In this document: positions 1-36,336 of the stretch, one piece after another | Numbering within the stretch: the stretch's first letter is position 1 | Layout: every line of letters begins with the position of its first letter | NCBI GenBank assembly: GCA_030671745.1 | Contig: DAOVHT010000001.1 | Span: 1 to 36,336 of the forward strand | Direction: 5' to 3' | DNA length: 36,336 nt | DNA from: Candidatus Nanohaloarchaea archaeon | GTDB lineage: Archaea > EX4484-52 > GLR71 | Notes under the pieces: generated by a model | Database searches by the model: none | Seen by the model: the letters and a program-made list of their open reading frames with translations, nothing else | Told to the model about the DNA's origin: nothing | Program-made: the position numbers and the translations under genes

Positions 1-1287
1 GATATGCAGATCGGTGCTGATTCTGTCTGGGCACAAGGTATTTATGGTGATGGTGTAACTGTTGCTGTATTGGATACAGGTGTTGATATTGATCATCCTG
101 AATTGAATGGTAGCATTATCGGTTGTGAAACATTTGCAGGTGGAACTTGTGATGATGAGCATGGCCATGGTACGCATGTATCAGGGATAATAACTGCTGA
201 TGGTGTCGACACTGATGCTATGGGTGTATCTCCTGATGCAGGGATCTACATGTATAAGGTCTGTGGTTCTGATGGTTCATGTTTTGAGTCTGACATGATG
301 GCTGCTATGGAGGCTGCCGTATTGACAGATGCGAAAGTTATGAGTATCAGTATCGGTGGTGGAAATTTTGCAGGAGAAAATTGTGACAGCGACCCATTGG
401 CTGCAAAGGTTAATTGGGTTGTGAGTCAAGGGATCACAGTAGTGATTGCATCCGGGAATGACAGGTCCTATGTAAGTAGCCCTGCATGCGCATCAGGAGC
501 GATAGCTGTCGGTGCAGTAGATAAATCAGATAATTTAGCATATTTCAGTAATTTCGGTCCTTCATTAGACATTGTGGCACCAGGAGTAAGTATCTATTCT
601 CCAATTATAGATGGATATGATTCTTGGAGTGGAACATCGATGTCGACCCCACACATATCTGGGACAGTGGCATTGATGTTGGAAGCCAATCCCGGTTTAA
701 CTGATGCTGAAATAAAGACAGCTCTTTATGCGACTGCAGACCCTATCAATCCAGACTCTGTATGTTATGGTGTTGTAAAGACGGCAGGAAATAATTATTG
801 GATAGGTATAGTTCCATGCACTTATGATAGTTATGGTGCAGGACTGGTCAATGCATACGGCGCAGTCAATTATTTCACACAGTCAGATCCTGTATGTGGT
901 GATGGTATAGTTACTCCTGGATATGAGGTCTGTGATGGGACCGATCTTGCATATGCGACATGCATGACTCAAGGATTTGATGGTGGCAACCTAAGCTGCA
1001 GTTCTGATTGTTCTGGTTTTGATGTCAGTGGTTGTTTCAGTTATGTCTGCGGAAACGGGTATGTTGAAGGCGCTGAAGAATGTGACAGTGATAATCTAGC
1101 TTGGGCGACATGCACGACTCAAGGATATGATGCTGGCGCATTGGCTTGTACAGAAACCTGCACATATGACACGACCGGTTGCACAACAACTGAACCTGAA
1201 TCCTCATGCGACAGTTGCCTGAAAGGCGTATGTGATGGTAGATGTCACCCATGGCGAGAAGATGCGACTTGCAGTGACTGCGTATAG
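1..1287 (+). CDS. Subtilisin-like serine protease (peptidase S8), 5'-partial at the window edge, with a Cys-rich C-terminal region
   Basis: Frame 1 is open from nt 1. Catalytic motifs occur in D-H-S order: VAVLDTGVD, HGHGTHVSG, GTSMSTPHISG. Asp-to-His spacing is about 30 aa, as in classical subtilisins. TAG stop at 1285-1287 is followed by an oligo-T tract. Confidence 0.93.
   Translation, partial: DMQIGADSVWAQGIYGDGVTVAVLDTGVDIDHPELNGSIIGCETFAGGTCDDEHGHGTHVSGIITADGVDTDAMGVSPDAGIYMYKVCGSDGSCFESDMMAAMEAAVLTDAKVMSISIGGGNFAGENCDSDPLAAKVNWVVSQGITVVIASGNDRSYVSSPACASGAIAVGAVDKSDNLAYFSNFGPSLDIVAPGVSIYSPIIDGYDSWSGTSMSTPHISGTVALMLEANPGLTDAEIKTALYATADPINPDSVCYGVVKTAGNNYWIGIVPCTYDSYGAGLVNAYGAVNYFTQSDPVCGDGIVTPGYEVCDGTDLAYATCMTQGFDGGNLSCSSDCSGFDVSGCFSYVCGNGYVEGAEECDSDNLAWATCTTQGYDAGALACTETCTYDTTGCTTTEPESSCDSCLKGVCDGRCHPWREDATCSDCV
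895..1182 (+). repeat. Two tandem Cys-rich modules (about 47 aa each) inside the protease C-terminus
   Basis: CGDGIVTPGYEVCDGTDLAYATCMTQGFDGGNLSCSSDCSGFDVSGC (895-1035) aligns with CGNGYVEGAEECDSDNLAWATCTTQGYDAGALACTETCTYDTTGC (1048-1182). The CGNG..E..E.CD pattern resembles the cysteine-rich repeats described in myxobacterial secreted proteins (resemblance judged by eye only). Confidence 0.75.
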
Positions 1288-1290
1288 TCC

Positions 1291-1313
1291 TTTCTTTTCT
1301 TTTTTTATTTTTT
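1291..1313 (+). terminator. Oligo-T tract downstream of the protease stop (archaeal-style terminator candidate)
   Basis: The sequence tttcttttctttttttatttttt starts 4 nt after the stop codon. Confidence 0.4.
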
Positions 1314-1443
1314 AATTGATTGTTTTCTTGAATATCTTTTGGCTGAATTTTAAGTTCAATCAGCATATATATATTGTCTAAACCATACATTTAAATATAT
1401 CTAAAACTAAATATATATCATAGTTAGTACTTTACGGGGTGGT

Positions 1444-2052
1444 ATGGATATGAAACGACTTTTGGTTCTTAGTGTAATGCTGGGAATGGTTTTGGCAACT
1501 GCAGGGATAGGTTTCGCTGCAGACGGGCTGATGGCTAAGGAAAAGGCAGGTGATTGCGCAGGCCAATGCACAACAATTCCGAGCGGTGAATTGTATACGA
1601 CTGACGGAGAACTGTTGACTATCGGCTATGACGAGTGGGGATATAATTATCAGGGACGTTCTTTCAACGGTGACTTCTGTGATTATCATCCAGTCTACAG
1701 GCCGGGTGGAGCCGACCATGATTGGTGCGTAGAGAACTATGGCGATGTTAAGCTGGTTATGGGATGGAATGATGCATGGCTGAGCAATACAGATTGTGAC
1801 GGTGATGGAATGCTTGACAGGCACTATGGCTACGACAGTTACATCGGTTCCGGCGCCTGGGAGACCAATACGATGACAGGGACGGATGAAAACGGAACAT
1901 CCTGGGCATATTTTGTAAAGATTGCTGCAAAGCCGTCAGCAGATTATGAATGTGAAGAGATTTGGGGTTCATTCTGTGTTTTGATGGAAGTTTACAGCGG
2001 TGAAGGTGCATCCTTCTATGAAGATGAGATAGGATTTGGGGCGTGGAATTGA
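1444..2052 (+). CDS. Secreted hypothetical protein (202 aa) with an N-terminal signal peptide
   Basis: The ATG is preceded by GGGGTGGT (SD-like). The N-terminus MDMKRLLVLSVMLGMVLATAGIGFA|ADG looks like a Sec signal. An oligo-T tract at 2061-2074 follows the stop. I recognise no family. Confidence 0.7.
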   Translation: MDMKRLLVLSVMLGMVLATAGIGFAADGLMAKEKAGDCAGQCTTIPSGELYTTDGELLTIGYDEWGYNYQGRSFNGDFCDYHPVYRPGGADHDWCVENYGDVKLVMGWNDAWLSNTDCDGDGMLDRHYGYDSYIGSGAWETNTMTGTDENGTSWAYFVKIAAKPSADYECEEIWGSFCVLMEVYSGEGASFYEDEIGFGAWN

Positions 2053-2243
2053 TTCCCGCCTTTTTTTCTTTTTCATTATAATAAAAAATAACTAATCTCC
2101 CTCTTCAAAGATGAAGGTCTCATCGATTGTGCTATTTAAAGCCTCAGCAATCCTGTGCGCCAGTTGAAGGGACTATTCAAAGCTTTCATTTTGACACAAG
2201 AATAAAACAAAAACTATATGAGTCTTAAAACCATAATATCTTT

Positions 2244-2441
2244 ATGGATAAAAAGAATTTATTCTGGATGTTCGGAACTCTTCAGGCATTGACCTTAGGT
2301 GCGATAATATATCTGGTCTTCAGGTCATTGAACATGATAGCTGGAATAAGTACGATAGGTCCGGATACACAGATTGTATTAAGTGTCCTGTTCCCCGTCT
2401 TCCTGCTGATTACAGAATACATGATATATTCAAAAGACTGA
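2244..2441 (+). CDS. Small membrane protein (65 aa, two hydrophobic helices), hypothetical
   Basis: It has an ATG start and two hydrophobic segments (LFWMFGTLQALTLGAIIYLVF; IVLSVLFPVFLLITEYMIY). There is no homology evidence. Confidence 0.4.
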   Translation: MDKKNLFWMFGTLQALTLGAIIYLVFRSLNMIAGISTIGPDTQIVLSVLFPVFLLITEYMIYSKD

Positions 2442-2527
2442 AACACACAGATACAATTTATATCAAAACATTTTAGTGTTCGGCTTTTTCTCACATCTTA
2501 TAGGTCAGAATTAATTATTTTCTCATT

Positions 2528-3736
2528 TCACATCCGTCTCGCAATACCGATCACAAAAGACATGGCAATTGCTGCAAACACAAACACGAAATTAAGCCCA
2601 TACATATCAGCAATCAATCCCGCGACCAACGGACCGGTGAATGCTGCCATGTCAGCAACCGCACCATAGATCCCCGTAATCTCACCATTGTTCTCTTTAG
2701 CCATCCTTGACACATATCCTGAGACGACGGGCGCGACCATGGCAAGACCGCAACTTCCTAAAAGCGTAAACAATAATATGTATGAATAATTGTTAGCAAA
2801 AAATAATGCAAAGAAGAATACGCAAGCAAGACTTGCGCCAATAGTCAATATCTTTTTAGCACCGAAAGTGTCTGCCATCTCACCGAACACAAACTGGAAT
2901 ATGAAAGGGAGGTACATAAGTGAATACACAAGCCCGATCTGCCACAGGCTCCCACCGATAGAGTTTATGTATAATGCCACCACCATGACAAGGATTGCAG
3001 ACGACATCTTAGACAGGAATGATATCATGGTGACCTTGACACCCATACTTTTCTCATCAGTATAATCTTTAAGCTCTTTTGCGATGAACTTATCCTTGAA
3101 CATCACATCTTTTAGACCTTGTGAAATGCTTCTTTTAGGCTTGATGCTATCTGGGATGTGATGCACTATTGTGGCAGCGATTATGGCCGCAAACCCGACA
3201 GCATAGAACAATGACCTTATATCAAAAAATGTGATAATCAATGCGCCGAATACGGGACCTATCGTGTATGCCAGCGCACTCGCCGTATAGAAGTAACCCA
3301 TATACTCGGATTTCTTGTGCGCGGGTGATATGTCCCTGACATAGGTCCTTCCCGGGATCCAGATACCGACCGCGGCCACACCATGGTATACTCTTGCCGC
3401 AACAAGCGCGCTGACACTGTGTGTCACAGTATAGATAGGACCGATAACCAAGTAATTGATGAATGCGAAAAGAAGTATCTTCTTGCGCCCGACCTTGTCA
3501 ATTAGGTCGCCGATAAAAATTGATATCACTGCCGCAACAATTGACATGAGCGATATTATGAAACCAACCTGCGAATAGTTTGGCACTATGCTTGCAAGAT
3601 ATATTGAAAAGTACGGCAGTATCATCCCCCACGAGAATGAATAGATTAGGAATGCTAAAGACAGAAGTTTAAGCGATTTGGGCACACTCTTAAGATTTTT
3701 TTCAATCTTGTGCACCTCCTTGAATGTATCATGCAT
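2528..3736 (-). CDS. Major facilitator superfamily (MFS) transporter
   Basis: The 402-aa product is hydrophobic throughout, with about 12 predicted helices. It carries the MFS loop motif GDLIDKVGRKKILL between the early helices. ATG at 3736. Confidence 0.85.
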   Translation of the reverse strand: MHDTFKEVHKIEKNLKSVPKSLKLLSLAFLIYSFSWGMILPYFSIYLASIVPNYSQVGFIISLMSIVAAVISIFIGDLIDKVGRKKILLFAFINYLVIGPIYTVTHSVSALVAARVYHGVAAVGIWIPGRTYVRDISPAHKKSEYMGYFYTASALAYTIGPVFGALIITFFDIRSLFYAVGFAAIIAATIVHHIPDSIKPKRSISQGLKDVMFKDKFIAKELKDYTDEKSMGVKVTMISFLSKMSSAILVMVVALYINSIGGSLWQIGLVYSLMYLPFIFQFVFGEMADTFGAKKILTIGASLACVFFFALFFANNYSYILLFTLLGSCGLAMVAPVVSGYVSRMAKENNGEITGIYGAVADMAAFTGPLVAGLIADMYGLNFVFVFAAIAMSFVIGIARRM

Positions 3737-3800
3737 AGACTAAGACTTATATCAAGTAGCTTATATATATTGATAACTAAAACAACAATAAGTGATTCCT

Positions 3801-4214
3801 ATGGACTGTCTGTTCTGCAAAATTATATCTGGCGAGATTCCAGCAAAAATAGTTTATGAAGACGATACATCAATAGCATTCCTTGACATAGCCCCCTGCG
3901 CAGAAGGCCACACCGTAGTCATCCCGAAAAAGCATTATGCGCACTTCACAGACATGGACGCAGATGATGTAAAAGACCTGTTCGCCTCAGTCAAAAAGAT
4001 AGCGATTGCAGTAGAGAAAGCGACAGAAGCCGACGGTTCAAACATCGGCCTGAACAACAAGAAAGCCGCAGGGCAGGAAGTACCGCACGTCCACATCCAC
4101 ATCATCCCGAGAAAAGACGGTGACGATGGTGGTGCAATCCAGTCGATAATCAATACCTATCCAAAAACAGATAACCTTGACGCCCTGAAAGAAAAGATAA
4201 AGGGATGTTTTTAA
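3801..4214 (+). CDS. HIT (histidine triad) family nucleotide hydrolase
   Basis: The N-terminus CLFCKIISGEIPAKIVYEDD and the histidine triad HVHIHIIPR are both present. The track start at 3792 is GTG. The ATG at 3801 (MDCLFCKI) lies about 30 nt downstream of the TATA-like ttatatata (3764-3772). Confidence 0.92.
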   Translation: MDCLFCKIISGEIPAKIVYEDDTSIAFLDIAPCAEGHTVVIPKKHYAHFTDMDADDVKDLFASVKKIAIAVEKATEADGSNIGLNNKKAAGQEVPHVHIHIIPRKDGDDGGAIQSIINTYPKTDNLDALKEKIKGCF

Positions 4215-4259
4215 GAAACATACTTGATGATCCATATTCTCTTACAACTGCACCCGCAA

Positions 4260-4979
4260 TCAAAAATCGCAAAGCCTTCTTTTTGAATGTTCAACATAAT
4301 TCAGATTAATGGAAATGTTTTGGTATCCAACATCAAAATGGGTCATATCACATATATAGACAATAACCGTATCTACATCTTCTTTTTCTTTTTGGCTCTC
4401 TTCATCGACCAATTCTATCAACCTATTGGCCGTATCACGGTCTCGCGCCTCATAATACTCCATCAACAGTTCATCATCTGAAACGATAAGATATGGTCTG
4501 TCTCCAATATATGATGTCTGGTCGTTTATTGCATTGTATTCCTTTTTAATCTGCATCCTTGCATCTTTCGGTCTTGCAGAAAACACTCCTGACAAAAACT
4601 CATCCTTTCGCGCAGAATATATTTCGATAGCTTCTGCATATCTAAAATCATCAAAATCCGCATCATCAAGCCCAAAAATCTGAGCACCTCCATCTCTCGA
4701 TCGGTTCAATCTTAGATAGTACCATATTTCATCCTGTATATATTCGCGAAGTGTATATACATTTGAGTCTGGATATTCATCGAGCAATGTATCCCTCTTT
4801 TCACCATAATAGTCTATATCACATGAATTGACCTTAACATCTTCCATCAATGAATCAATATCATTCTGCGTCTCTTCAACCGCAATTATGTCAGGGTTCA
4901 ATTTAGATATGACTCGGTCTAATCTGTGATATGTGTTCATATCTCCGGGAACCATCCCTATAACATAAAGCTTGACCAT
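4260..4979 (-). CDS. Hypothetical acidic cytoplasmic protein (239 aa from ATG 4979; the track start 5036 is less likely)
   Basis: This is a long ORF on the minus strand. The first 19 track codons are encoded by AT-rich, TATA-like sequence (TTTAAATAGGTTTAAAAAAA on the minus strand), which fits a promoter better than coding sequence. I can assign no secure family. Confidence 0.6.
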   Translation of the reverse strand: MVKLYVIGMVPGDMNTYHRLDRVISKLNPDIIAVEETQNDIDSLMEDVKVNSCDIDYYGEKRDTLLDEYPDSNVYTLREYIQDEIWYYLRLNRSRDGGAQIFGLDDADFDDFRYAEAIEIYSARKDEFLSGVFSARPKDARMQIKKEYNAINDQTSYIGDRPYLIVSDDELLMEYYEARDRDTANRLIELVDEESQKEKEDVDTVIVYICDMTHFDVGYQNISINLNYVEHSKRRLCDF

Positions 4980-5259
4980 GATACTATTATTGTTTTGAAT
5001 TTTTTTAAACCTATTTAAACCCCTTAAAAATAACATTTAATGCCTTTTTGTCATTTTCATATCAATTTATGGAATTATAGCTTTTAACTTATGAGATTTA
5101 TGGATATGTATTCCTTCATACCACTAATAAACACTGTATATTTTCCAAAACCCTACGAATGATATAAAAAACTTATCACCAAAATTAGACAGTGGCATAT
5201 CTGCAAAACTTTTTGCGGACTAGATACATCAAGGTGCGATTTATATGTAATATAATCAT

Positions 5260-8200
5260 TTGGCTATTGAAAAGGAAGTACGAGCGGTCTGGAAAAAGAA
5301 GAAGATAATAGAGACGATAACAGATTTCAAGCCCACAGAAGACAGAAAGAAATTCTACCTAGTCGACGGCCCACCTTACGCCAACGGTCTCCCTCACGCA
5401 GGTCATGTCATGACCATGGTCTTCAAAGACATCTGGGGTAAATTCAAACACATGCAAGGCCACGCCGTCTGGTTCCAGCCAGGTTTTGACTGCCACGGCC
5501 TACCTATCGAAAACAAAGTAGAGAAAGACATGGGCATAAAAGACAAGCAAGACATAGAAAAGATAGGTGTCGAGAAGTTCATAGGTGCCTGCCGCGAGTT
5601 CGCAACGTCTAACCTGACAGAATGGATGAATTTCTATAAGCAGATAGGTGCCTGGAAAGGTTGGGTAAAACCTTACCTGACATACGACAACAACTACATA
5701 GAATCCGGTTGGTGGACAATAAAGAACCTTTATGATAAAGGTCTTATGGTCGAGGGCAAGAAACCGATATTCTGGTGCCCTCACTGCCAGACTGCAATCT
5801 CAGGTTATGAGGCGACAGACTCATACAAAGACGTCACAGACCCAGCAGTATTCATCAAGTTTCCCGTCAAAGGAAAGAAAGACGAATATCTTCTTGCATG
5901 GACCACAACACCATGGACACTGCCCGCAAACATAGCGCTCGTGGTACACCCAGACGAAAAATACGTAAAAGTAAAGATCGGCAACGAGACAATAATCCTA
6001 GCAGAGAAACTGATGGATTCAGTCCTCAAGAAGAAAAAGATCGAGAATCCGAAAATAATCAAGACCTTGAAAGGCAAAGACCTTGAAAACCTAAGATATG
6101 AACCGCTCCTTGACGTCCCCGTCCAGAATGACGTGGACAAGGAACAGAATGCGCACAAGGTAGTATTGTCAATACCGATCCTGAAAAAGACAGTGGCATC
6201 AAAAGTCCAGGCAAAAAAAGGTATAGATGTAAAAATTGATGATAAAGACAAGTTCGGTCACCTAGTAACAATGGATGCAGGAACAGGCATAGTTCATTGC
6301 GCACCCGGTCACGGTGCAGACGACAACAAGATTGGCGACCATTACAACCTACCTATTCTGTCTCCCGTCGACGATGCCGGTTGCCTGACTGAAGGCACAG
6401 GTTTTGAAGGTCAGTTCGTAAAAGATGCAGACAAACACATAGTAGAACTTCTAAAAAATACAAACCGACTTTTCCATTTCGAGAACATAACCCATTCATA
6501 CCCATTATGCTGGCGATGCAAGTCACCATTGGTGTACCGGTTATCTAACCAGTGGTTCTTCAAGATAGATACGATAAAAGACCAGATGCTGAAAGGCAAC
6601 AAGAAAGTTAACTGGCTCCCAGATTTTGCAGGAGAAAGAATGGATAACTGGGTGGCTGACGCAACCGACTGGTGCGTGTCACAGCAAAGATATTGGGGTG
6701 TCCCAATACCTATCTGGAACTGCAGGTCCTGCGGTTCTAAAAAGATAATCGGTGGAAAGAAAGAACTGGAAAGCGAGATGACAAACAAAGTAAAACTTGA
6801 CGACCTCCACAAGCACGTTGTAGACAAAGTAAAATTCAAGTGCGATTGCGGTGGCGAGATGGAAAGGATACCCGACATAATAAACATCTGGGTTGAGTCC
6901 GGTATAGGTCCTTGGGCATCGCTTGGCTACCCGCACCACGACAACGGTCTTTTCGATAAGTTGTGGCAGGTCGACCTGGTTGACGAATCCACAGACCAGA
7001 TACGTGGTTGGTTCTACGCACTGCTTTTCATGGGTCACGCCACTTTCGGCAAGACACCGTTCAAGACAGTATGCCTGAATGGCTGGACACTTGACGAGAA
7101 AGGTGTCAAGATGTCAAAGTCAATCGGCAATGTGGTATCAGCCGAGACCTGCGAGAAAGAGTTAGGTGCAGATGTACTGCGGCTTTACAACTGCTATAAC
7201 ATTGCACCCTGGGAAACCCAGAAGTTCAGCCTTGACGGTGCAAAAGAACTATTCAAGTTCATGAACATACTTTCAAACACAGTCAATTTCATCGAGATGT
7301 ATAAGGTTGACACAGCACTAATCAAAAATAGACCAAAATCATTGGAAACTGAAGATAAGTGGATGCTCTCAAGATTGAATTCCATGATTGAAGAGGTCAC
7401 AGATGACCTTGAGAATTTCAGGTTCCATTTCGCAGGAAGGAAAATTGTCGACCTGATGATAAATGACTTTTCAAGATGGTACATGAAGATTGCAAAAGAC
7501 AAGTCAGACGGAAAGACTCTGAAAGAGAGCACAGCATACACGATACTGACAGTCCTTAATACAACAATCAAGATGCTTGCACCACTCTGTCCGTTCATAA
7601 CGGATAAGATCTATCTTGACCTTTTCAGTAAAACTGAAAATAAAGAATCCATCCACTTATGCGACTATCCGGTCTCAGACAAGAGACTTATAGACACATC
7701 TCTTGAGACCTCAATGAGAATAGTCGACAACGTGGTTGAGGCAGTAGCAGCACTGAGACAGGATGCAGGACTCAGATTAAGATGGCCTGTAAAGTCAGTA
7801 AAACTTGCAGGTGACGACAATGTCAAGACTGCAGTCAAAGAGTTCAAGACCCTGATGCGATCTTTAACAAACTCAAAAGAAGTAATCTTCGGCAACATGG
7901 ATTTGGACATTGTGGTCAAACCAAACTTTGCAGTATTAGGTCCTAAGTTCGGCAAGGACGCAGGCAAAGTGGTCAAGGCAATATCCTCACAGGATCCTGA
8001 AAAGTTCAAGGCGCAACTTGATAAAGGCGCAGTCGACATTGACGGTTTCAAGATAGATTCATCAATGGTAAAAGTTGAAGAGAAAGTCAAGGAAGGTCTG
8101 TCCGGTCAGTCTTTTGACGGCGGGTCTGTATATCTTGACACTGAAAGGACACCCGAACTTGAAGAAGAGAGTCTGGCACGGGAAGTCATGCGCCAGATCC

Positions 8201-8397
8201 AGGTCATGCGAAAGGATGCGGGATTGGATGTTTCAGAGACCGTCAAGGTCTATCTTTCAGGCGAAGATGCGACAATCGAGAAATTCAAGGTCGACATTGC
8301 CAAAGAGACCGGGTCTGAAGTAATGATTGGAACTCTTAAAGGTAAGAAGACCGAGACTGTCGAGTTCAAGGACAAGAAAGTCAAGGTCTCACTTTGA
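5260..8397 (+). CDS. ileS: Isoleucine--tRNA ligase (class I aaRS)
   Basis: The HIGH motif is PPYANGLPHAGH and the KMSKS motif is VKMSKSIGN. Zn-type CxxC pairs are present (WCPHC, CWRC, CRSC). Length is 1045 aa. A TTG start at 5260 sits immediately after an in-frame TAA (5248-5250). The first downstream ATG lies beyond the HIGH motif. Confidence 0.97.
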   Translation: MAIEKEVRAVWKKKKIIETITDFKPTEDRKKFYLVDGPPYANGLPHAGHVMTMVFKDIWGKFKHMQGHAVWFQPGFDCHGLPIENKVEKDMGIKDKQDIEKIGVEKFIGACREFATSNLTEWMNFYKQIGAWKGWVKPYLTYDNNYIESGWWTIKNLYDKGLMVEGKKPIFWCPHCQTAISGYEATDSYKDVTDPAVFIKFPVKGKKDEYLLAWTTTPWTLPANIALVVHPDEKYVKVKIGNETIILAEKLMDSVLKKKKIENPKIIKTLKGKDLENLRYEPLLDVPVQNDVDKEQNAHKVVLSIPILKKTVASKVQAKKGIDVKIDDKDKFGHLVTMDAGTGIVHCAPGHGADDNKIGDHYNLPILSPVDDAGCLTEGTGFEGQFVKDADKHIVELLKNTNRLFHFENITHSYPLCWRCKSPLVYRLSNQWFFKIDTIKDQMLKGNKKVNWLPDFAGERMDNWVADATDWCVSQQRYWGVPIPIWNCRSCGSKKIIGGKKELESEMTNKVKLDDLHKHVVDKVKFKCDCGGEMERIPDIINIWVESGIGPWASLGYPHHDNGLFDKLWQVDLVDESTDQIRGWFYALLFMGHATFGKTPFKTVCLNGWTLDEKGVKMSKSIGNVVSAETCEKELGADVLRLYNCYNIAPWETQKFSLDGAKELFKFMNILSNTVNFIEMYKVDTALIKNRPKSLETEDKWMLSRLNSMIEEVTDDLENFRFHFAGRKIVDLMINDFSRWYMKIAKDKSDGKTLKESTAYTILTVLNTTIKMLAPLCPFITDKIYLDLFSKTENKESIHLCDYPVSDKRLIDTSLETSMRIVDNVVEAVAALRQDAGLRLRWPVKSVKLAGDDNVKTAVKEFKTLMRSLTNSKEVIFGNMDLDIVVKPNFAVLGPKFGKDAGKVVKAISSQDPEKFKAQLDKGAVDIDGFKIDSSMVKVEEKVKEGLSGQSFDGGSVYLDTERTPELEEESLAREVMRQIQVMRKDAGLDVSETVKVYLSGEDATIEKFKVDIAKETGSEVMIGTLKGKKTETVEFKDKKVKVSL

Positions 8398-8465
8398 TTT
8401 TATTAAATTCTTTTTTTCTTATTTTGTATAATTTTTAACCAATAAGATTTAGTTGTCAACATAAT

Positions 8466-8479
8466 CTGACATATGTCAG
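8466..8479. repeat. Perfect 14-bp palindrome CTGACATATGTCAG in the convergent intergenic region
   Basis: Read directly from the sequence. It lies between the IleRS stop (8397) and the stop of the minus-strand gene at 8517. The half-site ctgacag recurs at 8487-8493. Function is unknown. Confidence 0.5.
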
Positions 8480-8516
8480 CATTTACTGACAGATAAATTA
8501 AAAAGAAAAAAAGACA

Positions 8517-9161
8517 TCACTTCAAGAAAACTCCGGTGATGCCTTCCATGTTCTGTGTTTGCGCATCGGCAAGTGTTGCATCACCGACGAATATGTTTGC
8601 ATCATTGCTTCCACCACTCAGGAATCGTTCTGTATTATTATCATATACAGTGTCTACATAGATGCCTGGTTTATGCTCAATTGAGAAATCATATACTTTG
8701 AAATTCTGGTATGTCGACCCCCAGATTATGTTTGTATTGTTTCCCATCATCTTGCGGAAATCTTCATCCAAGTATATGTTTATATCTAGAACCTCGTTGT
8801 TGATTGTGGGGACTATATATATTTCAGCAATACTATCTTTTGGATCCATGTCTGGTGTTATGCGCAACAGTACAGATGTTTCATTTTCGTCATTCATGAA
8901 TGTGACTTCATTTAAAAAAGTGTAACCATTCAATATGCCTATATGTTCAAATAATATCTTATAACGTCCGTCATCATATTGCATGCTTGCTGCATTGTCG
9001 TCATATCCATTCCCCTCTGTAATTTCTGTTGTGTTTATAACAGGTTCTATTTTTGATGAGTCATTATAATTCATATAAATATTTACAAGTGATATCAACA
9101 TTAGCAGTATAAGCACACCAATAATCAATTGCTTCTTATTAATTTTATTTTGTATATTCAT
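8517..9161 (-). CDS. Signal-anchored hypothetical protein; last gene of the minus-strand pilin-like operon
   Basis: The ATG at 9161 gives MNIQNKINKKQLIIGVLILLMLISLVNIYM (the track start 9170 is GTG). It begins 12 nt after the stop of the upstream gene. Confidence 0.6.
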   Translation of the reverse strand: MNIQNKINKKQLIIGVLILLMLISLVNIYMNYNDSSKIEPVINTTEITEGNGYDDNAASMQYDDGRYKILFEHIGILNGYTFLNEVTFMNDENETSVLLRITPDMDPKDSIAEIYIVPTINNEVLDINIYLDEDFRKMMGNNTNIIWGSTYQNFKVYDFSIEHKPGIYVDTVYDNNTERFLSGGSNDANIFVGDATLADAQTQNMEGITGVFLK

Positions 9162-9173
9162 AAATATCACATT

Positions 9174-11765
9174 TTATCTGTTTGGCCATGCATTCCATTT
9201 ATCTACATAATGTGCAACAATTTCATATGACGCGCCCGTTATGAAATTAACAGTAGGGATTAAGACAACACCCACTCCTGTTGTAGCTAATGCAGTACTT
9301 GCAACAATGTCTATAGCAACTCCCACCAGCATAGCACTAGTTTTTATGGAACCACCCAACCAATCCACACCAGCATAGCAATAATTTGTACCCTCAAAGG
9401 AATTATCAAATTCGACATAGACTTTAAGTGCATTTATATCTGTGTTAACCTCTGTTTTCCATAGATTATTTAGGTTATAGGGTTCGCACTGTTTTATCCC
9501 ATTCCCATCAGCATCCATATATAATGTTGGTATTTCAACATAACTATTGCCCGTATCTACTATTTCTGAATTATGAACTTGTGCGGAATTAAATTGTACA
9601 TAATATTCGGTCCCATCTATCTCTTTTTCAGTTGCACCATTATAATAATCCGCTGCAGAATTGATTTCAACCGTACTGGACCAACTACTACTTTCATCCG
9701 GTTTATATTTAGTATCTGCACCTTCATACCTTCCTAATGTTGTAATCTGTGGGTGGGTTAGATAATAGTATTCTTCTTTAGGGTCATACGGCGTGTCTAT
9801 ATTATAATATGCACCTTGACATCTACCTCCTGCACTTACTTCCAAACCTTCATCAATACACTTGTTATCTGATACGATTTGATCACCCAAATTTAAATCA
9901 ATTTGATAACCTGTAGGACCTACCAAACCTAACTGTAGACCTGTGTCAGGGAATGTGATTGTTCCGTCAGCATTTGCAGTATTTTCCGTATACAACACAG
10001 TACTGTCTCCATTGGGATTACCAAAAAGATATCCATTTTGTGTACCACTATTTGGTGCATTTGGGTCATAATAATCAGGGAATGCCATACAATTATCCTT
10101 TGTCGTCCATGTAAGTTCTCTTTCGACTCCCATACTATTATAATTGACTTCAGTTGTTTTATTACAGCATACAAGGTCATTTTTACATTCAGTAACATAA
10201 CATCCCATTTTTTCATGTTTAACTATTACTTTTTCAGTCTTACATGGGCTTGCAAGGAAAAATCTAGTTGGTCTTTGTGGTTCATCCCTACTCAGAGCGA
10301 TATAATAATAATTTATTATATCTTCCAACTGTTCTGTCTGTACATTATAATAATTGCTTTTATACCCGAGTGCATTTATTCCAACAGCATTATATTTTTC
10401 ATTATCATTATCTATATATGCTGCACTAATACCGACACTCGTTACAAATGCACACAATAATGTGCCTTTACTTTTTATGCCTAACATAACTCCGCAAGTT
10501 GAAAATGCATTGACTGCCTCAGCATTATCTTCACTTAACACAGACTCAGGGATATTCTCAGTTACAAGATCAATAGCCCATAATTGAAATATGCCCTGTT
10601 CTAATGGTTTTGCCTGCATATAGAATTCAGAGAGTCTTTTTGCATCAGAAAGAATAATATCTTTTTGTGATTTAGCCAAATTATTATATATCTTTAATGA
10701 TTTTTCAATTTCTTCTGTCATCATTTTCTGTGTCCAACCACCACTCGCCAATCCACCAAACATAAAATCATCATATATATTTAATCGTCTTAAATTTTGC
10801 AATTTGATTAATGCATCTCCTTTACTTTCACTGACAACATATTCTAAAGAATTTCTATAATTTTTTGCAATGACTTCTCGTTGTAATTTATGTAGGGTTG
10901 GGTATTTTTGTTCCATTTTAGTTATTAATGTTTTTTCAAATTCTTTTCCATCAAATTTAGTATTTTTCATGAGGTATTCTTGACTATCTAATATGAGATC
11001 TTTTGTTAATTCTTCTCTGATCTCATCCTCTATTGCATCTTCAGCACCATAAAACACATAACGTATGATACCGTCTGCATTTTTTATACCATGTGATAAT
11101 ATTTTTTTTTCAAGTACCATTTTTCCATAAAGTTTTCCCGGAACTTTCAGTGCTTTAAGTATAAATTGTGGGTCTGTCATAGTGTTTACTATAGTTTTCA
11201 TAGATACTTTTATGCCTTTCCATCCGGCGTTAGTTATTTGCTTTGCTCCAGGAATCATATTTAGAGCACCTCCAAGCATTACACCTCCCCAACTGAAATC
11301 TTCAACTCTCACTTTCCAGTCTGCAGCCTGATCTTCTGGAAATGCCTCATAATATACAAGGCAATTTGGGTCACCCATTCCAGTAATCCATCCTTCTGGA
11401 TCACTTTCATCATATTCTGGATCTTTTGTCAATTCAAATCCTTGTACTTCACAATTATAGTTTTCATCTTCACCATAACACACCGCAACTTTTGTTCCGA
11501 ACTCTTTTTGCGCGGGACATAATTCAGTCACATCAACTCCCGCGTGCGACATACCCACACAATTAAGTGCATAAGCTAAAGCTTGTATGGATCTAATAGA
11601 ATTAGTATCACATCCAGGGGTCAGCTCAGGAAAAGCATAATTTGTCAAAAATTCAAACAACGGCTGACCGATATCTGATGTCACAAACATAGTGCCTGCC
11701 CCTAAGATAACAAGACCTATAATCAAGTTAGCGACCAATGGTAAGGTTCCTTTTTTATTTTTCAT
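9174..11765 (-). CDS. Large (863 aa) prepilin-like-leader protein with additional internal and C-terminal hydrophobic segments
   Basis: The leader is MKNKKG|TLPLVANLIIGLVILGAGTMFV. Further hydrophobic stretches are FSWGGVMLGGALNMIPGA, GVMLGIKSKGTLLCAFVTSVGISAAYI and SAMLVGVAIDIVASTALATTGVGVVLIPTVNFITGA. I recognise no catalytic motif. Confidence 0.8.
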   Translation of the reverse strand: MKNKKGTLPLVANLIIGLVILGAGTMFVTSDIGQPLFEFLTNYAFPELTPGCDTNSIRSIQALAYALNCVGMSHAGVDVTELCPAQKEFGTKVAVCYGEDENYNCEVQGFELTKDPEYDESDPEGWITGMGDPNCLVYYEAFPEDQAADWKVRVEDFSWGGVMLGGALNMIPGAKQITNAGWKGIKVSMKTIVNTMTDPQFILKALKVPGKLYGKMVLEKKILSHGIKNADGIIRYVFYGAEDAIEDEIREELTKDLILDSQEYLMKNTKFDGKEFEKTLITKMEQKYPTLHKLQREVIAKNYRNSLEYVVSESKGDALIKLQNLRRLNIYDDFMFGGLASGGWTQKMMTEEIEKSLKIYNNLAKSQKDIILSDAKRLSEFYMQAKPLEQGIFQLWAIDLVTENIPESVLSEDNAEAVNAFSTCGVMLGIKSKGTLLCAFVTSVGISAAYIDNDNEKYNAVGINALGYKSNYYNVQTEQLEDIINYYYIALSRDEPQRPTRFFLASPCKTEKVIVKHEKMGCYVTECKNDLVCCNKTTEVNYNSMGVERELTWTTKDNCMAFPDYYDPNAPNSGTQNGYLFGNPNGDSTVLYTENTANADGTITFPDTGLQLGLVGPTGYQIDLNLGDQIVSDNKCIDEGLEVSAGGRCQGAYYNIDTPYDPKEEYYYLTHPQITTLGRYEGADTKYKPDESSSWSSTVEINSAADYYNGATEKEIDGTEYYVQFNSAQVHNSEIVDTGNSYVEIPTLYMDADGNGIKQCEPYNLNNLWKTEVNTDINALKVYVEFDNSFEGTNYCYAGVDWLGGSIKTSAMLVGVAIDIVASTALATTGVGVVLIPTVNFITGASYEIVAHYVDKWNAWPNR

Positions 11766-11805
11766 GCGCTCATCAACTATTTGTATTTCTGATTATATAT
11801 TATTT

Positions 11806-12993
11806 TTATGTTTTATCTTCAATTACTATTATTATGTCATCTGAATCATAAGGGGTGCCAGTTGGACCATAAAATCGCTCGTCAAAATAATAGAATGGCT
11901 GAATTTCATATACATTATCTGTTAATAGTTTATGTGGTCCACTATTTTCGATACCACTTTGATTAATCATCAATCTATTTTTTATCATATACAAACAATT
12001 AGCGTCGGAATCACCTTTTGCCCAAGTAACACTATTGAATTCATCTGGGTTGATATCATCTTTTTTAGAATTTAAAAGATCGCAGGGGGATAAAGTATAA
12101 CTGAATGTATTTATTGAATTGAACCATTCATATAAATCTGCATCTGCCTTGGGTTTAATAAGAACTGTATTCTGGCACGCAAAATAACCATTATAATCGA
12201 TATTATCTGAATAGCTACCCATAAAATCATTTTTAAATTGGGTTGAACAGGAGGCGATATATGTATTTATATCATTTTTTGCATTGACATCAGTTTCAGC
12301 AGTTAAATCAATAATATTTGGTAAACTATAATCAATACCAACTCCACTAGAATCTCTCTCATCTCTACAGATACTAGCATCATTCAATCGTCCTTTACTT
12401 TGTGAAAATTTGTCTATGTTTGAATTTCGTGGTGGATTATACCAATTGATCAGGCTTTCACCTTTACAATATTCCATACGTGGATAAAAAAATAATGTAT
12501 CTCTACTAGAACCTGTCGTATCCCACAACCAACCTATTGTGCCTGTAAAAAGACCACCATTATTGCATACTGGTTGGTCATCCCACCAGAATACCATATC
12601 TACTTCATCTAATGTGTTAATTTGTGATGATGACCAAGCACTTTGATAACAGTCATCTACATGATTTTCCATAACTCCTTCAGTTGCATCAGTTATATTA
12701 TTGACCATATCTTCCCATGTTACGGTCCCAGTATACAATTCCTGTTTCAACCAACACGCTTTTTGACCGTTCCATGCAACCTTTGCAGCCAGTTGTATGT
12801 TTTTCATAAAGGTCTTATAATCGACAACACCAACATCACCAGGACAATAAGCGCCAGGCATAGGTATATTAAAATCTCTTGCGCTGTCAGTAATCTTCTT
12901 ACCAAGGGATCCGCCTGTCATCATCACTGCAGCAAGGACTATTACAAATATCATTATCGTCTGCATCATCGTTATAGTTCCTTTTTTACTCAT
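11806..12993 (-). CDS. Prepilin-like-leader secreted protein (395 aa), hypothetical
   Basis: The leader is MSKKG|TITMMQTIMIFVIVLAAVMMTGG, followed by a Cys- and Trp-containing extracellular-looking domain. ATG at 12993 lies 6 nt after the upstream stop. Confidence 0.8.
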   Translation of the reverse strand: MSKKGTITMMQTIMIFVIVLAAVMMTGGSLGKKITDSARDFNIPMPGAYCPGDVGVVDYKTFMKNIQLAAKVAWNGQKACWLKQELYTGTVTWEDMVNNITDATEGVMENHVDDCYQSAWSSSQINTLDEVDMVFWWDDQPVCNNGGLFTGTIGWLWDTTGSSRDTLFFYPRMEYCKGESLINWYNPPRNSNIDKFSQSKGRLNDASICRDERDSSGVGIDYSLPNIIDLTAETDVNAKNDINTYIASCSTQFKNDFMGSYSDNIDYNGYFACQNTVLIKPKADADLYEWFNSINTFSYTLSPCDLLNSKKDDINPDEFNSVTWAKGDSDANCLYMIKNRLMINQSGIENSGPHKLLTDNVYEIQPFYYFDERFYGPTGTPYDSDDIIIVIEDKT

Positions 12994-12999
12994 AAAAAT

Positions 13000-13191
13000 C
13001 TAACCTGAAAACACATTCTTTATCATCATGGGCACAAAACTGCCCCCATAATTCCCGAATTTTCTTGCCGCATAACTTGCGGCAACAATCAATATTGAAA
13101 ATGCTAAAAGACCCATACATATCTTGATGATAAGTTCTAGGTCCATCGCGCCTTTCCGACTCTTGATAAGATAATAGGTAATCTCTAACAT
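13000..13191 (-). CDS. Mini prepilin-like protein (63 aa; about 49 aa after the predicted cleavage)
   Basis: The ATG at 13191 gives MLEITYYLIKSRKG|AMDLELIIKICMGLLAFSILIVAASY, with Glu at +5. The track start 13209 is TTG. Confidence 0.6.
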   Translation of the reverse strand: MLEITYYLIKSRKGAMDLELIIKICMGLLAFSILIVAASYAARKFGNYGGSFVPMMIKNVFSG

Positions 13192-13209
13192 ACATTCACC
13201 GTTATTCAA

Positions 13210-13716
13210 TCATGGGTCTTGAATCTCATCTGCACAGGTCTTTGTAAGTGCACCACTACTGTCATTATTTACCTGACAACATTGATTATCATTTCCTGTA
13301 TCAAGCACAAGCCACCACTCTCTATTATTTGGACCACTTTTAGTTTTTGGATCATACTTAAACGCAGCCATCGTGCATTCTACAGGACTACATTCACTGA
13401 TATCGCCCACACATTTTTCAGATACACAAGCATGCGGGGGATTGGGTATAGTCTCATTAGGTGGGAATAATGTGCAATAGGTCTCATTGCCACACTTGTT
13501 CATACAATCCTCTGTATTGCATGCACCTACAAGACATTCAGCACTAGTATTACTTACGCATGGGTCAACAATAGATATGCAGCATTGTCCCTGATTATCA
13601 TAGTCGCATACTTGCTCTGTCTTCATGTTCATGAAGTTCATAAGCATGAATCCAATTATCATTACAAGGAACAGCGACATGATAACATAAAAGATTGAAA
13701 GTCCACTGCGCCTCAT
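13210..13716 (-). CDS. Prepilin-like-leader Cys-rich secreted protein (168 aa from ATG 13716)
   Basis: The leader is MRRSG|LSIFYVIMSLFLVMIIGFMLMNF, followed by a domain with about 20 Cys. The track start 13803 is TTG and lies within promoter-like AT-rich sequence. A TATA (TTATATAC, minus strand) at 13738-13745 is about 26 nt upstream of ATG 13716. Confidence 0.7.
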   Translation of the reverse strand: MRRSGLSIFYVIMSLFLVMIIGFMLMNFMNMKTEQVCDYDNQGQCCISIVDPCVSNTSAECLVGACNTEDCMNKCGNETYCTLFPPNETIPNPPHACVSEKCVGDISECSPVECTMAAFKYDPKTKSGPNNREWWLVLDTGNDNQCCQVNNDSSGALTKTCADEIQDP

Positions 13717-13737
13717 ATAGTATTCTTGTCTTTCTTT

Positions 13738-13790
13738 GTATATAACATTTTTGTCTTTTTTTACCTCAACAATCACAAACAAATATATTA
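13738..13790. promoter_or_regulatory. Compact divergent promoter with two TATA boxes, each about 26 nt from its ATG (leaderless-type)
   Basis: gtatataac (13738-13746) serves the minus-strand gene starting at 13716. aaatatatta (13781-13790) serves the plus-strand gene starting at 13813. Confidence 0.5.
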
Positions 13791-13812
13791 ATGAACACAC
13801 CAAATCTTAATC

Positions 13813-14001
13813 ATGTTGATTTATCCTTATGTTGAAACTTTGAACCGTGTCCGTAAAGGTCAGGACATAGGAATATCAAAGATAGCAGCTTTAGTGCTTA
13901 TGATGGCGGGGATTCTAGTGTTCATCGCAGTCCTTTATTCTATGATGACAAAAGGTCAAGGTGTGATGGATGTGATTGATCCGTTAGAATACAGTAATTG
14001 A
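13813..14001 (+). CDS. Mini prepilin-like protein (62 aa; about 46 aa after the predicted cleavage)
   Basis: ATG start. The leader is MLIYPYVETLNRVRKG|QDIGISKIAALVLMMAGILVFIAVLY, and only about 20 residues follow the helix. Confidence 0.6.
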   Translation: MLIYPYVETLNRVRKGQDIGISKIAALVLMMAGILVFIAVLYSMMTKGQGVMDVIDPLEYSN

Positions 14002-14014
14002 TGATGTGATAAAT

Positions 14015-14284
14015 ATGAGAAAAGGAATGACAATCGCGATAACTCTTGTAATGGCAATGCTTGTGGCATTGGTTGTAGCCTTTGTCTTGATATCGATGTT
14101 CAGCACATCGATGGATAAGGGTAGTAAGGGGTTGACTGGTTCTTTAGACTCGACAACAGATGATGTAACTGGATTGGCTTGCAGTACCCATTGTGCGACC
14201 TGCTGTATAACGCAGGATGAAGATTATTGCGAAGATACGGATCATGGTGCGCCCTCAGATGCTTGCGAATGTCCAAATTGTTAA
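14015..14284 (+). CDS. Small prepilin-like protein with an 8-Cys C-terminal module (C-x3-C-x2-CC family)
   Basis: The ATG at 14015 gives MRKG|MTIAITLVMAMLVALVVAFVLISMF (the track start 14006 is GTG). The tail is CSTHCATCCITQDEDYCEDTDHGAPSDACECPNC. Confidence 0.75.
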   Translation: MRKGMTIAITLVMAMLVALVVAFVLISMFSTSMDKGSKGLTGSLDSTTDDVTGLACSTHCATCCITQDEDYCEDTDHGAPSDACECPNC

Positions 14285-14296
14285 GGTTTGATACTT

Positions 14297-14542
14297 ATGC
14301 GAAAAGCTATGACACAGTCAATATCTCTTATAACTGTCATAGTCGTAGGTCTTTTTGTGGTTGGAATTCTTATTATCATGGTTGGTGACAAGATGGGCAA
14401 GGCATCCGATGCGATTGGTCAGAATACAGATGTCACAGAAGACAGCCTTGAATGCAAGACTGAGTGTTCAGCCTGTTGTGCGACAGGGTATGGCGATACT
14501 GTCTGTGAGCGCCAGTTCATAGCCTGTGATTGTAGTTGTTGA
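14297..14542 (+). CDS. Small prepilin-like protein with an 8-Cys C-terminal module; tandem paralogue of 14015-14284
   Basis: The ATG at 14297 gives MRKA|MTQSISLITVIVVGLFVVGILIIMVG (the track start 14288 is TTG). An AAGGT SD-like sequence lies at 14283-14287. The tail is CKTECSACCATGYGDTVCERQFIACDCSC. Confidence 0.75.
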   Translation: MRKAMTQSISLITVIVVGLFVVGILIIMVGDKMGKASDAIGQNTDVTEDSLECKTECSACCATGYGDTVCERQFIACDCSC

Positions 14543-14543
14543 C

Positions 14544-14563
14544 AGATTATTCAGAAATAATCT
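14544..14563 (+). terminator. 8-bp stem / 4-nt loop hairpin immediately after the stop codon
   Basis: agattatt-caga-aataatct starts 2 nt after the TGA at 14540-14542. Confidence 0.35.
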
Positions 14564-14691
14564 CATTTCGCTTCGCGATATTCGAATCTTTCTTCACATT
14601 CGTTCTGAAATCATCAAGATCAAAGACAACAAATCACATCTTGCGCAGTTTTTCTTTGCCTTCAATATTTTTTGTAACAAGACCTAAATAT

Positions 14692-14931
14692 TCATTTCTT
14701 TTTTCCTAAAAAGTCTAAGAATTCATCTCTGTTCATATTAAGGTCCTGTTTGACAATTTTATTGAGTAATCCTCTATCCAGTTTTTCACCCGGGTGTACA
14801 GGTACTACTGTTGTTCGTCCATCTATATGTTCAAAGAATTGGTGGCTTCCATGTTGCCGTTTAAATTCAAAGCCCAATCTATTAAGTATTTTTATTAATT
14901 CTTTGGCAGTTATAAGTGGCCTTTTGACCAT
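14692..14931 (-). CDS. hicA: HicA-family mRNA interferase toxin
   Basis: KELIKILNRLGFEFKRQHGSHQFFEH..GRTTVVPVHPGEKLDRGLLNKIVKQ matches the HicA/YcfA pattern, including the GSH motif. It lies 2 nt downstream of hicB. Confidence 0.9.
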   Translation of the reverse strand: MVKRPLITAKELIKILNRLGFEFKRQHGSHQFFEHIDGRTTVVPVHPGEKLDRGLLNKIVKQDLNMNRDEFLDFLGKKK

Positions 14932-14933
14932 AT

Positions 14934-15158
14934 TTATGCCTCTACTTCAAGCTGTTCAAGACCTAGAAATTTTGTTTTGATTATATTGGCTTTATTTTCC
15001 ATCAAGTATAATTCTATTGCTTCTTTTGTTCTTTTGATTAGTTCATCGCGTGTTTTTGCCTGTGTGTGGCATCCTGGAAGTCCAACGACTTCTGATATCA
15101 GATATCCATCTTCCCCTTCTTCGATGATTATTGTATATTTTTCACCCATATAAATCAT
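14934..15158 (-). CDS. hicB: HicB-family antitoxin (UPF0150-type); start uncertain (ATG at 15158 or 15149; the track start 15194 is TTG)
   Basis: KYTIIIEEGEDGYLISEVVGLPGCHTQAKTRDELIKRTKEAIELYL is the typical HicB N-terminal fold signature. Confidence 0.85.
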   Translation of the reverse strand: MIYMGEKYTIIIEEGEDGYLISEVVGLPGCHTQAKTRDELIKRTKEAIELYLMENKANIIKTKFLGLEQLEVEA

Positions 15159-15222
15159 ATGGTGTTTCTTTTTTATAAATCTTCTCATCTCCAAAAATTA
15201 TATATAATCAACAATCTAAAAG

Positions 15223-15522
15223 ATGTATATAGTGTTTACGATGGCATTCTTAAAATCAAGAAAAAAGGGTGAATTGACAATTGAGACAGTCATAATCATA
15301 GTCTTATTTCTTGCAGTATTAGCTATTGTGATATTGGTTGTCAGTTCATTGACCGGTAAAGGTTCAGATTCAATGGGGACAACCATTGAGACCACAGGCG
15401 CTGGCGCACTCTGCGAGATCGAATGCATGAAGTGTTGTAGTAGTCAAGAAAAAGATTGTGAACCAATAGGTTCTTGCTGTGTTGATAAAGATGACCAAAA
15501 AATTGGTTGCCAATTGACTTAA
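15223..15522 (+). CDS. Small prepilin-like protein with an 8-Cys C-terminal module (C-x3-C-x2-CC family)
   Basis: The leader is MYIVFTMAFLKSRKKG|ELTIETVIIIVLFLAVLAIVILVV, with Glu at +1 and +5. The tail is CEIECMKCCSSQEKDCEPIGSCCVDKDDQKIGC. The TATA ttatatataa at 15198-15207 is about 20-25 nt upstream. Confidence 0.75.
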   Translation: MYIVFTMAFLKSRKKGELTIETVIIIVLFLAVLAIVILVVSSLTGKGSDSMGTTIETTGAGALCEIECMKCCSSQEKDCEPIGSCCVDKDDQKIGCQLT

Positions 15523-15535
15523 ATTCTCTTAAATC

Positions 15536-16804
15536 TCAAACTCTCAACAAAAATTTCCAAACAGGAACAATCTCAATATCATCAACAGTCCCTTCCTCTT
15601 CAAGTGTTACAACCATTGACTTTTCTACCTTATCTCCGAATTTGTCCAGATATTTTCTGATTTGTTTAACCGATTTCCTGCTCTGCTTAACTTCAATAAT
15701 CTCCTGTTTATCATCTTTCAAAAGCACAAAATCAATCTCGAAACCATTCCTATAAAAAAACTTAGAGTCTGTATATGTGGCCACCATATTTTCAAGCAAG
15801 TATGGTAAAAGACTATCAATATCCTGATTGAATGCGAATGCAATGTTGGGTGTATAAAGATATGCTTTTTTCATCTTTCTCATGCTGGCAATCGGACTGC
15901 CTCTATAATTGAATACTGGTTTTACTAAAAGTCCGAATTCAAGATATTCAAAATAATTGGCAATCGTTCTCTGATCCTTACCGAGGTCTTGCGCAATCTC
16001 TTTATAATTGACAATCATGCCTGGCTTTTTGCAGATGATATATACAAGTGTCTTGAGCAGTTCAACATCTTTTATCTCAAATTCTGCAGGCAAATCTTTG
16101 TATATGATTCGTTCTATGACATTGTTCAATATGTACCTTTTAGCGAATTCCTCATCAGTTTCATCATAAAGTTCGGGAAACATACCATATTTAAGATATC
16201 TATAAAACAATGGAATCAATTCTTTTTTCCATAGATCTGGATTGGTCTTTATCACTTTAAGATCTTTGCCGTTCAGCTCAATAAATTCTTCAAAAGATAA
16301 GGGTTTCATCTGAAAATCAATTATTCTGCCTGCAAGACTTTCAGTTGACTTTTTTCTCAGGCTGACTGATGCCGAACCAGATATGAATAATTTGACATTT
16401 GGATAAAGGTCATAGATAACTTTAATCTTGTTCTCCCAGTCATCAACTTTCTGTATCTCGTCCAAGAATATATAGACTTTACCCTCTATATCATCAAAAC
16501 TTTTTCCCAATATAGTTTTCTGATACGTTTCAAGAACATCTCTGAATTCAAACACTACTTCATCAAAAGAGAAATATAATACATTTTTTTGGTCAGCATC
16601 TGCAAGTATTTTCTGTATTAATTGGTACATTGTAGTTGTTTTTCCGACACGTCTTAATCCCCAGACTAACATTACTTGTTTTTTATCAATATATTTCTCA
16701 ATCTCAAAATATATGCGCCTTTTATACGGTTTAAGTAACGTCTCCTTTACTGTTCCCGTTTTCCACCACGGATTGAATTTTACTAAGTAATCAATAGGGG
16801 TCAT
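15536..16804 (-). CDS. AAA+ ATPase of the AAA_14/DUF4143 type
   Basis: It has the N-terminal FNPWW motif, a Walker A (GLRRVGKTT) and a Walker B-like IFLDEIQ. The C-terminal region has the DUF4143-like pattern. Length is 422 aa. Confidence 0.9.
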   Translation of the reverse strand: MTPIDYLVKFNPWWKTGTVKETLLKPYKRRIYFEIEKYIDKKQVMLVWGLRRVGKTTTMYQLIQKILADADQKNVLYFSFDEVVFEFRDVLETYQKTILGKSFDDIEGKVYIFLDEIQKVDDWENKIKVIYDLYPNVKLFISGSASVSLRKKSTESLAGRIIDFQMKPLSFEEFIELNGKDLKVIKTNPDLWKKELIPLFYRYLKYGMFPELYDETDEEFAKRYILNNVIERIIYKDLPAEFEIKDVELLKTLVYIICKKPGMIVNYKEIAQDLGKDQRTIANYFEYLEFGLLVKPVFNYRGSPIASMRKMKKAYLYTPNIAFAFNQDIDSLLPYLLENMVATYTDSKFFYRNGFEIDFVLLKDDKQEIIEVKQSRKSVKQIRKYLDKFGDKVEKSMVVTLEEEGTVDDIEIVPVWKFLLRV

Positions 16805-16826
16805 GTATATATTATTGCGTCCAAAC

Positions 16827-16834
16827 TATATAAA
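16827..16834 (-). promoter_or_regulatory. TATA box (TTTATATA on the minus strand) 23-30 nt upstream of the ATPase ATG
   Basis: The plus strand reads tatataaa at 16827-16834. The ATG is at 16804, so the spacing fits a leaderless archaeal promoter. Confidence 0.45.
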
Positions 16835-16836
16835 TT

Positions 16837-16891
16837 TAATGACATTGCAACGTCATTATTTCTGGGTTTTAATGACATCACAACGTCATAA
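16837..16891. promoter_or_regulatory. Two tandem copies of a 22-bp inverted repeat (operator-like) just upstream of the TATA box
   Basis: TAATGAC-ATTGCAAC-GTCATTA (16837-16858) and TAATGAC-ATCACAAC-GTCATAA (16870-16891). The arms are 7 bp, the spacers 8 nt, and the centre-to-centre distance is 33 bp. Confidence 0.5.
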
Positions 16892-16945
16892 CTTTTTGAA
16901 TTAAATGCTTAATCGTTATCGGGGCTCTTCCGCATCAACTCAATT

Positions 16946-17788
16946 TCAACTTTTTTTCTTCCTTTCCAACCTCTTAACTTTTTCAGGCACAGTCAAGTAA
17001 TTGTCGCTTGAACTTACTTTCTCATTTGTCTCAGATTCCAATTCCTTTCGCGCATTGCCTGCAATCGAACCTCCTTTTTTTGAAGCAATCTTGTTCTTAT
17101 CAAATTCTATCGCATCCGAAGATTTTGCAATGGCAGTGGTGGAAGCTTCACCAAGCATAGTAAAAATCAACTCTAAACCATCCATATGGTCTCTTAGATT
17201 CTGTTTTTCAAGTCCTTTAAACTCTTTGTATTCAGAAGGTGTCATATCAAAAGTTGCTTTACTAATCTCAGCCGTTAAAATTGAAAACTCTTTATTGGTT
17301 CTCACTCCCCGATTAGTCCATTCATCTGTTAATTCTTCTCTTACTGCAATACCTCTGATTCTTTTCTCAATCCACTCATCCGAATAACCTTTTTGTCGAT
17401 ATAGTTCTTTCATCCTTTTTTGAGCCAATTCTGGATCTTGAATTTCCTGTATTCTTTCATAACCTACTTTAGCGAGCCATTTTTTGAAAGGTTCGGCCTT
17501 CTTTGATGGTATTGATTGTATTATACGAAATAATAATTTTGTATTGGCACAATCAGTATTTCTTAATTTTCCATCTTCTGCGGAAAGTTTCAACTGTACG
17601 ATTTTATCGTACGATTCAAAACCTTCTATATTTAATTTTGATTTCAAATCAGACCAATATCTCTTAGGTATAGAACTCTCCGTTAACGCTTCTACTACAT
17701 CAACAACAGAAAAATACCATTGTTCTTCATGCCAGATTCTCCTGATATCCTTATTTTCAAACACGACCAATGCCTTATCTTTATCCAT
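16946..17788 (-). CDS. Bro-N domain protein (antirepressor/DinD-like), paralogue 1
   Basis: The N-terminus KALVVFENKDIRRIWHEEQWYFSVVDVVEAL is Bro-N-like. The conserved core is SKKAEPFKKWLAKVGYERIQEIQDPELAQKRMKELYRQKGYSDEWIEKRIRGIAVREELTDEW. The ATG at 17788 lies 5 nt after the upstream stop (the track start 17797 is GTG). Confidence 0.85.
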   Translation of the reverse strand: MDKDKALVVFENKDIRRIWHEEQWYFSVVDVVEALTESSIPKRYWSDLKSKLNIEGFESYDKIVQLKLSAEDGKLRNTDCANTKLLFRIIQSIPSKKAEPFKKWLAKVGYERIQEIQDPELAQKRMKELYRQKGYSDEWIEKRIRGIAVREELTDEWTNRGVRTNKEFSILTAEISKATFDMTPSEYKEFKGLEKQNLRDHMDGLELIFTMLGEASTTAIAKSSDAIEFDKNKIASKKGGSIAGNARKELESETNEKVSSSDNYLTVPEKVKRLERKKKS

Positions 17789-17793
17789 ATCAA

Positions 17794-18654
17794 TCACCTT
17801 AATTTCTTTCGTTTTTGACTTTCCGGTTCATCCAGATAATTGTCTTTTGAAATGATAGTCTTATCTAATCGTTTTTCAATATCTTTTCTTGTTGCACCTG
17901 CAACATCGCCACCATCATGAGCATCTTTTTTTATTTTAGCGAATTCTTGTGAATTTCGTTCTTTTGTAAATTTTGTAGTTGTGGCTTCACCTAACATAGT
18001 CAGTATAAGTTCAATGTCATTCATATGGTCTCTTAGATTCTGTTTTTCAAGTCCTTTAAACTCTTTGTATTCAGAAGGTGTCATATTAAAAGTGGCTTTG
18101 CTGATTTCAGCCGTAAGGATTGAAAATTCTTTATTAGTTTTTACACCACGATTGGCCCATTCATCAGTCAGTTCATCACGAACTGCGATTCCTCTAACTC
18201 TTTTTTCAATCCACTCATTCGAATAACCTTTCTGTCGATAAAGCTCTTTCATCCTTTTTTGTGCAAGTTCTGGGTCTTCAATCTCTTGTATTCTCTCATA
18301 ACCAACTTTAGCGAGCCATCTTTTGAAAGGTTCTGCTTTTTTAGATGGTATCGATTGAATTAAACGTAAAAGTCCCATAATATTCCAACACAATATCAAT
18401 TGCGGACCACCTTTAGTATCGAATTCAAATCCAAGGGGGGGTACAATTTGTCCCCCCCCTTTGAACACATCATTTAAAGAGTTATCTCTTTTTCTAAGTT
18501 TTTTTAAGTAGTCTGTAGGATTTACAGATCCTGTAAGTACCGTCACAACATCCTTTATTACAAACCACCATTGATTATCATGCCAAACTCTTCTGATATC
18601 CTTATTTTCAAACACAACCAATGCTTTATCTTTGTCTTTATTCATCTTAATCAT
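17794..18654 (-). CDS. Bro-N domain protein, paralogue 2 (start refined to ATG 18654)
   Basis: Alignment with paralogue 1 (MIKMNKDKDKALVVFENKDIRRVWHDNQWWFVIKDV) supports this start. The TATA CATATAAG (minus strand) at 18683-18690 lies about 30 nt upstream of 18654. The extra 30 N-terminal codons in the track ORF have no counterpart in paralogue 1. Confidence 0.85.
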   Translation of the reverse strand: MIKMNKDKDKALVVFENKDIRRVWHDNQWWFVIKDVVTVLTGSVNPTDYLKKLRKRDNSLNDVFKGGGQIVPPLGFEFDTKGGPQLILCWNIMGLLRLIQSIPSKKAEPFKRWLAKVGYERIQEIEDPELAQKRMKELYRQKGYSNEWIEKRVRGIAVRDELTDEWANRGVKTNKEFSILTAEISKATFNMTPSEYKEFKGLEKQNLRDHMNDIELILTMLGEATTTKFTKERNSQEFAKIKKDAHDGGDVAGATRKDIEKRLDKTIISKDNYLDEPESQKRKKLR

Positions 18655-18861
18655 CCTCTTTGGATGATTTTCATTTTTCAGCTTATATGCCTGTCGGGAG
18701 AGAGCCGTGCCGGTATGCCAATAGAATCCACAATTGATGCACAAAATTGTTGTTTAAGCACTCATTTTGCGCTTAATTTAGATTTAGTGCGTTTATCAAC
18801 GAAACCTTTATAAACTCTGATAACTAATATATACTACTTACAAGTTACACAAATTATAAAT

Positions 18862-19902
18862 ATGGTGTTCAAAATGAATGCAGATGATATGATTTCGGTA
18901 TTGAAAGGCAAGATTAGTGAAATTGACCCAAGAAAAGCCTTTACAGGTGTTGCGCTAGGCACTACCTTATCTCTTGCAGGCGCAGCCCTTATCTATGGTG
19001 ACCTTGAACAGTTTAATGAATCTATAAAAAATACAATGAACGCGGGTGTTAGGTCTGCAAGTTTATATGTTCATGATATGATTTCGGATAATATTTATTC
19101 TATTGAATCTCTAAAAGCGATAGCGACAAATGTTGACAATGAAGTCCTTGCAGGCGCAGGTATGTTGAGTGCTGGTGCACTTTACCATACAATTAAAAAA
19201 AATGGTATTTCTGACACTGGCGCATCAATTTATCATGCAATAGTTGATTCTATTGAAACTCTTGGCATTGATAAAAAACGCGCAAAACGCGGTCTATTAT
19301 ATACTGGAATCCTTGCTGTAATAGGAACTTCAATGGCAACTTCTGGCTGTTTAGATTTCGGCGGCGATGACACAGTTGTTACAACAAGTACTGATAATAT
19401 TCCAACTCCTGAACCAATAGAACCAACTCCAGTTGAAACAGAAACGCAAGTTGAGACTAATATTATAGAACCTGTAGCAGAACAAGTTGAAACTCCATGG
19501 TATGTTGATCAATATGGTTTTGAAGATGCAGATGTTGGTATACATTCAACTTTATTTGATGATGTTTATGCAGTAAAAAGTTCAGCATATGGTGATGGGA
19601 ATTATAATCTTTATAGTATTGAAAATAGTGAATCTATTCTAAAACATCAAGAATTCACTCCATCAAACCTTCGCCTAGACCTCGATCTGTCATCCGACCA
19701 GTATCGCGCACTAAACGCCCAGTACGGCACCATGATTTCCGCGACAATGGAGACAATCGACCTCGACCGCGACGGCACCATGGACCAAGTCGCCATCCAC
19801 TATGTGGGAACCGGCGGGGATGAAGGAAAAGTGTTGGAGATTAAGACTGATTATCAAAACAGATGGCAGTTACGGGATTATTTGATAACTTATTTTCAAT
19901 AG
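18862..19902 (+). CDS. Membrane protein (346 aa), hypothetical, with a T/P/E-rich linker and a compositionally distinct C-terminal domain
   Basis: Three hydrophobic segments are present: FTGVALGTTLSLAGAALIYG, VLAGAGMLSAGALY and LLYTGILAVIGTSMATSGC. The linker is TPEPIEPTPVETETQVET. The last ~75 codons are much more GC-rich than the rest of the gene. Confidence 0.7.
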   Translation: MVFKMNADDMISVLKGKISEIDPRKAFTGVALGTTLSLAGAALIYGDLEQFNESIKNTMNAGVRSASLYVHDMISDNIYSIESLKAIATNVDNEVLAGAGMLSAGALYHTIKKNGISDTGASIYHAIVDSIETLGIDKKRAKRGLLYTGILAVIGTSMATSGCLDFGGDDTVVTTSTDNIPTPEPIEPTPVETETQVETNIIEPVAEQVETPWYVDQYGFEDADVGIHSTLFDDVYAVKSSAYGDGNYNLYSIENSESILKHQEFTPSNLRLDLDLSSDQYRALNAQYGTMISATMETIDLDRDGTMDQVAIHYVGTGGDEGKVLEIKTDYQNRWQLRDYLITYFQ

Positions 19903-19904
19903 AG

Positions 19905-20171
19905 TTAACAAATACAATTACAGTTTTTATAATATGGTAAATTACATTCTGTAACTGGGTCTTCTGCTCTACAACAACTCCAACACAACTGCTGGCACTC
20001 ACTCGCCCCACCAGCCCCCTCAATCTTCGTCCCGCCGATATCAACAAGATCAGCGCCAGAGCGCGTTATGAGTATCAGCATAATCGCCAGCGCAACAAGC
20101 AGCACGATAAGAATTACGATCGTGTTGATAGGCAATTCCATGCCCTTGCGCTTCTTAGAGAAAAGATTCAT
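19905..20171 (-). CDS. Small prepilin-like protein with an 8-Cys C-terminal module (C-x3-C-x2-CC family)
   Basis: The leader is MNLFSKKRKG|MELPINTIVILIVLLVALAIMLILI. The tail is CQQLCWSCCRAEDPVTECNLPYYKNCNCIC. A TATA (GATATAAACC, minus strand) at 20191-20200 is about 22-28 nt upstream of ATG 20171. Confidence 0.8.
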   Translation of the reverse strand: MNLFSKKRKGMELPINTIVILIVLLVALAIMLILITRSGADLVDIGGTKIEGAGGASECQQLCWSCCRAEDPVTECNLPYYKNCNCIC

Positions 20172-20220
20172 AACAATTATTATCGATTCAGGTTTATATC
20201 TGTTTTTGGTGTGATTACTT
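20131..20220 (-). repeat. Direct repeat copy 1: promoter plus the first ~13 codons of the pilin-like gene at 19905-20171
   Basis: 20161-20220 matches 20621-20680 at 57 of 60 positions by my count. 20131-20150 also matches 21845-21864 at 16 of 20 positions. Confidence 0.85.
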
Positions 20221-20471
20221 ATATACTCGTTTTCTGGTATCTATATTTATGACAACAACAAGAAGATTATTGTAATCAACTCTGTAAAGTATACGAAAAT
20301 CTCACACCCTGATTCTAAACACTTTCTCTTTTTGACCCATTATTCTTTTTGAATCATGTGGTATCGGGTCCTCTGCAAGTTTTTCAATGGATTCAAGAAT
20401 TCTCAGAGTCATATTCTTATCAAGTTTTTAAGTGATTTCTGGATTGGTTTATCTAAAAATATCTCAAACAT
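20215..20471 (-). pseudogene. relE: RelE/ParE-family toxin pseudogene (one frameshift plus one in-frame stop)
   Basis: The minus strand reads MFEIFLDKPIQKSLKNL, then needs a 1-nt insertion to continue as (D)KNMTLRILESIEKLAEDPIPHDSKRIMGQKEKVFRIRV*DFRILYRVDYNNLLVVVINIDTRKRVYK. The stop (TGA) replaces the Gly of the conserved RiRvGdyRiiY motif. It is below the track threshold because it is broken. Confidence 0.8.
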
Positions 20472-20473
20472 AT

Positions 20474-20587
20474 TCAAAGACCCAATTCTTTCTTAAACTC
20501 AGAAATAGATACAAGTTTACCTTCTTTTTCATTCTTGAAACTTTCATCTACAAGAACTTTATCTTTCTCGCTCAATATAGTATCCAT
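20474..20587 (-). CDS. Short (37 aa) antitoxin-like ORF immediately upstream of the relE remnant; possibly itself truncated
   Basis: MDTILSEKDKVLVDESFKNEKEGKLVSISEFKKELGL. Its stop TGA (20474-20476) lies 2 nt before the relE ATG (20471), which is the typical type II TA arrangement. Confidence 0.5.
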   Translation of the reverse strand: MDTILSEKDKVLVDESFKNEKEGKLVSISEFKKELGL

Positions 20588-20599
20588 GTCAATTATGGC

Positions 20600-20680
20600 A
20601 TACCCTTCTCGCTTCTTAGAAAAAGATTCATAACAATTATTATCAATTCAGGTTTATATCTGTTTTTGATATGATTACTT
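20600..20680 (-). repeat. Direct repeat copy 2: degenerate promoter plus frameshifted leader remnant (MNLFLRSEKGMP*)
   Basis: It is about 90% identical to 20140-20220 with two 1-nt indels. The TATA-containing part is retained. The remnant ORF stops after 12 codons. Confidence 0.85.
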
Positions 20681-20723
20681 CTTTTTTGATATAAAATTAT
20701 GCTTTGAGTTTGTATTGCTGAAA

Positions 20724-20755
20724 GGTGTCTACAAAAATATATAAATGTAGACACC
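20724..20755. promoter_or_regulatory. 32-bp palindromic element A (10-bp arms around an AT-rich TATA-like spacer), 6 nt upstream of the Fic ATG
   Basis: GGTGTCTACA-aaaatatataaa-TGTAGACACC. Confidence 0.6.
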
Positions 20756-20761
20756 CATTAT

Positions 20762-21670
20762 ATGTTTATGTTTATAGAAATAAGAAAACAAGGAAAAAAG
20801 AAAAAATATTATCTTGTGCATACATATAGATCTGCTGGAAAAGTCAAAAGAATATCCAAGTATCTTGGTTCTGATATAGATGATAAGGAGTTGCAGAAAC
20901 TAAAAAGTATTGCCGAAAAAAGAATTATTGAGGATTTAAAAGAAAGAAATATTTTAGAATTTGAATTAAATGATGACGAAATAAAGTATTATACTAACTA
21001 TGACTCTAAGATAAAGATAAAACATTTGCAAGGTATTGATTGGACTGATTTTAAAAAACGTTTTACATACGATACAAATGCAATAGAAGGTTCTACAGTT
21101 ACCTTGATTGATGCAGAAGAACTGTTGGGACAAAATAAAAAACCAATAAATAATGACGAGCTTGAAACAGTAAGTGTCTCTGAATCTGTAGATTTCATTA
21201 GAAACACTCAAAAAAAAATGTCAATTGAATTGATTAAAGAAATCCATAACATATGTTTTAATAAAACCAAGCCATTCGCTGGCAAGATAAGGGATGTACC
21301 AGTTGTTATAAAAGATTCTTATGGGAATATTATCCATGAAGGCGCTCCAGTTGATTTGATTGACAAATTACTGACAGAATTATGTGTTTGGTATGAAAAA
21401 CATATAGATATATATCCTCCATTACTTATTTCAGCATTAGTCCACAATCAATTTGAAAACATACATCCGTTTCAGGATGGTAATGGTCGGGTTGGAAGAT
21501 TGTTACTCAATTATGTGCTGATAAAACATAATTATCCACCTATAAACATATTATTGGAAGATCGTGATATCTATTATGAATCTCTAAAGCATTTTGATGA
21601 TAATGGTAATATTGTACCTACTTTAAAATTTTTGATAAAATTATATAAAAAACAATACAATATTTCATAA
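20762..21670 (+). CDS. Fic/DOC family protein (probable AMPylase or related NMP-transferase)
   Basis: The canonical Fic motif HPFQDGNGRVGR (HxFx[DE]GNGRxxR) is present. Length is 302 aa. A second ATG at 20768 is an alternative start. Confidence 0.9.
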   Translation: MFMFIEIRKQGKKKKYYLVHTYRSAGKVKRISKYLGSDIDDKELQKLKSIAEKRIIEDLKERNILEFELNDDEIKYYTNYDSKIKIKHLQGIDWTDFKKRFTYDTNAIEGSTVTLIDAEELLGQNKKPINNDELETVSVSESVDFIRNTQKKMSIELIKEIHNICFNKTKPFAGKIRDVPVVIKDSYGNIIHEGAPVDLIDKLLTELCVWYEKHIDIYPPLLISALVHNQFENIHPFQDGNGRVGRLLLNYVLIKHNYPPINILLEDRDIYYESLKHFDDNGNIVPTLKFLIKLYKKQYNIS

Positions 21671-21708
21671 ATATGTTAATTTTTAAACAGAAAAAATAAT
21701 TAGTGGTG

Positions 21709-21740
21709 GGTGTCTACAAAAATATATAACTGTAGACACC
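21709..21740. repeat. 32-bp palindromic element B, a near-identical second copy 38 nt downstream of the Fic stop
   Basis: GGTGTCTACA-aaaatatataac-TGTAGACACC differs from element A at 1 nt, in the spacer. It is followed only by a 4-codon ORF. Confidence 0.6.
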
Positions 21741-21844
21741 TTGTATGTATATTCATTAATTTCAAAGTGATTCTTATTGGTTTGGTTTAATTTTTAAAGC
21801 CTATTCTCTGATTTTTAAAACTTAAACAAAAGAACCTTAATCTC

Positions 21845-21890
21845 GGCAATTCCATACCCTTCTCATTTCTTGGGCTGAAAAAGACTGATA
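21845..21890 (-). repeat. Third, more degenerate remnant of the pilin-like leader (encodes ..EKGMELP.. on the minus strand)
   Basis: Compare ggcaattccatacccttctcatttcttgggctgaaaaagactgata with ggcaattccatgcccttgcgcttcttagagaaaagattcata at 20131-20172. There is no intact start and no hydrophobic segment downstream. Confidence 0.6.
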
Positions 21891-21952
21891 CATTTAGGTA
21901 TCATCTGGTACAATGTTGCAGACCCACACTGATCGCAAGAAATTACAAAAGA

Positions 21953-23431
21953 TCAATAACTCTTAGCGACATAGACAGTCTCTTTTGCAGGTTTTCCGCA
22001 CACCACGCATCTGGCGAACTTCTTGTCCTCTTTATCAACTTTCTTGCCGCGCACTTCAGCTCCGGTCTTGTCCTTGATAGTGTCTGCGCAAGCTTCGCCA
22101 TCAAGTTCCATGCTACAGAATCCGCACCGGACCATGTTACTGTCAGCCACCGCCTTCTCAAGTTCAGCCATGGATTCACAATCGATAAGCCTCTTATCAA
22201 AATTCTCAGCCTGTGCATCCTTCAACTGTTTAGTGAATGTTTTAGAGATATCAATAACTTTTCCGACAACCTCATCCGCCTTGACAAAATCTTTCTTGCC
22301 GTCATGCCTTGTGACTACCACTGCCTGACCTTTCTCGACATCTTTAGGTCCTACCTCAATCCGCACAGGAACACCTTTCATCTCCCACTCACTGAATTTC
22401 TCGCCCGGACTCTTATTATCGCGGACATCAACCTTGACTGAATATCCGGAACCAGAAAGTGATGTCTTGATCCGTTCACATTCGGAAAGTACCATATCGC
22501 GAGTCTTATCAAACAGTATGGGCACGATAACGACCTGCAACGGTGCAAGTTCAAACGGTAACACAAGCCCTGTATCATCGCCATGTATGGCGATCATAGC
22601 ACCGTATATCCGACTTATTGCCGGACCGTAACAGGTGATGTAACCATATTTTTTAGAACCGTCCTTGTCAACAAAACTGACATCGAAAGGTTCTGAGAAG
22701 TTGGTGCCTAAAAGATGTGTTGATGGCAACTGGATGACCTTGCCTGACGCGGTCAGTGCATCAGCGGCATGTGTCTTGACGGCTCCCGGGAACATATCCC
22801 ATTTAGGTCTCTCAAAGAATATTATGGGTATCGCAAACTCGTCGCCTATCATCTCATGCGTGATCTTCATGTCTTCCTTAATCTGTGCCTCAGCCTCAGC
22901 AAGTGTGGCAAAAACATTGTGCGCCTCAATCCAATGGAACTCACGACCCCTGAAGAACGGTCTTGTCATCTTGGTCTCATATCTCCACACAGACCCAGAC
23001 TGGTATCTCTTGAATGGCAGGTCATTGTAACTCTGTATCCAGAGACTGTACATCTTATACAGTGCAGTCTCGCTTGTCGGACGCAGTGCACGCCTTTCAT
23101 CAAACTTTTTCTTGCCGTCCCCTGCCTCAGTCACCCAGAAAACTTCAGGGGTGAATCCCTCGACATGTTTGGCTTCAAGATGAAAATTGCTTTCAGGTAT
23201 AAGTGATGGCATGACAACTGGTAGGTGCCCGTACGATTCTAACTTTTTCTCATATGTTGCAAACATCTTCTTGATGCTCATGACAGCCCACGGCATATAG
23301 CACACGAAACCTTTGATATTATACCTTAAATCCGCAAGTTCAGCCTTCTGCACAAGCTCTCCGTACCAACCGGAGAAATCCTCATCTTTGGATACGGTTA
23401 TACCTTTTTTCTTAATACCTTTACCAGCCAT
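21953..23431 (-). CDS. proS: Proline--tRNA ligase, archaeal/eukaryote-type class II with a C-terminal Cys-containing domain
   Basis: Signature segments are FSGWYGELVQKAELADLRY, RPTSETALY and FFRGREFHWIEAHN. The C-terminal domain carries CGFC...CVVCG and ends in ...AKSY, as in archaeal-type ProRS. Confidence 0.96.
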   Translation of the reverse strand: MAGKGIKKKGITVSKDEDFSGWYGELVQKAELADLRYNIKGFVCYMPWAVMSIKKMFATYEKKLESYGHLPVVMPSLIPESNFHLEAKHVEGFTPEVFWVTEAGDGKKKFDERRALRPTSETALYKMYSLWIQSYNDLPFKRYQSGSVWRYETKMTRPFFRGREFHWIEAHNVFATLAEAEAQIKEDMKITHEMIGDEFAIPIIFFERPKWDMFPGAVKTHAADALTASGKVIQLPSTHLLGTNFSEPFDVSFVDKDGSKKYGYITCYGPAISRIYGAMIAIHGDDTGLVLPFELAPLQVVIVPILFDKTRDMVLSECERIKTSLSGSGYSVKVDVRDNKSPGEKFSEWEMKGVPVRIEVGPKDVEKGQAVVVTRHDGKKDFVKADEVVGKVIDISKTFTKQLKDAQAENFDKRLIDCESMAELEKAVADSNMVRCGFCSMELDGEACADTIKDKTGAEVRGKKVDKEDKKFARCVVCGKPAKETVYVAKSY

Positions 23432-23527
23432 AACAACTATTGTCTGTGATACTTATTTAAGTTTTTTCTAATCTCAACGAAAATCAATCAAATAACTATA
23501 TATCACTATCATAATAAATTATGACTT

Positions 23528-26500
23528 ATGCGACTCTTAGCAACCCTGATAGCATTTGCACTGATCCTTTCAGTCCCATTCATATCAGAAATATCCGCAA
23601 CCGCAACATCATCTGAAAACACACTTAAAATAGTAGCACAGCAAGACGACAAAGTCAGAGTCATAATAACTTTCAAAGACACGCCAAAGACTGCAAAAGA
23701 TAGCATATTCAATACCCTAGGCATCCCGCAACAAGACCCGAAAGAGAAGATAAAGGACAAGATAAAAACTGATGGACAACTGAAGCACGAATTCCAGACA
23801 ACAGACAGTGTTTCTGCAACGATTACTCAAGAACTGCTTGACGAACTGAACTCAGACCCGTCGATTGCATACATAGAACAAGATAGACCGGTGCAAGCAT
23901 TCCTATCTCAGAGCGTACCGTTAATAAACGCTGATCAAGCCTGGCAACAGCAGATGCAGGACACAGGTCTCACCGGCAAAGGGACGACCGTCTGTGTGAT
24001 AGATACTGGGATTGACTACACACATCAGGATCTTGGAAACTGCACAGTATCAACATTTAATTTAAATGGCGTGAATGAAAGCCATATTTTGGAATCTGCA
24101 CACAATTACACTAATAATTTTGATCATACCTGGTCTATAACTAAACCTGGATACACAGACATTGCAGTCTATTTCAGAAACATCAGTCTGGAATACAAAG
24201 GCGAGGTTGATGGTTCAGACACAGGTGATAGGATAATTATCTATGATGGTGATATGGTTGAGATTGCAGTATATCATGGAATTGATGGTGTAATTGAAGA
24301 CCTGTGGACACCATATTCTGAGGGTGACACAATCTACATACGGTTGGTGACTGATTCCGGGTTTAGGGATTACGGTTTTTATATTGATTCTGTCTTGAAT
24401 GGCACCACAGACACTACTTATGACTGGAGCAACTGTTCAAAGACAATAGGTGGTTGGGATTTCGTCAATGGTGATGGTGACCCGATAGATGATGATTTTC
24501 ACGGCACCCATGTTGCAGGGATAATCGCTGCAGATGGAACAGTGACTGGTGTCGCACCGGACACAGGACTGATCGCAGTAAAAACTCTGGATGCAGGTGG
24601 TACTGGTTGGTTTTCAGATACATTGTTAGGTATTGAATATTGTATAAATAATTCTGATAGATATAACATATCAGTTATCAGCATGAGTCTTGGGGCTATA
24701 GATACATATTATGATTCTTATTGTGATGGTGACAGTCCATCGATGTCAAATGCAATAAACACTGCAGTTGCAAAAAACATCTCGGTCATAATTGCAAGTG
24801 GGAATAATCATCCGCCAACAGGCATCAGTTATCCTGCCTGCATAGAGAATGCAACCCGTGTAGGCTCGACATCAAAATCAGATGTCATTGAAAATTACAC
24901 TCAACGAAGTGTTAATTTCAAAGATCTGCTTTTGGCTCCCGGTGGTAATATATATTCTACAATGCCTGCGGATAACTACGCTACTAAATCAGGAACTTCA
25001 ATGGCGACACCGCACGTTTCAGGTGCCACCGCCATATTAGTCCAGGCCTATCAAGACCGGTTCGGGAAAAGACCGACCCCTGCATACATAGAATATGTCC
25101 TGAACAAGACAGGAATTCTGATCTATGACAGCCAGACCGGGCTGAACTTCTCGCGCATTGACGTCCTAGCGGCAGTATTGTACATCAACACACCACCGAA
25201 CATTACAGACATCTACAACAACATAACTGAAGACGGTTCACAAGAAATAACCATCAATGAGACCGACTCAATACTCTTCAACCTGACAGTGTTGGCGCCA
25301 GTCAATTACACCTGGAAAAAGAACGGCACGACAGTGGGCGCAAACCAGTCTAACTGGACCTTTGACACAACTTATGATGATGCAGGATTCTGGATAATTG
25401 AAGCAATAGTAAATAATGACAATGGCACAAGAACCAAAGAGTGGAATGTGACAATAGATGATGTCAATCGCGCACCGACCATCACATCAATCTCAAACAT
25501 AACGATGGACCTCCAGGATCAGATAACCATCAACATCTCAGCAAACATATCAGACCCTGACAGCGACACATTGACGATAACAACCGATGACCCCGGAAAC
25601 ATAACTGTAGAGAATCACACATTAGTATTCCATTACACCGAAAATGTCACAGACAAGCCCGTCACGATAACTGTCAACGACTCAGACCTGACAACCAACA
25701 TTACAATCTACATAAACATCACAGATGAATTACTCAACATCACAGACACTTACAACAACATAACCGGCGACAACAGTTCAACCCTTACGATCAATGAGAC
25801 CGATTCAGTATTCTTCAACATATCAACAGATGTCCCGGTGAATTATACTTGGTATATTAATGATACAAACATCGGAAATAATTTCAACAATTATACATTA
25901 ACGACCGGTTTTGATGACGCCGGAACAAAGAACATTTCAGTCAACGTTTCAGACAATGAAAGCCATAACACTTTTAGGTGGACTGTCACAATCCTGAACA
26001 AGAACCGCCAACCAATAATCACAACAGTATCAAACATATCAATGGAACTCCAGAATCAGACAACAATCAACATCTCAGGCAACATATCAGACCCTGACAA
26101 TGACAATTTAACGATAACGACTGACGACCAAGAAAACATAACAATAGAAAACCACACATTGATATTCAATTACACAGAGACTGTAACGGACAAACCCGTC
26201 ACGATAACTGTCAACGACTCAGACCTGACAACCAACATTACAATCTACATAAACATCACGGATACGACCGCACCGACAATAACAATAGATTCACCCACAA
26301 ACAAGACCTACAACACGACCGATATCAACATATCGATCAATGCAGATGAACCATTGGACTGGTGCGCATACTCCTTAAACGCCCAACCAAACATAACGAT
26401 GAACTGCACAGAAAATAGTAACATGACGGCCATTGAAAATCTCAACAACCTGACTCTCTGGGCGAACGACACATCCGGAAATCTGAACCGCACAGAGGTC

Positions 26501-27544
26501 TTTTTCACAGTTGACACAATCTCCCCAAATATAACAATTACAGCATTAAACTACACGACAGACGATTATCTTTACATAAACCTTTCAGTTTCAGAAACAC
26601 CAGACACCTGCATATTGAATTGGCAGGATGAAAACATCACGATGAACAGGACCGGAACAAAATGTGACATCAACAAGACTTCAATTTCTCCAGGTATCTA
26701 CAATTACACAATCTATGTCAATGACACGGTGGGCAACACAGGTTCAATCACCGACTTACAGTCAGAGATCTATTACTGTTTTGTTTCAGTCACCGACTGG
26801 ACATCCTGCGTCTCAAGCTCAAGGACGAGAATTCACACATACCGAGATTGCACAACTTACACAGAGACTGAGAGCTGTCACTCAAGCAGCGGTGGCGGTT
26901 CGTCATCATTTTCATTTGTACCGCTCCCTGTTATATCTAATGACACATTGAACGAAACATTGACAAATATTACAGATGACCCATTAAATGACACTGAAAC
27001 AGATTGGGATCAGAATGATACAACACTGATAACGAACAGAACACAAGACGATATTCTTGATTCTGATGATACTAAAGAAACAGATGGAAATAAAGTGGGC
27101 ACTCACACGATTTCCGATGATGGATACAAAGATTTAGAAGATATAGACGATGGTTTCTTGGGGATAAGATTGTTAGATGATATTCTTTTTGAAAACAGTT
27201 TGATTTCAAAAATAAAAGATAGATTGGGTATTGATTCCTCAGAAGATAACACTTTTAATTCTATTGTGTTGCTGTTTACAATAATTGTTATCTTTGCTAT
27301 AATTGGTATTTCTTATAACTTCAATAGATCTTACAAGAGAAAACACAAACAAAAACAGACATTGGATAATGGTACTGTCTTAAATACAGATGATGAGAGC
27401 AATCAACCCTCGCCAATCTCACCCAAACAACAAGAGATTGTATCCGACCTCTCTCAGAAAACCTATTTAAACAACACCGGACAAAATAATAATGATAATA
27501 GTCCTAAGGATGTATATTTAGATGGTGTCAAGTACAAAGAATAG
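23528..27544 (+). CDS. Large membrane-anchored subtilisin-like protease (S8) with a propeptide, a CUB-like insert, tandem repeats and a cytoplasmic tail
   Basis: The signal peptide is [24 protein letters not shown]. An I9-like propeptide (VRVIITFKD) follows. Catalytic motifs are [10 protein letters not shown] (Asp), [10 protein letters not shown] (His) and [12 protein letters not shown] (Ser). About 169 aa separate Asp and His. The C-terminal TM segment is [23 protein letters not shown], followed by a tail of about 90 aa. Confidence 0.93.
25202..26275 (+). repeat. Two tandem 537-nt (179-codon) repeat units inside the protease gene
   Basis: Unit 1 starts with ITDIYNNIT (25202) and unit 2 with ITDTYNNIT (25739). 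A 65-nt tract is perfectly identical between 25658-25722 and 26195-26259. Confidence 0.9.
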
Positions 27545-28520
27545 AAAAGGTAATAGTGCAGTAATCAATACTATACTTGTACTTGTCATGCTCTTAGTTG
27601 TTGCAGCGATACTGATATCTTTCATATCAGGTCCTGCCAAAAAACTTGACATCTTTACAACTGAAAAAAATGATGAGACCAGTACGACTTTAGATGTCGG
27701 CACACTTGCATTGATGGACACGAATTTTGTCAATTTTGACACGACCAAAGCAAAGACTGAAATGATAAAATTAATAAATATAAGTAGTACTTCTTCAATT
27801 ATAGATTGTGGTGCAACTACCCTAACCTCAGAACAGGAAAATTACTGCACAAACATAACAGTCTCAATATCACCCGCACCTCCCAAATACTCAACAACTC
27901 CCGAAGGAATACGATTCAAGATATCCTATATCAATAAGACCTTATTTGACGATATTGAAGGTTACGTCAACCTGACTTTCGTTGATGTCTACGAATTCAA
28001 TCAGGTGTTCACATCTAAATTAGGAGATTTTAATAATTGCACTGATCCGATAACAGAATCCTGTTTCAATGAATCAACCACAAAACCTATGACAAACCTG
28101 ACATTGATTTCTATGTTCAACGACGAGATATTTGTCCGAATGCCTTTCTATTACGATAATTTAGTGTCTAGTGGTTTTTCTTATGAGGATAACTGTGTTG
28201 CATATGCAAATTACTCAAACCTAACAGCACAGAATACAAATATTCAGATAGAGGTTGATGCTGAAAGTCCCGCACCATCATACAACTTTACGATTGTCCA
28301 CATGGAAAAGTCACACAAGAGGGAGTATCCAATTTATTGTAATGTCTCAATAAATAGGGGTATTGCCCATGACTTTCCAGTTCAGGTAGTTTCAGGCGAT
28401 TACGACCTATTCAGGATTTATGGCTGGAACTCAACAAGTACGGATTGCATTATGGTAAAAGACGATGTCCTTGTAAAAAAAGATGATACCACACCATTAA
28501 AGATAAAATTTAAATGTTAA
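27522..28520 (+). CDS. Prepilin-like-leader secreted protein (332 aa), sequon-rich
   Basis: The leader is [10 protein letters not shown]|[25 protein letters not shown]. The ATG lies 23 nt inside the protease 3' end. An SD-like TAAGGA is at 27505-27510. Confidence 0.8.
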
Positions 28521-28553
28521 ATATAAAAGAAAATGATTGCAAGGTAAATGATT

Positions 28554-28811
28554 ATGCGACGAATTGGACGGATGGATATGGCAATGGCAGTGACAGTAAT
28601 CTTAGCCATAGTGCTTATTGCAATCATTGGAAAGATGGTATTTGATGTCTTTGACAGTGGTGAGAATGAAGCCGGCGGTATGTTTGACTCATTAAAATGC
28701 CAACCAAAAATAGCCCAGGCCTGCATGGATGGCGGAATTTCAGAAACAGATAATGTTGATGGCACTTGCATAACTGAAGCAAACAGAGCAACAATCTGTG
28801 ACGATGTATAA
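28554..28811 (+). CDS. Small pilin-like protein (atypical leader) with 4 Cys
   Basis: MRRIG|RMDMAMAVTVILAIVLIAIIGKMVF. AAGGT at 28541-28545 lies 8 nt upstream of ATG 28554 (the track start 28548 is also ATG). Confidence 0.65.
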   Translation: MRRIGRMDMAMAVTVILAIVLIAIIGKMVFDVFDSGENEAGGMFDSLKCQPKIAQACMDGGISETDNVDGTCITEANRATICDDV

Positions 28812-28812
28812 A

Positions 28813-29136
28813 ATGGTGTTGATTATGATAAAAAACAATAACCGAAAAGGTCAGATGTCTATGGGTACAGTAGTTGCCTTAGTGATTGCATTTATAGTGA
28901 TATTGGTTATTGTGGCGATTGCAACTGATTTCGGTGAGAGGACAAAAGACACCGCACCATTCGACGATGCAAAAGTAAAAGCGGAAGACGCGATGAATGA
29001 TAAGAGATGTGCAATGGTCTGCACTGCCTCATGCATTGACAAGGCATATGTGATTGATAGTGACTGTGCAGATTATGTGCGTGACTGTTGTGATTGCGAC
29101 AGCGTAGATGATATAACTGATGGGTGTGATTCTTGA
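28813..29136 (+). CDS. Small prepilin-like protein with an 8-Cys C-terminal module (variant pattern)
   Basis: ..IKNNNRKG|QMSMGTVVALVIAFIVILVIVAIA. The tail is CAMVCTASCIDKAYVIDSDCADYVRDCCDCDSVDDITDGC. The ATG at 28813 lies 2 nt after the upstream stop (the track start 28798 is GTG; ATG 28825 is also possible). Confidence 0.75.
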   Translation: MVLIMIKNNNRKGQMSMGTVVALVIAFIVILVIVAIATDFGERTKDTAPFDDAKVKAEDAMNDKRCAMVCTASCIDKAYVIDSDCADYVRDCCDCDSVDDITDGCDS

Positions 29137-29168
29137 TTATTGATCTAATACTTTCTATATTCTCAAGC

Positions 29169-29384
29169 ATGAATTCATTAGTATTATTTAAAAACCGCAA
29201 AGGTGAAGTTGACGCCTTGATGATCGCTCTTGCTGGTGTATTGATTCTCGCAATATTAGCTCTAATTTTTGTCATGACGGTGGGTACTTCTCTTGACGGC
29301 GGAGTAGAGATGATCTGTAAATATAAAGCAGACGCTGTTGGTAAATCCGGAGAAGTAATAGCTGATATATTGGGGGTCTGTTGA
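29169..29384 (+). CDS. Mini prepilin-like protein (71 aa; about 59 aa after the predicted cleavage)
   Basis: The ATG at 29169 gives MNSLVLFKNRKG|EVDALMIALAGVLILAILALIFVM. The track start 29133 is a TTG overlapping the upstream stop. Confidence 0.65.
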   Translation: MNSLVLFKNRKGEVDALMIALAGVLILAILALIFVMTVGTSLDGGVEMICKYKADAVGKSGEVIADILGVC

Positions 29385-29386
29385 AC

Positions 29387-30691
29387 ATGAACATGCCTCA
29401 GACCTTGATGATGATGGCTTTTGGAGTGTTGATTGCCGGTTTCCTTATATTTATGATGGCAAAGACCATAAATGTCGGTGTTGAAGTCAAGATGAGCACC
29501 CGTGTTGAACACATGGCTGACGACCTCGCAAATGCAATCCAGCACATGTCCTCATCGACGATAGATTATGCAACTGAAGTGTATGATGTCGGTATCTGGG
29601 GCACTTCGATAAATATTGTGGATGATGATAGTACTGATGATCATTATGTCACCGTAAGACATAGAGACTTCGAATTTTCTCAAGCATTCCATATTGCAAA
29701 AGACATAACTGTTCAAGGTACAATCTCTGACGCAAAAGTTTTATGCCTTGAGAAATCATTCGATTCAACAGATAAGAAAATGATAAAGGTTTCAAATTTT
29801 GATGATTCTCCATGCAACACTGCCTACAAGGAACTAGACTTGAGATATGATTTTGATTGGGGTTTTGATGATAAGCAGATAGTTCAAGGCGAACTGAACA
29901 GTGTTCCGGATGGTGTTGATTTAGTAACTGAGTTGCCGATTGGAAAAATCAAAGGTGCATCATTTCATAATTTTGATATGACCTCTGATGACACAAAAAA
30001 ATATTTTTGGATACGACCTGGTGAGCAGACGAAATATTTCATAAAATTTGATCTATACATACCATATGATCCGATATCTGCAACACAAAATAATTCAGTA
30101 AACATAACGCTTGACGTATCACCATTGAATCCTTTATATGTCGATGTTGCTTATCAGAACATGGCAAAGTATCCAGATTGTGGTGCTGTATCAAGGGATT
30201 ACAGTTGCATAATCCGTAGTGAACATGATATAACTCTGATATATAGGAATGGTTGGAGACCTAACATAACCATCATAAACACACAAGCAACCAAGGATTT
30301 TTATGACTGGGGTTTTGTGGGTAGAGAATCCTTCTATAATGAGACCTTGACAGATTACCCAAACAACACAGTCCAGATGGTACAATTCCATAATTTCATA
30401 ACACCTGAAAACGAATATGTAAACATAACTCCAGTGGACATGGGTCGCAATTATTTCAGTTTCAATGTGCGCGTCCCAGATGATAACAATGCCGTCACAC
30501 ACAACAATGTCTCTATTACATTAGACATTGACCCGTTCTATTCACAGAATGTAGATCTGAAAAATGGTGCAAAGACAATGCCTGAATGTTATACTGGCGA
30601 GAAACCATGTTTCATAAGGATAGGGTCTAGCGTAATCCTTGATCTTGAACCCGGTGATTACGCATTTATAATTGAAGATTCAAAATATTGA
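29387..30691 (+). CDS. Signal-anchored secreted protein (434 aa) with an internal ~150-aa duplication
   Basis: MNMPQTLMMMAFGVLIAGFLIFMMAK. The two repeats share the pattern DWGF...FHNF...N[VS][NS]ITLD[VI].P...C...C[IF]IR. The track start 29381 is a TTG overlapping the upstream TGA. Confidence 0.75.
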   Translation: MNMPQTLMMMAFGVLIAGFLIFMMAKTINVGVEVKMSTRVEHMADDLANAIQHMSSSTIDYATEVYDVGIWGTSINIVDDDSTDDHYVTVRHRDFEFSQAFHIAKDITVQGTISDAKVLCLEKSFDSTDKKMIKVSNFDDSPCNTAYKELDLRYDFDWGFDDKQIVQGELNSVPDGVDLVTELPIGKIKGASFHNFDMTSDDTKKYFWIRPGEQTKYFIKFDLYIPYDPISATQNNSVNITLDVSPLNPLYVDVAYQNMAKYPDCGAVSRDYSCIIRSEHDITLIYRNGWRPNITIINTQATKDFYDWGFVGRESFYNETLTDYPNNTVQMVQFHNFITPENEYVNITPVDMGRNYFSFNVRVPDDNNAVTHNNVSITLDIDPFYSQNVDLKNGAKTMPECYTGEKPCFIRIGSSVILDLEPGDYAFIIEDSKY

Positions 30692-30702
30692 CAAGGAGAT
30701 TA

Positions 30703-31266
30703 ATGATTATGTCCCTAACAGCATCCATTTCAAAAAAGAAAAAGAAAGGTCTTCTATTACCTGTATTCTTCCAAAAGGTAATGATGATAGGTCTTGTGGT
30801 CGGTGTCATGATGTGGATGATTTTTTCTACAATTAATTCTGAGGAAGTATCAGTCATAATGCGCCAGGAACGAAACGATGTAGAATTCTGGCATCAGATA
30901 TTAAAGTCTGACATATTCCGCGCAGAATCAGAAACAAGCACGACCACCACACAAACTGATTACAAAATGTATTTTGATGAAAGTAAATTAGATACTGCTA
31001 GAAGTAGTACAGGAGGTTCGACAGCATTACCTGGGGATATATCTTGTAATATTCCTCTAAATTTATCAAATTGCATCAATTTTTATCCAAGTAAATATTA
31101 TATAAAAATAAAAGTAGGTGGGGATAATTGGCTTTTCACAAATAATGCAACATTATCATCTGCTTTTGACAACTATGATTACAAAGAGGTAATTGGTGTC
31201 TTAACTCCCTCAAATCCAAACCCTACTATTGGCACAATATACTTTAAGACTGAATTATACGAATGA
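30703..31266 (+). CDS. Prepilin-like-leader protein (187 aa)
   Basis: MIMSLTASISKKKKKG|LLLPVFFQKVMMIGLVVGVMMWMIF. The SD-like AAGGAG is at 30693-30698. The track start 30688 is a TTG overlapping the upstream stop. Confidence 0.75.
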   Translation: MIMSLTASISKKKKKGLLLPVFFQKVMMIGLVVGVMMWMIFSTINSEEVSVIMRQERNDVEFWHQILKSDIFRAESETSTTTTQTDYKMYFDESKLDTARSSTGGSTALPGDISCNIPLNLSNCINFYPSKYYIKIKVGGDNWLFTNNATLSSAFDNYDYKEVIGVLTPSNPNPTIGTIYFKTELYE

Positions 31267-32030
31267 TTATTATGAACTTTATATTTAACAGATATAAACA
31301 GAACAGGATATTCAAAAGAAAAGGTTTTGTACAGCACTGGTTCGTGCTTATAATGTCTTTTCTGTTAGTGATAGCTATAATTATTTTAGTAACAATTTTT
31401 AATATAAATGTAACTTCAACTGTTGTTACAGGTAATCTTAATATGCAGTATTCAACAGACGCAGGACGAGAGATCTATGCACTTCTTTCGGCAGGTTGTC
31501 CTGCAGTCGGCGACCCTTATACTGATTATAGTGTTTCAGAACTCATAAGTGTGTATGTCAGCGGTGACTTAACAGTCAAAGAATCAATAGATACTGATCT
31601 TAGAGATTGCATAGCTTCATCTCTTGCAACAATCGCAGAAGTCAATGAAGGAGTCGATAAAACTGGAGACCCTATTCCACATTATATGTACTTCTATGTG
31701 ACTTATGGTAATAACAAATATATTGAAAGTAGGCAACCAAGCATGGTATATGACCCGGGTTTACACACTTTAATGCCTTGGAACTCTGAATTTATATCAA
31801 CAACAACTGGATTAGATTTTAATACTACTATTTTGGGTGGTAAAACACCTGCCTCTTTACCAGTAGATCCTCGTTATTTCTCAAGCACGATGAATGATAG
31901 GTACTCCATACAGATACCATTATCTGATTCCGGCAATATGCAACACAGTTCGGCGACCGCAGTCTTAGAGGAATGGAGTGATGAGTCCTGGACAACACTG
32001 ACACAGGCACAACAGGAGGAGAGTGCATGA
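31263..32030 (+). CDS. Prepilin-like-leader protein (255 aa)
   Basis: ..NRIFKRKG|FVQHWFVLIMSFLLVIAIIILVTIF. An ATGA overlap joins it to the upstream gene. Confidence 0.75.
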   Translation: MIIMNFIFNRYKQNRIFKRKGFVQHWFVLIMSFLLVIAIIILVTIFNINVTSTVVTGNLNMQYSTDAGREIYALLSAGCPAVGDPYTDYSVSELISVYVSGDLTVKESIDTDLRDCIASSLATIAEVNEGVDKTGDPIPHYMYFYVTYGNNKYIESRQPSMVYDPGLHTLMPWNSEFISTTTGLDFNTTILGGKTPASLPVDPRYFSSTMNDRYSIQIPLSDSGNMQHSSATAVLEEWSDESWTTLTQAQQEESA

Positions 32031-35000
32031 GGATAATATCTAAAACAAGAACAAAAGGCGTTTCAGGAATCGAGATGCTTATTCCCATTTTCTTGTTGAT
32101 GTTCTCATTGCTTGTAATATTTGCAGGTATTGAATGGGGTGTCAATACACTGGTGCTGATGGATGAAGAGAAGCAGGTCACCCAGATGGATACCGAACTC
32201 TTGAGCGTCACCGACCTTTACATAACTCCATCATTGAAATACGCAATGCAAGAAGTCACAAGAGATCTAGCGCTGCATGGTGGGTTGTCTTCCGAGATAT
32301 TGGATAATCACAAATTATTTGTTGATGCTATGATGTCTGATTCAGCCAAAGATAATCTAAAGGATGATATAGTTTCAGATTTCAACAACGGTGATCTTGA
32401 TTTCCCATCAATCACCAACCCACCGATGAAAGTTGAAGGGAACATTCTTTACTGGTCATATTATGATAAGATAAGTAAAAAGAATCAAGAGACAATACCT
32501 TACGAGTATGATTTTATAGGTTCAATAAACCCATATAACTTATGCGGTACTTGTAGCCTTGAATGGTCTCCACCCTATACCTATTTGATAACTGATATCA
32601 AGGGAACTGTAAACAGATATGATGTAGATAACGGGAATTATATCCTTTCTGAACAGTACACAGGACCCACAATAATTTCTGGAGATACGCTGATAAAGCT
32701 TAATATGTCCAAAAGTACAGAGTCTGCTAAAGTTGAAGGAGTATATAATATCCGTTCCTATTTTGAACCGTTATTCCCGAGCGTATCATATCCTGGTGAC
32801 GCACTTGCACAAAGGACAGTATTCCCACGGTTTACAGATGTCATGCTGAGCGACAGGTTGAACAGTTACAGGTCAGATTACGGAGATTCAAAGACAGACA
32901 TAGGATCCACATTATCTCTCGGCACCTGGAACGCATTCTTTGTACCTGTACTGATGGAATTGGATAAGACTCTCGCATTCTATGGTGGCAACCGTCTTGT
33001 TGAGAGCACATCTTCAATTGAGATGGAAAATGATGACCCCGTAAAATCAGAATTAGACAATAGATATTGGAGATTATATGATATTGCAACATTATTTATG
33101 GATAATGTCACAGATGATGATTTCTTGGACGACCCATTGACGATGAATGCATATTATTCAGAAGAATATAATGGTTATGAAATATTTCGTGATAAAAGTC
33201 CAAAGACCTGTAGTGATGAATGGAGCATTTCTTGTGATGGTACCACAAATAATATCTTGACTACTCCGTCATGCACGTCATCAACATCAAGCACAGATGA
33301 ATTATATATCAAAGAATTGACAATAGATTCGCATGAATATGAGTTAAATGAGATAATAAATGTGGAACTTTTTGTTGAATGCATTTATAATGAATATTTC
33401 AATTGGACAATTGCTTATTATGATGGTGGCATTGGTTGGGGTTATAATAAGACCGGTACTGAAAAATGTCCATCTAATTATGGTGGCAGTATAAATATTT
33501 CAGAACAATTGGCTATGGAATCTACATATAGTGGTATTCATCTGATAAGAGCAAGTGTTGGAAATGATTCCACTGATATCTTGGGTAGTACTTGCATGTC
33601 TGCAGACAATGATGATGTTACTTTTACGACATTGGGTACTTCGAGTTATATGTATGCGGAGTCTGTTAATGATACCTGTTTTGATGGCGATAAGAATTGC
33701 ATTTTCCAAAAAGCGTGTAATGATAAATATCAAGGGACTCCTCCACAATTAACACCTAAAGATCCGTCTGACAAATTCACGACATTAGAAGCAAAAGATG
33801 GCAGCTATGAAAGTATACCAATCATTTTTGATGTTGAAGATAATTTCAATTACAATTATTATCAAAAATTTAAAGATGTTGGTCTTGTTCCATTCATATA
33901 TGACGAAATGTCAAAAGAAAAGCTTGCAAAGAATATATCCGCTGCTGATGAGGTCTCTCTTACTTTCAATTATGGTTCTGATACAACAATTGCCTGCAGT
34001 GAACGTGAGGATGTAATAGAAAAGATTACAGTATTTATGATTTATAATCCTACTTTGGTACCTGCTATAACTCTTGATACTTTTGCAATTAATCCTCTAA
34101 AACTAACTGCTGATACTTCTCGGGTCGAAATCGGTTCAATAAATCCAGAATTAGGTAGCACAGACAGTTCTGACTTTTACAAGAAACAGAAAATAATTCT
34201 GAATAAGGCGTTGATTGCAGAAGTAATAAATAAGACAGGTAATATCAAGTTTACAATTCAGGCAGATACGGTTGCAGATGGTGAAAACATACCTGCACAG
34301 ATGTATACCGACAGAAATTCAAGGATTTATGCATACGATATCTTGATGAATGGTGCATACCCATCAATGACAATTGACATAAATCCCGATTATATGACAG
34401 ATAGCCTTGAACCATCTATGAATTATGGTTTCAAGAACGCAAAAGGAATAGCGGTTGACAAAGATGGCAACATATATGTCATAAATTCAGATGACCACAG
34501 GTTGTATCGATACAATAGTTTCGGAACCTTCAGTGGCTGGATGGACCTTCTTGACTTAGATCCACGAGGTGTGGATATAGACACAAGCAATGGCAACATC
34601 TACATAAGTTATCATGATGGAAGAAACATAACAAGGTACGACAATTTCTTCGATTCGCGCGATTTGGCACAGAATGCAGGCATACCACCAACACCGTTCC
34701 AGATGTGTGGCCGTTTCGTCAGTGCAAATCCTACAGATGTTGCATATTACAAAGGTACTGTCTTCACGATTTTTGAAGATGATAAATTGGATTACTGCAA
34801 ATCTTCAAGTGACAGCTGGTATGTGGGTTCATTACCTGATGTCGCAGGAACAGACAAGATAATGGCAATATCTGTCGATCAGGCAGAGGACCGTCTTTAT
34901 GCAAAAATAATTAAACCGAACCCAACCGGGACAGGTTTTGTTTATACATATAATGTATATGGCATGAGTGCTTTTGCAGAGAACCCTATTACATCAAATA

Positions 35001-36336
35001 TTAATCTTATTTCTGAAACTGCGATTCCTATTCCTTTTGAATTAAGATACTTTGACATATACACTCCTCAACAAGGTGGTGATGCCCAGGCATATTTTGT
35101 GCGGACAACCTCTCAAAAATCAGAAGCAATCGCGCTCCTTAACGATTTCAGGTTCAACATAGATTTCGGCGACACTTTTAAGATTGAAGTAGAATCAATG
35201 GGTAATGTAAAAGGATTGACTGATAGAATCGAATATTATGAAGATGGTTGCGGGTCTGTCACAGAAAAAAATAATTGTGAAACTTTATGGGGGACATATG
35301 CTTTAAATGAATATTTCAAAGAGATATCATATTTTAATGCAAGTGATGATGTTGATTGCAATGAACTTAATCAAGGTTTGGGTGTTGTTGACAATGAAAC
35401 GATAAGCAAGATAAAATCATTATTAGGAATTCCACAGACCTCAAATATCTCCTGTACTAAGACTATTGATTCTGCAAATATGGCGAATCCTTTTATTGGT
35501 AGTTATATGGAATCAAAGATACAGGATAAGATAATAGGACCAAGGATAATCAATGAAGTCAGAGGATTAAATGATATCTACAATTCAGAAGGCATATATA
35601 TTGATGTTGATTATGCCATTAATTCTGATTTTGGTACTTCCGGTTGGGATGCAGATGGGTTCTGGAAAGAAGAAGACTCTTTTGTATCTGGATCAGTATC
35701 TACAGGTGTAGCTTGTGGCTGTGCTGGACGTTCAGATGTATGCGGTGATGGTAATGGTGCAAGTACATATATAAAAAAGACAGAGAGTTATTGTGATTAT
35801 AATTATGGTGCAATATACTCTTTGAATGTCACAATCGAAGACCGGAACACAGACATTTGGGATCCTGTTCTACACGATATGACTTCATTGAAATTCAAGT
35901 ACGGCTTTGAATGGTCTGCATTGGATGATGACCAAAATTATACTTATATCGCAGATGAAAGAAATATGGATGCATATTTGGCAGGAGATGAGGCATATTG
36001 TGCACCTAAATACACACCTGATGTCTGCCATACTCAAGATAGTATTGCAAATTATGATCACTATATGAATGATCCTGATGAGTGTCCTGGAAAAGAAAGT
36101 TCAGATGTGACGTACAATGTTCTCAATTGTCAAGATGATGATTATGGATATTGTTATGGTCCATTCCATACTCACTGTCGCAGTTGCGGTTTAGGTTGTA
36201 CAAGTTGCTATTCGCATCGTCATAAATCTTGTTATAATTATGGATGTTCACCAAAATATACTTATGCAACTACTAATTATACTACGTATACTACTTGTTC
36301 TGGCCCACAGATCCCACCAAGACCTCCAACCCCCCC
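32027..36336 (+). CDS. Giant prepilin-like-leader surface protein, 3'-partial (more than 1436 codons, no stop before the window end); absent from the supplied ORF track
   Basis: ATG 32027 overlaps the upstream TGA (gcATGA). I read this frame codon by codon to nt 36334 without a stop. The leader is MRIISKTRTKG|VSGIEMLIPIFLLMFSLLVIFAG, with Glu at +5. NHL-type repeats and a Cys-rich distal region are present. All other-frame track ORFs across this 4.3-kb span are shorter than 90 aa. Confidence 0.88.
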   Translation, partial: MRIISKTRTKGVSGIEMLIPIFLLMFSLLVIFAGIEWGVNTLVLMDEEKQVTQMDTELLSVTDLYITPSLKYAMQEVTRDLALHGGLSSEILDNHKLFVDAMMSDSAKDNLKDDIVSDFNNGDLDFPSITNPPMKVEGNILYWSYYDKISKKNQETIPYEYDFIGSINPYNLCGTCSLEWSPPYTYLITDIKGTVNRYDVDNGNYILSEQYTGPTIISGDTLIKLNMSKSTESAKVEGVYNIRSYFEPLFPSVSYPGDALAQRTVFPRFTDVMLSDRLNSYRSDYGDSKTDIGSTLSLGTWNAFFVPVLMELDKTLAFYGGNRLVESTSSIEMENDDPVKSELDNRYWRLYDIATLFMDNVTDDDFLDDPLTMNAYYSEEYNGYEIFRDKSPKTCSDEWSISCDGTTNNILTTPSCTSSTSSTDELYIKELTIDSHEYELNEIINVELFVECIYNEYFNWTIAYYDGGIGWGYNKTGTEKCPSNYGGSINISEQLAMESTYSGIHLIRASVGNDSTDILGSTCMSADNDDVTFTTLGTSSYMYAESVNDTCFDGDKNCIFQKACNDKYQGTPPQLTPKDPSDKFTTLEAKDGSYESIPIIFDVEDNFNYNYYQKFKDVGLVPFIYDEMSKEKLAKNISAADEVSLTFNYGSDTTIACSEREDVIEKITVFMIYNPTLVPAITLDTFAINPLKLTADTSRVEIGSINPELGSTDSSDFYKKQKIILNKALIAEVINKTGNIKFTIQADTVADGENIPAQMYTDRNSRIYAYDILMNGAYPSMTIDINPDYMTDSLEPSMNYGFKNAKGIAVDKDGNIYVINSDDHRLYRYNSFGTFSGWMDLLDLDPRGVDIDTSNGNIYISYHDGRNITRYDNFFDSRDLAQNAGIPPTPFQMCGRFVSANPTDVAYYKGTVFTIFEDDKLDYCKSSSDSWYVGSLPDVAGTDKIMAISVDQAEDRLYAKIIKPNPTGTGFVYTYNVYGMSAFAENPITSNINLISETAIPIPFELRYFDIYTPQQGGDAQAYFVRTTSQKSEAIALLNDFRFNIDFGDTFKIEVESMGNVKGLTDRIEYYEDGCGSVTEKNNCETLWGTYALNEYFKEISYFNASDDVDCNELNQGLGVVDNETISKIKSLLGIPQTSNISCTKTIDSANMANPFIGSYMESKIQDKIIGPRIINEVRGLNDIYNSEGIYIDVDYAINSDFGTSGWDADGFWKEEDSFVSGSVSTGVACGCAGRSDVCGDGNGASTYIKKTESYCDYNYGAIYSLNVTIEDRNTDIWDPVLHDMTSLKFKYGFEWSALDDDQNYTYIADERNMDAYLAGDEAYCAPKYTPDVCHTQDSIANYDHYMNDPDECPGKESSDVTYNVLNCQDDDYGYCYGPFHTHCRSCGLGCTSCYSHRHKSCYNYGCSPKYTYATTNYTTYTTCSGPQIPPRPPTP
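34445..34965 (+). other. NHL-type beta-propeller repeat region within the giant ORF
   Basis: GIAVDKDGNIYVINSDDHRLYRYNSFG and PRGVDIDTSNGNIYISYHDGRNITRYDNF match the NHL repeat consensus (G.a.D..GniyVaD..n.ri..f). Two further degenerate blades follow. Confidence 0.6.

What the first reader, a model, noticed from the sequence alone, without database searches (positions are those of the whole stretch)
8517..14542. Second pilin-like locus: two divergent operons (five genes minus strand, three genes plus strand) sharing one compact double-TATA promoter
From the 96-bp intergenic region 13717-13812, transcription would run leftwards through five genes: 13716-13210, 13191-13000, 12993-11806, 11765-9174 and 9161-8517. 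Gaps between them are 6-40 nt. Rightwards it would run through three genes: 13813-14001, 14015-14284 and 14297-14542.

Seven of the eight products carry the [KR][KR]G/A-plus-hydrophobic leader:
- MRRSG|LSIFYVIM
- SRKG|AMDLELII
- SKKG|TITMMQTIM
- NKKG|TLPLVANLI
- VRKG|QDIGISKIA
- MRKG|MTIAITLV
- MRKA|MTQSISLI

The locus mixes mini-pilins, Cys-rich small proteins, a 395-aa protein and an 863-aa protein. It shares no evident one-to-one paralogy with the 27522-36336 operon beyond the leaders. That suggests two distinct filament or surface assemblies, or a major-subunit set plus an accessory set.
Basis: partly seen in the sequence, partly recalled or inferred. Interest (0 to 1): 0.75.

Follow-up and report, generated by a model that had tools for sequence, protein, structure and literature searches.

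The report
DPANN archaeal pilin-like gene cluster
This stretch of a tiny symbiotic-type (DPANN) archaeon encodes a conserved set of pilin-like surface proteins, built around a large, fast-evolving membrane protein that avoids sugar-attachment sites and is probably part of a type IV pilus-like attachment apparatus.

Summary
All eight ORFs exist as described, and seven start with a basic leader, then G/A, then a hydrophobic helix. That G/A is kept in every ortholog.

The two arms diverge from a 96-bp spacer with two conserved TATA-like boxes about 25 nt upstream of the start codons.

No curated model (Pfam, NCBIfam, PHROGs) or solved structure matches any product, and both AlphaFold runs failed.

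Comparative genomics gave the main result:
- The 863-aa and 214-aa proteins form a gene pair found across DPANN archaea, always inside clusters of pilin-like genes.
- In three loci from two or three lineages, the pair or a family member sits directly after a T2SSE secretion ATPase and a TadC-like platform.

So the locus is most likely the subunit and accessory half of a type IV pilus-like system whose motor is encoded elsewhere.

- The 863-aa protein is not a simple pilin. It is a mosaic protein with several hydrophobic segments. Parts are 16-29% identical between strains whose IleRS is 91% identical.
- Its family almost lacks N-glycosylation sequons (1 versus 105 expected in the central region).
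- The cluster extends to 15522 and 20171.
- The cluster is ancestrally adjacent to the downstream locus.

The parts
8517..9161 (-). 214-aa signal-anchored extracellular protein (w214). Conserved partner of the 863-aa protein; no Cys and no G/A leader.
   Evidence: ORF. 19 close homologs, all without Pfam domains. Family members lie next to the big protein in about 20 distant DPANN loci. Two homologs carry a lipobox-like LSGC instead of the anchor, which places the domain outside the cell.
9174..11765 (-). 863-aa mosaic membrane protein (w863, 'BIG' family). Order of parts: pilin-like leader MKNKKG|T, Cys-rich domain, Gly-rich hydrophobic segment, Cys-free helical region, second Cys-rich domain, C-terminal hydrophobic hairpin ending in WP.
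   Evidence: A profile search finds 261 relatives, 121 of them at E<=1e-10. Family anatomy. Region-wise identity. Sequon depletion.
11766..11805 (-). 40-nt spacer holding a TATA-like box (AAATAATATATAAT), a likely internal promoter for the 863-aa and 214-aa genes.
   Evidence: Sequence. The box is conserved in five lineages.
11806..12993 (-). 395-aa Cys-rich prepilin-like protein (MSKKG|TITMMQ).
   Evidence: Duplicated in L002, L006 and L010. No detectable homology to the ~350-aa proteins at the same position in distant loci.
13000..13191 (-). 63-aa mini prepilin-like protein with a long conserved leader (…SRKG|AMDLELIIK) and Glu at +5.
   Evidence: 95% identical in L001. GGTGA lies 5-9 nt upstream of the ATG.
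13210..13716 (-). 168-aa prepilin-like protein with 16 Cys (MRRSG|LSIFYV). First gene of the minus arm.
   Evidence: Orthologs read MRKKG| or MKRKG|.
13717..13812 (.). Shared divergent promoter region with two conserved TATA-like boxes. GTTATATAC lies about 22-30 nt upstream of the minus-arm ATG. AAATATATTA lies about 22-31 nt upstream of the plus-arm ATG.
   Evidence: Sequence. Alignment with L001, L002 and L005. A 25-nt direct repeat at 13715-13762.
13813..14001 (+). 62-aa mini prepilin-like protein (…VRKG|QDIGISK) with a 16-residue conserved leader.
14015..14284 (+). 89-aa Cys-rich mini-pilin-like protein (MRKG|MTIAITLV; Cx3Cx2CC).
   Evidence: (paralog of the next gene, E 2e-12).
14297..14542 (+). 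81-aa Cys-rich mini-pilin-like protein (MRKA|MTQSISLI).
   Evidence: (the L009 ortholog has G in place of A).
15223..15522 (+). 99-aa Cys-rich paralog (…RKKG|ELTIETVIII) beyond the HicAB insertion, with its own TATA-like box. Belongs to the same set.
   Evidence: (E 8e-11 to the 81-aa protein). The ortholog in L001 lies behind a different toxin-antitoxin pair.
19905..20171 (-). 88-aa Cys-rich paralog (…KKRKG|MELPINTIVILIV) inside the inserted mobile-looking segment.
   Evidence: (the L005 copy hits the 99-aa protein at 5.5e-11).
8485..8516 (-). Oligo-T tracts directly after the stop codon of the 214-aa gene. Likely archaeal terminator of the minus arm.
   Evidence: Sequence read. Function is inferred only.

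Best explanation
The region is the subunit and accessory half of a type IV pilus-like (archaeal Epd/Tad-like) surface-filament system of a DPANN archaeon.

Shown:
- Two divergent transcription units start from one short spacer with conserved TATA-like boxes. A third probable start lies before the 863-aa gene.
- Seven products (nine with the two extra paralogs) begin with a conserved basic leader, then G/A, then a hydrophobic helix.
- The 863-aa and 214-aa genes are a pair conserved across DPANN lineages, inside clusters made almost wholly of such proteins.
- In L012, the big-family gene and the 214-aa-family gene follow a T2SSE ATPase and a 9-TM TadC-like platform in one gene array. L032 and L034 carry the same ATPase and platform followed by a weaker big-family member, with no detected 214-aa homolog.

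Inferred:
- The proteins insert into the membrane by their N-terminal helix.
- An A24 prepilin peptidase encoded elsewhere cuts after the G/A.
- An ATPase and platform encoded elsewhere polymerise the small subunits. These are the 62/63-aa Flp-like proteins and the 81-99-aa Cys-rich proteins, stiffened by disulfides.
- The 168-aa and 395-aa proteins act as minor or priming subunits.
- The 863/214 pair forms an adaptor at the base or the tip. Its rapidly replaced segments contact the partner (host) cell or escape something that targets it.
For: - Motif statistics and ortholog conservation.
- 63 of 79 distant family members keep [KR][GA] in the first 30 residues.
- Synteny with 40-60% identical relatives, next to IleRS.
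- The big and 214-aa families are neighbours in about 20 distant loci. These are surrounded by 5-20 genes with KK[GA]|hydrophobic N-termini, including classical-looking Q-x-I-S-I-N-T-I-V-x-A-A-I-A-L pilin helices.
- The T2SSE ATPase matches PF00437 at E 4e-15 to 1e-16, above the cut-off.
- The platform matches PF00482 at 27.1 bits against a cut-off of 25.2, and its two homologs match it at 1e-137.
- Gene order in L012/L068 is ATPase, platform, two big-family genes, then the 214-aa-family gene.
- The same ATPase clade often stands without pilin genes nearby, so separate subunit loci are normal in these lineages. Makarova 2016 (PMC4858521) says the same for nanoarchaea.
- Even Cys counts fit disulfide-bonded external domains.
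- Published precedent: unrecognisable pilin islands in DPANN genomes (PMC6393860).
Against: - No ATPase, platform or prepilin peptidase lies in the 36-kb window or on the contigs of close relatives.
- No product matches any pilin or class III signal model in Pfam or NCBIfam. None matches a solved pilin by sequence profile.
- By the strict FlaFind pattern as I recall it, only two of the leaders pass.
- The ATPase linkage rests on two or three lineages out of about 25. From the ATPase side it appears only in those sub-lineages.
- Both structure predictions were unusable (pLDDT 37 and 41), so no pilin fold was seen.
- The 863-aa protein has features foreign to pilins: internal hydrophobic segments and a C-terminal anchor.
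Confidence: 0.6

Rival explanations
1. The products are not pilins. They are uncleaved, signal-anchored, disulfide-rich envelope proteins forming a DPANN-specific membrane or cell-surface complex around the 863/214 pair, assembled without any type IV pilus machinery. The KKG motif would be a lineage habit of signal anchors.
For: - No assembly genes lie in the window or in close relatives.
- All pilin models are negative.
- The 863-aa protein looks like an integral membrane protein. It has a hydrophobic segment after the YYExFP motif in 58 of 79 members, a charge switch of -2.6 to +2.7 across that segment, and a C-terminal hairpin.
- Most loci with the pair have no ATPase within 10 kb.
Against: - The G/A right after the basic residues is kept over very large distances and swaps only between G and A.
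- The 214-aa family in the same loci is signal-anchored and never has the G/A, so the motif is not a general habit of anchors.
- There is operon-like linkage to a T2SSE ATPase and TadC in L012, L032 and L034.
- The conserved 14-16-residue leaders of the 62- and 63-aa proteins have no role in a plain anchor.
Confidence: 0.2
2. The 863-aa family is the working part. It would be a glycan-free, membrane-active host-contact protein (pore, fusion or insertion device) that a DPANN episymbiont uses to connect to its host. The small pilin-like proteins would only carry or present it.
For: - Sequons are almost absent, most extremely in the central helical region (1 versus 105 expected), while control patterns are normal. 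The depletion is not proteome-wide.
- The protein has Gly-rich internal hydrophobic segments and a C-terminal anchor.
- It is mosaic and hypervariable between near-identical strains.
- The family is restricted to DPANN lineages.
Against: - There is no structural or sequence similarity to any known fusogen or pore former.
- The central region is predicted as many short helices rather than long heptad coils, although that model has low confidence.
- Hypervariability of the helical region is unlike the conserved cores of known fusion proteins.
- Nothing here shows membrane activity.
Confidence: 0.12
3. The cluster belongs to an integrated virus or other mobile element, and the proteins are virion or transfer-apparatus components.
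For: - Mobile-looking genes lie next to it: HicAB, two Bro-N genes, Fic, and an AAA_14 ATPase.
- Weak, non-significant hits to conjugation family names appeared.
Against: - The cluster keeps the same chromosomal place next to IleRS, HIT and MFS genes in lineages 40-90% identical. The mobile-looking block is absent from L002 and L006.
- There are no PHROG matches.
- No relative was found in 2.9 million viral contigs.
- G+C content shows no evident break across the locus.
Confidence: 0.03

Closest known systems
Archaeal type IV pili of the EppA-dependent (Epd) kind and related euryarchaeal adhesion pili (Makarova, Koonin & Albers 2016, PMC4858521)
   Same: - Clusters of several small proteins with class III-type leaders, plus larger signal-peptide proteins read as minor pilins or adhesins.
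- Gln at +1 in some leaders.
- Many conserved cysteines in some systems.
- Subunit loci are often separate from the ATPase/TadC operon.
   Different: - No member matches the curated pilin or class III models.
- No peptidase or ATPase is at hand.
- A conserved pair (the large protein with several hydrophobic segments and the 214-aa partner) has no described counterpart in that survey as far as I could read it.
Bacterial Tad/Flp pili
   Same: - Very small mature subunits (about 45-50 residues for the 62/63-aa proteins).
- Glu at +5 in the 63-aa protein (G|AMDLE).
- Several pseudopilin-like accessory proteins.
- TadC-type platform in relatives.
   Different: - No Flp (G|xxxxEY) consensus.
- No TadZ, RcpA or TadG equivalents.
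- Archaeal promoters and context.
- Similarity is at the motif level only and rests partly on my own knowledge of the Flp motif.
Predicted 'dark matter' pilin islands of DPANN genomes (Makarova, Wolf & Koonin 2019, PMC6393860)
   Same: Islands of uncharacterised signal-peptide proteins in DPANN genomes, read as diverse pilins because FlaI-like ATPase and TadC genes lie nearby. This is the same logic and the same kind of locus.
   Different: Four things are added here:
- the conserved big/214 gene pair
- its mosaic hypervariability
- its sequon avoidance
- its presence in loci that lack the ATPase

I could not check whether the exact family appears in their figure.
Large pilus-associated adhesins such as PilY1/DUF2341 proteins, or the 'large signal peptide containing protein' of Thermoproteales type IV pilus loci
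   Same: One large, variable, Cys-containing protein per pilin cluster, a natural candidate for the adhesive or specificity-giving part.
   Different: - No DUF2341 or other known domain.
- The protein has a prepilin-like leader, internal hydrophobic segments and a C-terminal hydrophobic hairpin.
- It has a fixed partner gene.

Membership tests
Archaeal type IV pilins / class III signal peptide proteins | Short basic leader, G or A at -1, then about 20 hydrophobic residues at the very N-terminus | tested here: met
   Seven of eight products, plus two extra paralogs. Binomial p 7e-5 to 2e-9. No spurious ORF carries the motif.
Archaeal type IV pilins / class III signal peptide proteins | The cleavage-site residue is conserved among orthologs | tested here: met
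   G/A is invariant in all orthologs in L001, L002, L005, L006, L009 and L010. One A/G exchange occurs. 63 of 79 distant big-family members keep [KR][GA].
Archaeal type IV pilins / class III signal peptide proteins | Match to curated models of class III signals or archaeal pilin N-termini (Pfam, NCBIfam) | tested here: not met
   No hit at E<=1 to any such model for the nine window proteins or in Pfam for ten small pilin-like proteins of distant loci.
Archaeal type IV pilins / class III signal peptide proteins | Strict FlaFind-type pattern around the cleavage site (as I recall it: [KRDE][GA][ALIFQMVED][ILMVTAS]x3) | tested here: inconclusive
   By eye on the sequences, only the 89-aa and 99-aa proteins pass. 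The others have polar residues at +1 to +5. The pattern is quoted from memory.
Archaeal type IV pilins / class III signal peptide proteins | Genomic link to a T2SSE-family ATPase and a TadC/FlaJ-type platform | tested here: inconclusive
   Absent from the window and from close relatives' contigs. Present directly upstream of family members in L012, L032 and L034, and in L035, L037 and L068.
Archaeal type IV pilins / class III signal peptide proteins | A24 prepilin peptidase in the genome, and cleavage of the leader | not testable with these tools
   No candidate lies in the window. The rest of the genome is not available.
Archaeal type IV pilins / class III signal peptide proteins | Pilin fold (long N-terminal helix packed on a beta-sheet domain) and assembly into a filament | tested here: inconclusive
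   AlphaFold models of the 863-aa and 214-aa proteins had mean pLDDT 37.4 and 40.8, so no fold search was run. A profile of the mini-pilins against PDB gave only E>0.1 hits, mixing pilins with generic membrane helices.
Tad/Flp-type minimal pilins | Mature subunit of about 40-60 residues, with Glu at +5 after a G| cleavage site | tested here: inconclusive
   The 63-aa protein reads G|AMDLE and the 62-aa protein G|QDIGI. Sizes fit, but there is no EY motif.
'BIG' family defined here (relatives of the 863-aa protein) | Ordered motifs: NFELPQ, GDPxYLVYYExFPxxE..W, GGxxNxxPxxGK, DxxNEK..P.G.N, RFxLASPC, NYCY, and a C-terminal hydrophobic hairpin ending in WP | tested here: met
   Alignments A1 and A3. 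261 relatives at E<=1e-3. None has a Pfam domain.
'BIG' family defined here (relatives of the 863-aa protein) | Adjacent gene of the 214-aa family | tested here: met
   The window, plus 8 close and 18 distant locus entries (some duplicate contigs) with both families as neighbours, co-directional or convergent.
Integrated virus / mobile element | Viral or transfer hallmark genes, a variable chromosomal position, or presence in viral contigs | tested here: not met
   No PHROG match below E 0.001, the only hit being one E 0.004 match to an unknown-function family. No relative in viral contigs. Fixed position next to IleRS.
Diversity-generating retroelement target | A template/variable repeat pair and a reverse transcriptase near the hypervariable gene | tested here: not met
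   No repeat pair involves 9174-11765 beyond two short chance-size matches (D10, D12). No reverse transcriptase was found among the major ORFs scanned with Pfam.

The most novel reading that the evidence does not exclude
The 863-aa family, with its 214-aa partner, is a previously undescribed DPANN-wide host-contact module.

It would be a large protein launched by a prepilin-type leader and kept free of N-glycans along its whole length. It would be built from conserved scaffolds and swappable segments, and would decide which host cell the episymbiont binds or connects to.

Its near-total lack of sequons would mark a region that is exposed outside the cell but must stay bare. The reason could be that it threads through a narrow passage, packs into a filament core, or inserts into the partner's membrane.
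Probability: 0.2. Interest if true: 0.85.

Novelty: new variant of a known kind. Interest (0 to 1): 0.56.

Why it matters
DPANN archaea live attached to other archaea, and the molecules that make and specify that contact are largely unknown. Pilus-like genes are the usual suspects, but they are mostly unrecognisable by sequence.

This analysis turns an anonymous run of small ORFs into a defined, conserved module:
- It has a testable core, a gene pair present from Aenigmatarchaeota-like to Woese- and Nanoarchaeota-like genomes.
- It has a documented link to a secretion ATPase and platform.
- It has two unusual and easily checked properties: strain-level cassette-like replacement of parts of the large protein, and family-wide avoidance of N-glycosylation sites.

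If the module sets host range or mediates the cell-cell bridge, it would be a direct handle on DPANN symbiosis. If not, it still gives a family-level annotation for several hundred hypothetical proteins.

Tried and rejected
- **Curated families.** Pfam, NCBIfam and PHROGs scans of all products found nothing significant. Weak hits with conjugation names (TraL, TraJ, TraN, pLS20_p028; E 0.006-0.14) were set aside as noise from membrane-helix composition.
- **RNA genes.** Rfam and tRNA scans of the window found nothing.
- **Structure prediction.** The 863-aa protein (10-sequence alignment) and the 214-aa protein (17 sequences) gave mean pLDDT 37.4 and 40.8. Both job slots are spent, and fold search was deliberately not run on such models.
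- **Profile searches against PDB.** For the 214-aa family, the only hit was at E=1. For the big family, only helical-repeat and designed proteins and FliG appeared at E 0.002-0.02, read as composition. The mini-pilins gave nothing below E 0.1.
- **395-aa family.** Profile-profile comparison with the ~350-aa proteins at the same position in distant loci found no homology beyond the leader.
- **Downstream locus.** The large protein from 31985 to the window end is not a big-family member.
- **Hypervariability mechanism.** A diversity-generating retroelement was considered, but there is no template/variable repeat.
- **Mobile origin.** No relatives in viral contigs.
- **ATPase-side search.** A scan of metagenome contigs confirmed that the ATPase-platform pair is constant. 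The big family follows it only in the L012/L032 sub-lineages.
- **Proteome-wide sequon avoidance.** Rejected, because cytoplasmic and housekeeping proteins have ratios of 0.77-0.94.

Full report
**1. What is in the sequence**

The window is archaeal. It carries an archaeal/eukaryal-type ProRS and an IleRS. The closest public relatives of its genes are labelled DPANN, Nanobdellati, Aenigmarchaeota or Nanohaloarchaea MAGs.

All eight ORFs of the finding exist at the stated coordinates.
- The minus arm is 13716-13210 (168 aa), 13191-13000 (63 aa), 12993-11806 (395 aa), 11765-9174 (863 aa) and 9161-8517 (214 aa).
- The plus arm is 13813-14001 (62 aa), 14015-14284 (89 aa) and 14297-14542 (81 aa).

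Seven products start with a basic leader, then G or A, then a strongly hydrophobic stretch. The 214-aa protein has KKQ instead.

The motif is unlikely to be chance:
- G+A make up 12.1% of these proteins, so 6 of 8 immediate [KR][GA] junctions has p = 7e-5.
- Across the whole window, 13 of 17 gives 2e-9.
- A six-frame scan finds the motif 13 times, only in real genes.

Cys counts are even (18, 10, 16, 8, 8), as expected for disulfide-bonded external domains.

**2. Promoter and operon structure**

The 96-bp spacer holds two TATA-like boxes. GTTATATAC lies 22-30 nt upstream of the minus-arm ATG, and AAATATATTA lies 22-31 nt upstream of the plus-arm ATG. Both are invariant in L001 and L002, whose proteins are only 40-80% identical to the window's.

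The first genes have no Shine-Dalgarno-like sequence. The internal genes have GGTGA, GTGAT or AGGT 5-13 nt upstream. This fits leaderless first cistrons and is inference from sequence.

A further TATA-like box sits in the 40-nt spacer before the 863-aa gene and is conserved in five lineages. The five-gene arm is therefore probably two units. Oligo-T tracts follow the last stop codon.

**3. Curated resources and structure prediction**

No product matches Pfam, NCBIfam or PHROGs. Profiles of three families find nothing significant among solved structures. AlphaFold with the shallow alignments available gave mean pLDDT 37 and 41. I did not search folds with those models.

**4. Close relatives and the true extent of the locus**

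The three larger proteins have very few close homologs among 5.8 billion sequences: 10, 7 and 19.

Their contigs show the same divergent arrangement next to IleRS, HIT and MFS genes.

In L002 and L006 the downstream pilin-like locus of the window (27522 onward) lies directly beside this one, separated only by ProRS. In the window the two are pushed apart by two things:
- a block absent from L002 and L006, holding HicAB, an AAA_14 ATPase, two Bro-N genes, a 346-aa ORF and Fic
- a heavily sequon-rich S8 subtilase

The set also includes two more Cys-rich paralogs, at 15223-15522 and 19905-20171. The Cys-rich mini-proteins share Cx3Cx2CC. They have weak relatives in the downstream locus. Its large protein is unrelated to the 863-aa protein.

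**5. A conserved core across DPANN**

A profile of the 863-aa family finds 261 proteins of roughly 700-2000 aa, 121 of them at E<=1e-10. Those checked have no Pfam domain.

They share ordered motifs (NFELPQ, GDPxYLVYYExFPxxE..W, GGxxNxxPxxGK, DxxNEK..P.G.N, RFxLASPC, NYCY, C-terminal WP) and mostly begin with KK[GA] plus a hydrophobic stretch.

In 29 loci from species-representative genomes, the family occurs in Aenigmatarchaeota, Woesearchaeota, Nanoarchaeota and similar MAGs.

In about 20 of the distant loci, a homolog of the 214-aa protein is the immediate neighbour, either co-directional or convergent.

The surrounding 5-20 genes nearly all have the same kind of N-terminus. These include about 100-aa, 6-Cys proteins with a textbook-looking pilin helix, and about 50-aa proteins flanking a ~350-aa protein just upstream of the big gene. 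The ~350-aa proteins are positional analogs of the 395-aa protein, not detectable homologs.

**6. Link to a motor**

In L012, L032 and L034, a family member lies directly downstream of two assembly genes:
- A 739-748-aa T2SSE ATPase (PF00437, E 4e-15 to 1e-16).
- A 9-TM protein of 650-707 aa. The L034 copy passes the T2SSF threshold, and the other two are its clear homologs.

L012/L068 reads ATPase, platform, big, big, 214-aa family, then more pilin-like genes.

Searching from the ATPase side (66 metagenome loci), the ATPase-platform pair is constant. The big family follows it only in those sub-lineages. Elsewhere the pair stands alone or is followed by other MKG|-type pilin-like genes.

Separate subunit loci are thus normal here, as reported for nanoarchaea (PMC4858521). 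The linkage is real but narrow, which is why I hold the pilus reading at 0.6.

**7. The 863-aa protein is not a plain pilin**

Across 79 members the build is as follows:
- leader and helix
- a Cys-rich domain (2.8 Cys per 100 aa)
- a Gly-rich hydrophobic segment, with net charge -2.6 before it and +2.7 after it
- a helical region of about 280 aa almost without Cys (0.14 per 100 aa)
- a weaker hydrophobic segment
- a second Cys-rich domain (2.2 per 100 aa)
- a C-terminal hydrophobic hairpin

Compared with the L001 strain, the protein is mosaic:

| Protein or region | Identity to L001 |
|---|---|
| IleRS (reference) | 91% |
| 63-aa protein (reference) | 95% |
| 863-aa, first domain | 82% |
| 863-aa, central region | 16% |
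| 863-aa, conserved core | 67% |
| 863-aa, second variable part | 29% |

No diversity-generating retroelement repeat is present.

**8. An unexplained signal**

N-X-S/T sequons are nearly absent from the family:

| Region | Observed | Expected |
|---|---|---|
| First Cys-rich domain | 54 | 158 |
| Central helical region | 1 | 105 |
| Second Cys-rich domain | 46 | 193 |

Six control patterns are at or near expectation, none deviating by more than about a third.

The depletion is not a proteome habit:
- Cytoplasmic ORFs, the ATPase clade, the platform and housekeeping proteins have ratios of 0.77-0.94.
- The 214-aa family is at 1.1.
- The downstream-locus proteins x332 and x436 are at 1.75-2.4.
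- The subtilase has 80 sequons against 27 expected.

Other class III-like proteins of distant loci are also depleted (0.39), as is the 395-aa family (0.46).

Selection against sequons makes sense only for chain exposed to the oligosaccharyltransferase, that is, outside the cell. This conflicts with the Cys-free and positive-inside argument that the central region is cytoplasmic. I leave the topology open between two models:
- several membrane passes with a cytoplasmic middle
- the whole chain outside, between two anchors, and kept bare

**9. Verdict**

The pilin-like reading is partly supported and refined.

The locus is best seen as a lineage-specific version of the known archaeal type IV pilus-like subunit cluster. 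It is organised around a newly delineated, DPANN-wide gene pair whose large member has unusual evolutionary and compositional properties.

Still inferred, not shown: cleavage of the leaders, filament formation and the role in host contact.

Noticed in passing
window 14692-15194; L001 664-1660: Toxin-antitoxin hot spot between the 81-aa and 99-aa pilin-like genes. The window has HicA/HicB there, and the related strain L001 has a HEPN/nucleotidyltransferase pair at the same place.
   Followed up: partly
window 15536-21740: A block absent from relatives L002 and L006. It holds an AAA_14/DUF4143 ATPase, two Bro-N paralogs (300-nt repeat, 82%), a 346-aa ORF, a pilin-like 88-aa gene and a Fic gene.
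   Followed up: partly
window 20722-20757 and 21707-21742: Two nearly identical 36-nt palindromes (GGTGTCTACAAAAATATATAAATGTAGACACC) bracket the Fic gene exactly, as if it were a cassette or had hairpin terminators or promoters on both sides.
   Followed up: no
window 20161-20220 and 20621-20680: A 60-nt repeat (95%) duplicates the promoter and first codons (MNLF) of the 88-aa pilin-like gene. The second copy heads a short remnant next to two tiny ORFs that look like a degraded toxin-antitoxin pair.
   Followed up: partly
window 23528-27544: The membrane-anchored S8 subtilase (1338 aa) has 80 N-X-S/T sequons against 27 expected and 537-nt internal repeats. Its stop overlaps the start of the first gene of the downstream pilin-like locus, suggesting co-transcription.
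   Followed up: partly
window 31985-36336: The downstream locus ends in an ORF of more than 1450 aa, with 35 Cys and a leader TRTKG|VSGIEMLIPIF, that runs off the window. It is not related to the 863-aa family.
   Followed up: partly
L002 9058-11665: The ortholog of the 863-aa gene is split into 769-aa and 86-aa ORFs. This is a frameshift, a stop, or an assembly error.
   Followed up: no
L001 4570-4720: The spacer before the large gene is expanded by a tandem repeat, seen as 'HISFIMSYL' x5 in a spurious opposite-strand ORF.
   Followed up: no
L007 (= L003), contig JAIVYO010000028.1: A contig carrying this archaeal locus and an IleRS is filed in a MAG named 'Campylobacterales bacterium'. It is probably a mis-binned contig.
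   Followed up: no
L101 1779-2531: A 70%-identical copy of the 214-aa domain occurs with a lipobox-like N-terminus (LMSGC) among other lipobox proteins, without a large-family gene on the 4.7-kb contig.
   Followed up: partly
L071, L073, L074, L075: Some ATPases of the same T2SSE clade are 1249-1450 aa instead of about 750. This may be an intein or an inserted domain.
   Followed up: no
L012 431-823; L032 1468-2511; L034 806-1486: A coiled-coil protein is encoded divergently just upstream of the T2SSE ATPase in these loci (the L032 and L034 copies match at E 5e-11). It may be a regulatory or scaffold partner of the motor.
   Followed up: no

Follow-up and report, generated by a model that had tools for sequence, protein, structure and literature searches.

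What is a very small, cysteine-dense module doing at the end of five proteins that otherwise begin like pilins? The question arises from a 36,336-nucleotide contig of a Candidatus Nanohaloarchaea archaeon, the whole of which we refer to as the window. DPANN archaea need physical contact with their hosts, yet nearly all of the filaments and adhesins on their surface count as "dark matter". An earlier note on this DNA had proposed that the module could be a disulfide-locked tip or decorating subunit of a filament, a metal-binding site, or a released toxin- or bacteriocin-like peptide. We consider it probable, with considerable room for doubt, that the five genes (G1–G5) encode lineage-specific archaeal T4 pilin-like filament subunits carrying a four-disulfide mini-head. 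As part of this reading, G1–G5 are most likely five paralogues of an uncultured DPANN (Nanobdellati) archaeon.

Five small genes share one layout and an eight-cysteine tail

Exactly five ORFs, of 77–107 aa, follow a common plan of leader, helix, linker and eight-Cys tail. The leader is short, K/R-rich and ends in [KR][GA] (RKG, RKA or KKG). It is followed by an uncharged hydrophobic stretch of 24–27 residues, a polar linker of 15–25 residues between helix and tail, and a tail of about 29–47 residues holding exactly eight cysteines. The five genes are:

14015–14284, forward strand: G1, 89-aa pilin-like protein; leader MRKG; 34-aa tail C-x3-C-x2-CC-x7-C-x11-C-x-C-x2-C
14297–14542, forward strand: G2, 81-aa pilin-like protein; leader MRKA; 29-aa tail C-x3-C-x2-CC-x8-C-x6-CxCxC
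15241–15522, forward strand: G3, 93-aa pilin-like protein; leader MAFLKSRKKG; mature start ELTIE; tail CEIECMKCC-x6-C-x5-CC-x9-C
19905–20171, reverse strand: G4, 88-aa pilin-like protein; leader MNLFSKKRKG; 30-aa tail C-x3-C-x2-CC-x8-C-x7-CxCxC
28813–29136, forward strand: G5 (variant), 107-aa protein; leader ending NNNRKG; mature start QMSMG; 42-aa tail C-x3-C-x3-C-x10-C-x6-CCxC-x9-C

On rechecking of coordinates and translations, all five ORFs and their Cys spacings are as the earlier note had given them, with only the start of G3 shifted: ATG 15241 is preferred over 15223, in view of the orthologues and of where a TATA-like, A/T-rich box lies. G2 is the best conserved of the five members, and G5 departs from the other four: its helix CC lacks the second Cys, and an additional Cys stands beside the downstream pair.

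Chance occurrence was assessed by counting, in six frames, stop-to-stop ORFs (minimum 60 aa) whose final 50 residues hold eight or more Cys. The window contains seven, namely G1–G5, one S8-protease tail and one antisense ORF, against a mean of 0.055 expected in simulated first-order Markov sequence. A tail HMM run against the six-frame ORFs of the window matched only G1–G5 (E 2e-13 to 2e-8; next best 0.3), and in this search of all window ORFs the module was absent from the 16-Cys 167-aa protein, the S8 tail and the giant ORF.

The genes are constrained and form a lineage-restricted orphan family

Searched with a profile, 5.8 billion clustered proteins yielded 32 relatives, all from uncultured archaea, whose sources are labelled DPANN, Nanobdellati, Nanohaloarchaea, Aenigmarchaeota or plain archaeon. 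Carriers among the MAGs are GLR72 (WTCB01), GLR71 (WTCA01), KA24 (JAHYJO01), CSMAG_1717 (DAOVVY01) and KAI18. They sort cleanly into five orthogroups, one per window copy, and the tail carries exactly eight Cys in all 32 of the aligned relatives. The assemblies carrying homologues are independent (NCBI, ENA, JGI, Logan) and conserve synteny, the five orthogroups recurring in syntenic loci of related DPANN MAGs. Members of three of the groups are:

G1 orthologues: P0004, P0020, P0022–P0026 and P0030
G2 orthologues: P0005, P0007 and P0021, syntenic in loci L001 and L003
G5 orthologues: P0008 and P0016–P0018

Within-orthogroup pairs from all five groups gave dN/dS values of 0.04–0.21 for the N-part (leader, helix and linker) at dS of 0.3–1.5, and from these low ratios we conclude that G1–G5 are translated, constrained genes.

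Searches for a known family returned nothing significant. The five proteins had no significant match in Pfam, NCBIfam or PHROGs, and the same holds for the pilin-like genes among at least 20 neighbours. In a PDB sequence-profile search the best matches were archaellin (E=0.61), PilE1 (E=2.3) and defensin-1 (6b9w, E=7.2), none of them significant and the matches being of the TM-helix type, while Foldseek gave zero matches of the tail model to the PDB. When 1.84 billion representatives were searched exhaustively by HMMER with a profile of the tail alone, the only matches outside the family were P0043 and P0044, which we dropped as translations of junk satellite repeats. A scan of GTDB with orthogroup 3, at one genome per species, identified carriers in four of the 185,579 species. 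JGI metagenome contigs scanned with G3 and G2 contained no confirmed relatives. Scanned IMG/VR viral contigs contained none either, so that a viral origin of the family is not supported.

The eight-Cys family is thus an orphan limited to a few related uncultured archaea (about 4–6 species). The earlier note's statement that the module belongs to no named family holds across all of these resources. The profile search it had proposed recovers family members and the two junk translations from the protein representatives, and the GTDB scan gives four carrier species. Placement in a known domain family, which it had named as speaking against the module, was not seen; there are 32 homologues and the genes are constrained.

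The five genes belong to two conserved operon-like loci

G1–G5 sit in two conserved operon-like loci, nearly all of whose members, about a dozen neighbours among them, have similar class-III-like N-termini. The main features are:

13813–14001, forward strand: 62-aa mini pilin-like ORF, Cys-free; leader ending RVRKG, mature start QDIGIS
8517–13803, reverse strand: divergent arm of locus 1, encoding proteins of 217 aa, 863 aa (18 Cys), 395 aa (10 Cys), 69 aa and 167/197 aa (16 Cys)
27522–36336, forward strand: locus 2, eight consecutive pilin-like genes encoding 332 aa, 87 aa, G5, 83 aa, 436 aa, 192 aa, 255 aa and more than 1436 aa

The plus arm of locus 1 comprises the 62-aa protein, G1, G2 and G3 and diverges from the minus arm, most of whose proteins have a [KR]G leader followed by a hydrophobic helix; the minus-arm proteins gave no matches to Pfam. 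The 62-aa ORF, with a TATA-like box about 25 nt upstream, is the first gene of an operon with G1 and G2 and is conserved in L001 and L003. When a broadly conserved major pilin was sought through its homologues, these amounted to only two database clusters, equally lineage-restricted.

The order of locus 1 is repeated after IleRS in KA24 (L001) and in GLR72 (L003), the latter with one extra tandem copy of G1. Only the gene of a 347-aa membrane protein lies between G3 and G4 in CSMAG_1717 (L002), in one contiguous row; this assigns G4 to locus 1, and G1–G4 represent one ancestral locus split by insertions. In the window, an AAA_14 ATPase gene and two BRO-N genes separate G3 from G4.

G5 is the third gene of locus 2. 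The last gene of this locus runs past the end of the window, and its product is about 1,530 aa long in synteny. The conserved order in L006–L008 is S8 protease, 332 aa, 87 aa, G5, 83 aa, 436 aa, 192 aa, 255 aa and ~1530 aa, the protease lying immediately upstream of the locus. The description of the five copies as scattered over the window consequently needs revision for G1–G4, which in view of the contiguity in L002 form one ancestral locus; G5 lies in the second locus.

Toxin–antitoxin and Fic cassettes are mobile insertions

The toxin–antitoxin (TA) and Fic genes reported near some copies were confirmed: HicA matched at E 5e-20 and Fic at E 1.5e-18, a ParE-like toxin that has decayed at E 2e-7, and a HicB-like antitoxin at E 2e-5, which falls slightly short of the Pfam cutoff. 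Between G2 and G3, the window has HicAB; at this slot KA24 carries MNT/HEPN, and GLR72 an ATPase. Upstream of G4, the decayed ParE-like cassette sits in the window, and relatives have HicAB or different TA genes there. The closeness of the family to TA and Fic cassettes reflects mobile insertions into the pilin locus, with no functional link.

The duplication of the G4 promoter and leader described previously was located as a repeat of about 83 nt (20138–20220 versus 20598–20680) with a 60-nt core that is 95% identical; the duplicated stretch takes in the G4 TATA box and codons 1–11. The two features upstream of G4 are:

20221–20597: decayed ParE-like TA cassette, inserted upstream of G4 and flanked by both duplicate copies
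20598–20680, reverse strand: distal copy of the G4 promoter and codons 1–11, with a frameshift of 1 nt

This duplication had been taken as a sign of active turnover of the family, a view that we do not share. The orthogroups are stable across genomes, and because the duplication flanks a TA insert and the corresponding slots in relatives hold other TA or defence cassettes, the turnover is that of the inserted cassettes.

N-termini and genomic context are pilin-like

Archaeal T4 pilins carry a charged leader; once an A24 peptidase has cut it off, the protein begins with ~20 hydrophobic residues, as the group of Makarova describes (PMC4858521). All five proteins have the corresponding class III feature, a positively charged leader with [KR]-[GA(S)] at its end and, after it, at least ~20 uncharged hydrophobic residues. 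The leader/mature junctions read MRKG/MTIAITLVMAMLVALVVAFVLISMF in G1, MRKA/MTQSISL in G2, RKKG/ELTIETVIII in G3, KRKG/MELPINTIV in G4 and NRKG/QMSMGTVV in G5. Their genomic company includes about 12 other leader-bearing proteins in the two conserved loci. The earlier observation that the module follows a class-III-type leader and helix within pilin-like loci is thus borne out by both the N-termini and the conservation of the loci.

None of the five matched a curated pilin or class III HMM (Pilin_N, Class_IIIsignal, NCBIfam) at E≤1. The N-terminus of the neighbouring 332-aa protein weakly resembles the pilin UpsA (NF046073, E=0.0025, well short of the cutoff for that family). An A24 prepilin peptidase, a PilB/FlaI-type ATPase and a TadC/FlaJ platform protein are absent from the window and the fetched flanks. 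Given the lack of an HMM match and of assembly genes in the window, we file G1–G5 as pilin-like by architecture and context. For the "dark matter" pilins of DPANN archaea similarity often fails, and they are known by their signal peptide and context (Makarova et al., PMC6393860).

Tail evolution and the possibility of a released peptide

Within orthogroups the N-part is 80–92% identical and the non-Cys tail positions 30–77%, with indels confined to the tail. The groups fall into two kinds. In G1, G2 and G5 the tail is under purifying selection (omega 0.04–0.3): window-versus-orthologue pairs of G1 gave dN/dS of 0.06–0.18 for the N-part and 0.04–0.12 for the tail, and G2 gave 0.07–0.15 for N-part and tail alike. 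In G3 and G4 the inter-Cys loops change fast while the cysteines stay invariant. The ratio of nonsynonymous to synonymous changes in G3 is 27/4 in the tail versus 8/11 in the N-part (Fisher p=0.0013), with 50% identity in the tail loops versus 86% in the N-part and indels in the tail only. In G4 the corresponding ratios are 16/3 and 5/11 (p=0.0022), and identity across six orthologues is 92% in the N-part versus 30% in the tail loops. The hypervariability between Cys positions that the earlier note had suggested looking for is therefore present in G3 and G4, whereas the tails of the other three are held by purifying selection.

The G3/G4 pattern would be compatible with exposed loops that are recognition-related or antigenically varying, and also with a released toxin. 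In the latter case G1–G5 would be precursors of released or membrane-tethered disulfide-knot peptides, with leader, helix and linker serving as a pro-region for export and anchoring. The hypervariable tail would be released by cleavage, with the S8 subtilases encoded nearby as one candidate, and would then target hosts or competitors as a toxin, a defensin-like peptide or a signal. We regard both this reading and the proposed cleavage and function as unlikely. The conserved N-part, hypervariable tail and invariant Cys framework of G3 and G4 are conotoxin-like, the tail is merely 29–47 aa long, and an S8 protease is conserved directly upstream of locus 2. In addition, C-x3-C ... C ... C-x-C is the cysteine-stabilised helix signature of CSalpha-beta defensins (PMC5234102). 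However, a conserved N-part with a variable tail reads as the pattern typical of pilins, which normally show the same conservation, and the tails of G1, G2 and G5 are under purifying selection. The operon partners are leader-bearing, structural-looking proteins, with no adjacent immunity, transporter or maturation genes. Nor does the defensin likeness extend to structure: the PDB defensin match is at E=7.2, Foldseek gave no match, AlphaFold2 (AF2) predicts no beta-strands, and in G3 CC replaces CxC.

Cysteine parity favours disulfides over metal sites

AF2 models G1 as a helix spanning residues 3–44 (pLDDT 83–90 over residues 11–30), followed by a second helix at 53–66 that bears C56, C60, C63 and C64. 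Runs on the full-length protein and on the tail alone both place C1–C4 on one helix, at low pLDDT (64 and 69), and the models at this confidence contain helices only, with no beta-strands predicted. The structure prediction that the earlier note had called for hence delivers a helix with C1–C4 at confidence values too low for a disulfide map. Spaced i, i+4, i+7 and i+8 on one helix, C1–C4 would share one face; in the downstream CxCxC, every other residue would point to a single side of an extended strand.

An even number of Cys is an established indicator of disulfide bonding. In the two loci, each of the 14 complete leader-bearing proteins contains such an even number (18, 10, 16, five times 8, then 8, 4, 2, 6, 2 and 2), whereas the counts of the cytoplasmic proteins in the window are mixed (0, 1, 1, 1, 2, 2, 3, 3, 4, 9 and 18). 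Across orthologues of the leader-bearing proteins, 26 counts are even versus 4 odd, and the counts are conserved. On these grounds disulfides are favoured over metal sites. The retention of eight tail Cys even where their positions move, as in G5, matches what a pairing constraint predicts. Judged from these counts and spacings, the eight tail Cys most likely form four disulfides, although eight cysteines would suit two tetrathiolate metal sites as well.

A metal-binding tail on a filament or membrane could hold Zn, Fe or Cu in two tetrathiolate sites, form a cluster like that of metallothioneins or contribute to an intersubunit Fe-S centre. We hold this to be distinctly unlikely, as we do the roles it would imply in anoxic sediment: capturing metal, attaching to minerals or transferring electrons. 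Eight Cys provide two sets of four ligands, the tails are acidic, the CC, CxC and CxxC spacings resemble those of metallothioneins, and C-x3-C-x2-C is the spacing of radical-SAM clusters. Several MAG names of relatives (e.g., CSMAG_1717) hint at anoxic sediment or seep habitats, reducing settings in which thiols would stay reduced; if the habitat is anoxic, extracellular disulfides would need protection or dedicated oxidation. Against metal binding, the even and conserved Cys numbers of secreted neighbours (2, 4, 6, 10, 16, 18) point to a general disulfide regime of the exoproteome. Metal-family motifs do not hold across the family: C-x3-C-x2-C is kept in four orthogroups and replaced by C-x3-C-x3-C in G5, conserved His, Asp or CPxC knuckles are absent, and no metal-binding family matched in Pfam, NCBIfam or the PDB. 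The module also contains aromatic and bulky residues, and C1–C4 in a predicted helix would offer poor geometry for a single tetrahedral site. A radical-SAM or ferredoxin-like Fe-S reading of C-x3-C-x2-C was rejected, the module being extracellular, its spacing differing in G5 and no family matching. No route is known for loading Fe-S clusters outside the cell.

A long shot, in our estimate, is that the eight-Cys knob is a pilus-displayed or protease-released effector, a convergent archaeal cysteine-stabilised-helix peptide that is defensin- or toxin-like in logic. Equally speculative is that the hypervariable loops of G3 and G4 would recognise or breach the envelope of a host archaeon in DPANN episymbiosis. 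If true, the loci would constitute a "pilin-launched knottin" system with conotoxin-like diversification. A still more exotic version of this long shot would have a filament head that is redox-active or bears a metal cluster.

It is highly improbable that G1–G5 are RiPP (lanthipeptide-like) precursors in which tail Cys and Ser/Thr would form thioether rings. Many Ser/Thr adjoin Cys in the tails of G1 and G2 (CSTHCATCC, CKTECSACC), but it is the eight Cys that are conserved and not the Ser/Thr, and a 25-residue transmembrane helix is unlike a RiPP leader. We rejected this reading on the absence of LanB, LanC, LanM, LanKC, radical-SAM and YcaO maturase genes from both loci in the window and from the syntenic loci L001, L003 and L006–L009. 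Spurious ORFs or an assembly artefact, which the small size, missing annotation and lack of named homologues might suggest, have a practically negligible chance of being the explanation and are effectively refuted by dN/dS far below 1 with saturated dS, by the homologues in syntenic independent assemblies and by the 0.055 ORFs expected by chance.

A probable mini-head on a pilin-like scaffold

Among the three options first put forward, a disulfide-locked surface subunit is the best supported, by Cys parity, the fixed number of eight Cys and the predicted helix; a tip or decorating position over one in the shaft is not specifically indicated. The metal-site and released-peptide options are weakened and stop short of being refuted. 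Points that count against a pilin-like assignment are the lack of HMM-level membership in a pilin family, a window devoid of assembly genes and the low confidence of the AF2 models.

We propose the following sequence of events. G1–G5 are made with the class-III-type signal visible in their sequences, a short K/R-rich leader ending in [KR][G/A], and would be inserted into the membrane N-in/C-out. An A24 prepilin peptidase would then cut after G/A, leaving the hydrophobic helix of 24–27 residues as the mature N-terminus, and this helix would help to build the core of a surface filament that also contains the other leader-bearing products of both loci. The exposed C-terminus would be a mini-domain of 29–47 residues that replaces the usual beta-rich pilin head. 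In it, C1–C4 would lie on one face of a short, weakly predicted helix, and four disulfides would tie them to the C-terminal four Cys (C...CxCxC or CC...C). The outcome would be a rigid, protease-resistant knob with loops free to vary.

The head module is without precedent in sequence and unusually compact: at 30–45 aa with probably four disulfides, it is among the smallest and most Cys-dense known to us for a T4 pilin-like protein. The family provides a searchable signature (class-III leader, helix and eight-Cys tail) of a lineage-specific pilin set. If confirmed, it would mean that a pilin scaffold is able to carry a knottin-sized head, that these organisms have a disulfide-rich exoproteome, possibly in reducing habitats, and that natural hypervariable loops on a fixed Cys framework may encode host specificity. 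Because its scope is narrow and fast-evolving orphan pilins are expected in DPANN archaea, the family refines known biology and introduces no new principle.

Comparison with known systems

The closest comparison is with archaeal T4 pilins (Methanococcus maripaludis EpdE/MMP1685, Sulfolobus UpsA/AapB and Haloferax PilA1-6; census in PMC4858521). Like them, G1–G5 have a short charged [KR][GA] leader followed by about 25 uncharged hydrophobic residues; are small, occur as several paralogues and cluster with larger leader-bearing proteins; and have an N-terminal helix that is conserved and an exposed C-terminus that varies. Unlike them, they match no HMM of Pilin_N, Class_IIIsignal or any arCOG-derived family and lie in a window without assembly genes, and their head is a 29–47-aa eight-Cys module where that of archaeal T4 pilins is a beta-sandwich or nothing.

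Cys-rich archaeal T4P components have been noted before: those of Thermoproteales subclade 4E contain multiple conserved Cys, presumably forming stabilising disulfides (PMC4858521). The likeness lies in archaeal pilus-locus proteins having multiple conserved Cys. Unlike G1–G5, subclade 4E components belong to hyperthermophilic Crenarchaeota and are larger, with no sequence similarity to G1–G5 and no compact eight-Cys tail described. Bacterial type IVa pilins likewise staple an exposed, variable C-terminal segment, the D-region, by a disulfide. They have one such bond in a head of ~100 aa, whereas G1–G5 would have four in ~30 aa; they also have a bacterial leader, E5 and N-methylation, and their head is not homologous to the G1–G5 tail.

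With CSalpha-beta peptides (insect, plant and fungal defensins and short scorpion toxins), whose framework is C1...C2-x3-C3...C4...C5-x-C6 (PMC5234102), the tails share a C-x3-C on a (predicted) helix with a downstream C-x-C, loops that are hypervariable around an unchanging set of Cys and, if paired as proposed, 3–4 disulfides in 30–45 residues. Of the five proteins, G1, G2, G4 and G5 contain C-x3-C ... C ... C-x-C; G3 has CC for CxC, and there is no Cys before the helix, so that C1 is absent. Unlike these peptides, G1–G5 have an extra CC, no predicted beta-strands and a fusion to a pilin helix, and they are archaeal. The resemblance is architectural only, fold and sequence searches lending it no support.

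Saccharibacteria, ultrasmall bacterial episymbionts, use T4P for host binding (PMC9894109, PMC12206443). With machinery and pilins that are bacterial, they offer a functional analogy only. The filaments of G1–G5 would most likely serve adhesion or host contact, as in an episymbiont.

Probable insertions around the pilin-like genes

Four features lie within or beside the genes for the small pilin-like proteins with an eight-cysteine tail (G1–G5):

14692–15194 (−), intergenic slot between G2 and G3, matching 10436–11432 of the KA24 locus (L001) and 3631–5031 of the GLR72 locus (L003)
15536–18744 (−), genes for an AAA_14/DUF4143 ATPase and for a tandem pair of paralogues with BRO-N domains (283 and 316 aa), between G3 and the gene for a 346-aa protein
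20138–20220 and 20598–20680 (−), direct duplication of ~83 nt flanking an insert (20221–20597)
20762–21670 (+), intact Fic gene

The slot that separates G2 from G3 is a hot spot for insertions. The pilin genes on both of its sides are syntenic in the window, KA24 and GLR72, whereas its contents differ: KA24 has MNT/HEPN there, GLR72 an ATPase of 466 aa, and the window HicA/HicB. On the other side of G3, the ATPase and BRO-N pair are missing from the corresponding site of the CSMAG_1717 locus (L002), and this block therefore has the appearance of an inserted mobile or defence element. In the same locus, the Fic gene is cut down to a 97-aa C-terminal remnant (L002 2603–2896) at the matching site ahead of ProRS.

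The duplicated stretch takes in the TATA box of G4 and its codons 1–11, with a 60-nt core that is 95% identical between copies; the distal copy (20598–20680) carries a 1-nt deletion. Between the two copies lie a small antitoxin-like ORF and a ParE-like toxin (PF05016, E=2e-7) interrupted by a stop. A TA cassette appears to have inserted at the G4 pilin promoter and leader, or to have captured them.

Associated proteins and cysteine content

Further pilin-like proteins and two S8 subtilases are encoded in the window:

4–1287 (+), first S8 subtilase, cut by the window start, with a Cys-rich repeat tail (26 Cys)
13210–13713 (−), pilin-like protein of 167 aa, 16 of them Cys (9.6%), transcribed divergently from the operon of the 62-aa ORF, G1 and G2
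13813–14001 (+), 62-aa mini pilin-like ORF without Cys, first in that operon
23528–27544 (+), second S8 subtilase, of 1,338 aa, carrying cadherin-like and Big_9 domains
32027–36336 (+), giant pilin-like ORF with a class-III-like leader, continuing past the window end

The 62-aa ORF, whose mature form spans ~47 aa and which is represented by only two database clusters, is a candidate minimal core subunit. The 167-aa protein is kept in L001 and L003, and HMM comparison found it unrelated to the eight-cysteine tail. The second subtilase keeps its position directly upstream of locus 2 in relatives. The giant ORF of locus 2 exceeds 1,436 aa in the window and reaches 1,530 aa in a relative's region (L006), with 34–37 Cys; it may encode an adhesin or tip protein of this locus.

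Most G3 orthologues (P0006, P0009, P0010, P0012–P0014) extend past the last cysteine as C-S-T-P-P(-P), possibly an O-glycosylation or linker motif, in place of which the window G3 ends in CQLT (15508–15522).

All complete proteins with a class-III leader in both loci (8517–13803 and 27522–36336) have an even cysteine count, and counts are conserved among orthologues (L001, L003, L006 and L007; overall 26 even, 4 odd), a pattern suggesting that the exoproteome of this DPANN lineage is rich in disulfides.

What the first reader, a model, noticed from the sequence alone, without database searches (positions are those of the whole stretch)
20131..21890. One pilin promoter-plus-leader present three times, with the copies bracketing a RelBE remnant and a Fic cassette
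The segment containing the TATA box and the first ~13 codons (MNLFSKKRKGMELP) of the pilin-like gene at 19905-20171 recurs twice.
- At 20600-20680 it is about 90% identical. It has two 1-nt indels, and the leader is frameshifted to MNLFLRSEKGMP*.
- At 21845-21890 it is more degenerate and still encodes ..EKGMELP...

The resulting order is: pilin gene, copy 1, relE*/relB, copy 2, palindrome-Fic-palindrome, copy 3, ProRS. This is the pattern expected if accessory cassettes were inserted serially at the 5' end of the pilin gene, each event duplicating the target. Recombination between pilin leaders could also have captured the cassettes.

One consequence is that the relB-like ORF (ATG 20587) now sits about 13 nt downstream of the remnant leader. 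It is probably driven by the duplicated pilin promoter.
Basis: seen in the sequence. Interest (0 to 1): 0.65.

Follow-up and report, generated by a model that had tools for sequence, protein, structure and literature searches.

The report
Toxin-antitoxin cassette hotspot at pilin start
In this salt-lake nano-archaeon, the start of a small pilin-like gene (promoter plus first codons) is a strain-variable landing site where toxin-antitoxin and Fic cassettes have accumulated, each bounded by a copy of that start, with no recombinase identified.

Summary
The pilin promoter plus leader occurs three times:
- c1, 20131-20220, in front of the gene.
- c2, 20599-20680, 82 nt at about 90% identity, with two 1-nt indels.
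- c3, 21845-21903, degenerate.

On alignment statistics alone c3 is only marginal (p about 0.01-0.035). Its position and comparison with relatives show it is a true copy.

The window comes from a Nanohaloarchaeon. One relative (L003) has the empty site, with proS followed directly by promoter, leader and pilin. Other relatives carry different cassettes between the same repeat copies: HEPN/MNT, HicBA, UPF0175/DUF3368 and DUF2283. The island has 28% GC against about 45% in the flanks.

Homology breakpoints cluster at the two edges of a roughly 30-nt core, TTTTCTCTAAGAAGCG(C/AG)AAGGGYATG. This core stays conserved even in relatives that have no ATG upstream of it.

My best reading is an att-like integration hotspot overlapping the pilin 5' end, later reshaped by cassette replacement and microhomology deletions. 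The recombinase is unknown. The site is not an integron: it has no IntI and no attC hairpins.

The palindromes flanking Fic are not insertion scars. They are a conserved companion of this Fic family in more than 70 unrelated metagenome loci, where they bracket its TATA box.

The parts
21953..23431 (-). proS (archaeal-type prolyl-tRNA synthetase), the conserved upstream flank of the hotspot
   Evidence: Pfam tRNA-synt_2b, HGTP_anticodon and ProRS-C_1. Relatives at 84-96% identity are Nanohaloarchaea MAGs.
21845..21925 (-). c3: degenerate copy of the pilin promoter and leader. It sits at the original position directly after proS. It ends with the core plus 8 nt of pilin coding sequence (..AAGGGTATGGAATTGCC).
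   Evidence: It is the positional orthologue of L003's only copy. It is 100% identical over 81 nt in L057. W and L057 diverge exactly after GAATTGCC, at window 21845.
21800..21844 (-). 'S' segment (GAGATTAAGGTTCTTTTGTTTAAGTTTTAAAAATCAGAGAATAGG). It follows the core in W c3, in L031 c3 and twice in L002.
   Evidence: It occurs once in the window.
21709..21740 (.). Downstream Fic palindrome GGTGTCTACA-N12-TGTAGACACC
   Evidence: The same arms lie downstream of Fic homologues in 34 metagenome loci.
20768..21670 (+). Fic gene, antisense to the pilin. It is class-II-like, with the inhibitory motif TNAIEG and the active site HPFQDGNGRVGR. The conserved start is M at 20768.
   Evidence: Pfam Fic 1.5e-18. 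Alignment A2. Motifs. AF2 model with pLDDT 89.6 and FICD/CdFic fold matches. Nearest relatives are about 60% identical, in Woesearchaeota and Nanoarchaeota.
20724..20755 (.). Upstream Fic palindrome. Its loop AAAATATATAAA is TATA-like, and it ends 12 nt before the conserved Fic ATG. Probably a promoter with an operator.
   Evidence: (z = -5).
20599..20680 (-). c2: promoter (TATA-like AGATATAAAC), leader ATG at 20631 and core variant O2 (GCGAGAAGGG). A 1-nt loss in a T-run shifts the frame, giving MNLFLRSEKGMP*.
20474..20587 (-). relB-like antitoxin remnant (37 aa), 5'-truncated relative to L002 and joined to c2. In L031 and L057 the same junction is an in-frame leader-RelB fusion.
   Evidence: It has no HMM family hit.
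20215..20471 (-). relE/parE-family toxin pseudogene, with a frameshift and an in-frame TGA at 20302-20304. Its stop codon lies inside the 5' end of c1.
20131..20220 (-). c1: the working copy, with promoter, leader ATG at 20171 and core O1 (GCGCAAGGGCATG) running into the pilin gene
19905..20171 (-). Pilin-like gene of 88 aa. It has a class-III-signal-like N-terminus (MNLFSKKRKG/MELPINTIVILIV...) and a Cys-rich C-terminus.
   Evidence: Paralogues lie at 14006-14284, 14288-14542 and 15223-15522. Orthologues are P0002-P0009. It has no Pfam or NCBIfam hit.

Best explanation
**What it is.** The gap between proS and the pilin gene is an integration hotspot of this Nanohaloarchaeal lineage.

**The site.** The attachment site is a core (O) of roughly 30 nt, TTTTCTCTAAGAAGCG(C/AG)AAGGGYATG. 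It overlaps the first 10 codons of the pilin gene and lies just downstream of its TATA-like promoter (B).

**How cassettes enter (inferred).** Small low-GC cassettes carrying toxin-antitoxin or Fic genes recombine into O. The incoming DNA carries its own B-O segment. Integration therefore leaves one copy upstream of the cargo (attL-like, variant O2). It places the other copy in front of the pilin gene (attR-like, variant O1), so the pilin keeps a promoter and start codon.

**What follows (partly shown).**
- Repeated events give an array in which B-O copies bracket each cargo.
- The copy nearest proS (c3) is the stranded original promoter, and it decays.
- Cargo between existing copies is later swapped.
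- Cargo is also eroded by frameshifts and microhomology deletions. Examples are the relE pseudogene, the relB 5' truncation that fuses it to the leader, and the Fic 5' deletion in L031.

**Shown:** the repeats, the empty site, the strain-variable cargo, the clustered breakpoints and the foreign base composition.

**Inferred:** site-specific recombination, a recombinase acting in trans, and promoter activity of c1 and c2.
For: 1. **Empty site.** In L003, about 30 nt after the proS stop comes a single B-O-pilin unit.
2. **Same frame, different cargo.**
   - W: c3-[Fic]-c2-[relB'-relE*]-c1.
   - L057: c3-[HEPN, MNT]-c2-[relB'-hicBA]-c1.
   - L031 and L184: c3-[Fic remnant]-c2-[relB'-hicBA]-c1.
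   - L002: three core copies separating MNT/HEPN, HEPN/MNT and relB.
   - L059 and L060: other TA pairs upstream of the pilin core.
3. **Breakpoints cluster at the edges of O.**
   - Right edge: after ..GGGYATG (c2 to relB, L002_b to S) or 8 nt further on (c3 in W and L057).
   - Left edge: at the T-run (L002_b, L058-L061).
4. **Two core classes.** All cassette-side copies carry O2 (GCGAGAAGGG). All pilin-side copies carry O1 (GCGCAAGGG). This is the pattern expected for attL and attR classes.
5. **O looks constrained as DNA.** 15 consecutive positions are invariant in 8 orthologues, while downstream third-codon positions vary. O is kept in L058-L061 and L193, where no in-frame ATG precedes it.
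6. **Foreign composition.** The island is 28% GC against 45-46% for pilin and proS. The nearest Fic relatives are other DPANN lineages.
7. **An independent case.** The hicAB insertion in L059 is flanked by a 55-58-nt direct repeat that is single-copy in L058.
Against: - No integrase or recombinase was found in the 36-kb window or in any related locus (Pfam).
- No free or viral element carrying a matching attP was found.
- Breakpoints are partly defined by what remains conserved, so their clustering is weaker evidence than it looks.
- c2 and the c2-relB junction are shared by three strains, so few truly independent insertion events were observed.
- The polarity of L003 (ancestral empty site versus precise deletion) is inferred from its outgroup position only.
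- Promoter function is untested.
Confidence: 0.5

Rival explanations
1. **Homologous recombination only.** An initial duplication arose by some rare accident. After that, the B-O copies of about 80 nt acted as portable homology. Recombination between direct repeats loops out a circle carrying one repeat and its cargo. Such circles, or linear DNA from other strains, re-enter by single or double crossover (Campbell-type). This would give gain, loss and swapping of cassettes with no dedicated recombinase.
For: - The repeats are long (55-89 nt) and their outer limits differ between events. B starts at AAGTAATCA in W but at AAAACAG in L057 c2.
- Cargo was replaced between pre-existing copies.
- The 5' flank of W c2 (AAAAAAGAAGTAATCA) matches the hicA 3' end that precedes c1 in L031 and L057. 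Unequal crossing-over between copies would produce this.
- A cluster of 7 SNPs in Fic between two otherwise near-identical contigs shows recombination tracts at this locus.
- No recombinase gene was found.
Against: - It does not explain how the first duplication arose.
- It does not explain why O keeps sharp edges on both sides.
- It does not explain why O is conserved where it is apparently not translated.
- It does not explain the systematic O1/O2 split.
- An unrelated hicAB insertion shows the same flanking-repeat signature at another site.
Confidence: 0.3
2. **Decayed tandem pilin paralogues.** The ancestor had two or three tandem pilin genes, each with its own promoter and leader. Their coding bodies were later overwritten by TA and Fic genes, leaving only the 5' ends.
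For: Several Cys-rich pilin paralogues lie in tandem elsewhere in the window (14006-14542, 15223-15522), and a HicAB pair sits between two of them.
Against: - c2 and c3 keep at most 8 nt of pilin coding sequence past the leader.
- The paralogues in the window share no DNA similarity with this leader.
- L003 has a single gene directly after proS.
- Different cargos end at the same edges in different strains.
Confidence: 0.08
3. **c3 is chance similarity.** Only one duplication (c1 and c2) exists, and c3 is AT-rich noise.
For: The local alignment score of c3 is reached by 35 of 1000 shuffles (against c1) and 9 of 1000 (against c2). The orthologous c3 core in L031 is much more degenerate.
Against: - c3 lies at the position of L003's native promoter-leader.
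- It shares an exact 16/17-nt block with c1.
- It is the exact breakpoint between W and L057.
- Core copies recur at cassette borders in L002.
Confidence: 0.05

Closest known systems
Genomic islands and integrative elements inserted in tandem at one att site (classically the 3' end of a tRNA gene; archaeal pNOB8- and SSV-type integrases; tandem casposons)
   Same: - Direct repeats of the target bracket each inserted segment.
- Relatives have an empty site.
- The cargo has foreign base composition.
- The element-borne copy of the target restores the interrupted gene.
- Serial insertions give three or more repeat copies.
   Different: - The target is the promoter plus 5' end of a protein-coding gene, not a tRNA gene.
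- The units are tiny (0.4-1.3 kb) and carry no integrase.
- No recombinase was found nearby.
Integrons and CALINs, including the archaeal ones of Ghaly et al. 2022 (PMC9668308)
   Same: - An array of small cassettes sits at one chromosomal platform.
- TA modules are typical cargo. They make up 10.5% of annotated archaeal cassette proteins in that paper.
- A platform promoter can serve a captured gene, as in the in-frame c2-relB fusion.
   Different: - There is no IntI.
- The inter-cassette repeats are direct copies of a promoter and leader, and they do not fold into attC-like hairpins.
- Cassette orientation is mixed.
- The word 'Nanohaloarchaea' does not occur in that paper's text.
pdif modules and IMEX elements (modules bounded by Xer recombination sites). 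Recalled from general knowledge, not tested here.
   Same: Small modules, often TA pairs, are bounded by copies of a short host recombination site and are moved by a host recombinase acting in trans.
   Different: O shows no clear 11-6-11 dyad of the dif type. Its copies are all in direct orientation. No Xer involvement was tested.
Defence or TA 'hotspots' between conserved core genes in bacterial genomes
   Same: The flanks are fixed (proS; pilin and the 346-aa gene). The content is strain-variable and drawn from TA and defence-type genes: HEPN/MNT, HicAB, RelBE, Fic and PIN-like.
   Different: Here the cassette borders carry recognisable copies of one specific 30-80-nt sequence, which is not a general feature of such hotspots.

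Membership tests
Integron / CALIN | An integron integrase (IntI, a tyrosine recombinase with the extra domain) adjacent to the array | tested here: not met
   No PF00589 or other recombinase hit in any ORF of at least 90 aa in the 36-kb window, and none in the gene calls of the related loci. CALINs lack IntI, so this feature alone does not exclude one.
Integron / CALIN | attC sites: imperfect inverted repeats that fold into a single-strand hairpin between cassettes | tested here: not met
   Single-strand DNA folds of c1, c2, c3+S and the L002 copies are no better than shuffles (z from +0.06 to +1.4). The only strong hairpins are the Fic palindromes, and these travel with Fic in non-array contexts.
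Site-specific integrative element (att duplication) | Direct repeats of the target flanking the insert, plus an empty site in relatives | tested here: met
   The c1/c2/c3 copies. The empty site in L003.
Site-specific integrative element (att duplication) | A cognate integrase and an excised or free form carrying attP | tested here: not met
   No integrase in the window. Scans of viral contigs for O2, B, S and the L059 site gave only chance hits. Nothing relevant in the plasmid and phage collections. Whole genomes and raw reads could not be searched.
Transposon / IS insertion | A short target-site duplication (2-15 bp), terminal inverted repeats and a transposase | tested here: not met
   The duplicated segment is 55-90 nt. 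There are no terminal inverted repeats at the cassette ends and no transposase domain.
Type II TA, RelE/ParE toxin with antitoxin | A toxin with the RelE/ParE fold signature and an intact ORF | tested here: not met
The gene nevertheless has a frameshift and an in-frame TGA. It is a pseudogene of this family.
Type II TA, RelE/ParE toxin with antitoxin | An upstream antitoxin of a recognised family | tested here: inconclusive
   The 37-aa ORF, its 54-aa fusion form and the longer L002 form hit no Pfam or NCBIfam model. It is called RelB-like from position only.
Fic/Fido AMP-transferase, class II (intramolecular inhibitory helix) | The active-site motif HxFx(D/E)GNGRxxR and an N-terminal (S/T)xxxE(G/N) motif | tested here: met
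   HPFQDGNGRVGR at residue 233 and TNAIEG at residue 103. Pfam Fic. Sequence and fold matches to FICD and CdFic.
Archaeal class III signal peptide / type IV pilin-like protein | A short basic N-region ending in K/R-G, followed by a hydrophobic stretch of about 20 residues | tested here: met
   MNLFSKKRKG|MELPINTIVILIVLLVALAIMLILI, read directly from the sequence. The same pattern occurs in at least 6 other ORFs of the window.
Archaeal class III signal peptide / type IV pilin-like protein | A match to a curated pilin or class-III-signal model, and cleavage by a prepilin peptidase | tested here: not met
   No Pfam or NCBIfam hit. Cleavage cannot be tested here. 'Pilin-like' is therefore a description, not a family assignment.

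The most novel reading that the evidence does not exclude
B-O (with the adjoining S segment) may be the attachment site of an undescribed cassette-capture platform in Nanohaloarchaea. It would work like an integron in serially capturing and exchanging TA and defence cassettes, and in lending a leaderless promoter and start codon to captured genes. It would differ in using a direct-repeat site inside a gene's 5' end, and a recombinase acting in trans that is unrelated to IntI/attC chemistry. The hicAB insertion in L059, flanked by a 55-58-nt repeat, would be a second site of the same system.
Probability: 0.2. Interest if true: 0.75.

Novelty: new variant of a known kind. Interest (0 to 1): 0.5.

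Why it matters
DPANN archaea have tiny genomes and depend on hosts. How they gain and lose accessory and defence genes is poorly known, and few mobile-element mechanisms have been described for them.

This locus gives a concrete, alignable example. It has an empty site, at least six different fillings, and a short core sequence at the borders. That makes the question of which enzyme moves small cassettes in Nanohaloarchaea directly testable.

It also shows how an insertion into a gene's 5' end can be tolerated, because the promoter and leader are duplicated. It shows how a stranded promoter copy can be reused, as in the in-frame leader-RelB fusion.

Separately, the conserved pairing of this Fic family with a TATA-bracketing palindrome is a ready-made candidate for an autoregulated archaeal promoter.

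Tried and rejected
- **Integron or attC reading.** Rejected. The repeats form no hairpin and there is no IntI.
- **UGA read as glycine (code 25) in relE.** The stop replaces a conserved Gly in RIRV*DFRILY. I dropped the idea because the gene also has a frameshift.
- **Viral or plasmid donor.** Scans for O2, B, S, the palindrome and the L059 repeat in IMG/VR gave only chance matches. BLAST of the island against plasmids and phages gave nothing relevant.
- **Pilin search in JGI metagenome contigs.** No relatives found.
- **tRNA or known RNA as the integration target.** None found in the window or the related loci. The conserved segment upstream of the pilin in L058-L061, L193 and L195 shows no supported RNA structure.
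- **Long flanking repeats around the other W-specific insertions** (Bro-N pair, AAA_14 ATPase, HicAB at 14.6-15.2 kb). None found, so the repeat signature is specific to the proS-pilin site and to L059.
- **DNA-binding fold for the Fic N-terminal domain.** The model is confident (three beta strands plus a helix), but there is no significant PDB match. The best named hit is an integrase arm-type domain at E = 0.8.
- **Literature.** I found no paper on a TA hotspot in Nanohaloarchaea or on a Fic-associated palindrome.
Full report
**1. The observation**

On the minus strand the window encodes an 88-aa protein at 19905-20171. It begins MNLFSKKRKG/MELPINTIVILIV... and has a Cys-rich C-terminus.

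- **c1 and c2.** The segment 20139-20220 holds the TATA-like AGATATAAAC, the ATG at 20171 and the first 11 codons. It recurs at 20599-20680 over 82 nt at about 90% identity, with two 1-nt indels. The c2 leader is frameshifted to MNLFLRSEKGMP*.
- **c3.** A third, degenerate copy lies at 21845-21903 and still reads ..EKGMELP...
- **Statistics for c3.** They are modest. The block GGCAATTCCATRCCCTT is exact at 20131 and 21845. The full local alignment is reached by 35 of 1000 (against c1) and 9 of 1000 (against c2) dinucleotide shuffles of the AT-rich island. The case for c3 rests mainly on comparative evidence (section 3).
- **What lies between the copies.**
  - A relE/parE-family pseudogene, with ATG 20471, a frameshift, and TGA at 20302-20304. 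It matches Pfam ParE_toxin at 3.9e-8 after repair.
  - A 37-aa relB-like ORF at 20474-20587.
  - A Fic gene on the opposite strand, flanked by two 32-nt palindromes.
- **Composition.** GC falls to 28% across 20221-21844, against 45-46% for pilin and proS.

**2. Organism and context**

The ProRS relatives at 84-96% identity are Nanohaloarchaea (DPANN) MAGs. A 99.9% identical contig (L001) comes from a ZHAN22-2 metagenome.

The window is a cluster of proteins with class-III-signal-like N-termini and large surface proteins. It includes three Cys-rich paralogues of the pilin-like gene. No Pfam or NCBIfam model matches the pilin-like protein, so 'pilin-like' is descriptive.

No recombinase domain was found in any ORF of at least 90 aa in the window. 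There are no tRNA genes and no Rfam matches at the locus.

**3. Related loci**

| Locus | Arrangement between proS and the pilin gene |
|---|---|
| L003 (ProRS 88%) | Empty site: proS stop, about 30 nt, then one promoter-leader-pilin unit |
| W (this window) | c3-[S, palindrome, Fic, palindrome]-c2-[relB'-relE*]-c1-pilin |
| L057 | c3 (100% identical to W over 81 nt)-[HEPN, MNT reversed]-c2 fused in frame to truncated relB (54 aa)-hicB-hicA-c1-pilin |
| L031, L184, L186 | c3-S-palindrome-3' remnant of Fic-c2 fusion (52 aa)-hicB-hicA-c1-pilin |
| L002 | Three core copies separating MNT/HEPN, HEPN/MNT (reversed) and a full-length relB |
| L058-L060, L193 (more distant orthologues) | DUF2283, HicAB or UPF0175/DUF3368 upstream of the pilin core |

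In L031, L184 and L186 the Fic 5' part, its upstream palindrome and the TATA of c2 were removed by a deletion at a GATAAT microhomology.

W and L057 are identical up to the last base of c3 (..GGTATGGAATTGCC). They diverge completely there and rejoin at AAAACAGATATAAAC of c2.

The triple arrangement recurs in several independent assemblies, so it is not an assembly artefact.

**4. Anatomy of the repeat**

The unit is B (AAAAACAGATATAAAC...TTGTT), then O (ATGAATCTTTTCTCTAAGAAGCGCAAGGGCATG), with up to 8 nt of pilin coding sequence.

- **Two core classes.** All pilin-proximal copies carry O1 (GCGCAAGGG, coding KKRKG). All cassette-side copies carry O2 (GCGAGAAGGG, 1 nt longer).
- **Clustered breakpoints.** Homology ends at the T-run on the left of O (L002_b, L058-L061). 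On the right it ends at or 8 nt after ..GGGYATG.
- **Conservation of O.** Fifteen consecutive positions of O are invariant in eight orthologues, while third-codon positions downstream vary freely. O is retained in L058-L061 and L193, where no in-frame ATG precedes it. This suggests constraint at the DNA level.
- **The S segment.** A further 45-nt segment S follows O in W c3, in L031 c3 and twice in L002. The inter-cassette unit may therefore be B-O-S.
- **No hairpins.** None of these copies folds better than shuffled sequence.

**5. Mechanism**

I favour (0.5) an att-like integration hotspot:
- Cassettes recombine into O.
- The incoming DNA supplies a B-O copy that keeps the pilin gene expressed.
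- The original promoter (c3) is stranded and decays.
- Cargo between copies is later replaced and eroded.

The O1/O2 split, the sharp edges of O, the empty site and an independent example all fit this. The independent example is the hicAB insertion in L059, flanked by a 55-58-nt repeat that is single-copy in L058.

Evidence against:
- No recombinase or free element was found.
- c2 and its junction with relB are shared by three strains, so few independent events were seen.

The main rival (0.3) is recombinase-free homologous recombination between the 55-89-nt repeats. Three observations support it:
- The outer limits of B vary between copies.
- The hicA-like tail (AAAAAAGAAGTAATCA) lies upstream of W c2.
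- A recombination tract is visible in Fic between W and L001.

Decayed tandem pilin paralogues (0.08) and chance similarity of c3 (0.05) are unlikely.

**6. Expression consequences (inferred)**

The TATA-like box of B begins 27 nt upstream of the leader ATG, which fits a leaderless transcript. c2 keeps this box.

- In L057 the leader is translationally fused to the truncated relB. In L031 and L184 the fusion ORF is also intact, but the c2 TATA has been deleted.
- In W, a T-run of 5 rather than 6 breaks the frame. This leaves a 12-codon upstream ORF whose stop lies 5 nt before the relB ATG at 20587.
- With relE dead, the relB remnant is probably an orphan.

**7. The palindromes belong to Fic**

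- **How common they are.** In 74 of 120 it lies next to a Fic homologue of 40-65% identity.
- **Where they lie.** In 35 loci it lies just upstream of the start, with TTTATATA or TTTAAATA at the 3' end of the loop. In 34 loci it lies just downstream of the stop.
- **Other supporting loci.** The palindrome-Fic-palindrome arrangement also occurs in L062, L148 and L163. L063 has a variant changed in both arms, GGTGACTAC/GTAGTCACC.
- **Interpretation.** In W the upstream palindrome brackets a TATA-like loop and ends 12 nt before the conserved Met at 20768. The palindromes are therefore part of the Fic gene's own promoter/operator-like architecture. They arrived with it from a low-GC DPANN lineage.
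- **The protein.** It is a class-II-type Fic, with TNAIEG and HPFQDGNGRVGR and FICD/CdFic fold matches. It has an extra N-terminal domain of three beta strands and a helix, with no significant structural match. That this domain binds the palindrome is a hypothesis only.

**8. Comparison and novelty**

The closest known kinds are tandem genomic islands at one att site and integron or CALIN arrays.

- **Against att-site islands.** It shares direct target repeats, an empty site and restoration of the target gene. It differs in that the target is a promoter plus 5' coding end, and in that the units are tiny and carry no integrase.
- **Against integrons.** It shares small cassettes and TA cargo (PMC9668308). 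It fails the IntI and attC tests.

I found no description of such a hotspot in Nanohaloarchaea. I rate it a new variant of a known kind, with interest 0.5.

Noticed in passing
window 20724-20755 and 21709-21740; loci L062-L183: The 10-bp-arm palindrome GGTGTCTACA...TGTAGACACC is a conserved companion of this Fic family in more than 70 unrelated metagenome contigs. It lies upstream with a TATA box in its loop, downstream of the stop, or in both places. L063 has a compensatory variant changed in both arms. It looks like an autoregulated promoter/operator, and I found no description of it in the literature.
   Followed up: partly
window 20768-20950 (Fic residues 1-62): The Fic protein has an extra N-terminal domain of three beta strands and a helix, predicted confidently. 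It has no significant PDB fold match. The best named hit is an integrase arm-type DNA-binding domain at E = 0.8. It is a candidate binder of the palindrome.
   Followed up: partly
L059 526-584 and 1151-1208; L058 380-437: A reversed hicAB pair in L059 is flanked by a 55-58-nt direct repeat that is single-copy in L058. L060 and L193 have other TA cargo ending at the same segment. The repeat shares the 8-mer GAAGCGAG with core O2.
   Followed up: partly
L058-L061, L193 (just upstream of the pilin ATGGAATTGCC): The core DNA TTTTCTCTAAGAAGCGCAAGGGC is kept nearly unchanged, but there is no in-frame ATG upstream. These orthologues would start at the second Met (MELPINTIV...) and lack the basic leader.
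   Followed up: partly
window 14562-15194, 15623-16834, 16919-18620: Relative to L184 and L031, the window has three further insertions next to the pilin paralogues. They are a HicAB pair, an AAA_14/DUF4143 ATPase and two Bro-N genes. None has long flanking direct repeats.
   Followed up: partly
window 20302-20304: The in-frame stop in relE is a TGA that replaces the conserved Gly of RIRVGD(F/Y)R. UGA read as Gly was considered and dropped, because the gene also has a frameshift near 20427-20451.
   Followed up: yes
window 21538-21619 versus L001: 7 of the 12 differences between the window and the 99.9% identical contig L001 cluster within 82 nt of the Fic 3' end. The L001 variant matches neither W nor L031, so it is probably a short recombination tract from a third allele.
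   Followed up: partly
window 20681-20696: The 5' flank of c2 (AAAAAAGAAGTAATCA) matches the hicA 3' end (KKK-stop) that precedes c1 in L031 and L057. This hints that the c2 copy once followed a hicA gene.
   Followed up: no
window about 16839-16889: Two copies of an 18-nt palindrome, ATGACGTTGNNATGTCAT, lie upstream of the AAA_14/DUF4143 ATPase gene. They are also present in L184, which lacks that gene.
   Followed up: no
window 14006-14284, 14288-14542, 15223-15522, 19905-20171: This is a family of small proteins (84-99 aa) with class-III-signal-like N-termini and Cys-rich C-termini (CxxxCxxCC motifs). None has a Pfam or NCBIfam match.
   Followed up: no

Follow-up and report, generated by a model that had tools for sequence, protein, structure and literature searches.

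An unannotated, conserved block of eight genes for pilin-like surface proteins, with a giant putative adhesin last, in a DPANN archaeon

We analyzed a window of 36,336 nucleotides, which is an entire contig; the end of the window is the end of the contig. Its right-hand part contains a gene for a subtilase followed by eight genes, which we call A to H:

23528-27544, + strand: subtilase, 1338 aa
27522-28520, + strand: gene A, 332 aa
28548-28811, + strand: gene B, 87 aa
28813-29136, + strand: gene C, 107 aa (112 aa from an alternative GTG start at 28798)
29133-29384, + strand: gene D, 83 aa
29387-30691, + strand: gene E, 434 aa (436 aa from an alternative TTG start at 29381)
30709-31266, + strand: gene F, 185 aa (alternative upstream start at 30688)
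31272-32030, + strand: gene G, 252 aa (255 aa from an ATG at 31263, which is also possible)
32027-36336, + strand: gene H, which the contig end cuts at residue 1436 of 1528
34412-35041, + strand: six-bladed NHL-type beta-propeller within gene H, at about residues 796-1005 (from Pfam, profile, and Foldseek searches)

The first-pass annotation of this DNA had counted nine genes downstream of the subtilase; there are eight, or nine in all with the subtilase. It was right that gene A starts 23 nt inside the 3' end of the subtilase. Five stop/start overlaps had also been described, and TTGA or ATGA is present at all five positions, but three of the overlaps need upstream TTG starts; in the public gene calls, E, F, and G each begin with ATG, which leaves gaps of 2-17 nt. 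Each product of A-H has exactly one hydrophobic helix, at the N terminus, and no similarity was found among the eight globular parts when they were compared with each other. The surface products have isoelectric points of 4.1-5.9 and are rich in cysteines and sequons, while the cytoplasmic proteins are near neutral. The order A-H is kept in every relative, with identities for H of 40-79%.

Seven of the eight products (A-D and F-H) have the leader architecture of class III (prepilin-like) signal peptides, as had been proposed, and this is conserved across orthologs; E has no leader. All six of the leaders that had been quoted are present in the products. By criteria taken from PMC3387779 and PMC4371748, six products (A, C, D, F, G, and H) fit exactly: their short basic leader has a positive charge at -2 and Gly or Ala at -1, and the hydrophobic helix that comes right after it spans about 20 residues. 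Gene B had been called atypical because of its leader, RRIG/RMD (a slash marks the predicted processing site), but it is not really so: Arg is at -3 in the window, and the orthologs have RKG/RMD. Across the seven families, with 5-6 distinct relatives recovered for each, the Gly at -1 is kept while the flanking residues drift. The sole exception is an Ala in the gene A ortholog of L004, the most divergent relative. Under the rules for archaeal SPase III, a positive residue is at -2, and positions -1 and +1 are critical (PMC3387779); known archaeal processing sites include KG/Q, KA/I, and RA/L (PMC4371748). The conserved [KR]G leader of the seven families fits both the rules and the known sites.

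The leader motif is also more frequent in the window than expected by chance. Among 96 open reading frames (ORFs) of at least 60 aa in the six-frame translation, 25 have an N-terminal hydrophobic 19-mer. Fifteen of these 25 pass the rule [KR]-x?-G, and one more (the 16th) has Ala at -1; the five spurious ORFs among the 25 all fail it. Against a pilin reading, only C and two small upstream proteins would be expected to pass the strict FlaFind pattern at +1 to +4.

A-H might instead encode ordinary uncleaved signal-anchor (type II) proteins, with [KR]G as no more than the form that the positive-inside rule takes in this lineage; they would then form an envelope complex outside type IV filament biology. 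Two N-anchored proteins, E and a 217-aa protein described below, do lack the motif, and neither a pilin profile nor a pilin fold was matched. However, the positive-inside rule does not account for a Gly (in one case Ala) exactly at the junction in seven families and all of their recovered orthologs, with drifting flanks, and the motif is in none of the spurious hydrophobic ORFs. We consider this explanation improbable.

Beyond their N termini, the proteins differ. In gene A, the leader [10 protein letters not shown]/NSAV precedes a single transmembrane helix, and the globular part, which has 8 Cys, comprises about 290 aa; the site, [RK][KE][GA], is kept in six orthologs. Its sole family match is a weak one to UpsA from NCBIfam (E = 0.0025; 18 bits, which is below the cutoff of 130). 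B and C are small and pilin-like. B has four conserved Cys in its tail; C has the leader NRKG/QMSMG and 8 Cys in its tail, and its KG/Q site resembles the processing sites of Epd pilins listed in PMC4371748. D has a long leader ending in NRKG/EVDAL, and its mature product of about 59 aa would be nearly the helix alone. E has neither a basic leader nor a Gly site. Its hydrophobic helix begins at about residue 5 and is followed by two similar repeats of about 130 aa (judged by eye). E probably stays uncleaved and anchored by its N terminus, as an accessory subunit. Its family has 11 close homologs, and among 1.84 billion representative proteins, a profile search returned just 3 clusters. F has the leader KKKKG/LLLPVFF; its AlphaFold2 model, of moderate confidence (pLDDT 62.6), has a 50-residue N-terminal helix (17-66) and a small head with a beta-sheet of 3-4 strands. 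Foldseek found no pilin match for this model and nothing significant (none better than E = 0.6). The leader of G is KRKG/FVQHWF.

Gene H had been described as a giant NHL-repeat protein. It is giant, at 1528 aa in full length, but the NHL propeller accounts for only about 210 of these residues. The propeller matches Pfam NHL (PF01436) with 27.2 bits versus a cutoff of 20, and a profile search matches it to the PknD and Pizza propellers (E = 7e-14). Foldseek aligns about 240 columns to six-bladed NHL propellers (E of about 1e-6), from a model whose overall confidence is low. We rejected PilY1 as the identity of the propeller, which matches NHL families instead. The C-terminal part of H is rich in cysteine (36 Cys). 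Its leader is TKG/VSGIE, and the Glu at +5 is invariant across orthologs.

Judging by these searches, A-H are near-orphan families. The curated N-terminal models for pilins and archaellins in Pfam and NCBIfam gave no match to A-H at E-value limits from 0.1 to 5, except for the sub-threshold match of A to UpsA. Neither N-methyl prepilins (GspH-K, PilV/W/X) nor the C-terminal domain of PilY1 was matched in A-H by Pfam or NCBIfam, and profile searches with A, E, F, and G against the sequences of solved structures gave no matches. The statement that this is no described type of locus is fair for the protein families, which are orphans, but not for the kind of system, which is known.

The locus had been delimited as 23528-36336, which missed nine further genes with the same type of leader, so the locus extends beyond these bounds, and such leaders are common to the surface proteins of this organism in general. 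Most of the nine are in a second cluster:

8517-13803, - strand: second, tightly packed cluster of surface proteins, recognized by leaders and helices
first gene of this cluster, - strand: 197 aa, RRSG/LSIF, 17 Cys
second, - strand: 69 aa, SRKG/AMD
third, - strand: 395 aa, SKKG/TITMM
fourth, - strand: 863 aa, NKKG/TLPLV
fifth, - strand: 217 aa, N-anchored, leaderless
13813-14001, + strand: small class III-like gene, 62 aa, in tandem with the 92- and 84-aa genes
14006-14284, + strand: small class III-like gene, 92 aa, Cys-rich (8 Cys)
14288-14542, + strand: small class III-like gene, 84 aa, RKA/MTQ
15223-15522, + strand: small class III-like gene, 99 aa, Cys-rich (8 Cys), about 680 nt past the 84-aa gene
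19905-20171: class III-like ORF, 88 aa

Homologs of the second cluster directly adjoin the prolyl-tRNA synthetase gene (ProRS) in L011 and L012. The 92-aa and 99-aa proteins and the 88-aa ORF are paralogous to a gene of about 97 aa that lies just downstream of H; we consider these three candidate major pilins.

The machinery to assemble a filament is absent from the window, as the first-pass annotation had noted: the ATPase, the platform protein, and the prepilin peptidase are all missing from this 36-kb contig, and apart from an MFS transporter, no polytopic membrane protein is encoded on it. An AAA_14 protein was said to have the only Walker A motif. It is the only P-loop ATPase, but a second Walker A string occurs, as a chance match, in the isoleucyl-tRNA synthetase (IleRS). 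There is no conventional pair of ATPase and platform just past the window's end: downstream of H come a small pilin-like ORF and then the genes for a UbiE-type methyltransferase and iPGM. In the relatives, no ATPase, platform, or peptidase was called in the flanks that we fetched (up to 10 kb downstream of H and shorter upstream). This absence had been viewed as an anomaly. It is not one, because most archaea have pilin genes located outside of the type IV pilus operons (Makarova et al. 2016, PMC4858521).

Overall, 16 class III-like genes are found in 36 kb. Their products range from 62 to 1528 aa, and they account for 16 of about 20 plausible N-anchored proteins. This suggests that in this organism, the class III-type leader may serve to anchor surface proteins in general and may not mark the subunits of a filament. 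If it is a general route for export and anchoring, then A-H may form a surface complex that is anchored like a pseudopilus, with the proteins held by their N-terminal helices and no extended pilus. This would resemble the bindosome of Sulfolobus, whose binding proteins use class III signals without long pili (PMC4858521; bioRxiv 10.64898/2026.04.22.720090): there too, class III leaders occur on large non-pilin surface proteins, which are assembled by a type IV-like system. The lack of linkage between the A-H locus and filament machinery also agrees with such a complex. Unlike A-H, however, the bindosome has an ATPase and a platform encoded in its locus, and bindosome proteins have substrate-binding domains; neither these nor S-layer domains were detected in A-H with Pfam or NCBIfam. 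In addition, the Glu at +5 is kept in H, and a fixed order of unrelated small subunits with a large adhesin fits a set of minor pilins better than independent surface proteins. We therefore think that a bindosome-like complex is rather unlikely.

The subtilase is anchored in the membrane, as had been stated, by a C-terminal transmembrane helix (1243-1261). Besides this helix, it comprises a Sec-type signal peptide, a region that weakly matches an I9 propeptide, and a catalytic domain at residues 150-526 (Pfam Peptidase_S8, PF00082, E = 8e-44). In this domain, the triad D159/H325/S491 lies in canonical motifs, and about 165 aa are inserted between the Asp and the His. Ig/cadherin-like repeats and 80 N-glycosylation sequons are also present. 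In topology (signal peptide, S8 domain, C-terminal transmembrane anchor) and in adjoining the genes of an export or surface system, it is like the mycosins of type VII secretion. Unlike them, it is three times larger, has a stalk of repeats that is predicted to be glycosylated, and is dispensable for the locus. Identity as a mycosin (TIGR03921) was rejected: the score was 100.8 bits versus a cutoff of 278.75 and reflects the generic S8 core only.

The first-pass annotation treated the subtilase as an integral part of the locus. In the strongest form of this idea, the locus would be one self-contained apparatus, with a subtilase that is obligatory for maturation or assembly and stands in for the classical machinery. 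The subtilase is found in L004, L005, L008, and L009, and so is kept even in the most divergent relative, and its overlap with gene A is 23-32 nt long in the window and in L005 and L008. However, in L004 and L009, the two genes do not overlap but are 32-63 nt apart. In two other lineages (L011 and L012/L013), there is no subtilase between ProRS and A: gene A directly follows ProRS, with A-H intact. Also, with a Sec signal and a membrane anchor of its own, the subtilase does not depend on a partner for export. A self-contained apparatus is thus very improbable. Since two lineages lack it at this site, the subtilase is an accessory or facultative neighbor, not a core gene; it may process or clear surface proteins.

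A role in a surface filament or in adhesion, which had been put forward as the most economical hypothesis, remains the most economical reading. Specifically, we lean toward the view that A-H are a lineage-specific module of minor pilins and a modular adhesin, belonging to a type IV-like filament whose machinery is encoded elsewhere in the genome of this DPANN archaeon. The mutually unrelated globular parts of A-H are like those of minor-pilin sets, and the NHL propeller and the invariant Glu at +5 point to H as the adhesin. In archaeal loci, about five minor pilins are known to occur together with PilY-like adhesins (PMC4858521). The pilus loci of DPANN archaea encode "dark-matter" proteins that bear signal peptides and have been interpreted as diverse pilins (PMC6393860), and related DPANN genomes assembled from metagenomes encode the ATPase, TadB/C, and the peptidase, yet "no pilins were annotated" (PMC9563170). 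In the proposed mechanism, Sec would insert the A-H proteins, a prepilin peptidase of the PibD/FlaK/EppA type would cut after the Gly, and an ATPase and platform pair, with genes elsewhere in the genome, would pull the proteins out of the membrane. Together, they would make up a complex of minor pilins that primes a type IV-like filament or a short pseudopilus, or sits at its tip, and displays H as an adhesin. The shaft might be built from the small, highly conserved Cys-rich pilins, namely the protein of about 97 aa encoded after H, the 92-aa and 99-aa proteins, and the 88-aa ORF. With such a structure, the small symbiont would probably attach itself to a surface or to the cell of a host.

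Bacterial type IVa pili have operons of minor pilins and PilY1, such as fimU-pilVWXY1E of Pseudomonas aeruginosa and the minor-pilin/PilY1 clusters of Myxococcus xanthus, and these operons likewise lie apart from pilB and pilC. A-H are similar in that dissimilar pilin-like genes and a large propeller adhesin form one operon that is not linked to the ATPase, platform, or peptidase, and in their proposed role as a tip or priming complex; PilY is located at the pilus tip (PMC4858521). Unlike the bacterial systems, A-H are from an archaeon, show no sequence or profile similarity to them, and include 7-8 subunits instead of 4-5. Also, H itself bears a pilin-type N terminus, which PilY1 lacks, and its propeller is NHL-type, unlike the C-terminal domain of PilY1.

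The fusion of a pilin N-terminal module to a bulky adhesive part, so that the adhesin would be a filament subunit, is shared with PilB and PilC, the modular type IV pilins of Streptococcus sanguinis (PMC9934059). H differs from those proteins in that it has about 1500 aa, several unassigned domains, and no homology to them, and their genes sit in a complete pilus locus.

The Epd pilus of Methanococcus maripaludis (archaeal TFF system 1) is another similar system. It shares the KG/ sites, including the KG/Q of gene C, and TFF system 1 is reported in some DPANN archaea (PMC4371748; bioRxiv 10.64898/2026.04.22.720090). Both systems would have several minor pilins, an adhesin-like component, and a major pilin gene away from the machinery. 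However, the Epd minor pilins are encoded within an 11-gene machinery locus, and no family-level homology to A-H was detected. Also, both Gln at +1 and Glu at +5 are common to the substrates of EppA, whereas here, Gln at +1 is found only in gene C (in five of seven sequences, counting the window) and Glu at +5 only in gene H. Overall, a small group of symbiotic DPANN archaea contains an unannotated, conserved block of eight genes for pilin-like surface proteins, with the giant putative adhesin last.

The set of pilin-like genes downstream of the subtilase is real and conserved, and it is built from orphan families. The first-pass annotation counted nine such genes, but there are eight, which we call A to H:

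23528-27544, plus strand: subtilase, 1338 amino acids
27522-28520, plus strand: A, 332 amino acids
28548-28811, plus strand: B, 87 amino acids
28813-29136 (alternative GTG start at 28798), plus strand: C, 107 amino acids
29133-29384, plus strand: D, 83 amino acids
29387-30691 (alternative TTG start at 29381), plus strand: E, 434 amino acids
30709-31266 (alternative TTG start at 30688), plus strand: F, 185 amino acids
31272-32030 (alternative ATG start at 31263), plus strand: G, 252 amino acids
32027 to the contig end, plus strand: H, the giant protein with an NHL propeller, 1436 amino acids within the window (full protein, 1528 amino acids)

The genes had also been described as a packed operon with overlaps. 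This fits the 23-nt overlap with the subtilase and five TTGA or ATGA junctions, but the public ATG starts of E, F, and G give gaps of 2-17 nt instead. All eight products, A to H, have a single hydrophobic helix at the N-terminus and an acidic pI (4.2-5.9), and many are rich in cysteine. An all-against-all comparison of their eight globular parts with hhalign found no paralogy.

The order of A to H is identical in the homologous loci L004, L005/L010, L008, L009, L011, and L012/L013, so the gene-order conservation that the annotation had proposed checking does hold. L006 begins at B and L007 at H, owing to contig ends, and gene A of L012/L013 is split by a 100-N scaffold gap. On the 3' side of H, the relatives have an open reading frame (ORF) of about 97 amino acids, a UbiE-type methyltransferase, and iPGM; some also have a DsbD_2/FmdE membrane protein and a NUDIX gene. 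We also considered whether the operon might be mobile or viral in origin. This was ruled out because all relatives place the block between ProRS and the methyltransferase and iPGM.

The window is one entire contig and part of a cellular chromosome, since it carries housekeeping genes (IleRS, an archaeal-type ProRS, HIT, and an MFS transporter). Contigs of the metagenome-assembled genome (MAG) GCA_023143955.1, which NCBI labels Candidatus Aenigmarchaeota, are 99.8% identical to it, as is an ENA scaffold that extends 2.2 kb further. Genomes of relatives include GCA_019429125.1, GCA_054921135.1, GCA_030594885.1, and GCA_030631965.1. Labels among the relatives vary (DPANN group, Nanohaloarchaea, or plain "archaeon"). 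Across the window, proteins that are secreted or lie at the surface have strongly acidic pI values (4.1-4.8) and few Lys or Arg. A salt-in halophile was ruled out as the cause: cytoplasmic enzymes are near neutral (pI 7.7 for IleRS and 7.1 for ProRS), and therefore the acidity belongs to the exported proteome. At 4-1287 there is a second S8 subtilase, truncated by the contig start, with 26 Cys and a pI of 4.05 (Pfam Peptidase_S8, E=8e-54).

The S8 domain and a single NHL repeat are all that Pfam and NCBIfam recognize, and their pilin models did not match A to H or the small proteins. Database homologs number 16 for F and 11 for E, all of them close, and just seven for H (40-79% identity). Against 1.84 billion representative proteins, the profile of E found its own three clusters and one weak match to an Ig-repeat adhesin; scans of JGI metagenomes with alignments of E and H found no relatives. 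Profiles of A, E, F, and G had no match among the sequences of solved structures. In the AlphaFold2 model of F (pLDDT 62.6), a small sheet comes after an N-terminal helix of 50 residues. This suggests a pilin topology in general terms, and a Foldseek search with the model gave no significant match. The profile of H did match NHL propellers (PknD/Pizza, E=7e-14). In a model of its residues 1-1200 (pLDDT 42; only the propeller region is usable), the alignment of the region around 800-1000 with six-bladed NHL propellers spans about 240 columns.

A six-frame scan of the window covered all 96 ORFs with 60 or more amino acids, and 25 of them have an N-terminal hydrophobic 19-mer. In 15 of these 25, that 19-mer is preceded within eight residues by [KR]-x?-G; a sixteenth has Ala at -1 (RKA|MTQ, where the bar marks the predicted cleavage site). 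None of the five spurious ORFs among the 25 satisfies the rule. The density of class III-like genes, 16 in 36 kb, lends some weight to the main rival explanation, a less likely one, in which the class III leader simply serves this organism as its general means of anchoring surface proteins and the products form a bindosome-like complex without a filament.

Conservation of the leader among orthologs is stronger evidence than the statistics of the scan. In alignments of orthologs from five to six distinct relatives per family, the junction Gly (Ala once) is kept in A, B, C, D, F, G, and H while the flanking residues drift. Relatives of B have RKG|RMD, and Glu at +5 of H is present in every aligned sequence; E is without a leader in every aligned sequence. 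Archaeal SPase III substrates have a positive residue at -2, positions -1 and +1 are critical, and known sites include KG|Q, KA|I, and RA|L (PMC3387779, PMC4371748). Judged from sequence, the leaders of the seven families match these published criteria.

The subtilase, which had been treated as a core part of the locus, is instead an accessory gene, because ProRS leads straight to A in L011 and L012/L013. It does lie upstream of A in the window and in L004, L005, L008, and L009. It has a signal peptide, a catalytic triad (D159/H325/S491), Ig/cadherin-like repeats, a C-terminal transmembrane helix, and 80 N-glycosylation sequons. The catalytic Asp and His are separated by an insert of about 165 residues, which has a weak CUB-like match. 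Duplicated Ig-like modules are encoded by an internal DNA repeat with a length of about 246 nt (about 25481-25726 and 26018-26263; about 85% identical).

The locus is also larger than the 23528-36336 first assigned to it, with further class III-like genes at 8517-15522 and 19905-20171:

13803-8517, minus strand: class III-like proteins of 197 (RRSG|), 69, 395 (SKKG|), and 863 (NKKG|) amino acids
within 13803-8517, minus strand: leaderless N-anchored protein, 217 amino acids
13813-15522, plus strand: small pilin-like proteins of 62, 92, 84, and 99 amino acids
19905-20171: 88-amino-acid paralog of the small pilin-like proteins

The composition of the second cluster, 8517-15522, mirrors that of the A-H operon. 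The 92- and 99-amino-acid products have 8 Cys each, and the 395-amino-acid gene is duplicated in L011 and L012. In both of these loci the second cluster directly adjoins ProRS, so 15536-21670 is a contig-specific insertion. It holds an AAA_14/DUF4143 ATPase, two Bro-N genes (64% identical to each other), a 346-amino-acid gene, the 88-amino-acid class III-like ORF, and a Fic gene. Its GC content is low (34%), and it resembles a mobile or defense island.

The ORF that follows H, just past the window end, encodes a Cys-rich class III-like protein of about 97 amino acids, related to the 92-amino-acid gene. L001 and all relatives carry it, and it lies between H and the UbiE-type methyltransferase:

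L001: 13784 onward (interrupted by a scaffold gap)
L004: 12951-13247
L005: 14746-15045
L006: 8269-8562
L012: 18864-19157

Its N-terminus, MKSRKG|MSMALTLVVTAVVLIVISLVII, is highly conserved even in L004, the most divergent relative, and the protein is a candidate major pilin, with its 92- and 99-amino-acid paralogs as further candidates. In the subtilase-less lineages, H is followed by an N-anchored protein and a DsbD_2/FmdE membrane protein of about 575 amino acids (L007 4855-7049, L011 17234-19947, and L012 16026-18220). The N-anchored protein has 156 amino acids in L007 and L012, and the longest ORF in L011 has 333. The window's lineage does not have this pair, which may act in disulfide handling for the Cys-rich surface proteins.

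As first reported for the ATPase and the platform, the 36,336-nt contig has no candidate for a FlaI/PilB-type ATPase, a polytopic platform, or a prepilin peptidase. Gene calls in the relatives' fetched flanks (up to 10 kb downstream of H and shorter upstream) likewise included neither an ATPase nor a platform. This had been presented as remarkable, but archaeal pilin genes often lie outside machinery operons, and about five minor pilins occur together with PilY-like adhesins in archaeal loci (PMC4858521). A separation of A to H from the machinery would be normal, and the lack of machinery genes in the window is unremarkable. Related DPANN MAGs encode an ATPase, TadB/C, and a peptidase but lack annotated pilins (PMC9563170), and DPANN genomes with pilus motors usually have no annotated pilins (PMC9563170; bioRxiv 10.1101/2025.08.05.668663). 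Signal-peptide-bearing "dark-matter" proteins of DPANN have been interpreted as pilins (PMC6393860), and large adhesin-like proteins occur in several archaeal filament systems (2026 survey, bioRxiv 10.64898/2026.04.22.720090).

Overall, leader architecture and synteny support the earlier pilin-like reading, but homology and a confident fold do not. The best-supported interpretation is that A to H are a lineage-specific module of a type IV-like filament, made up of minor pilins and a modular adhesin. Processing would take place after the conserved Gly, and machinery encoded elsewhere would assemble the proteins, with H displayed as the adhesin and the small Cys-rich pilins forming the filament shaft. 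Functionally, the closest analogue is the bacterial minor-pilin/PilY1 operon; the likeness is one of architecture only, and a test for membership by homology was negative.

DPANN archaea require physical contact with their hosts. A more ambitious reading, which we consider rather unlikely, is that A to H and the adjoining second cluster make up an organelle dedicated to host contact in a single small DPANN clade. The organelle would comprise a tip complex of seven unrelated pilin-like subunits and a leaderless anchor, plus a 1528-amino-acid pilin-fused propeller adhesin, all from orphan families whose rapid divergence (36-59% identity, versus 84% for ProRS) would track host specificity. If true, the bacterial minor-pilin/PilY1 priming complex would have its first defined counterpart in archaea, encoded separately from the machinery.

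More broadly, the locus shows where DPANN pilins can hide: in orphan families that are recognizable only by a conserved [KR]G-plus-helix N-terminus. When scans with the leader rule are combined with the conservation of orthologs, they can pick up surface-filament genes that escape profile libraries. A to H and the small Cys-rich pilins are a conserved candidate set for proteomics, cryo-ET labeling, and host-range studies.

Follow-up and report, generated by a model that had tools for sequence, protein, structure and literature searches.

The window analysed here (36,336 nt, the whole of the DNA stretch examined) ends within a run of forward-strand genes (Table 1), the last and largest of which, referred to below as the giant gene, closes a translationally coupled operon of pilin-like genes. 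Its organism is a DPANN archaeon, labelled Aenigmarchaeota at NCBI; this origin is backed by the source names of homologous proteins and loci and by a neighboring archaeal-type ProRS gene. Read in frame +1 from ATG 32027, the giant gene runs for 1436 codons plus 2 nt without a stop and reaches the window end, as the initial annotation had noticed. The open reading frame (ORF) track supplied with the sequence does indeed show nothing long on the forward strand after 32030, because its listing omits ORFs that run off an end. The start was also well placed: the ATG overlaps the upstream TGA (ATGA, 32027–32030), and the NCBI gene call in the near-identical contig L006 begins at the identical position. 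Together with a Shine-Dalgarno-like GGAGG, the overlap implies translational coupling to the upstream gene.

Table 1. Features of the pilin-like operon and of the giant gene. Amino acid positions are those of the giant protein; arrows mark the end of the class III-type leader.
Feature	Position (nt)	Strand	Description or basis
S8 subtilase, 1338 aa	23528–27544	+	Heads cluster; Sec-type signal, cadherin/Ig-like repeats, C-terminal TM anchor
g2, 332 aa, pilin-like	27522–28520	+	Leader NRKG↓; weak NCBIfam match to UpsA pilin N-terminus (E = 0.0025, below cut-off)
g3, ~85 aa, pilin-like	28548–28811	+	RIG↓RMDMAMAVTVILAIV; motif conserved in 5 loci
g4, ~103–112 aa, pilin-like	28798–29136	+	NRKG↓QMSMGTVVALVIAF; 8 Cys
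g5, 83 aa, pilin-like	29133–29384	+	NRKG↓EVDALMIALAGVLIL
g6, ~434 aa	29381–30691	+	N-terminal hydrophobic helix without K/R-G motif
g7, ~185 aa, pilin-like	30688–31266	+	KKKKG↓LLLPVFFQKVMMIGLVVGV
g8, ~252 aa, pilin-like	31263–32030	+	KRKG↓FVQHWFVLIMSFLLVIA
Shine-Dalgarno-like GGAGG (32015–32019) and ATGA start/stop overlap	32015–32030	+	Sequence, junction table
Giant gene, open at 3′ end	32027–36336	+	Translation
Basic leader MRIISKTRTKG, aa 1–11	32027–32059	+	Predicted prepilin-peptidase site after G11; alignment, rule-based scan
Hydrophobic N-terminal helix of mature protein, aa 12–37	32060–32137	+	VSGIEMLIPIFLLMFSLLVIFAGIEW; Glu16 (= +5) at 32072–32074
Conserved orphan N-terminal region, aa 38–394	32138–33208	+	Conservation profile
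Central beta-rich orphan region, aa 395–796	33209–34414	+	10 invariant Cys; alignment, model
Probable beta-sandwich, aa 427–512	33305–33562		Model
NHL-type beta-propeller	34415–35026	+	Two canonical blades, aa 797–880 (34415–34666), then degenerate blades to ~aa 1000
Cys-rich distal region, aa 1075–1425	35249–36301	+	16 invariant Cys, including CRSCGLGCTSCYSHRHKSCYNYGC; C-terminal alignment
Pro-rich linker GPQIPPRPPTP	36302–36336	+	Window end; translation, alignment

The frame is a genuine gene, cut at its 3′ end by the window edge. At the local base composition (stop-codon probability 0.073 per codon), the probability of its staying open by chance is ~1e-47, while the remaining five frames of the same stretch contain 65–164 stops. 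An independent NCBI assembly, L006, matches window positions 22027–34846 at 99.78% identity with no gaps over 12.8 kb, a span covering the first ~940 codons; relatives of 41–75% identity, from six other assemblies, are colinear with the protein over its full length, through residue 1436. No frameshift or chimeric join of the kind allowed for in the initial annotation was found. On this evidence, the idea that such an error has made the frame artificially long is essentially refuted, even though both assemblies of the organism break within the gene (L006 at codon ~946, the window at codon 1436, in a C-run) and 34847–36336 is covered by the window only. Some 90 C-terminal codons are probably missing, for a predicted full length of ~1520–1530 aa, since the closest full-length relative with the PPxPPTP motif extends ~90 aa farther.

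About ten relatives of the giant protein were found in all, every one in a DPANN archaeal MAG, with lengths of 1424–1589 aa. The alignment discussed below consists of eight sequences: the window protein and seven full-length-colinear homologues, at 41–75% identity.

At the N-terminus, all relatives have in common the consensus K-[G/A]↓xxGxE, followed by the sole hydrophobic helix. K10, G14, and E16 are invariant in all eight aligned sequences, of which seven have G at position 11 and the eighth has A; L18, P20, F22, L23, and F26 of the helix are likewise invariant. Residues 17–35 (Kyte-Doolittle hydropathy 2.76) form the single hydrophobic segment in each of the eight, and a hydrophobicity scan found no C-terminal anchor in any full-length relative. 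The structure model places a helix at residues 18–46, at low confidence, with pLDDT <50 over residues 1–423. Archaeal class III signals are characterized by a charged residue at position -2 and G, A, or S at -1 (PMC4371748). The giant protein has both near its N-terminus, with a ~20-residue uncharged hydrophobic H-domain, its sole membrane segment, directly past the cleavage site, and is positive in a rule-based class III leader scan. Its N-terminus thus fits an archaeal class III (prepilin-type) signal, with cleavage predicted. The leader TKG↓VSGIE, with Glu at +5, had been likened to those of bacterial type IV pilins: the motif is present and conserved, but the organism is an archaeon, and the proper comparison is therefore with archaeal class III signals and PibD/FlaK-type peptidases. 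An ordinary Sec-type signal is found instead on the S8 protease of this cluster, so the K-G leaders are a specific feature rather than a compositional habit. A leader alone is no proof of filament incorporation, because archaeal class III signals also serve non-filament surface proteins, such as bindosome binding proteins, and many proteins of this genome carry them.

Past the helix lie ~1400 acidic, cysteine-rich residues; the predicted pI is 4.3, vs. 7.1–7.7 for cytoplasmic tRNA synthetases. The initial annotation described a long Asn/Asp/Tyr-rich region. These residues are abundant (D 136, Y 101, and N 97 of 1436) but are spread over the whole protein, with no discrete low-complexity tract. 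The orphan N-terminal region (aa 38–394) matched no known family; the most conserved stretches of the protein, by conservation profile, are aa 51–100 and 251–300. The invariant cysteines of the central region are C395, 403, 416, 452, 481, 523, 551, 558, 564, and 657; the model suggests a probable beta-sandwich here, with strands at pLDDT 55–75, and the alignment shows a clade-specific 21-residue insertion near aa 680–700.

The only recognisable domain is the NHL propeller. Repeats of this type had been noticed around 34445–34965, and three approaches agree on them: a Pfam NHL match at aa 802–826 (27.2 bits vs. a cut-off of 20), a PDB profile search (Pizza designer propellers, 1.9e-13; PknD, 6e-7), and Foldseek, which aligns model strands 805–996 (moderate confidence) to six-bladed NHL propellers over 200–250 columns at TM ~0.45. 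With a family blade HMM, only two NHL blades are detectable. The protein has 34 cysteines, 20 of them past residue 1000 and about 26 invariant across relatives. The Cys-dense distal part reported initially is present; its structure model (mean pLDDT 42) is unusable. Both AlphaFold models of the protein are poor overall (mean pLDDT 42). The Pro-rich stretch remarked on exactly at the window end is also found in relatives P0003 and P0004, whose chains continue for ~90 residues past it; beyond this linker, the relatives have an acidic run and then a ~70-aa terminal domain ending in Cys. For the orphan N-terminal region and the Cys-rich distal region, searches gave no homologues beyond the clade. 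Judged by sequence, the protein minus its propeller, or ~85% of it, is a lineage-restricted orphan.

The operon is syntenic in six assemblies. Class III-type leaders are encoded by six of the seven genes upstream of the giant (g2–g5, g7, and g8), with the [R/K]-[G/A] motif and hydrophobic helix conserved in every syntenic locus; that of g3 was missed by a stricter rule-based scan. Five consecutive junctions overlap by 4 nt. Downstream of the giant's relatives in four loci (L001, L002, L004, and L005) is a gene for a canonical ~98-aa pilin, SRKG↓MSMALTLVVTAVVLIV. The S8 subtilase is linked to the cluster in four assemblies but absent in L008, and so is an optional partner. A DsbD_2-domain membrane protein adjoins the locus in two relatives; with the acidic pI, the invariant cysteines, and the NHL propeller, it favors an extracellular body of the binding type. 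Genes for an assembly ATPase, a platform protein, or a prepilin peptidase were sought in the 36-kb window, and to a distance of 10 kb in six related loci, and none was found. Pilin genes in archaea often lie apart from those of the machinery (PMC4371748), and this negative result therefore carries little weight.

Several known systems invite comparison. Bacterial modular type IV pilins, which display grafted modules at pilus tips (PMC8179133), include Streptococcus sanguinis PilB (with a vWA module) and PilC (with a lectin module), and CofB/TcpB. They share with the giant a class III leader and a helix that has Glu at +5, with grafted modules behind it; their presentation at the tip is predicted from bulk, and they are encoded alongside other minor pilins. 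The most extreme in the survey has 860 aa, however, against ~1500 for the archaeal protein, whose modules are an NHL propeller and orphan Cys-rich domains, and whose model does not demonstrate a pilin-fold module. The initial remark that pilin-type leaders are unusual on so large a protein holds against this bacterial set (PMC8179133) but not within this genome, where 863-aa and 395-aa proteins have leaders of the same type. The giant may well work like the bacterial modular pilins but, by the features examined, is no member of that family, because it has no Pfam match to the bacterial prepilin N-methylation/pilin signature and its organism is archaeal.

A large propeller protein beside minor pilin-like genes also recalls the PilY1/PilC tip adhesins of bacterial T4aP, together with their minor-pilin priming complex, and the “PilY-like” proteins (DUF2341) of TFF systems 1/4A in archaea (PMC4858521; preprint 10.64898/2026.04.22.720090). 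PilY1-type proteins are proposed to be both assembly primers and tip adhesins, as is proposed here for the giant. PilY1 itself, however, is a non-pilin with an ordinary signal peptide, whereas the giant carries a pilin-type leader, and the propellers differ in type (PilY1/IPR008707 vs. NHL). A Pfam scan at E ≤ 1 found neither DUF2341 nor Neisseria_PilC in the giant; with neither domain and a pilin-type leader, it is by these features no member of this group.

Large adhesin-like proteins have already been described in archaeal type IV filament loci (preprint 10.64898/2026.04.22.720090). Among non-classical archaeal class III proteins, the sugar-binding proteins of the Sulfolobales bindosome and the “relatively large pilins” of the Haloferax PilB4/C4 locus (PMC4371748; preprint 10.64898/2026.04.22.720090) have, as predicted for the giant, a K/R-G/A leader for PibD-type peptidases and a large extracellular body on a pilin-like helix. 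The giant is much larger and sits in a pilin-like operon. It has no detectable SBP domain, and no ABC transporter was found nearby in the window or the related loci; by these features it is not a bindosome substrate-binding protein. Finally, the locus resembles the “dark matter” pilin islands of DPANN genomes (Makarova, Wolf & Koonin 2019, PMC6393860, Fig. 2A text), blocks of unannotatable genes whose sole recognisable feature is a pilin-type signal and which were read as fast-evolving pilins. The published islands adjoin recognisable FlaI/TadC components, while none are linked here; no description of the giant's family (about 10 members) or of its 1500-aa NHL-containing member was found in that paper.

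We think it somewhat more probable than not that the product of the giant gene is an adhesin built as a modular pilin and carried on a type IV pilus-like filament, probably at the tip. A tip adhesin or filament-tethered binding protein had been suggested from the original reading of the sequence, and as a prediction this gains support from the leaders in six of the seven upstream genes, the 4-nt overlaps, the synteny in six assemblies, and the small pilin gene downstream. The class III signal peptidase of the cell (PibD/FlaK type) would remove the leader, and the hydrophobic helix would let the protein enter a type IV pilus-like assembly machine, whose genes would lie elsewhere in the genome. 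The giant and the minor pilin-like proteins of its operon could form a priming or tip complex, beneath which the small pilin would polymerise. The propeller and the presumably disulfide-bonded distal modules would thus be held away from the cell, in a position to bind some ligand, most plausibly the host cell surface in the case of an episymbiotic DPANN archaeon. A more specific version is possible, though rather doubtful: that the giant is the terminal subunit of the filament, incorporated through its cleaved helix, with the six minor pilin-like proteins of its operon acting as primers. At ~1500 aa, it would be by far the largest pilin-type subunit known. It would also serve a small DPANN clade in recognising hosts, as a self-contained “grappling” module at the tip, with the orphan Cys-rich domains and the NHL propeller deciding which hosts could be captured.

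Little is understood, to our knowledge, of how DPANN archaea locate and hold their hosts, and annotation fails for most of their surface proteins. A conserved pilin-like operon ending in a giant with a binding-type propeller is a concrete candidate for host contact. Should it encode a pilus-tip adhesin, archaea would join bacteria in using the modular-pilin principle, the size range known for pilin-type subunits would roughly double, and the host specificity of this clade could be approached at the molecular level.

The giant could instead be displayed in a bindosome-like manner or as part of a surface coat: with its leader processed, it would not be carried on a long pilus; its helix would keep it membrane-bound or, alongside the remaining products of the operon, in a short pseudopilus-like stub, and it would contribute to an outer coat or contact zone rather than act as a tip adhesin. 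Archaeal class III signals do serve non-pilin binding proteins (preprint 10.64898/2026.04.22.720090), and about 14 ORFs with such leaders occur in the 36-kb window, among them those of the 863-aa and 395-aa proteins, which lie in a cluster of their own; this suggests a general surface-display pathway in the lineage; the lack of linked machinery genes in the window and related loci would also be in keeping with this. We nevertheless consider it unlikely. The giant is in tight synteny and translationally coupled with six small to medium pilin-like genes, with a canonical short pilin nearby, and the locus looks more like a minor-pilin/adhesin module than a bindosome, whose members adjoin ABC transporters; nor was a substrate-binding-protein domain detected.

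The K-G motif might also be incidental and the helix a plain transmembrane anchor, making the giant an uncleaved signal-anchor (type II) protein, a generic surface protein unrelated to type IV filaments. The Gly at +3 departs from the strictest FlaFind-style pattern, and a pilin fold is not demonstrable in the model. Pilin and archaellin models from Pfam did not match the N-terminus even at E ≤ 10, and none did in NCBIfam; the curated pilin models of both recognise none of the leaders at the locus, but are known to miss divergent DPANN pilins (PMC6393860). Several observations make a plain anchor quite improbable. The basic -2 and the G/A at -1 are invariant in orthologues of 41–100% identity, the motif recurs in six neighbors and in the downstream pilin at every syntenic locus, and an invariant Glu at +5 within a membrane helix would be hard to explain. 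The motif is also not common by chance: in a control scan of the window, class III leaders were assigned to only 13 of 96 ORF segments, all of them plausible genes save one internal-start artefact.

NHL propellers can also be catalytic, as some lyases and amidating enzymes show. A secreted or surface-bound enzyme that degrades or modifies host envelope polymers, possibly together with the S8 protease, is favored by the weaker Foldseek matches, which include virginiamycin B lyase and hydrazine synthase, and by the linkage of the subtilase in most loci. This is very improbable, however: no catalytic family was detected, the protease is missing from L008, and binding-type NHL domains (the PknD sensor, Brat, TRIM71, and teneurin) give the best matches in both sequence and fold.

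An ORF track that leaves out frames running into a contig end can hide large surface-protein genes, the very ones at which assemblies often break; for this organism, both available assemblies stop within the giant gene.

The frame opening at ATG 32027 translates without a stop for 1436 codons, up to the last base of the window (32027-36336, + strand), as the initial annotation had proposed. Each of the remaining five frames is interrupted here by 65 to 164 stops; because local base composition predicts stops at 7.3% of codons, a frame of this length would stay open by chance with a probability of only ~1e-47. The six-frame track showed no long + strand ORF after 32030 because its ORF listing omits frames running off an end. 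The ATG overlaps the upstream TGA (ATGA), with GGAGG at 32015-32019, and is called identically as the start codon in L006, a contig of another assembly (GCA_023143955.1, "Candidatus Aenigmarchaeota archaeon") that is 99.78% identical to window positions 22027-34846, with no gaps. Homologues from six other assemblies are colinear with the predicted protein through residue 1436. A frameshift or chimeric join was looked for and none was found; given the gapless match to L006 and the colinear homologues, either is very unlikely. Support for 34847-36336 comes from the window itself and from homology, L006 covering the region only to 34846.

Judging from its homologues, the gene most probably continues for ~90 codons beyond the window. 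There are seven of these in a collection of 5.8 billion proteins, 1424-1589 aa in length. Four (P0003, P0004, P0005, and P0007) carry a tail past the window's end point; P0003 and P0004 share the GPQxPPxPPxP motif with which the window terminates and extend beyond it through an acidic stretch into a domain of ~70 residues whose last residue is Cys. P0001 and P0006 finish level with the window's end or close to it. An exact look-up in public assemblies gave no record for the adjacent 255-aa protein, and no JGI metagenome contig scanned matched the window's final 41 bases. Both independent assemblies break inside the gene, L006 at codon ~946 and the window at codon 1436; the last ~20 nt of L006 diverge, and the window ends in a run of C within proline codons. 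No internal tandem repeats were found in the gene, nor any repeat accounting for the breaks.

The N-terminus, MRIISKTRTKG followed by VSGIEMLIPIFLLMFSLLVIFAGIEW, bears out the class III-like leader with Glu at +5. In the alignment of the giant protein with its homologues, no substitution occurs at K10, G14, or E16, and position 11 is occupied by either G or A; published criteria for archaeal class III signals are a charged residue at -2 and G, A, or S at -1. The leader is not matched by the curated pilin HMMs of Pfam or NCBIfam, which DPANN pilins typically escape (PMC6393860). Within the operon, the invariant Glu at +5 (Glu16, 32072-32074) is confined to the giant protein: it is missing from the presumed minor pilins (27522, 28798, 29133, 30688, and 31263) and from a ~98-aa pilin encoded in related loci. 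Among bacterial minor pilins, the one at the very tip is typically the one without Glu5, and the distribution in this operon is the reverse.

Such leaders are specific in this DNA. All 96 ORF segments of 60 aa or more were scanned for a charged residue at -2, G, A, or S at -1, and a hydrophobic core free of charges; 13 qualified, none of them among the many spurious ORFs of the window. Five are in the giant gene's operon, where the rule overlooked two further members whose motif can be recognised by eye. One is an artefact of an internal start within the protease's transmembrane anchor. The remaining seven are elsewhere (Table): proteins of 863 and 395 aa, a weaker one of 197 aa, and four short pilin-like paralogues. 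This second set is unrelated in sequence to the operon and has no Pfam or PADLOC match. The four paralogues (84-99 aa) each have exactly eight Cys in a C-terminal part of ~40 residues, resemble the ~98-aa pilin of related loci by N-terminus only (BLASTP), and are candidates for major filament subunits. Glu at +5 also occurs in the paralogue at 15223 (KKG followed by ELTIE). The initial annotation had called pilin-type leaders unusual on proteins this large. They are in fact abundant here, the 863-aa and 395-aa proteins included; what stands is that the size is notable, since about 1500 aa exceeds the 860 aa of the most extreme case in a survey of bacterial modular pilins (PMC8179133).

A cluster lying divergent from ProRS begins with an S8 subtilase gene and closes with the giant gene, its largest member. 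Between these two are seven genes for proteins of about 332, 85, 105, 83, 434, 185, and 252 aa. In six of the seven products a conserved R/K-G/A pair precedes a hydrophobic helix; the 434-aa product has such a helix but not the motif. Five consecutive gene junctions are 4-nt overlaps. Gene order and content are kept in six assemblies, in which identity of the giant protein falls as low as 41%. In four relatives (L001, L002, L004, and L005) the giant gene is followed downstream by one for the ~98-aa protein, which has six Cys and a textbook archaeal pilin N-terminus, SRKG followed by MSMALTLVVTAVVLIV, and then by a methyltransferase gene. Two related loci have genes inserted between the giant and small pilin genes (L004:5322-7049, L008:14680-17393); these encode FmdE-domain and DsbD_2+FmdE membrane proteins, which may handle thiols and disulfides of the Cys-rich exported proteins. 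The S8 protease is not an obligatory partner, being absent from L008, where synteny is otherwise kept. It carries cadherin/Ig-like repeats, very many N-x-S/T sequons, and a duplicated segment (25481-25726 vs. 26018-26263, ~85% identity).

Positions of the giant gene and of other features in the window
Feature	Position	Strand	Length (aa)	Remarks
Second S8 protease	4-1287			At window start; 26 Cys
Class III-leader protein	9174-11765	-	863	MKNKKG followed by TLPLVANLIIGLVILGAG; also C-terminal hydrophobic region
Class III-leader protein	11806-12993	-	395	
Weaker leader case	13210-13803	-	197	
Small pilin-like ORF	14006-14284	+		
Small pilin-like ORF	14288-14542	+		
Small pilin-like ORF	15223-15522	+		
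Small pilin-like ORF	19905-20171	-		
PDC-S01-type AAA_14/DUF4143 ATPase	15536-16804	-		
BRO-N / PDC-S13 protein, first of tandem pair	16946-17797	-		
BRO-N / PDC-S13 protein, second of tandem pair	17794-18744	-		
Fic/SoFic protein	20762-21670	+		
S8 subtilase, head of cluster	23528-27544	+	1338	Ordinary Sec signal; C-terminal TM anchor
Giant gene	32027-36336	+		Open at window end

The NHL-type repeats noted earlier are confirmed by Pfam (27.2 bits, cut-off 20, residues 802-826), and a profile search of the PDB matched designed Pizza propellers and PknD. Two blades are canonical (residues 797-880). Two AlphaFold2 models, built with only six sequences, are poor, with a mean pLDDT of ~42; Foldseek recovered only the NHL propeller from these, with strands 805-996, a moderately confident part, aligning to six-bladed NHL propellers over 200-250 columns. 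This is the only domain recognisable by Pfam, NCBIfam, and PDB sequence searches, and the other ~85% of the protein has no Pfam or NCBIfam family match. An HMM of residues 1-1150, searched against 1.84 billion representatives, filled its list with generic NHL proteins down to E ~1e-18, so weaker N-terminal relatives may be missed; among the matches listed, the only ones reaching outside the blades were P0002, P0003, P0007, and the fragment P0008, with no strong relatives there from beyond the clade. Profiles of residues 1-780 and of the C-terminal 386 residues added only a 242-aa fragment, and no relatives turned up in scans of JGI metagenomes and IMG/VR. The family as found comprises about ten sequences, all from DPANN MAGs variously labelled Aenigmarchaeota, Nanohaloarchaea, or Nanobdellati, a very narrow and notable distribution. 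A viral or mobile-element origin was rejected, as viral contigs yielded no relatives and the chromosomal position next to ProRS is kept in several assemblies.

The Cys-rich character also holds, with 34 Cys in the protein, ~26 of them invariant. The predicted pI is 4.3, against a neutral 7.1-7.7 for the cytoplasmic tRNA synthetases encoded next to it; acidity and conserved Cys are together consistent with a disulfide-bonded extracellular protein. A salt-in halophile's proteome was rejected as the cause of the Asp-rich composition, since only the exported proteins are acidic.

Architecture, conservation, and context argue best for a modular pilin-type adhesin, so that the earlier description of the gene and its features stands and its interpretation as a tip adhesin or filament-tethered binder is partly supported. 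A class III peptidase would cleave the leader, after which the helix would be taken up into a type IV pilus-like assembly alongside the co-translated minor pilin-like proteins, with the short pilin polymerising beneath this putative tip complex. This would present the propeller and the Cys-rich modules outwards for contact with a ligand, plausibly a host envelope, as DPANN archaea are largely episymbionts. Genes for an assembly ATPase, a platform protein, and a prepilin peptidase are all missing nearby, in the window as in related loci. Display in a bindosome-like manner or as a coat, with no long filament, is the most serious competing reading, though clearly the less probable one. The N-terminal helix is the sole hydrophobic segment in this protein and every relative, and all full-length relatives lack a C-terminal anchor; that the helix serves as an uncleaved signal anchor is rather unlikely, given its conserved leader motif. 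A surface enzyme is improbable, and an artefact scarcely credible.

As a modular pilin-type adhesin, the giant protein would have functional counterparts in bacterial modular pilins (PMC8179133), in the priming complex of PilY1 with minor pilins, and in proteins of archaeal TFF loci described as "large adhesin-like". In sequence it matches the signature of none of these families, and therefore would work like them rather than belong to them. The locus fits an already described category, the DPANN "dark matter" pilin islands (PMC6393860); as a candidate adhesin locus of an uncultivated lineage it is solid, but it would not surprise a specialist. Elsewhere in the window, a low-GC (30-38%) block at 15536-21670, with the AAA_14/DUF4143 ATPase, the tandem BRO-N / PDC-S13 pair, and the Fic/SoFic protein (Table), has the character of a defence island.
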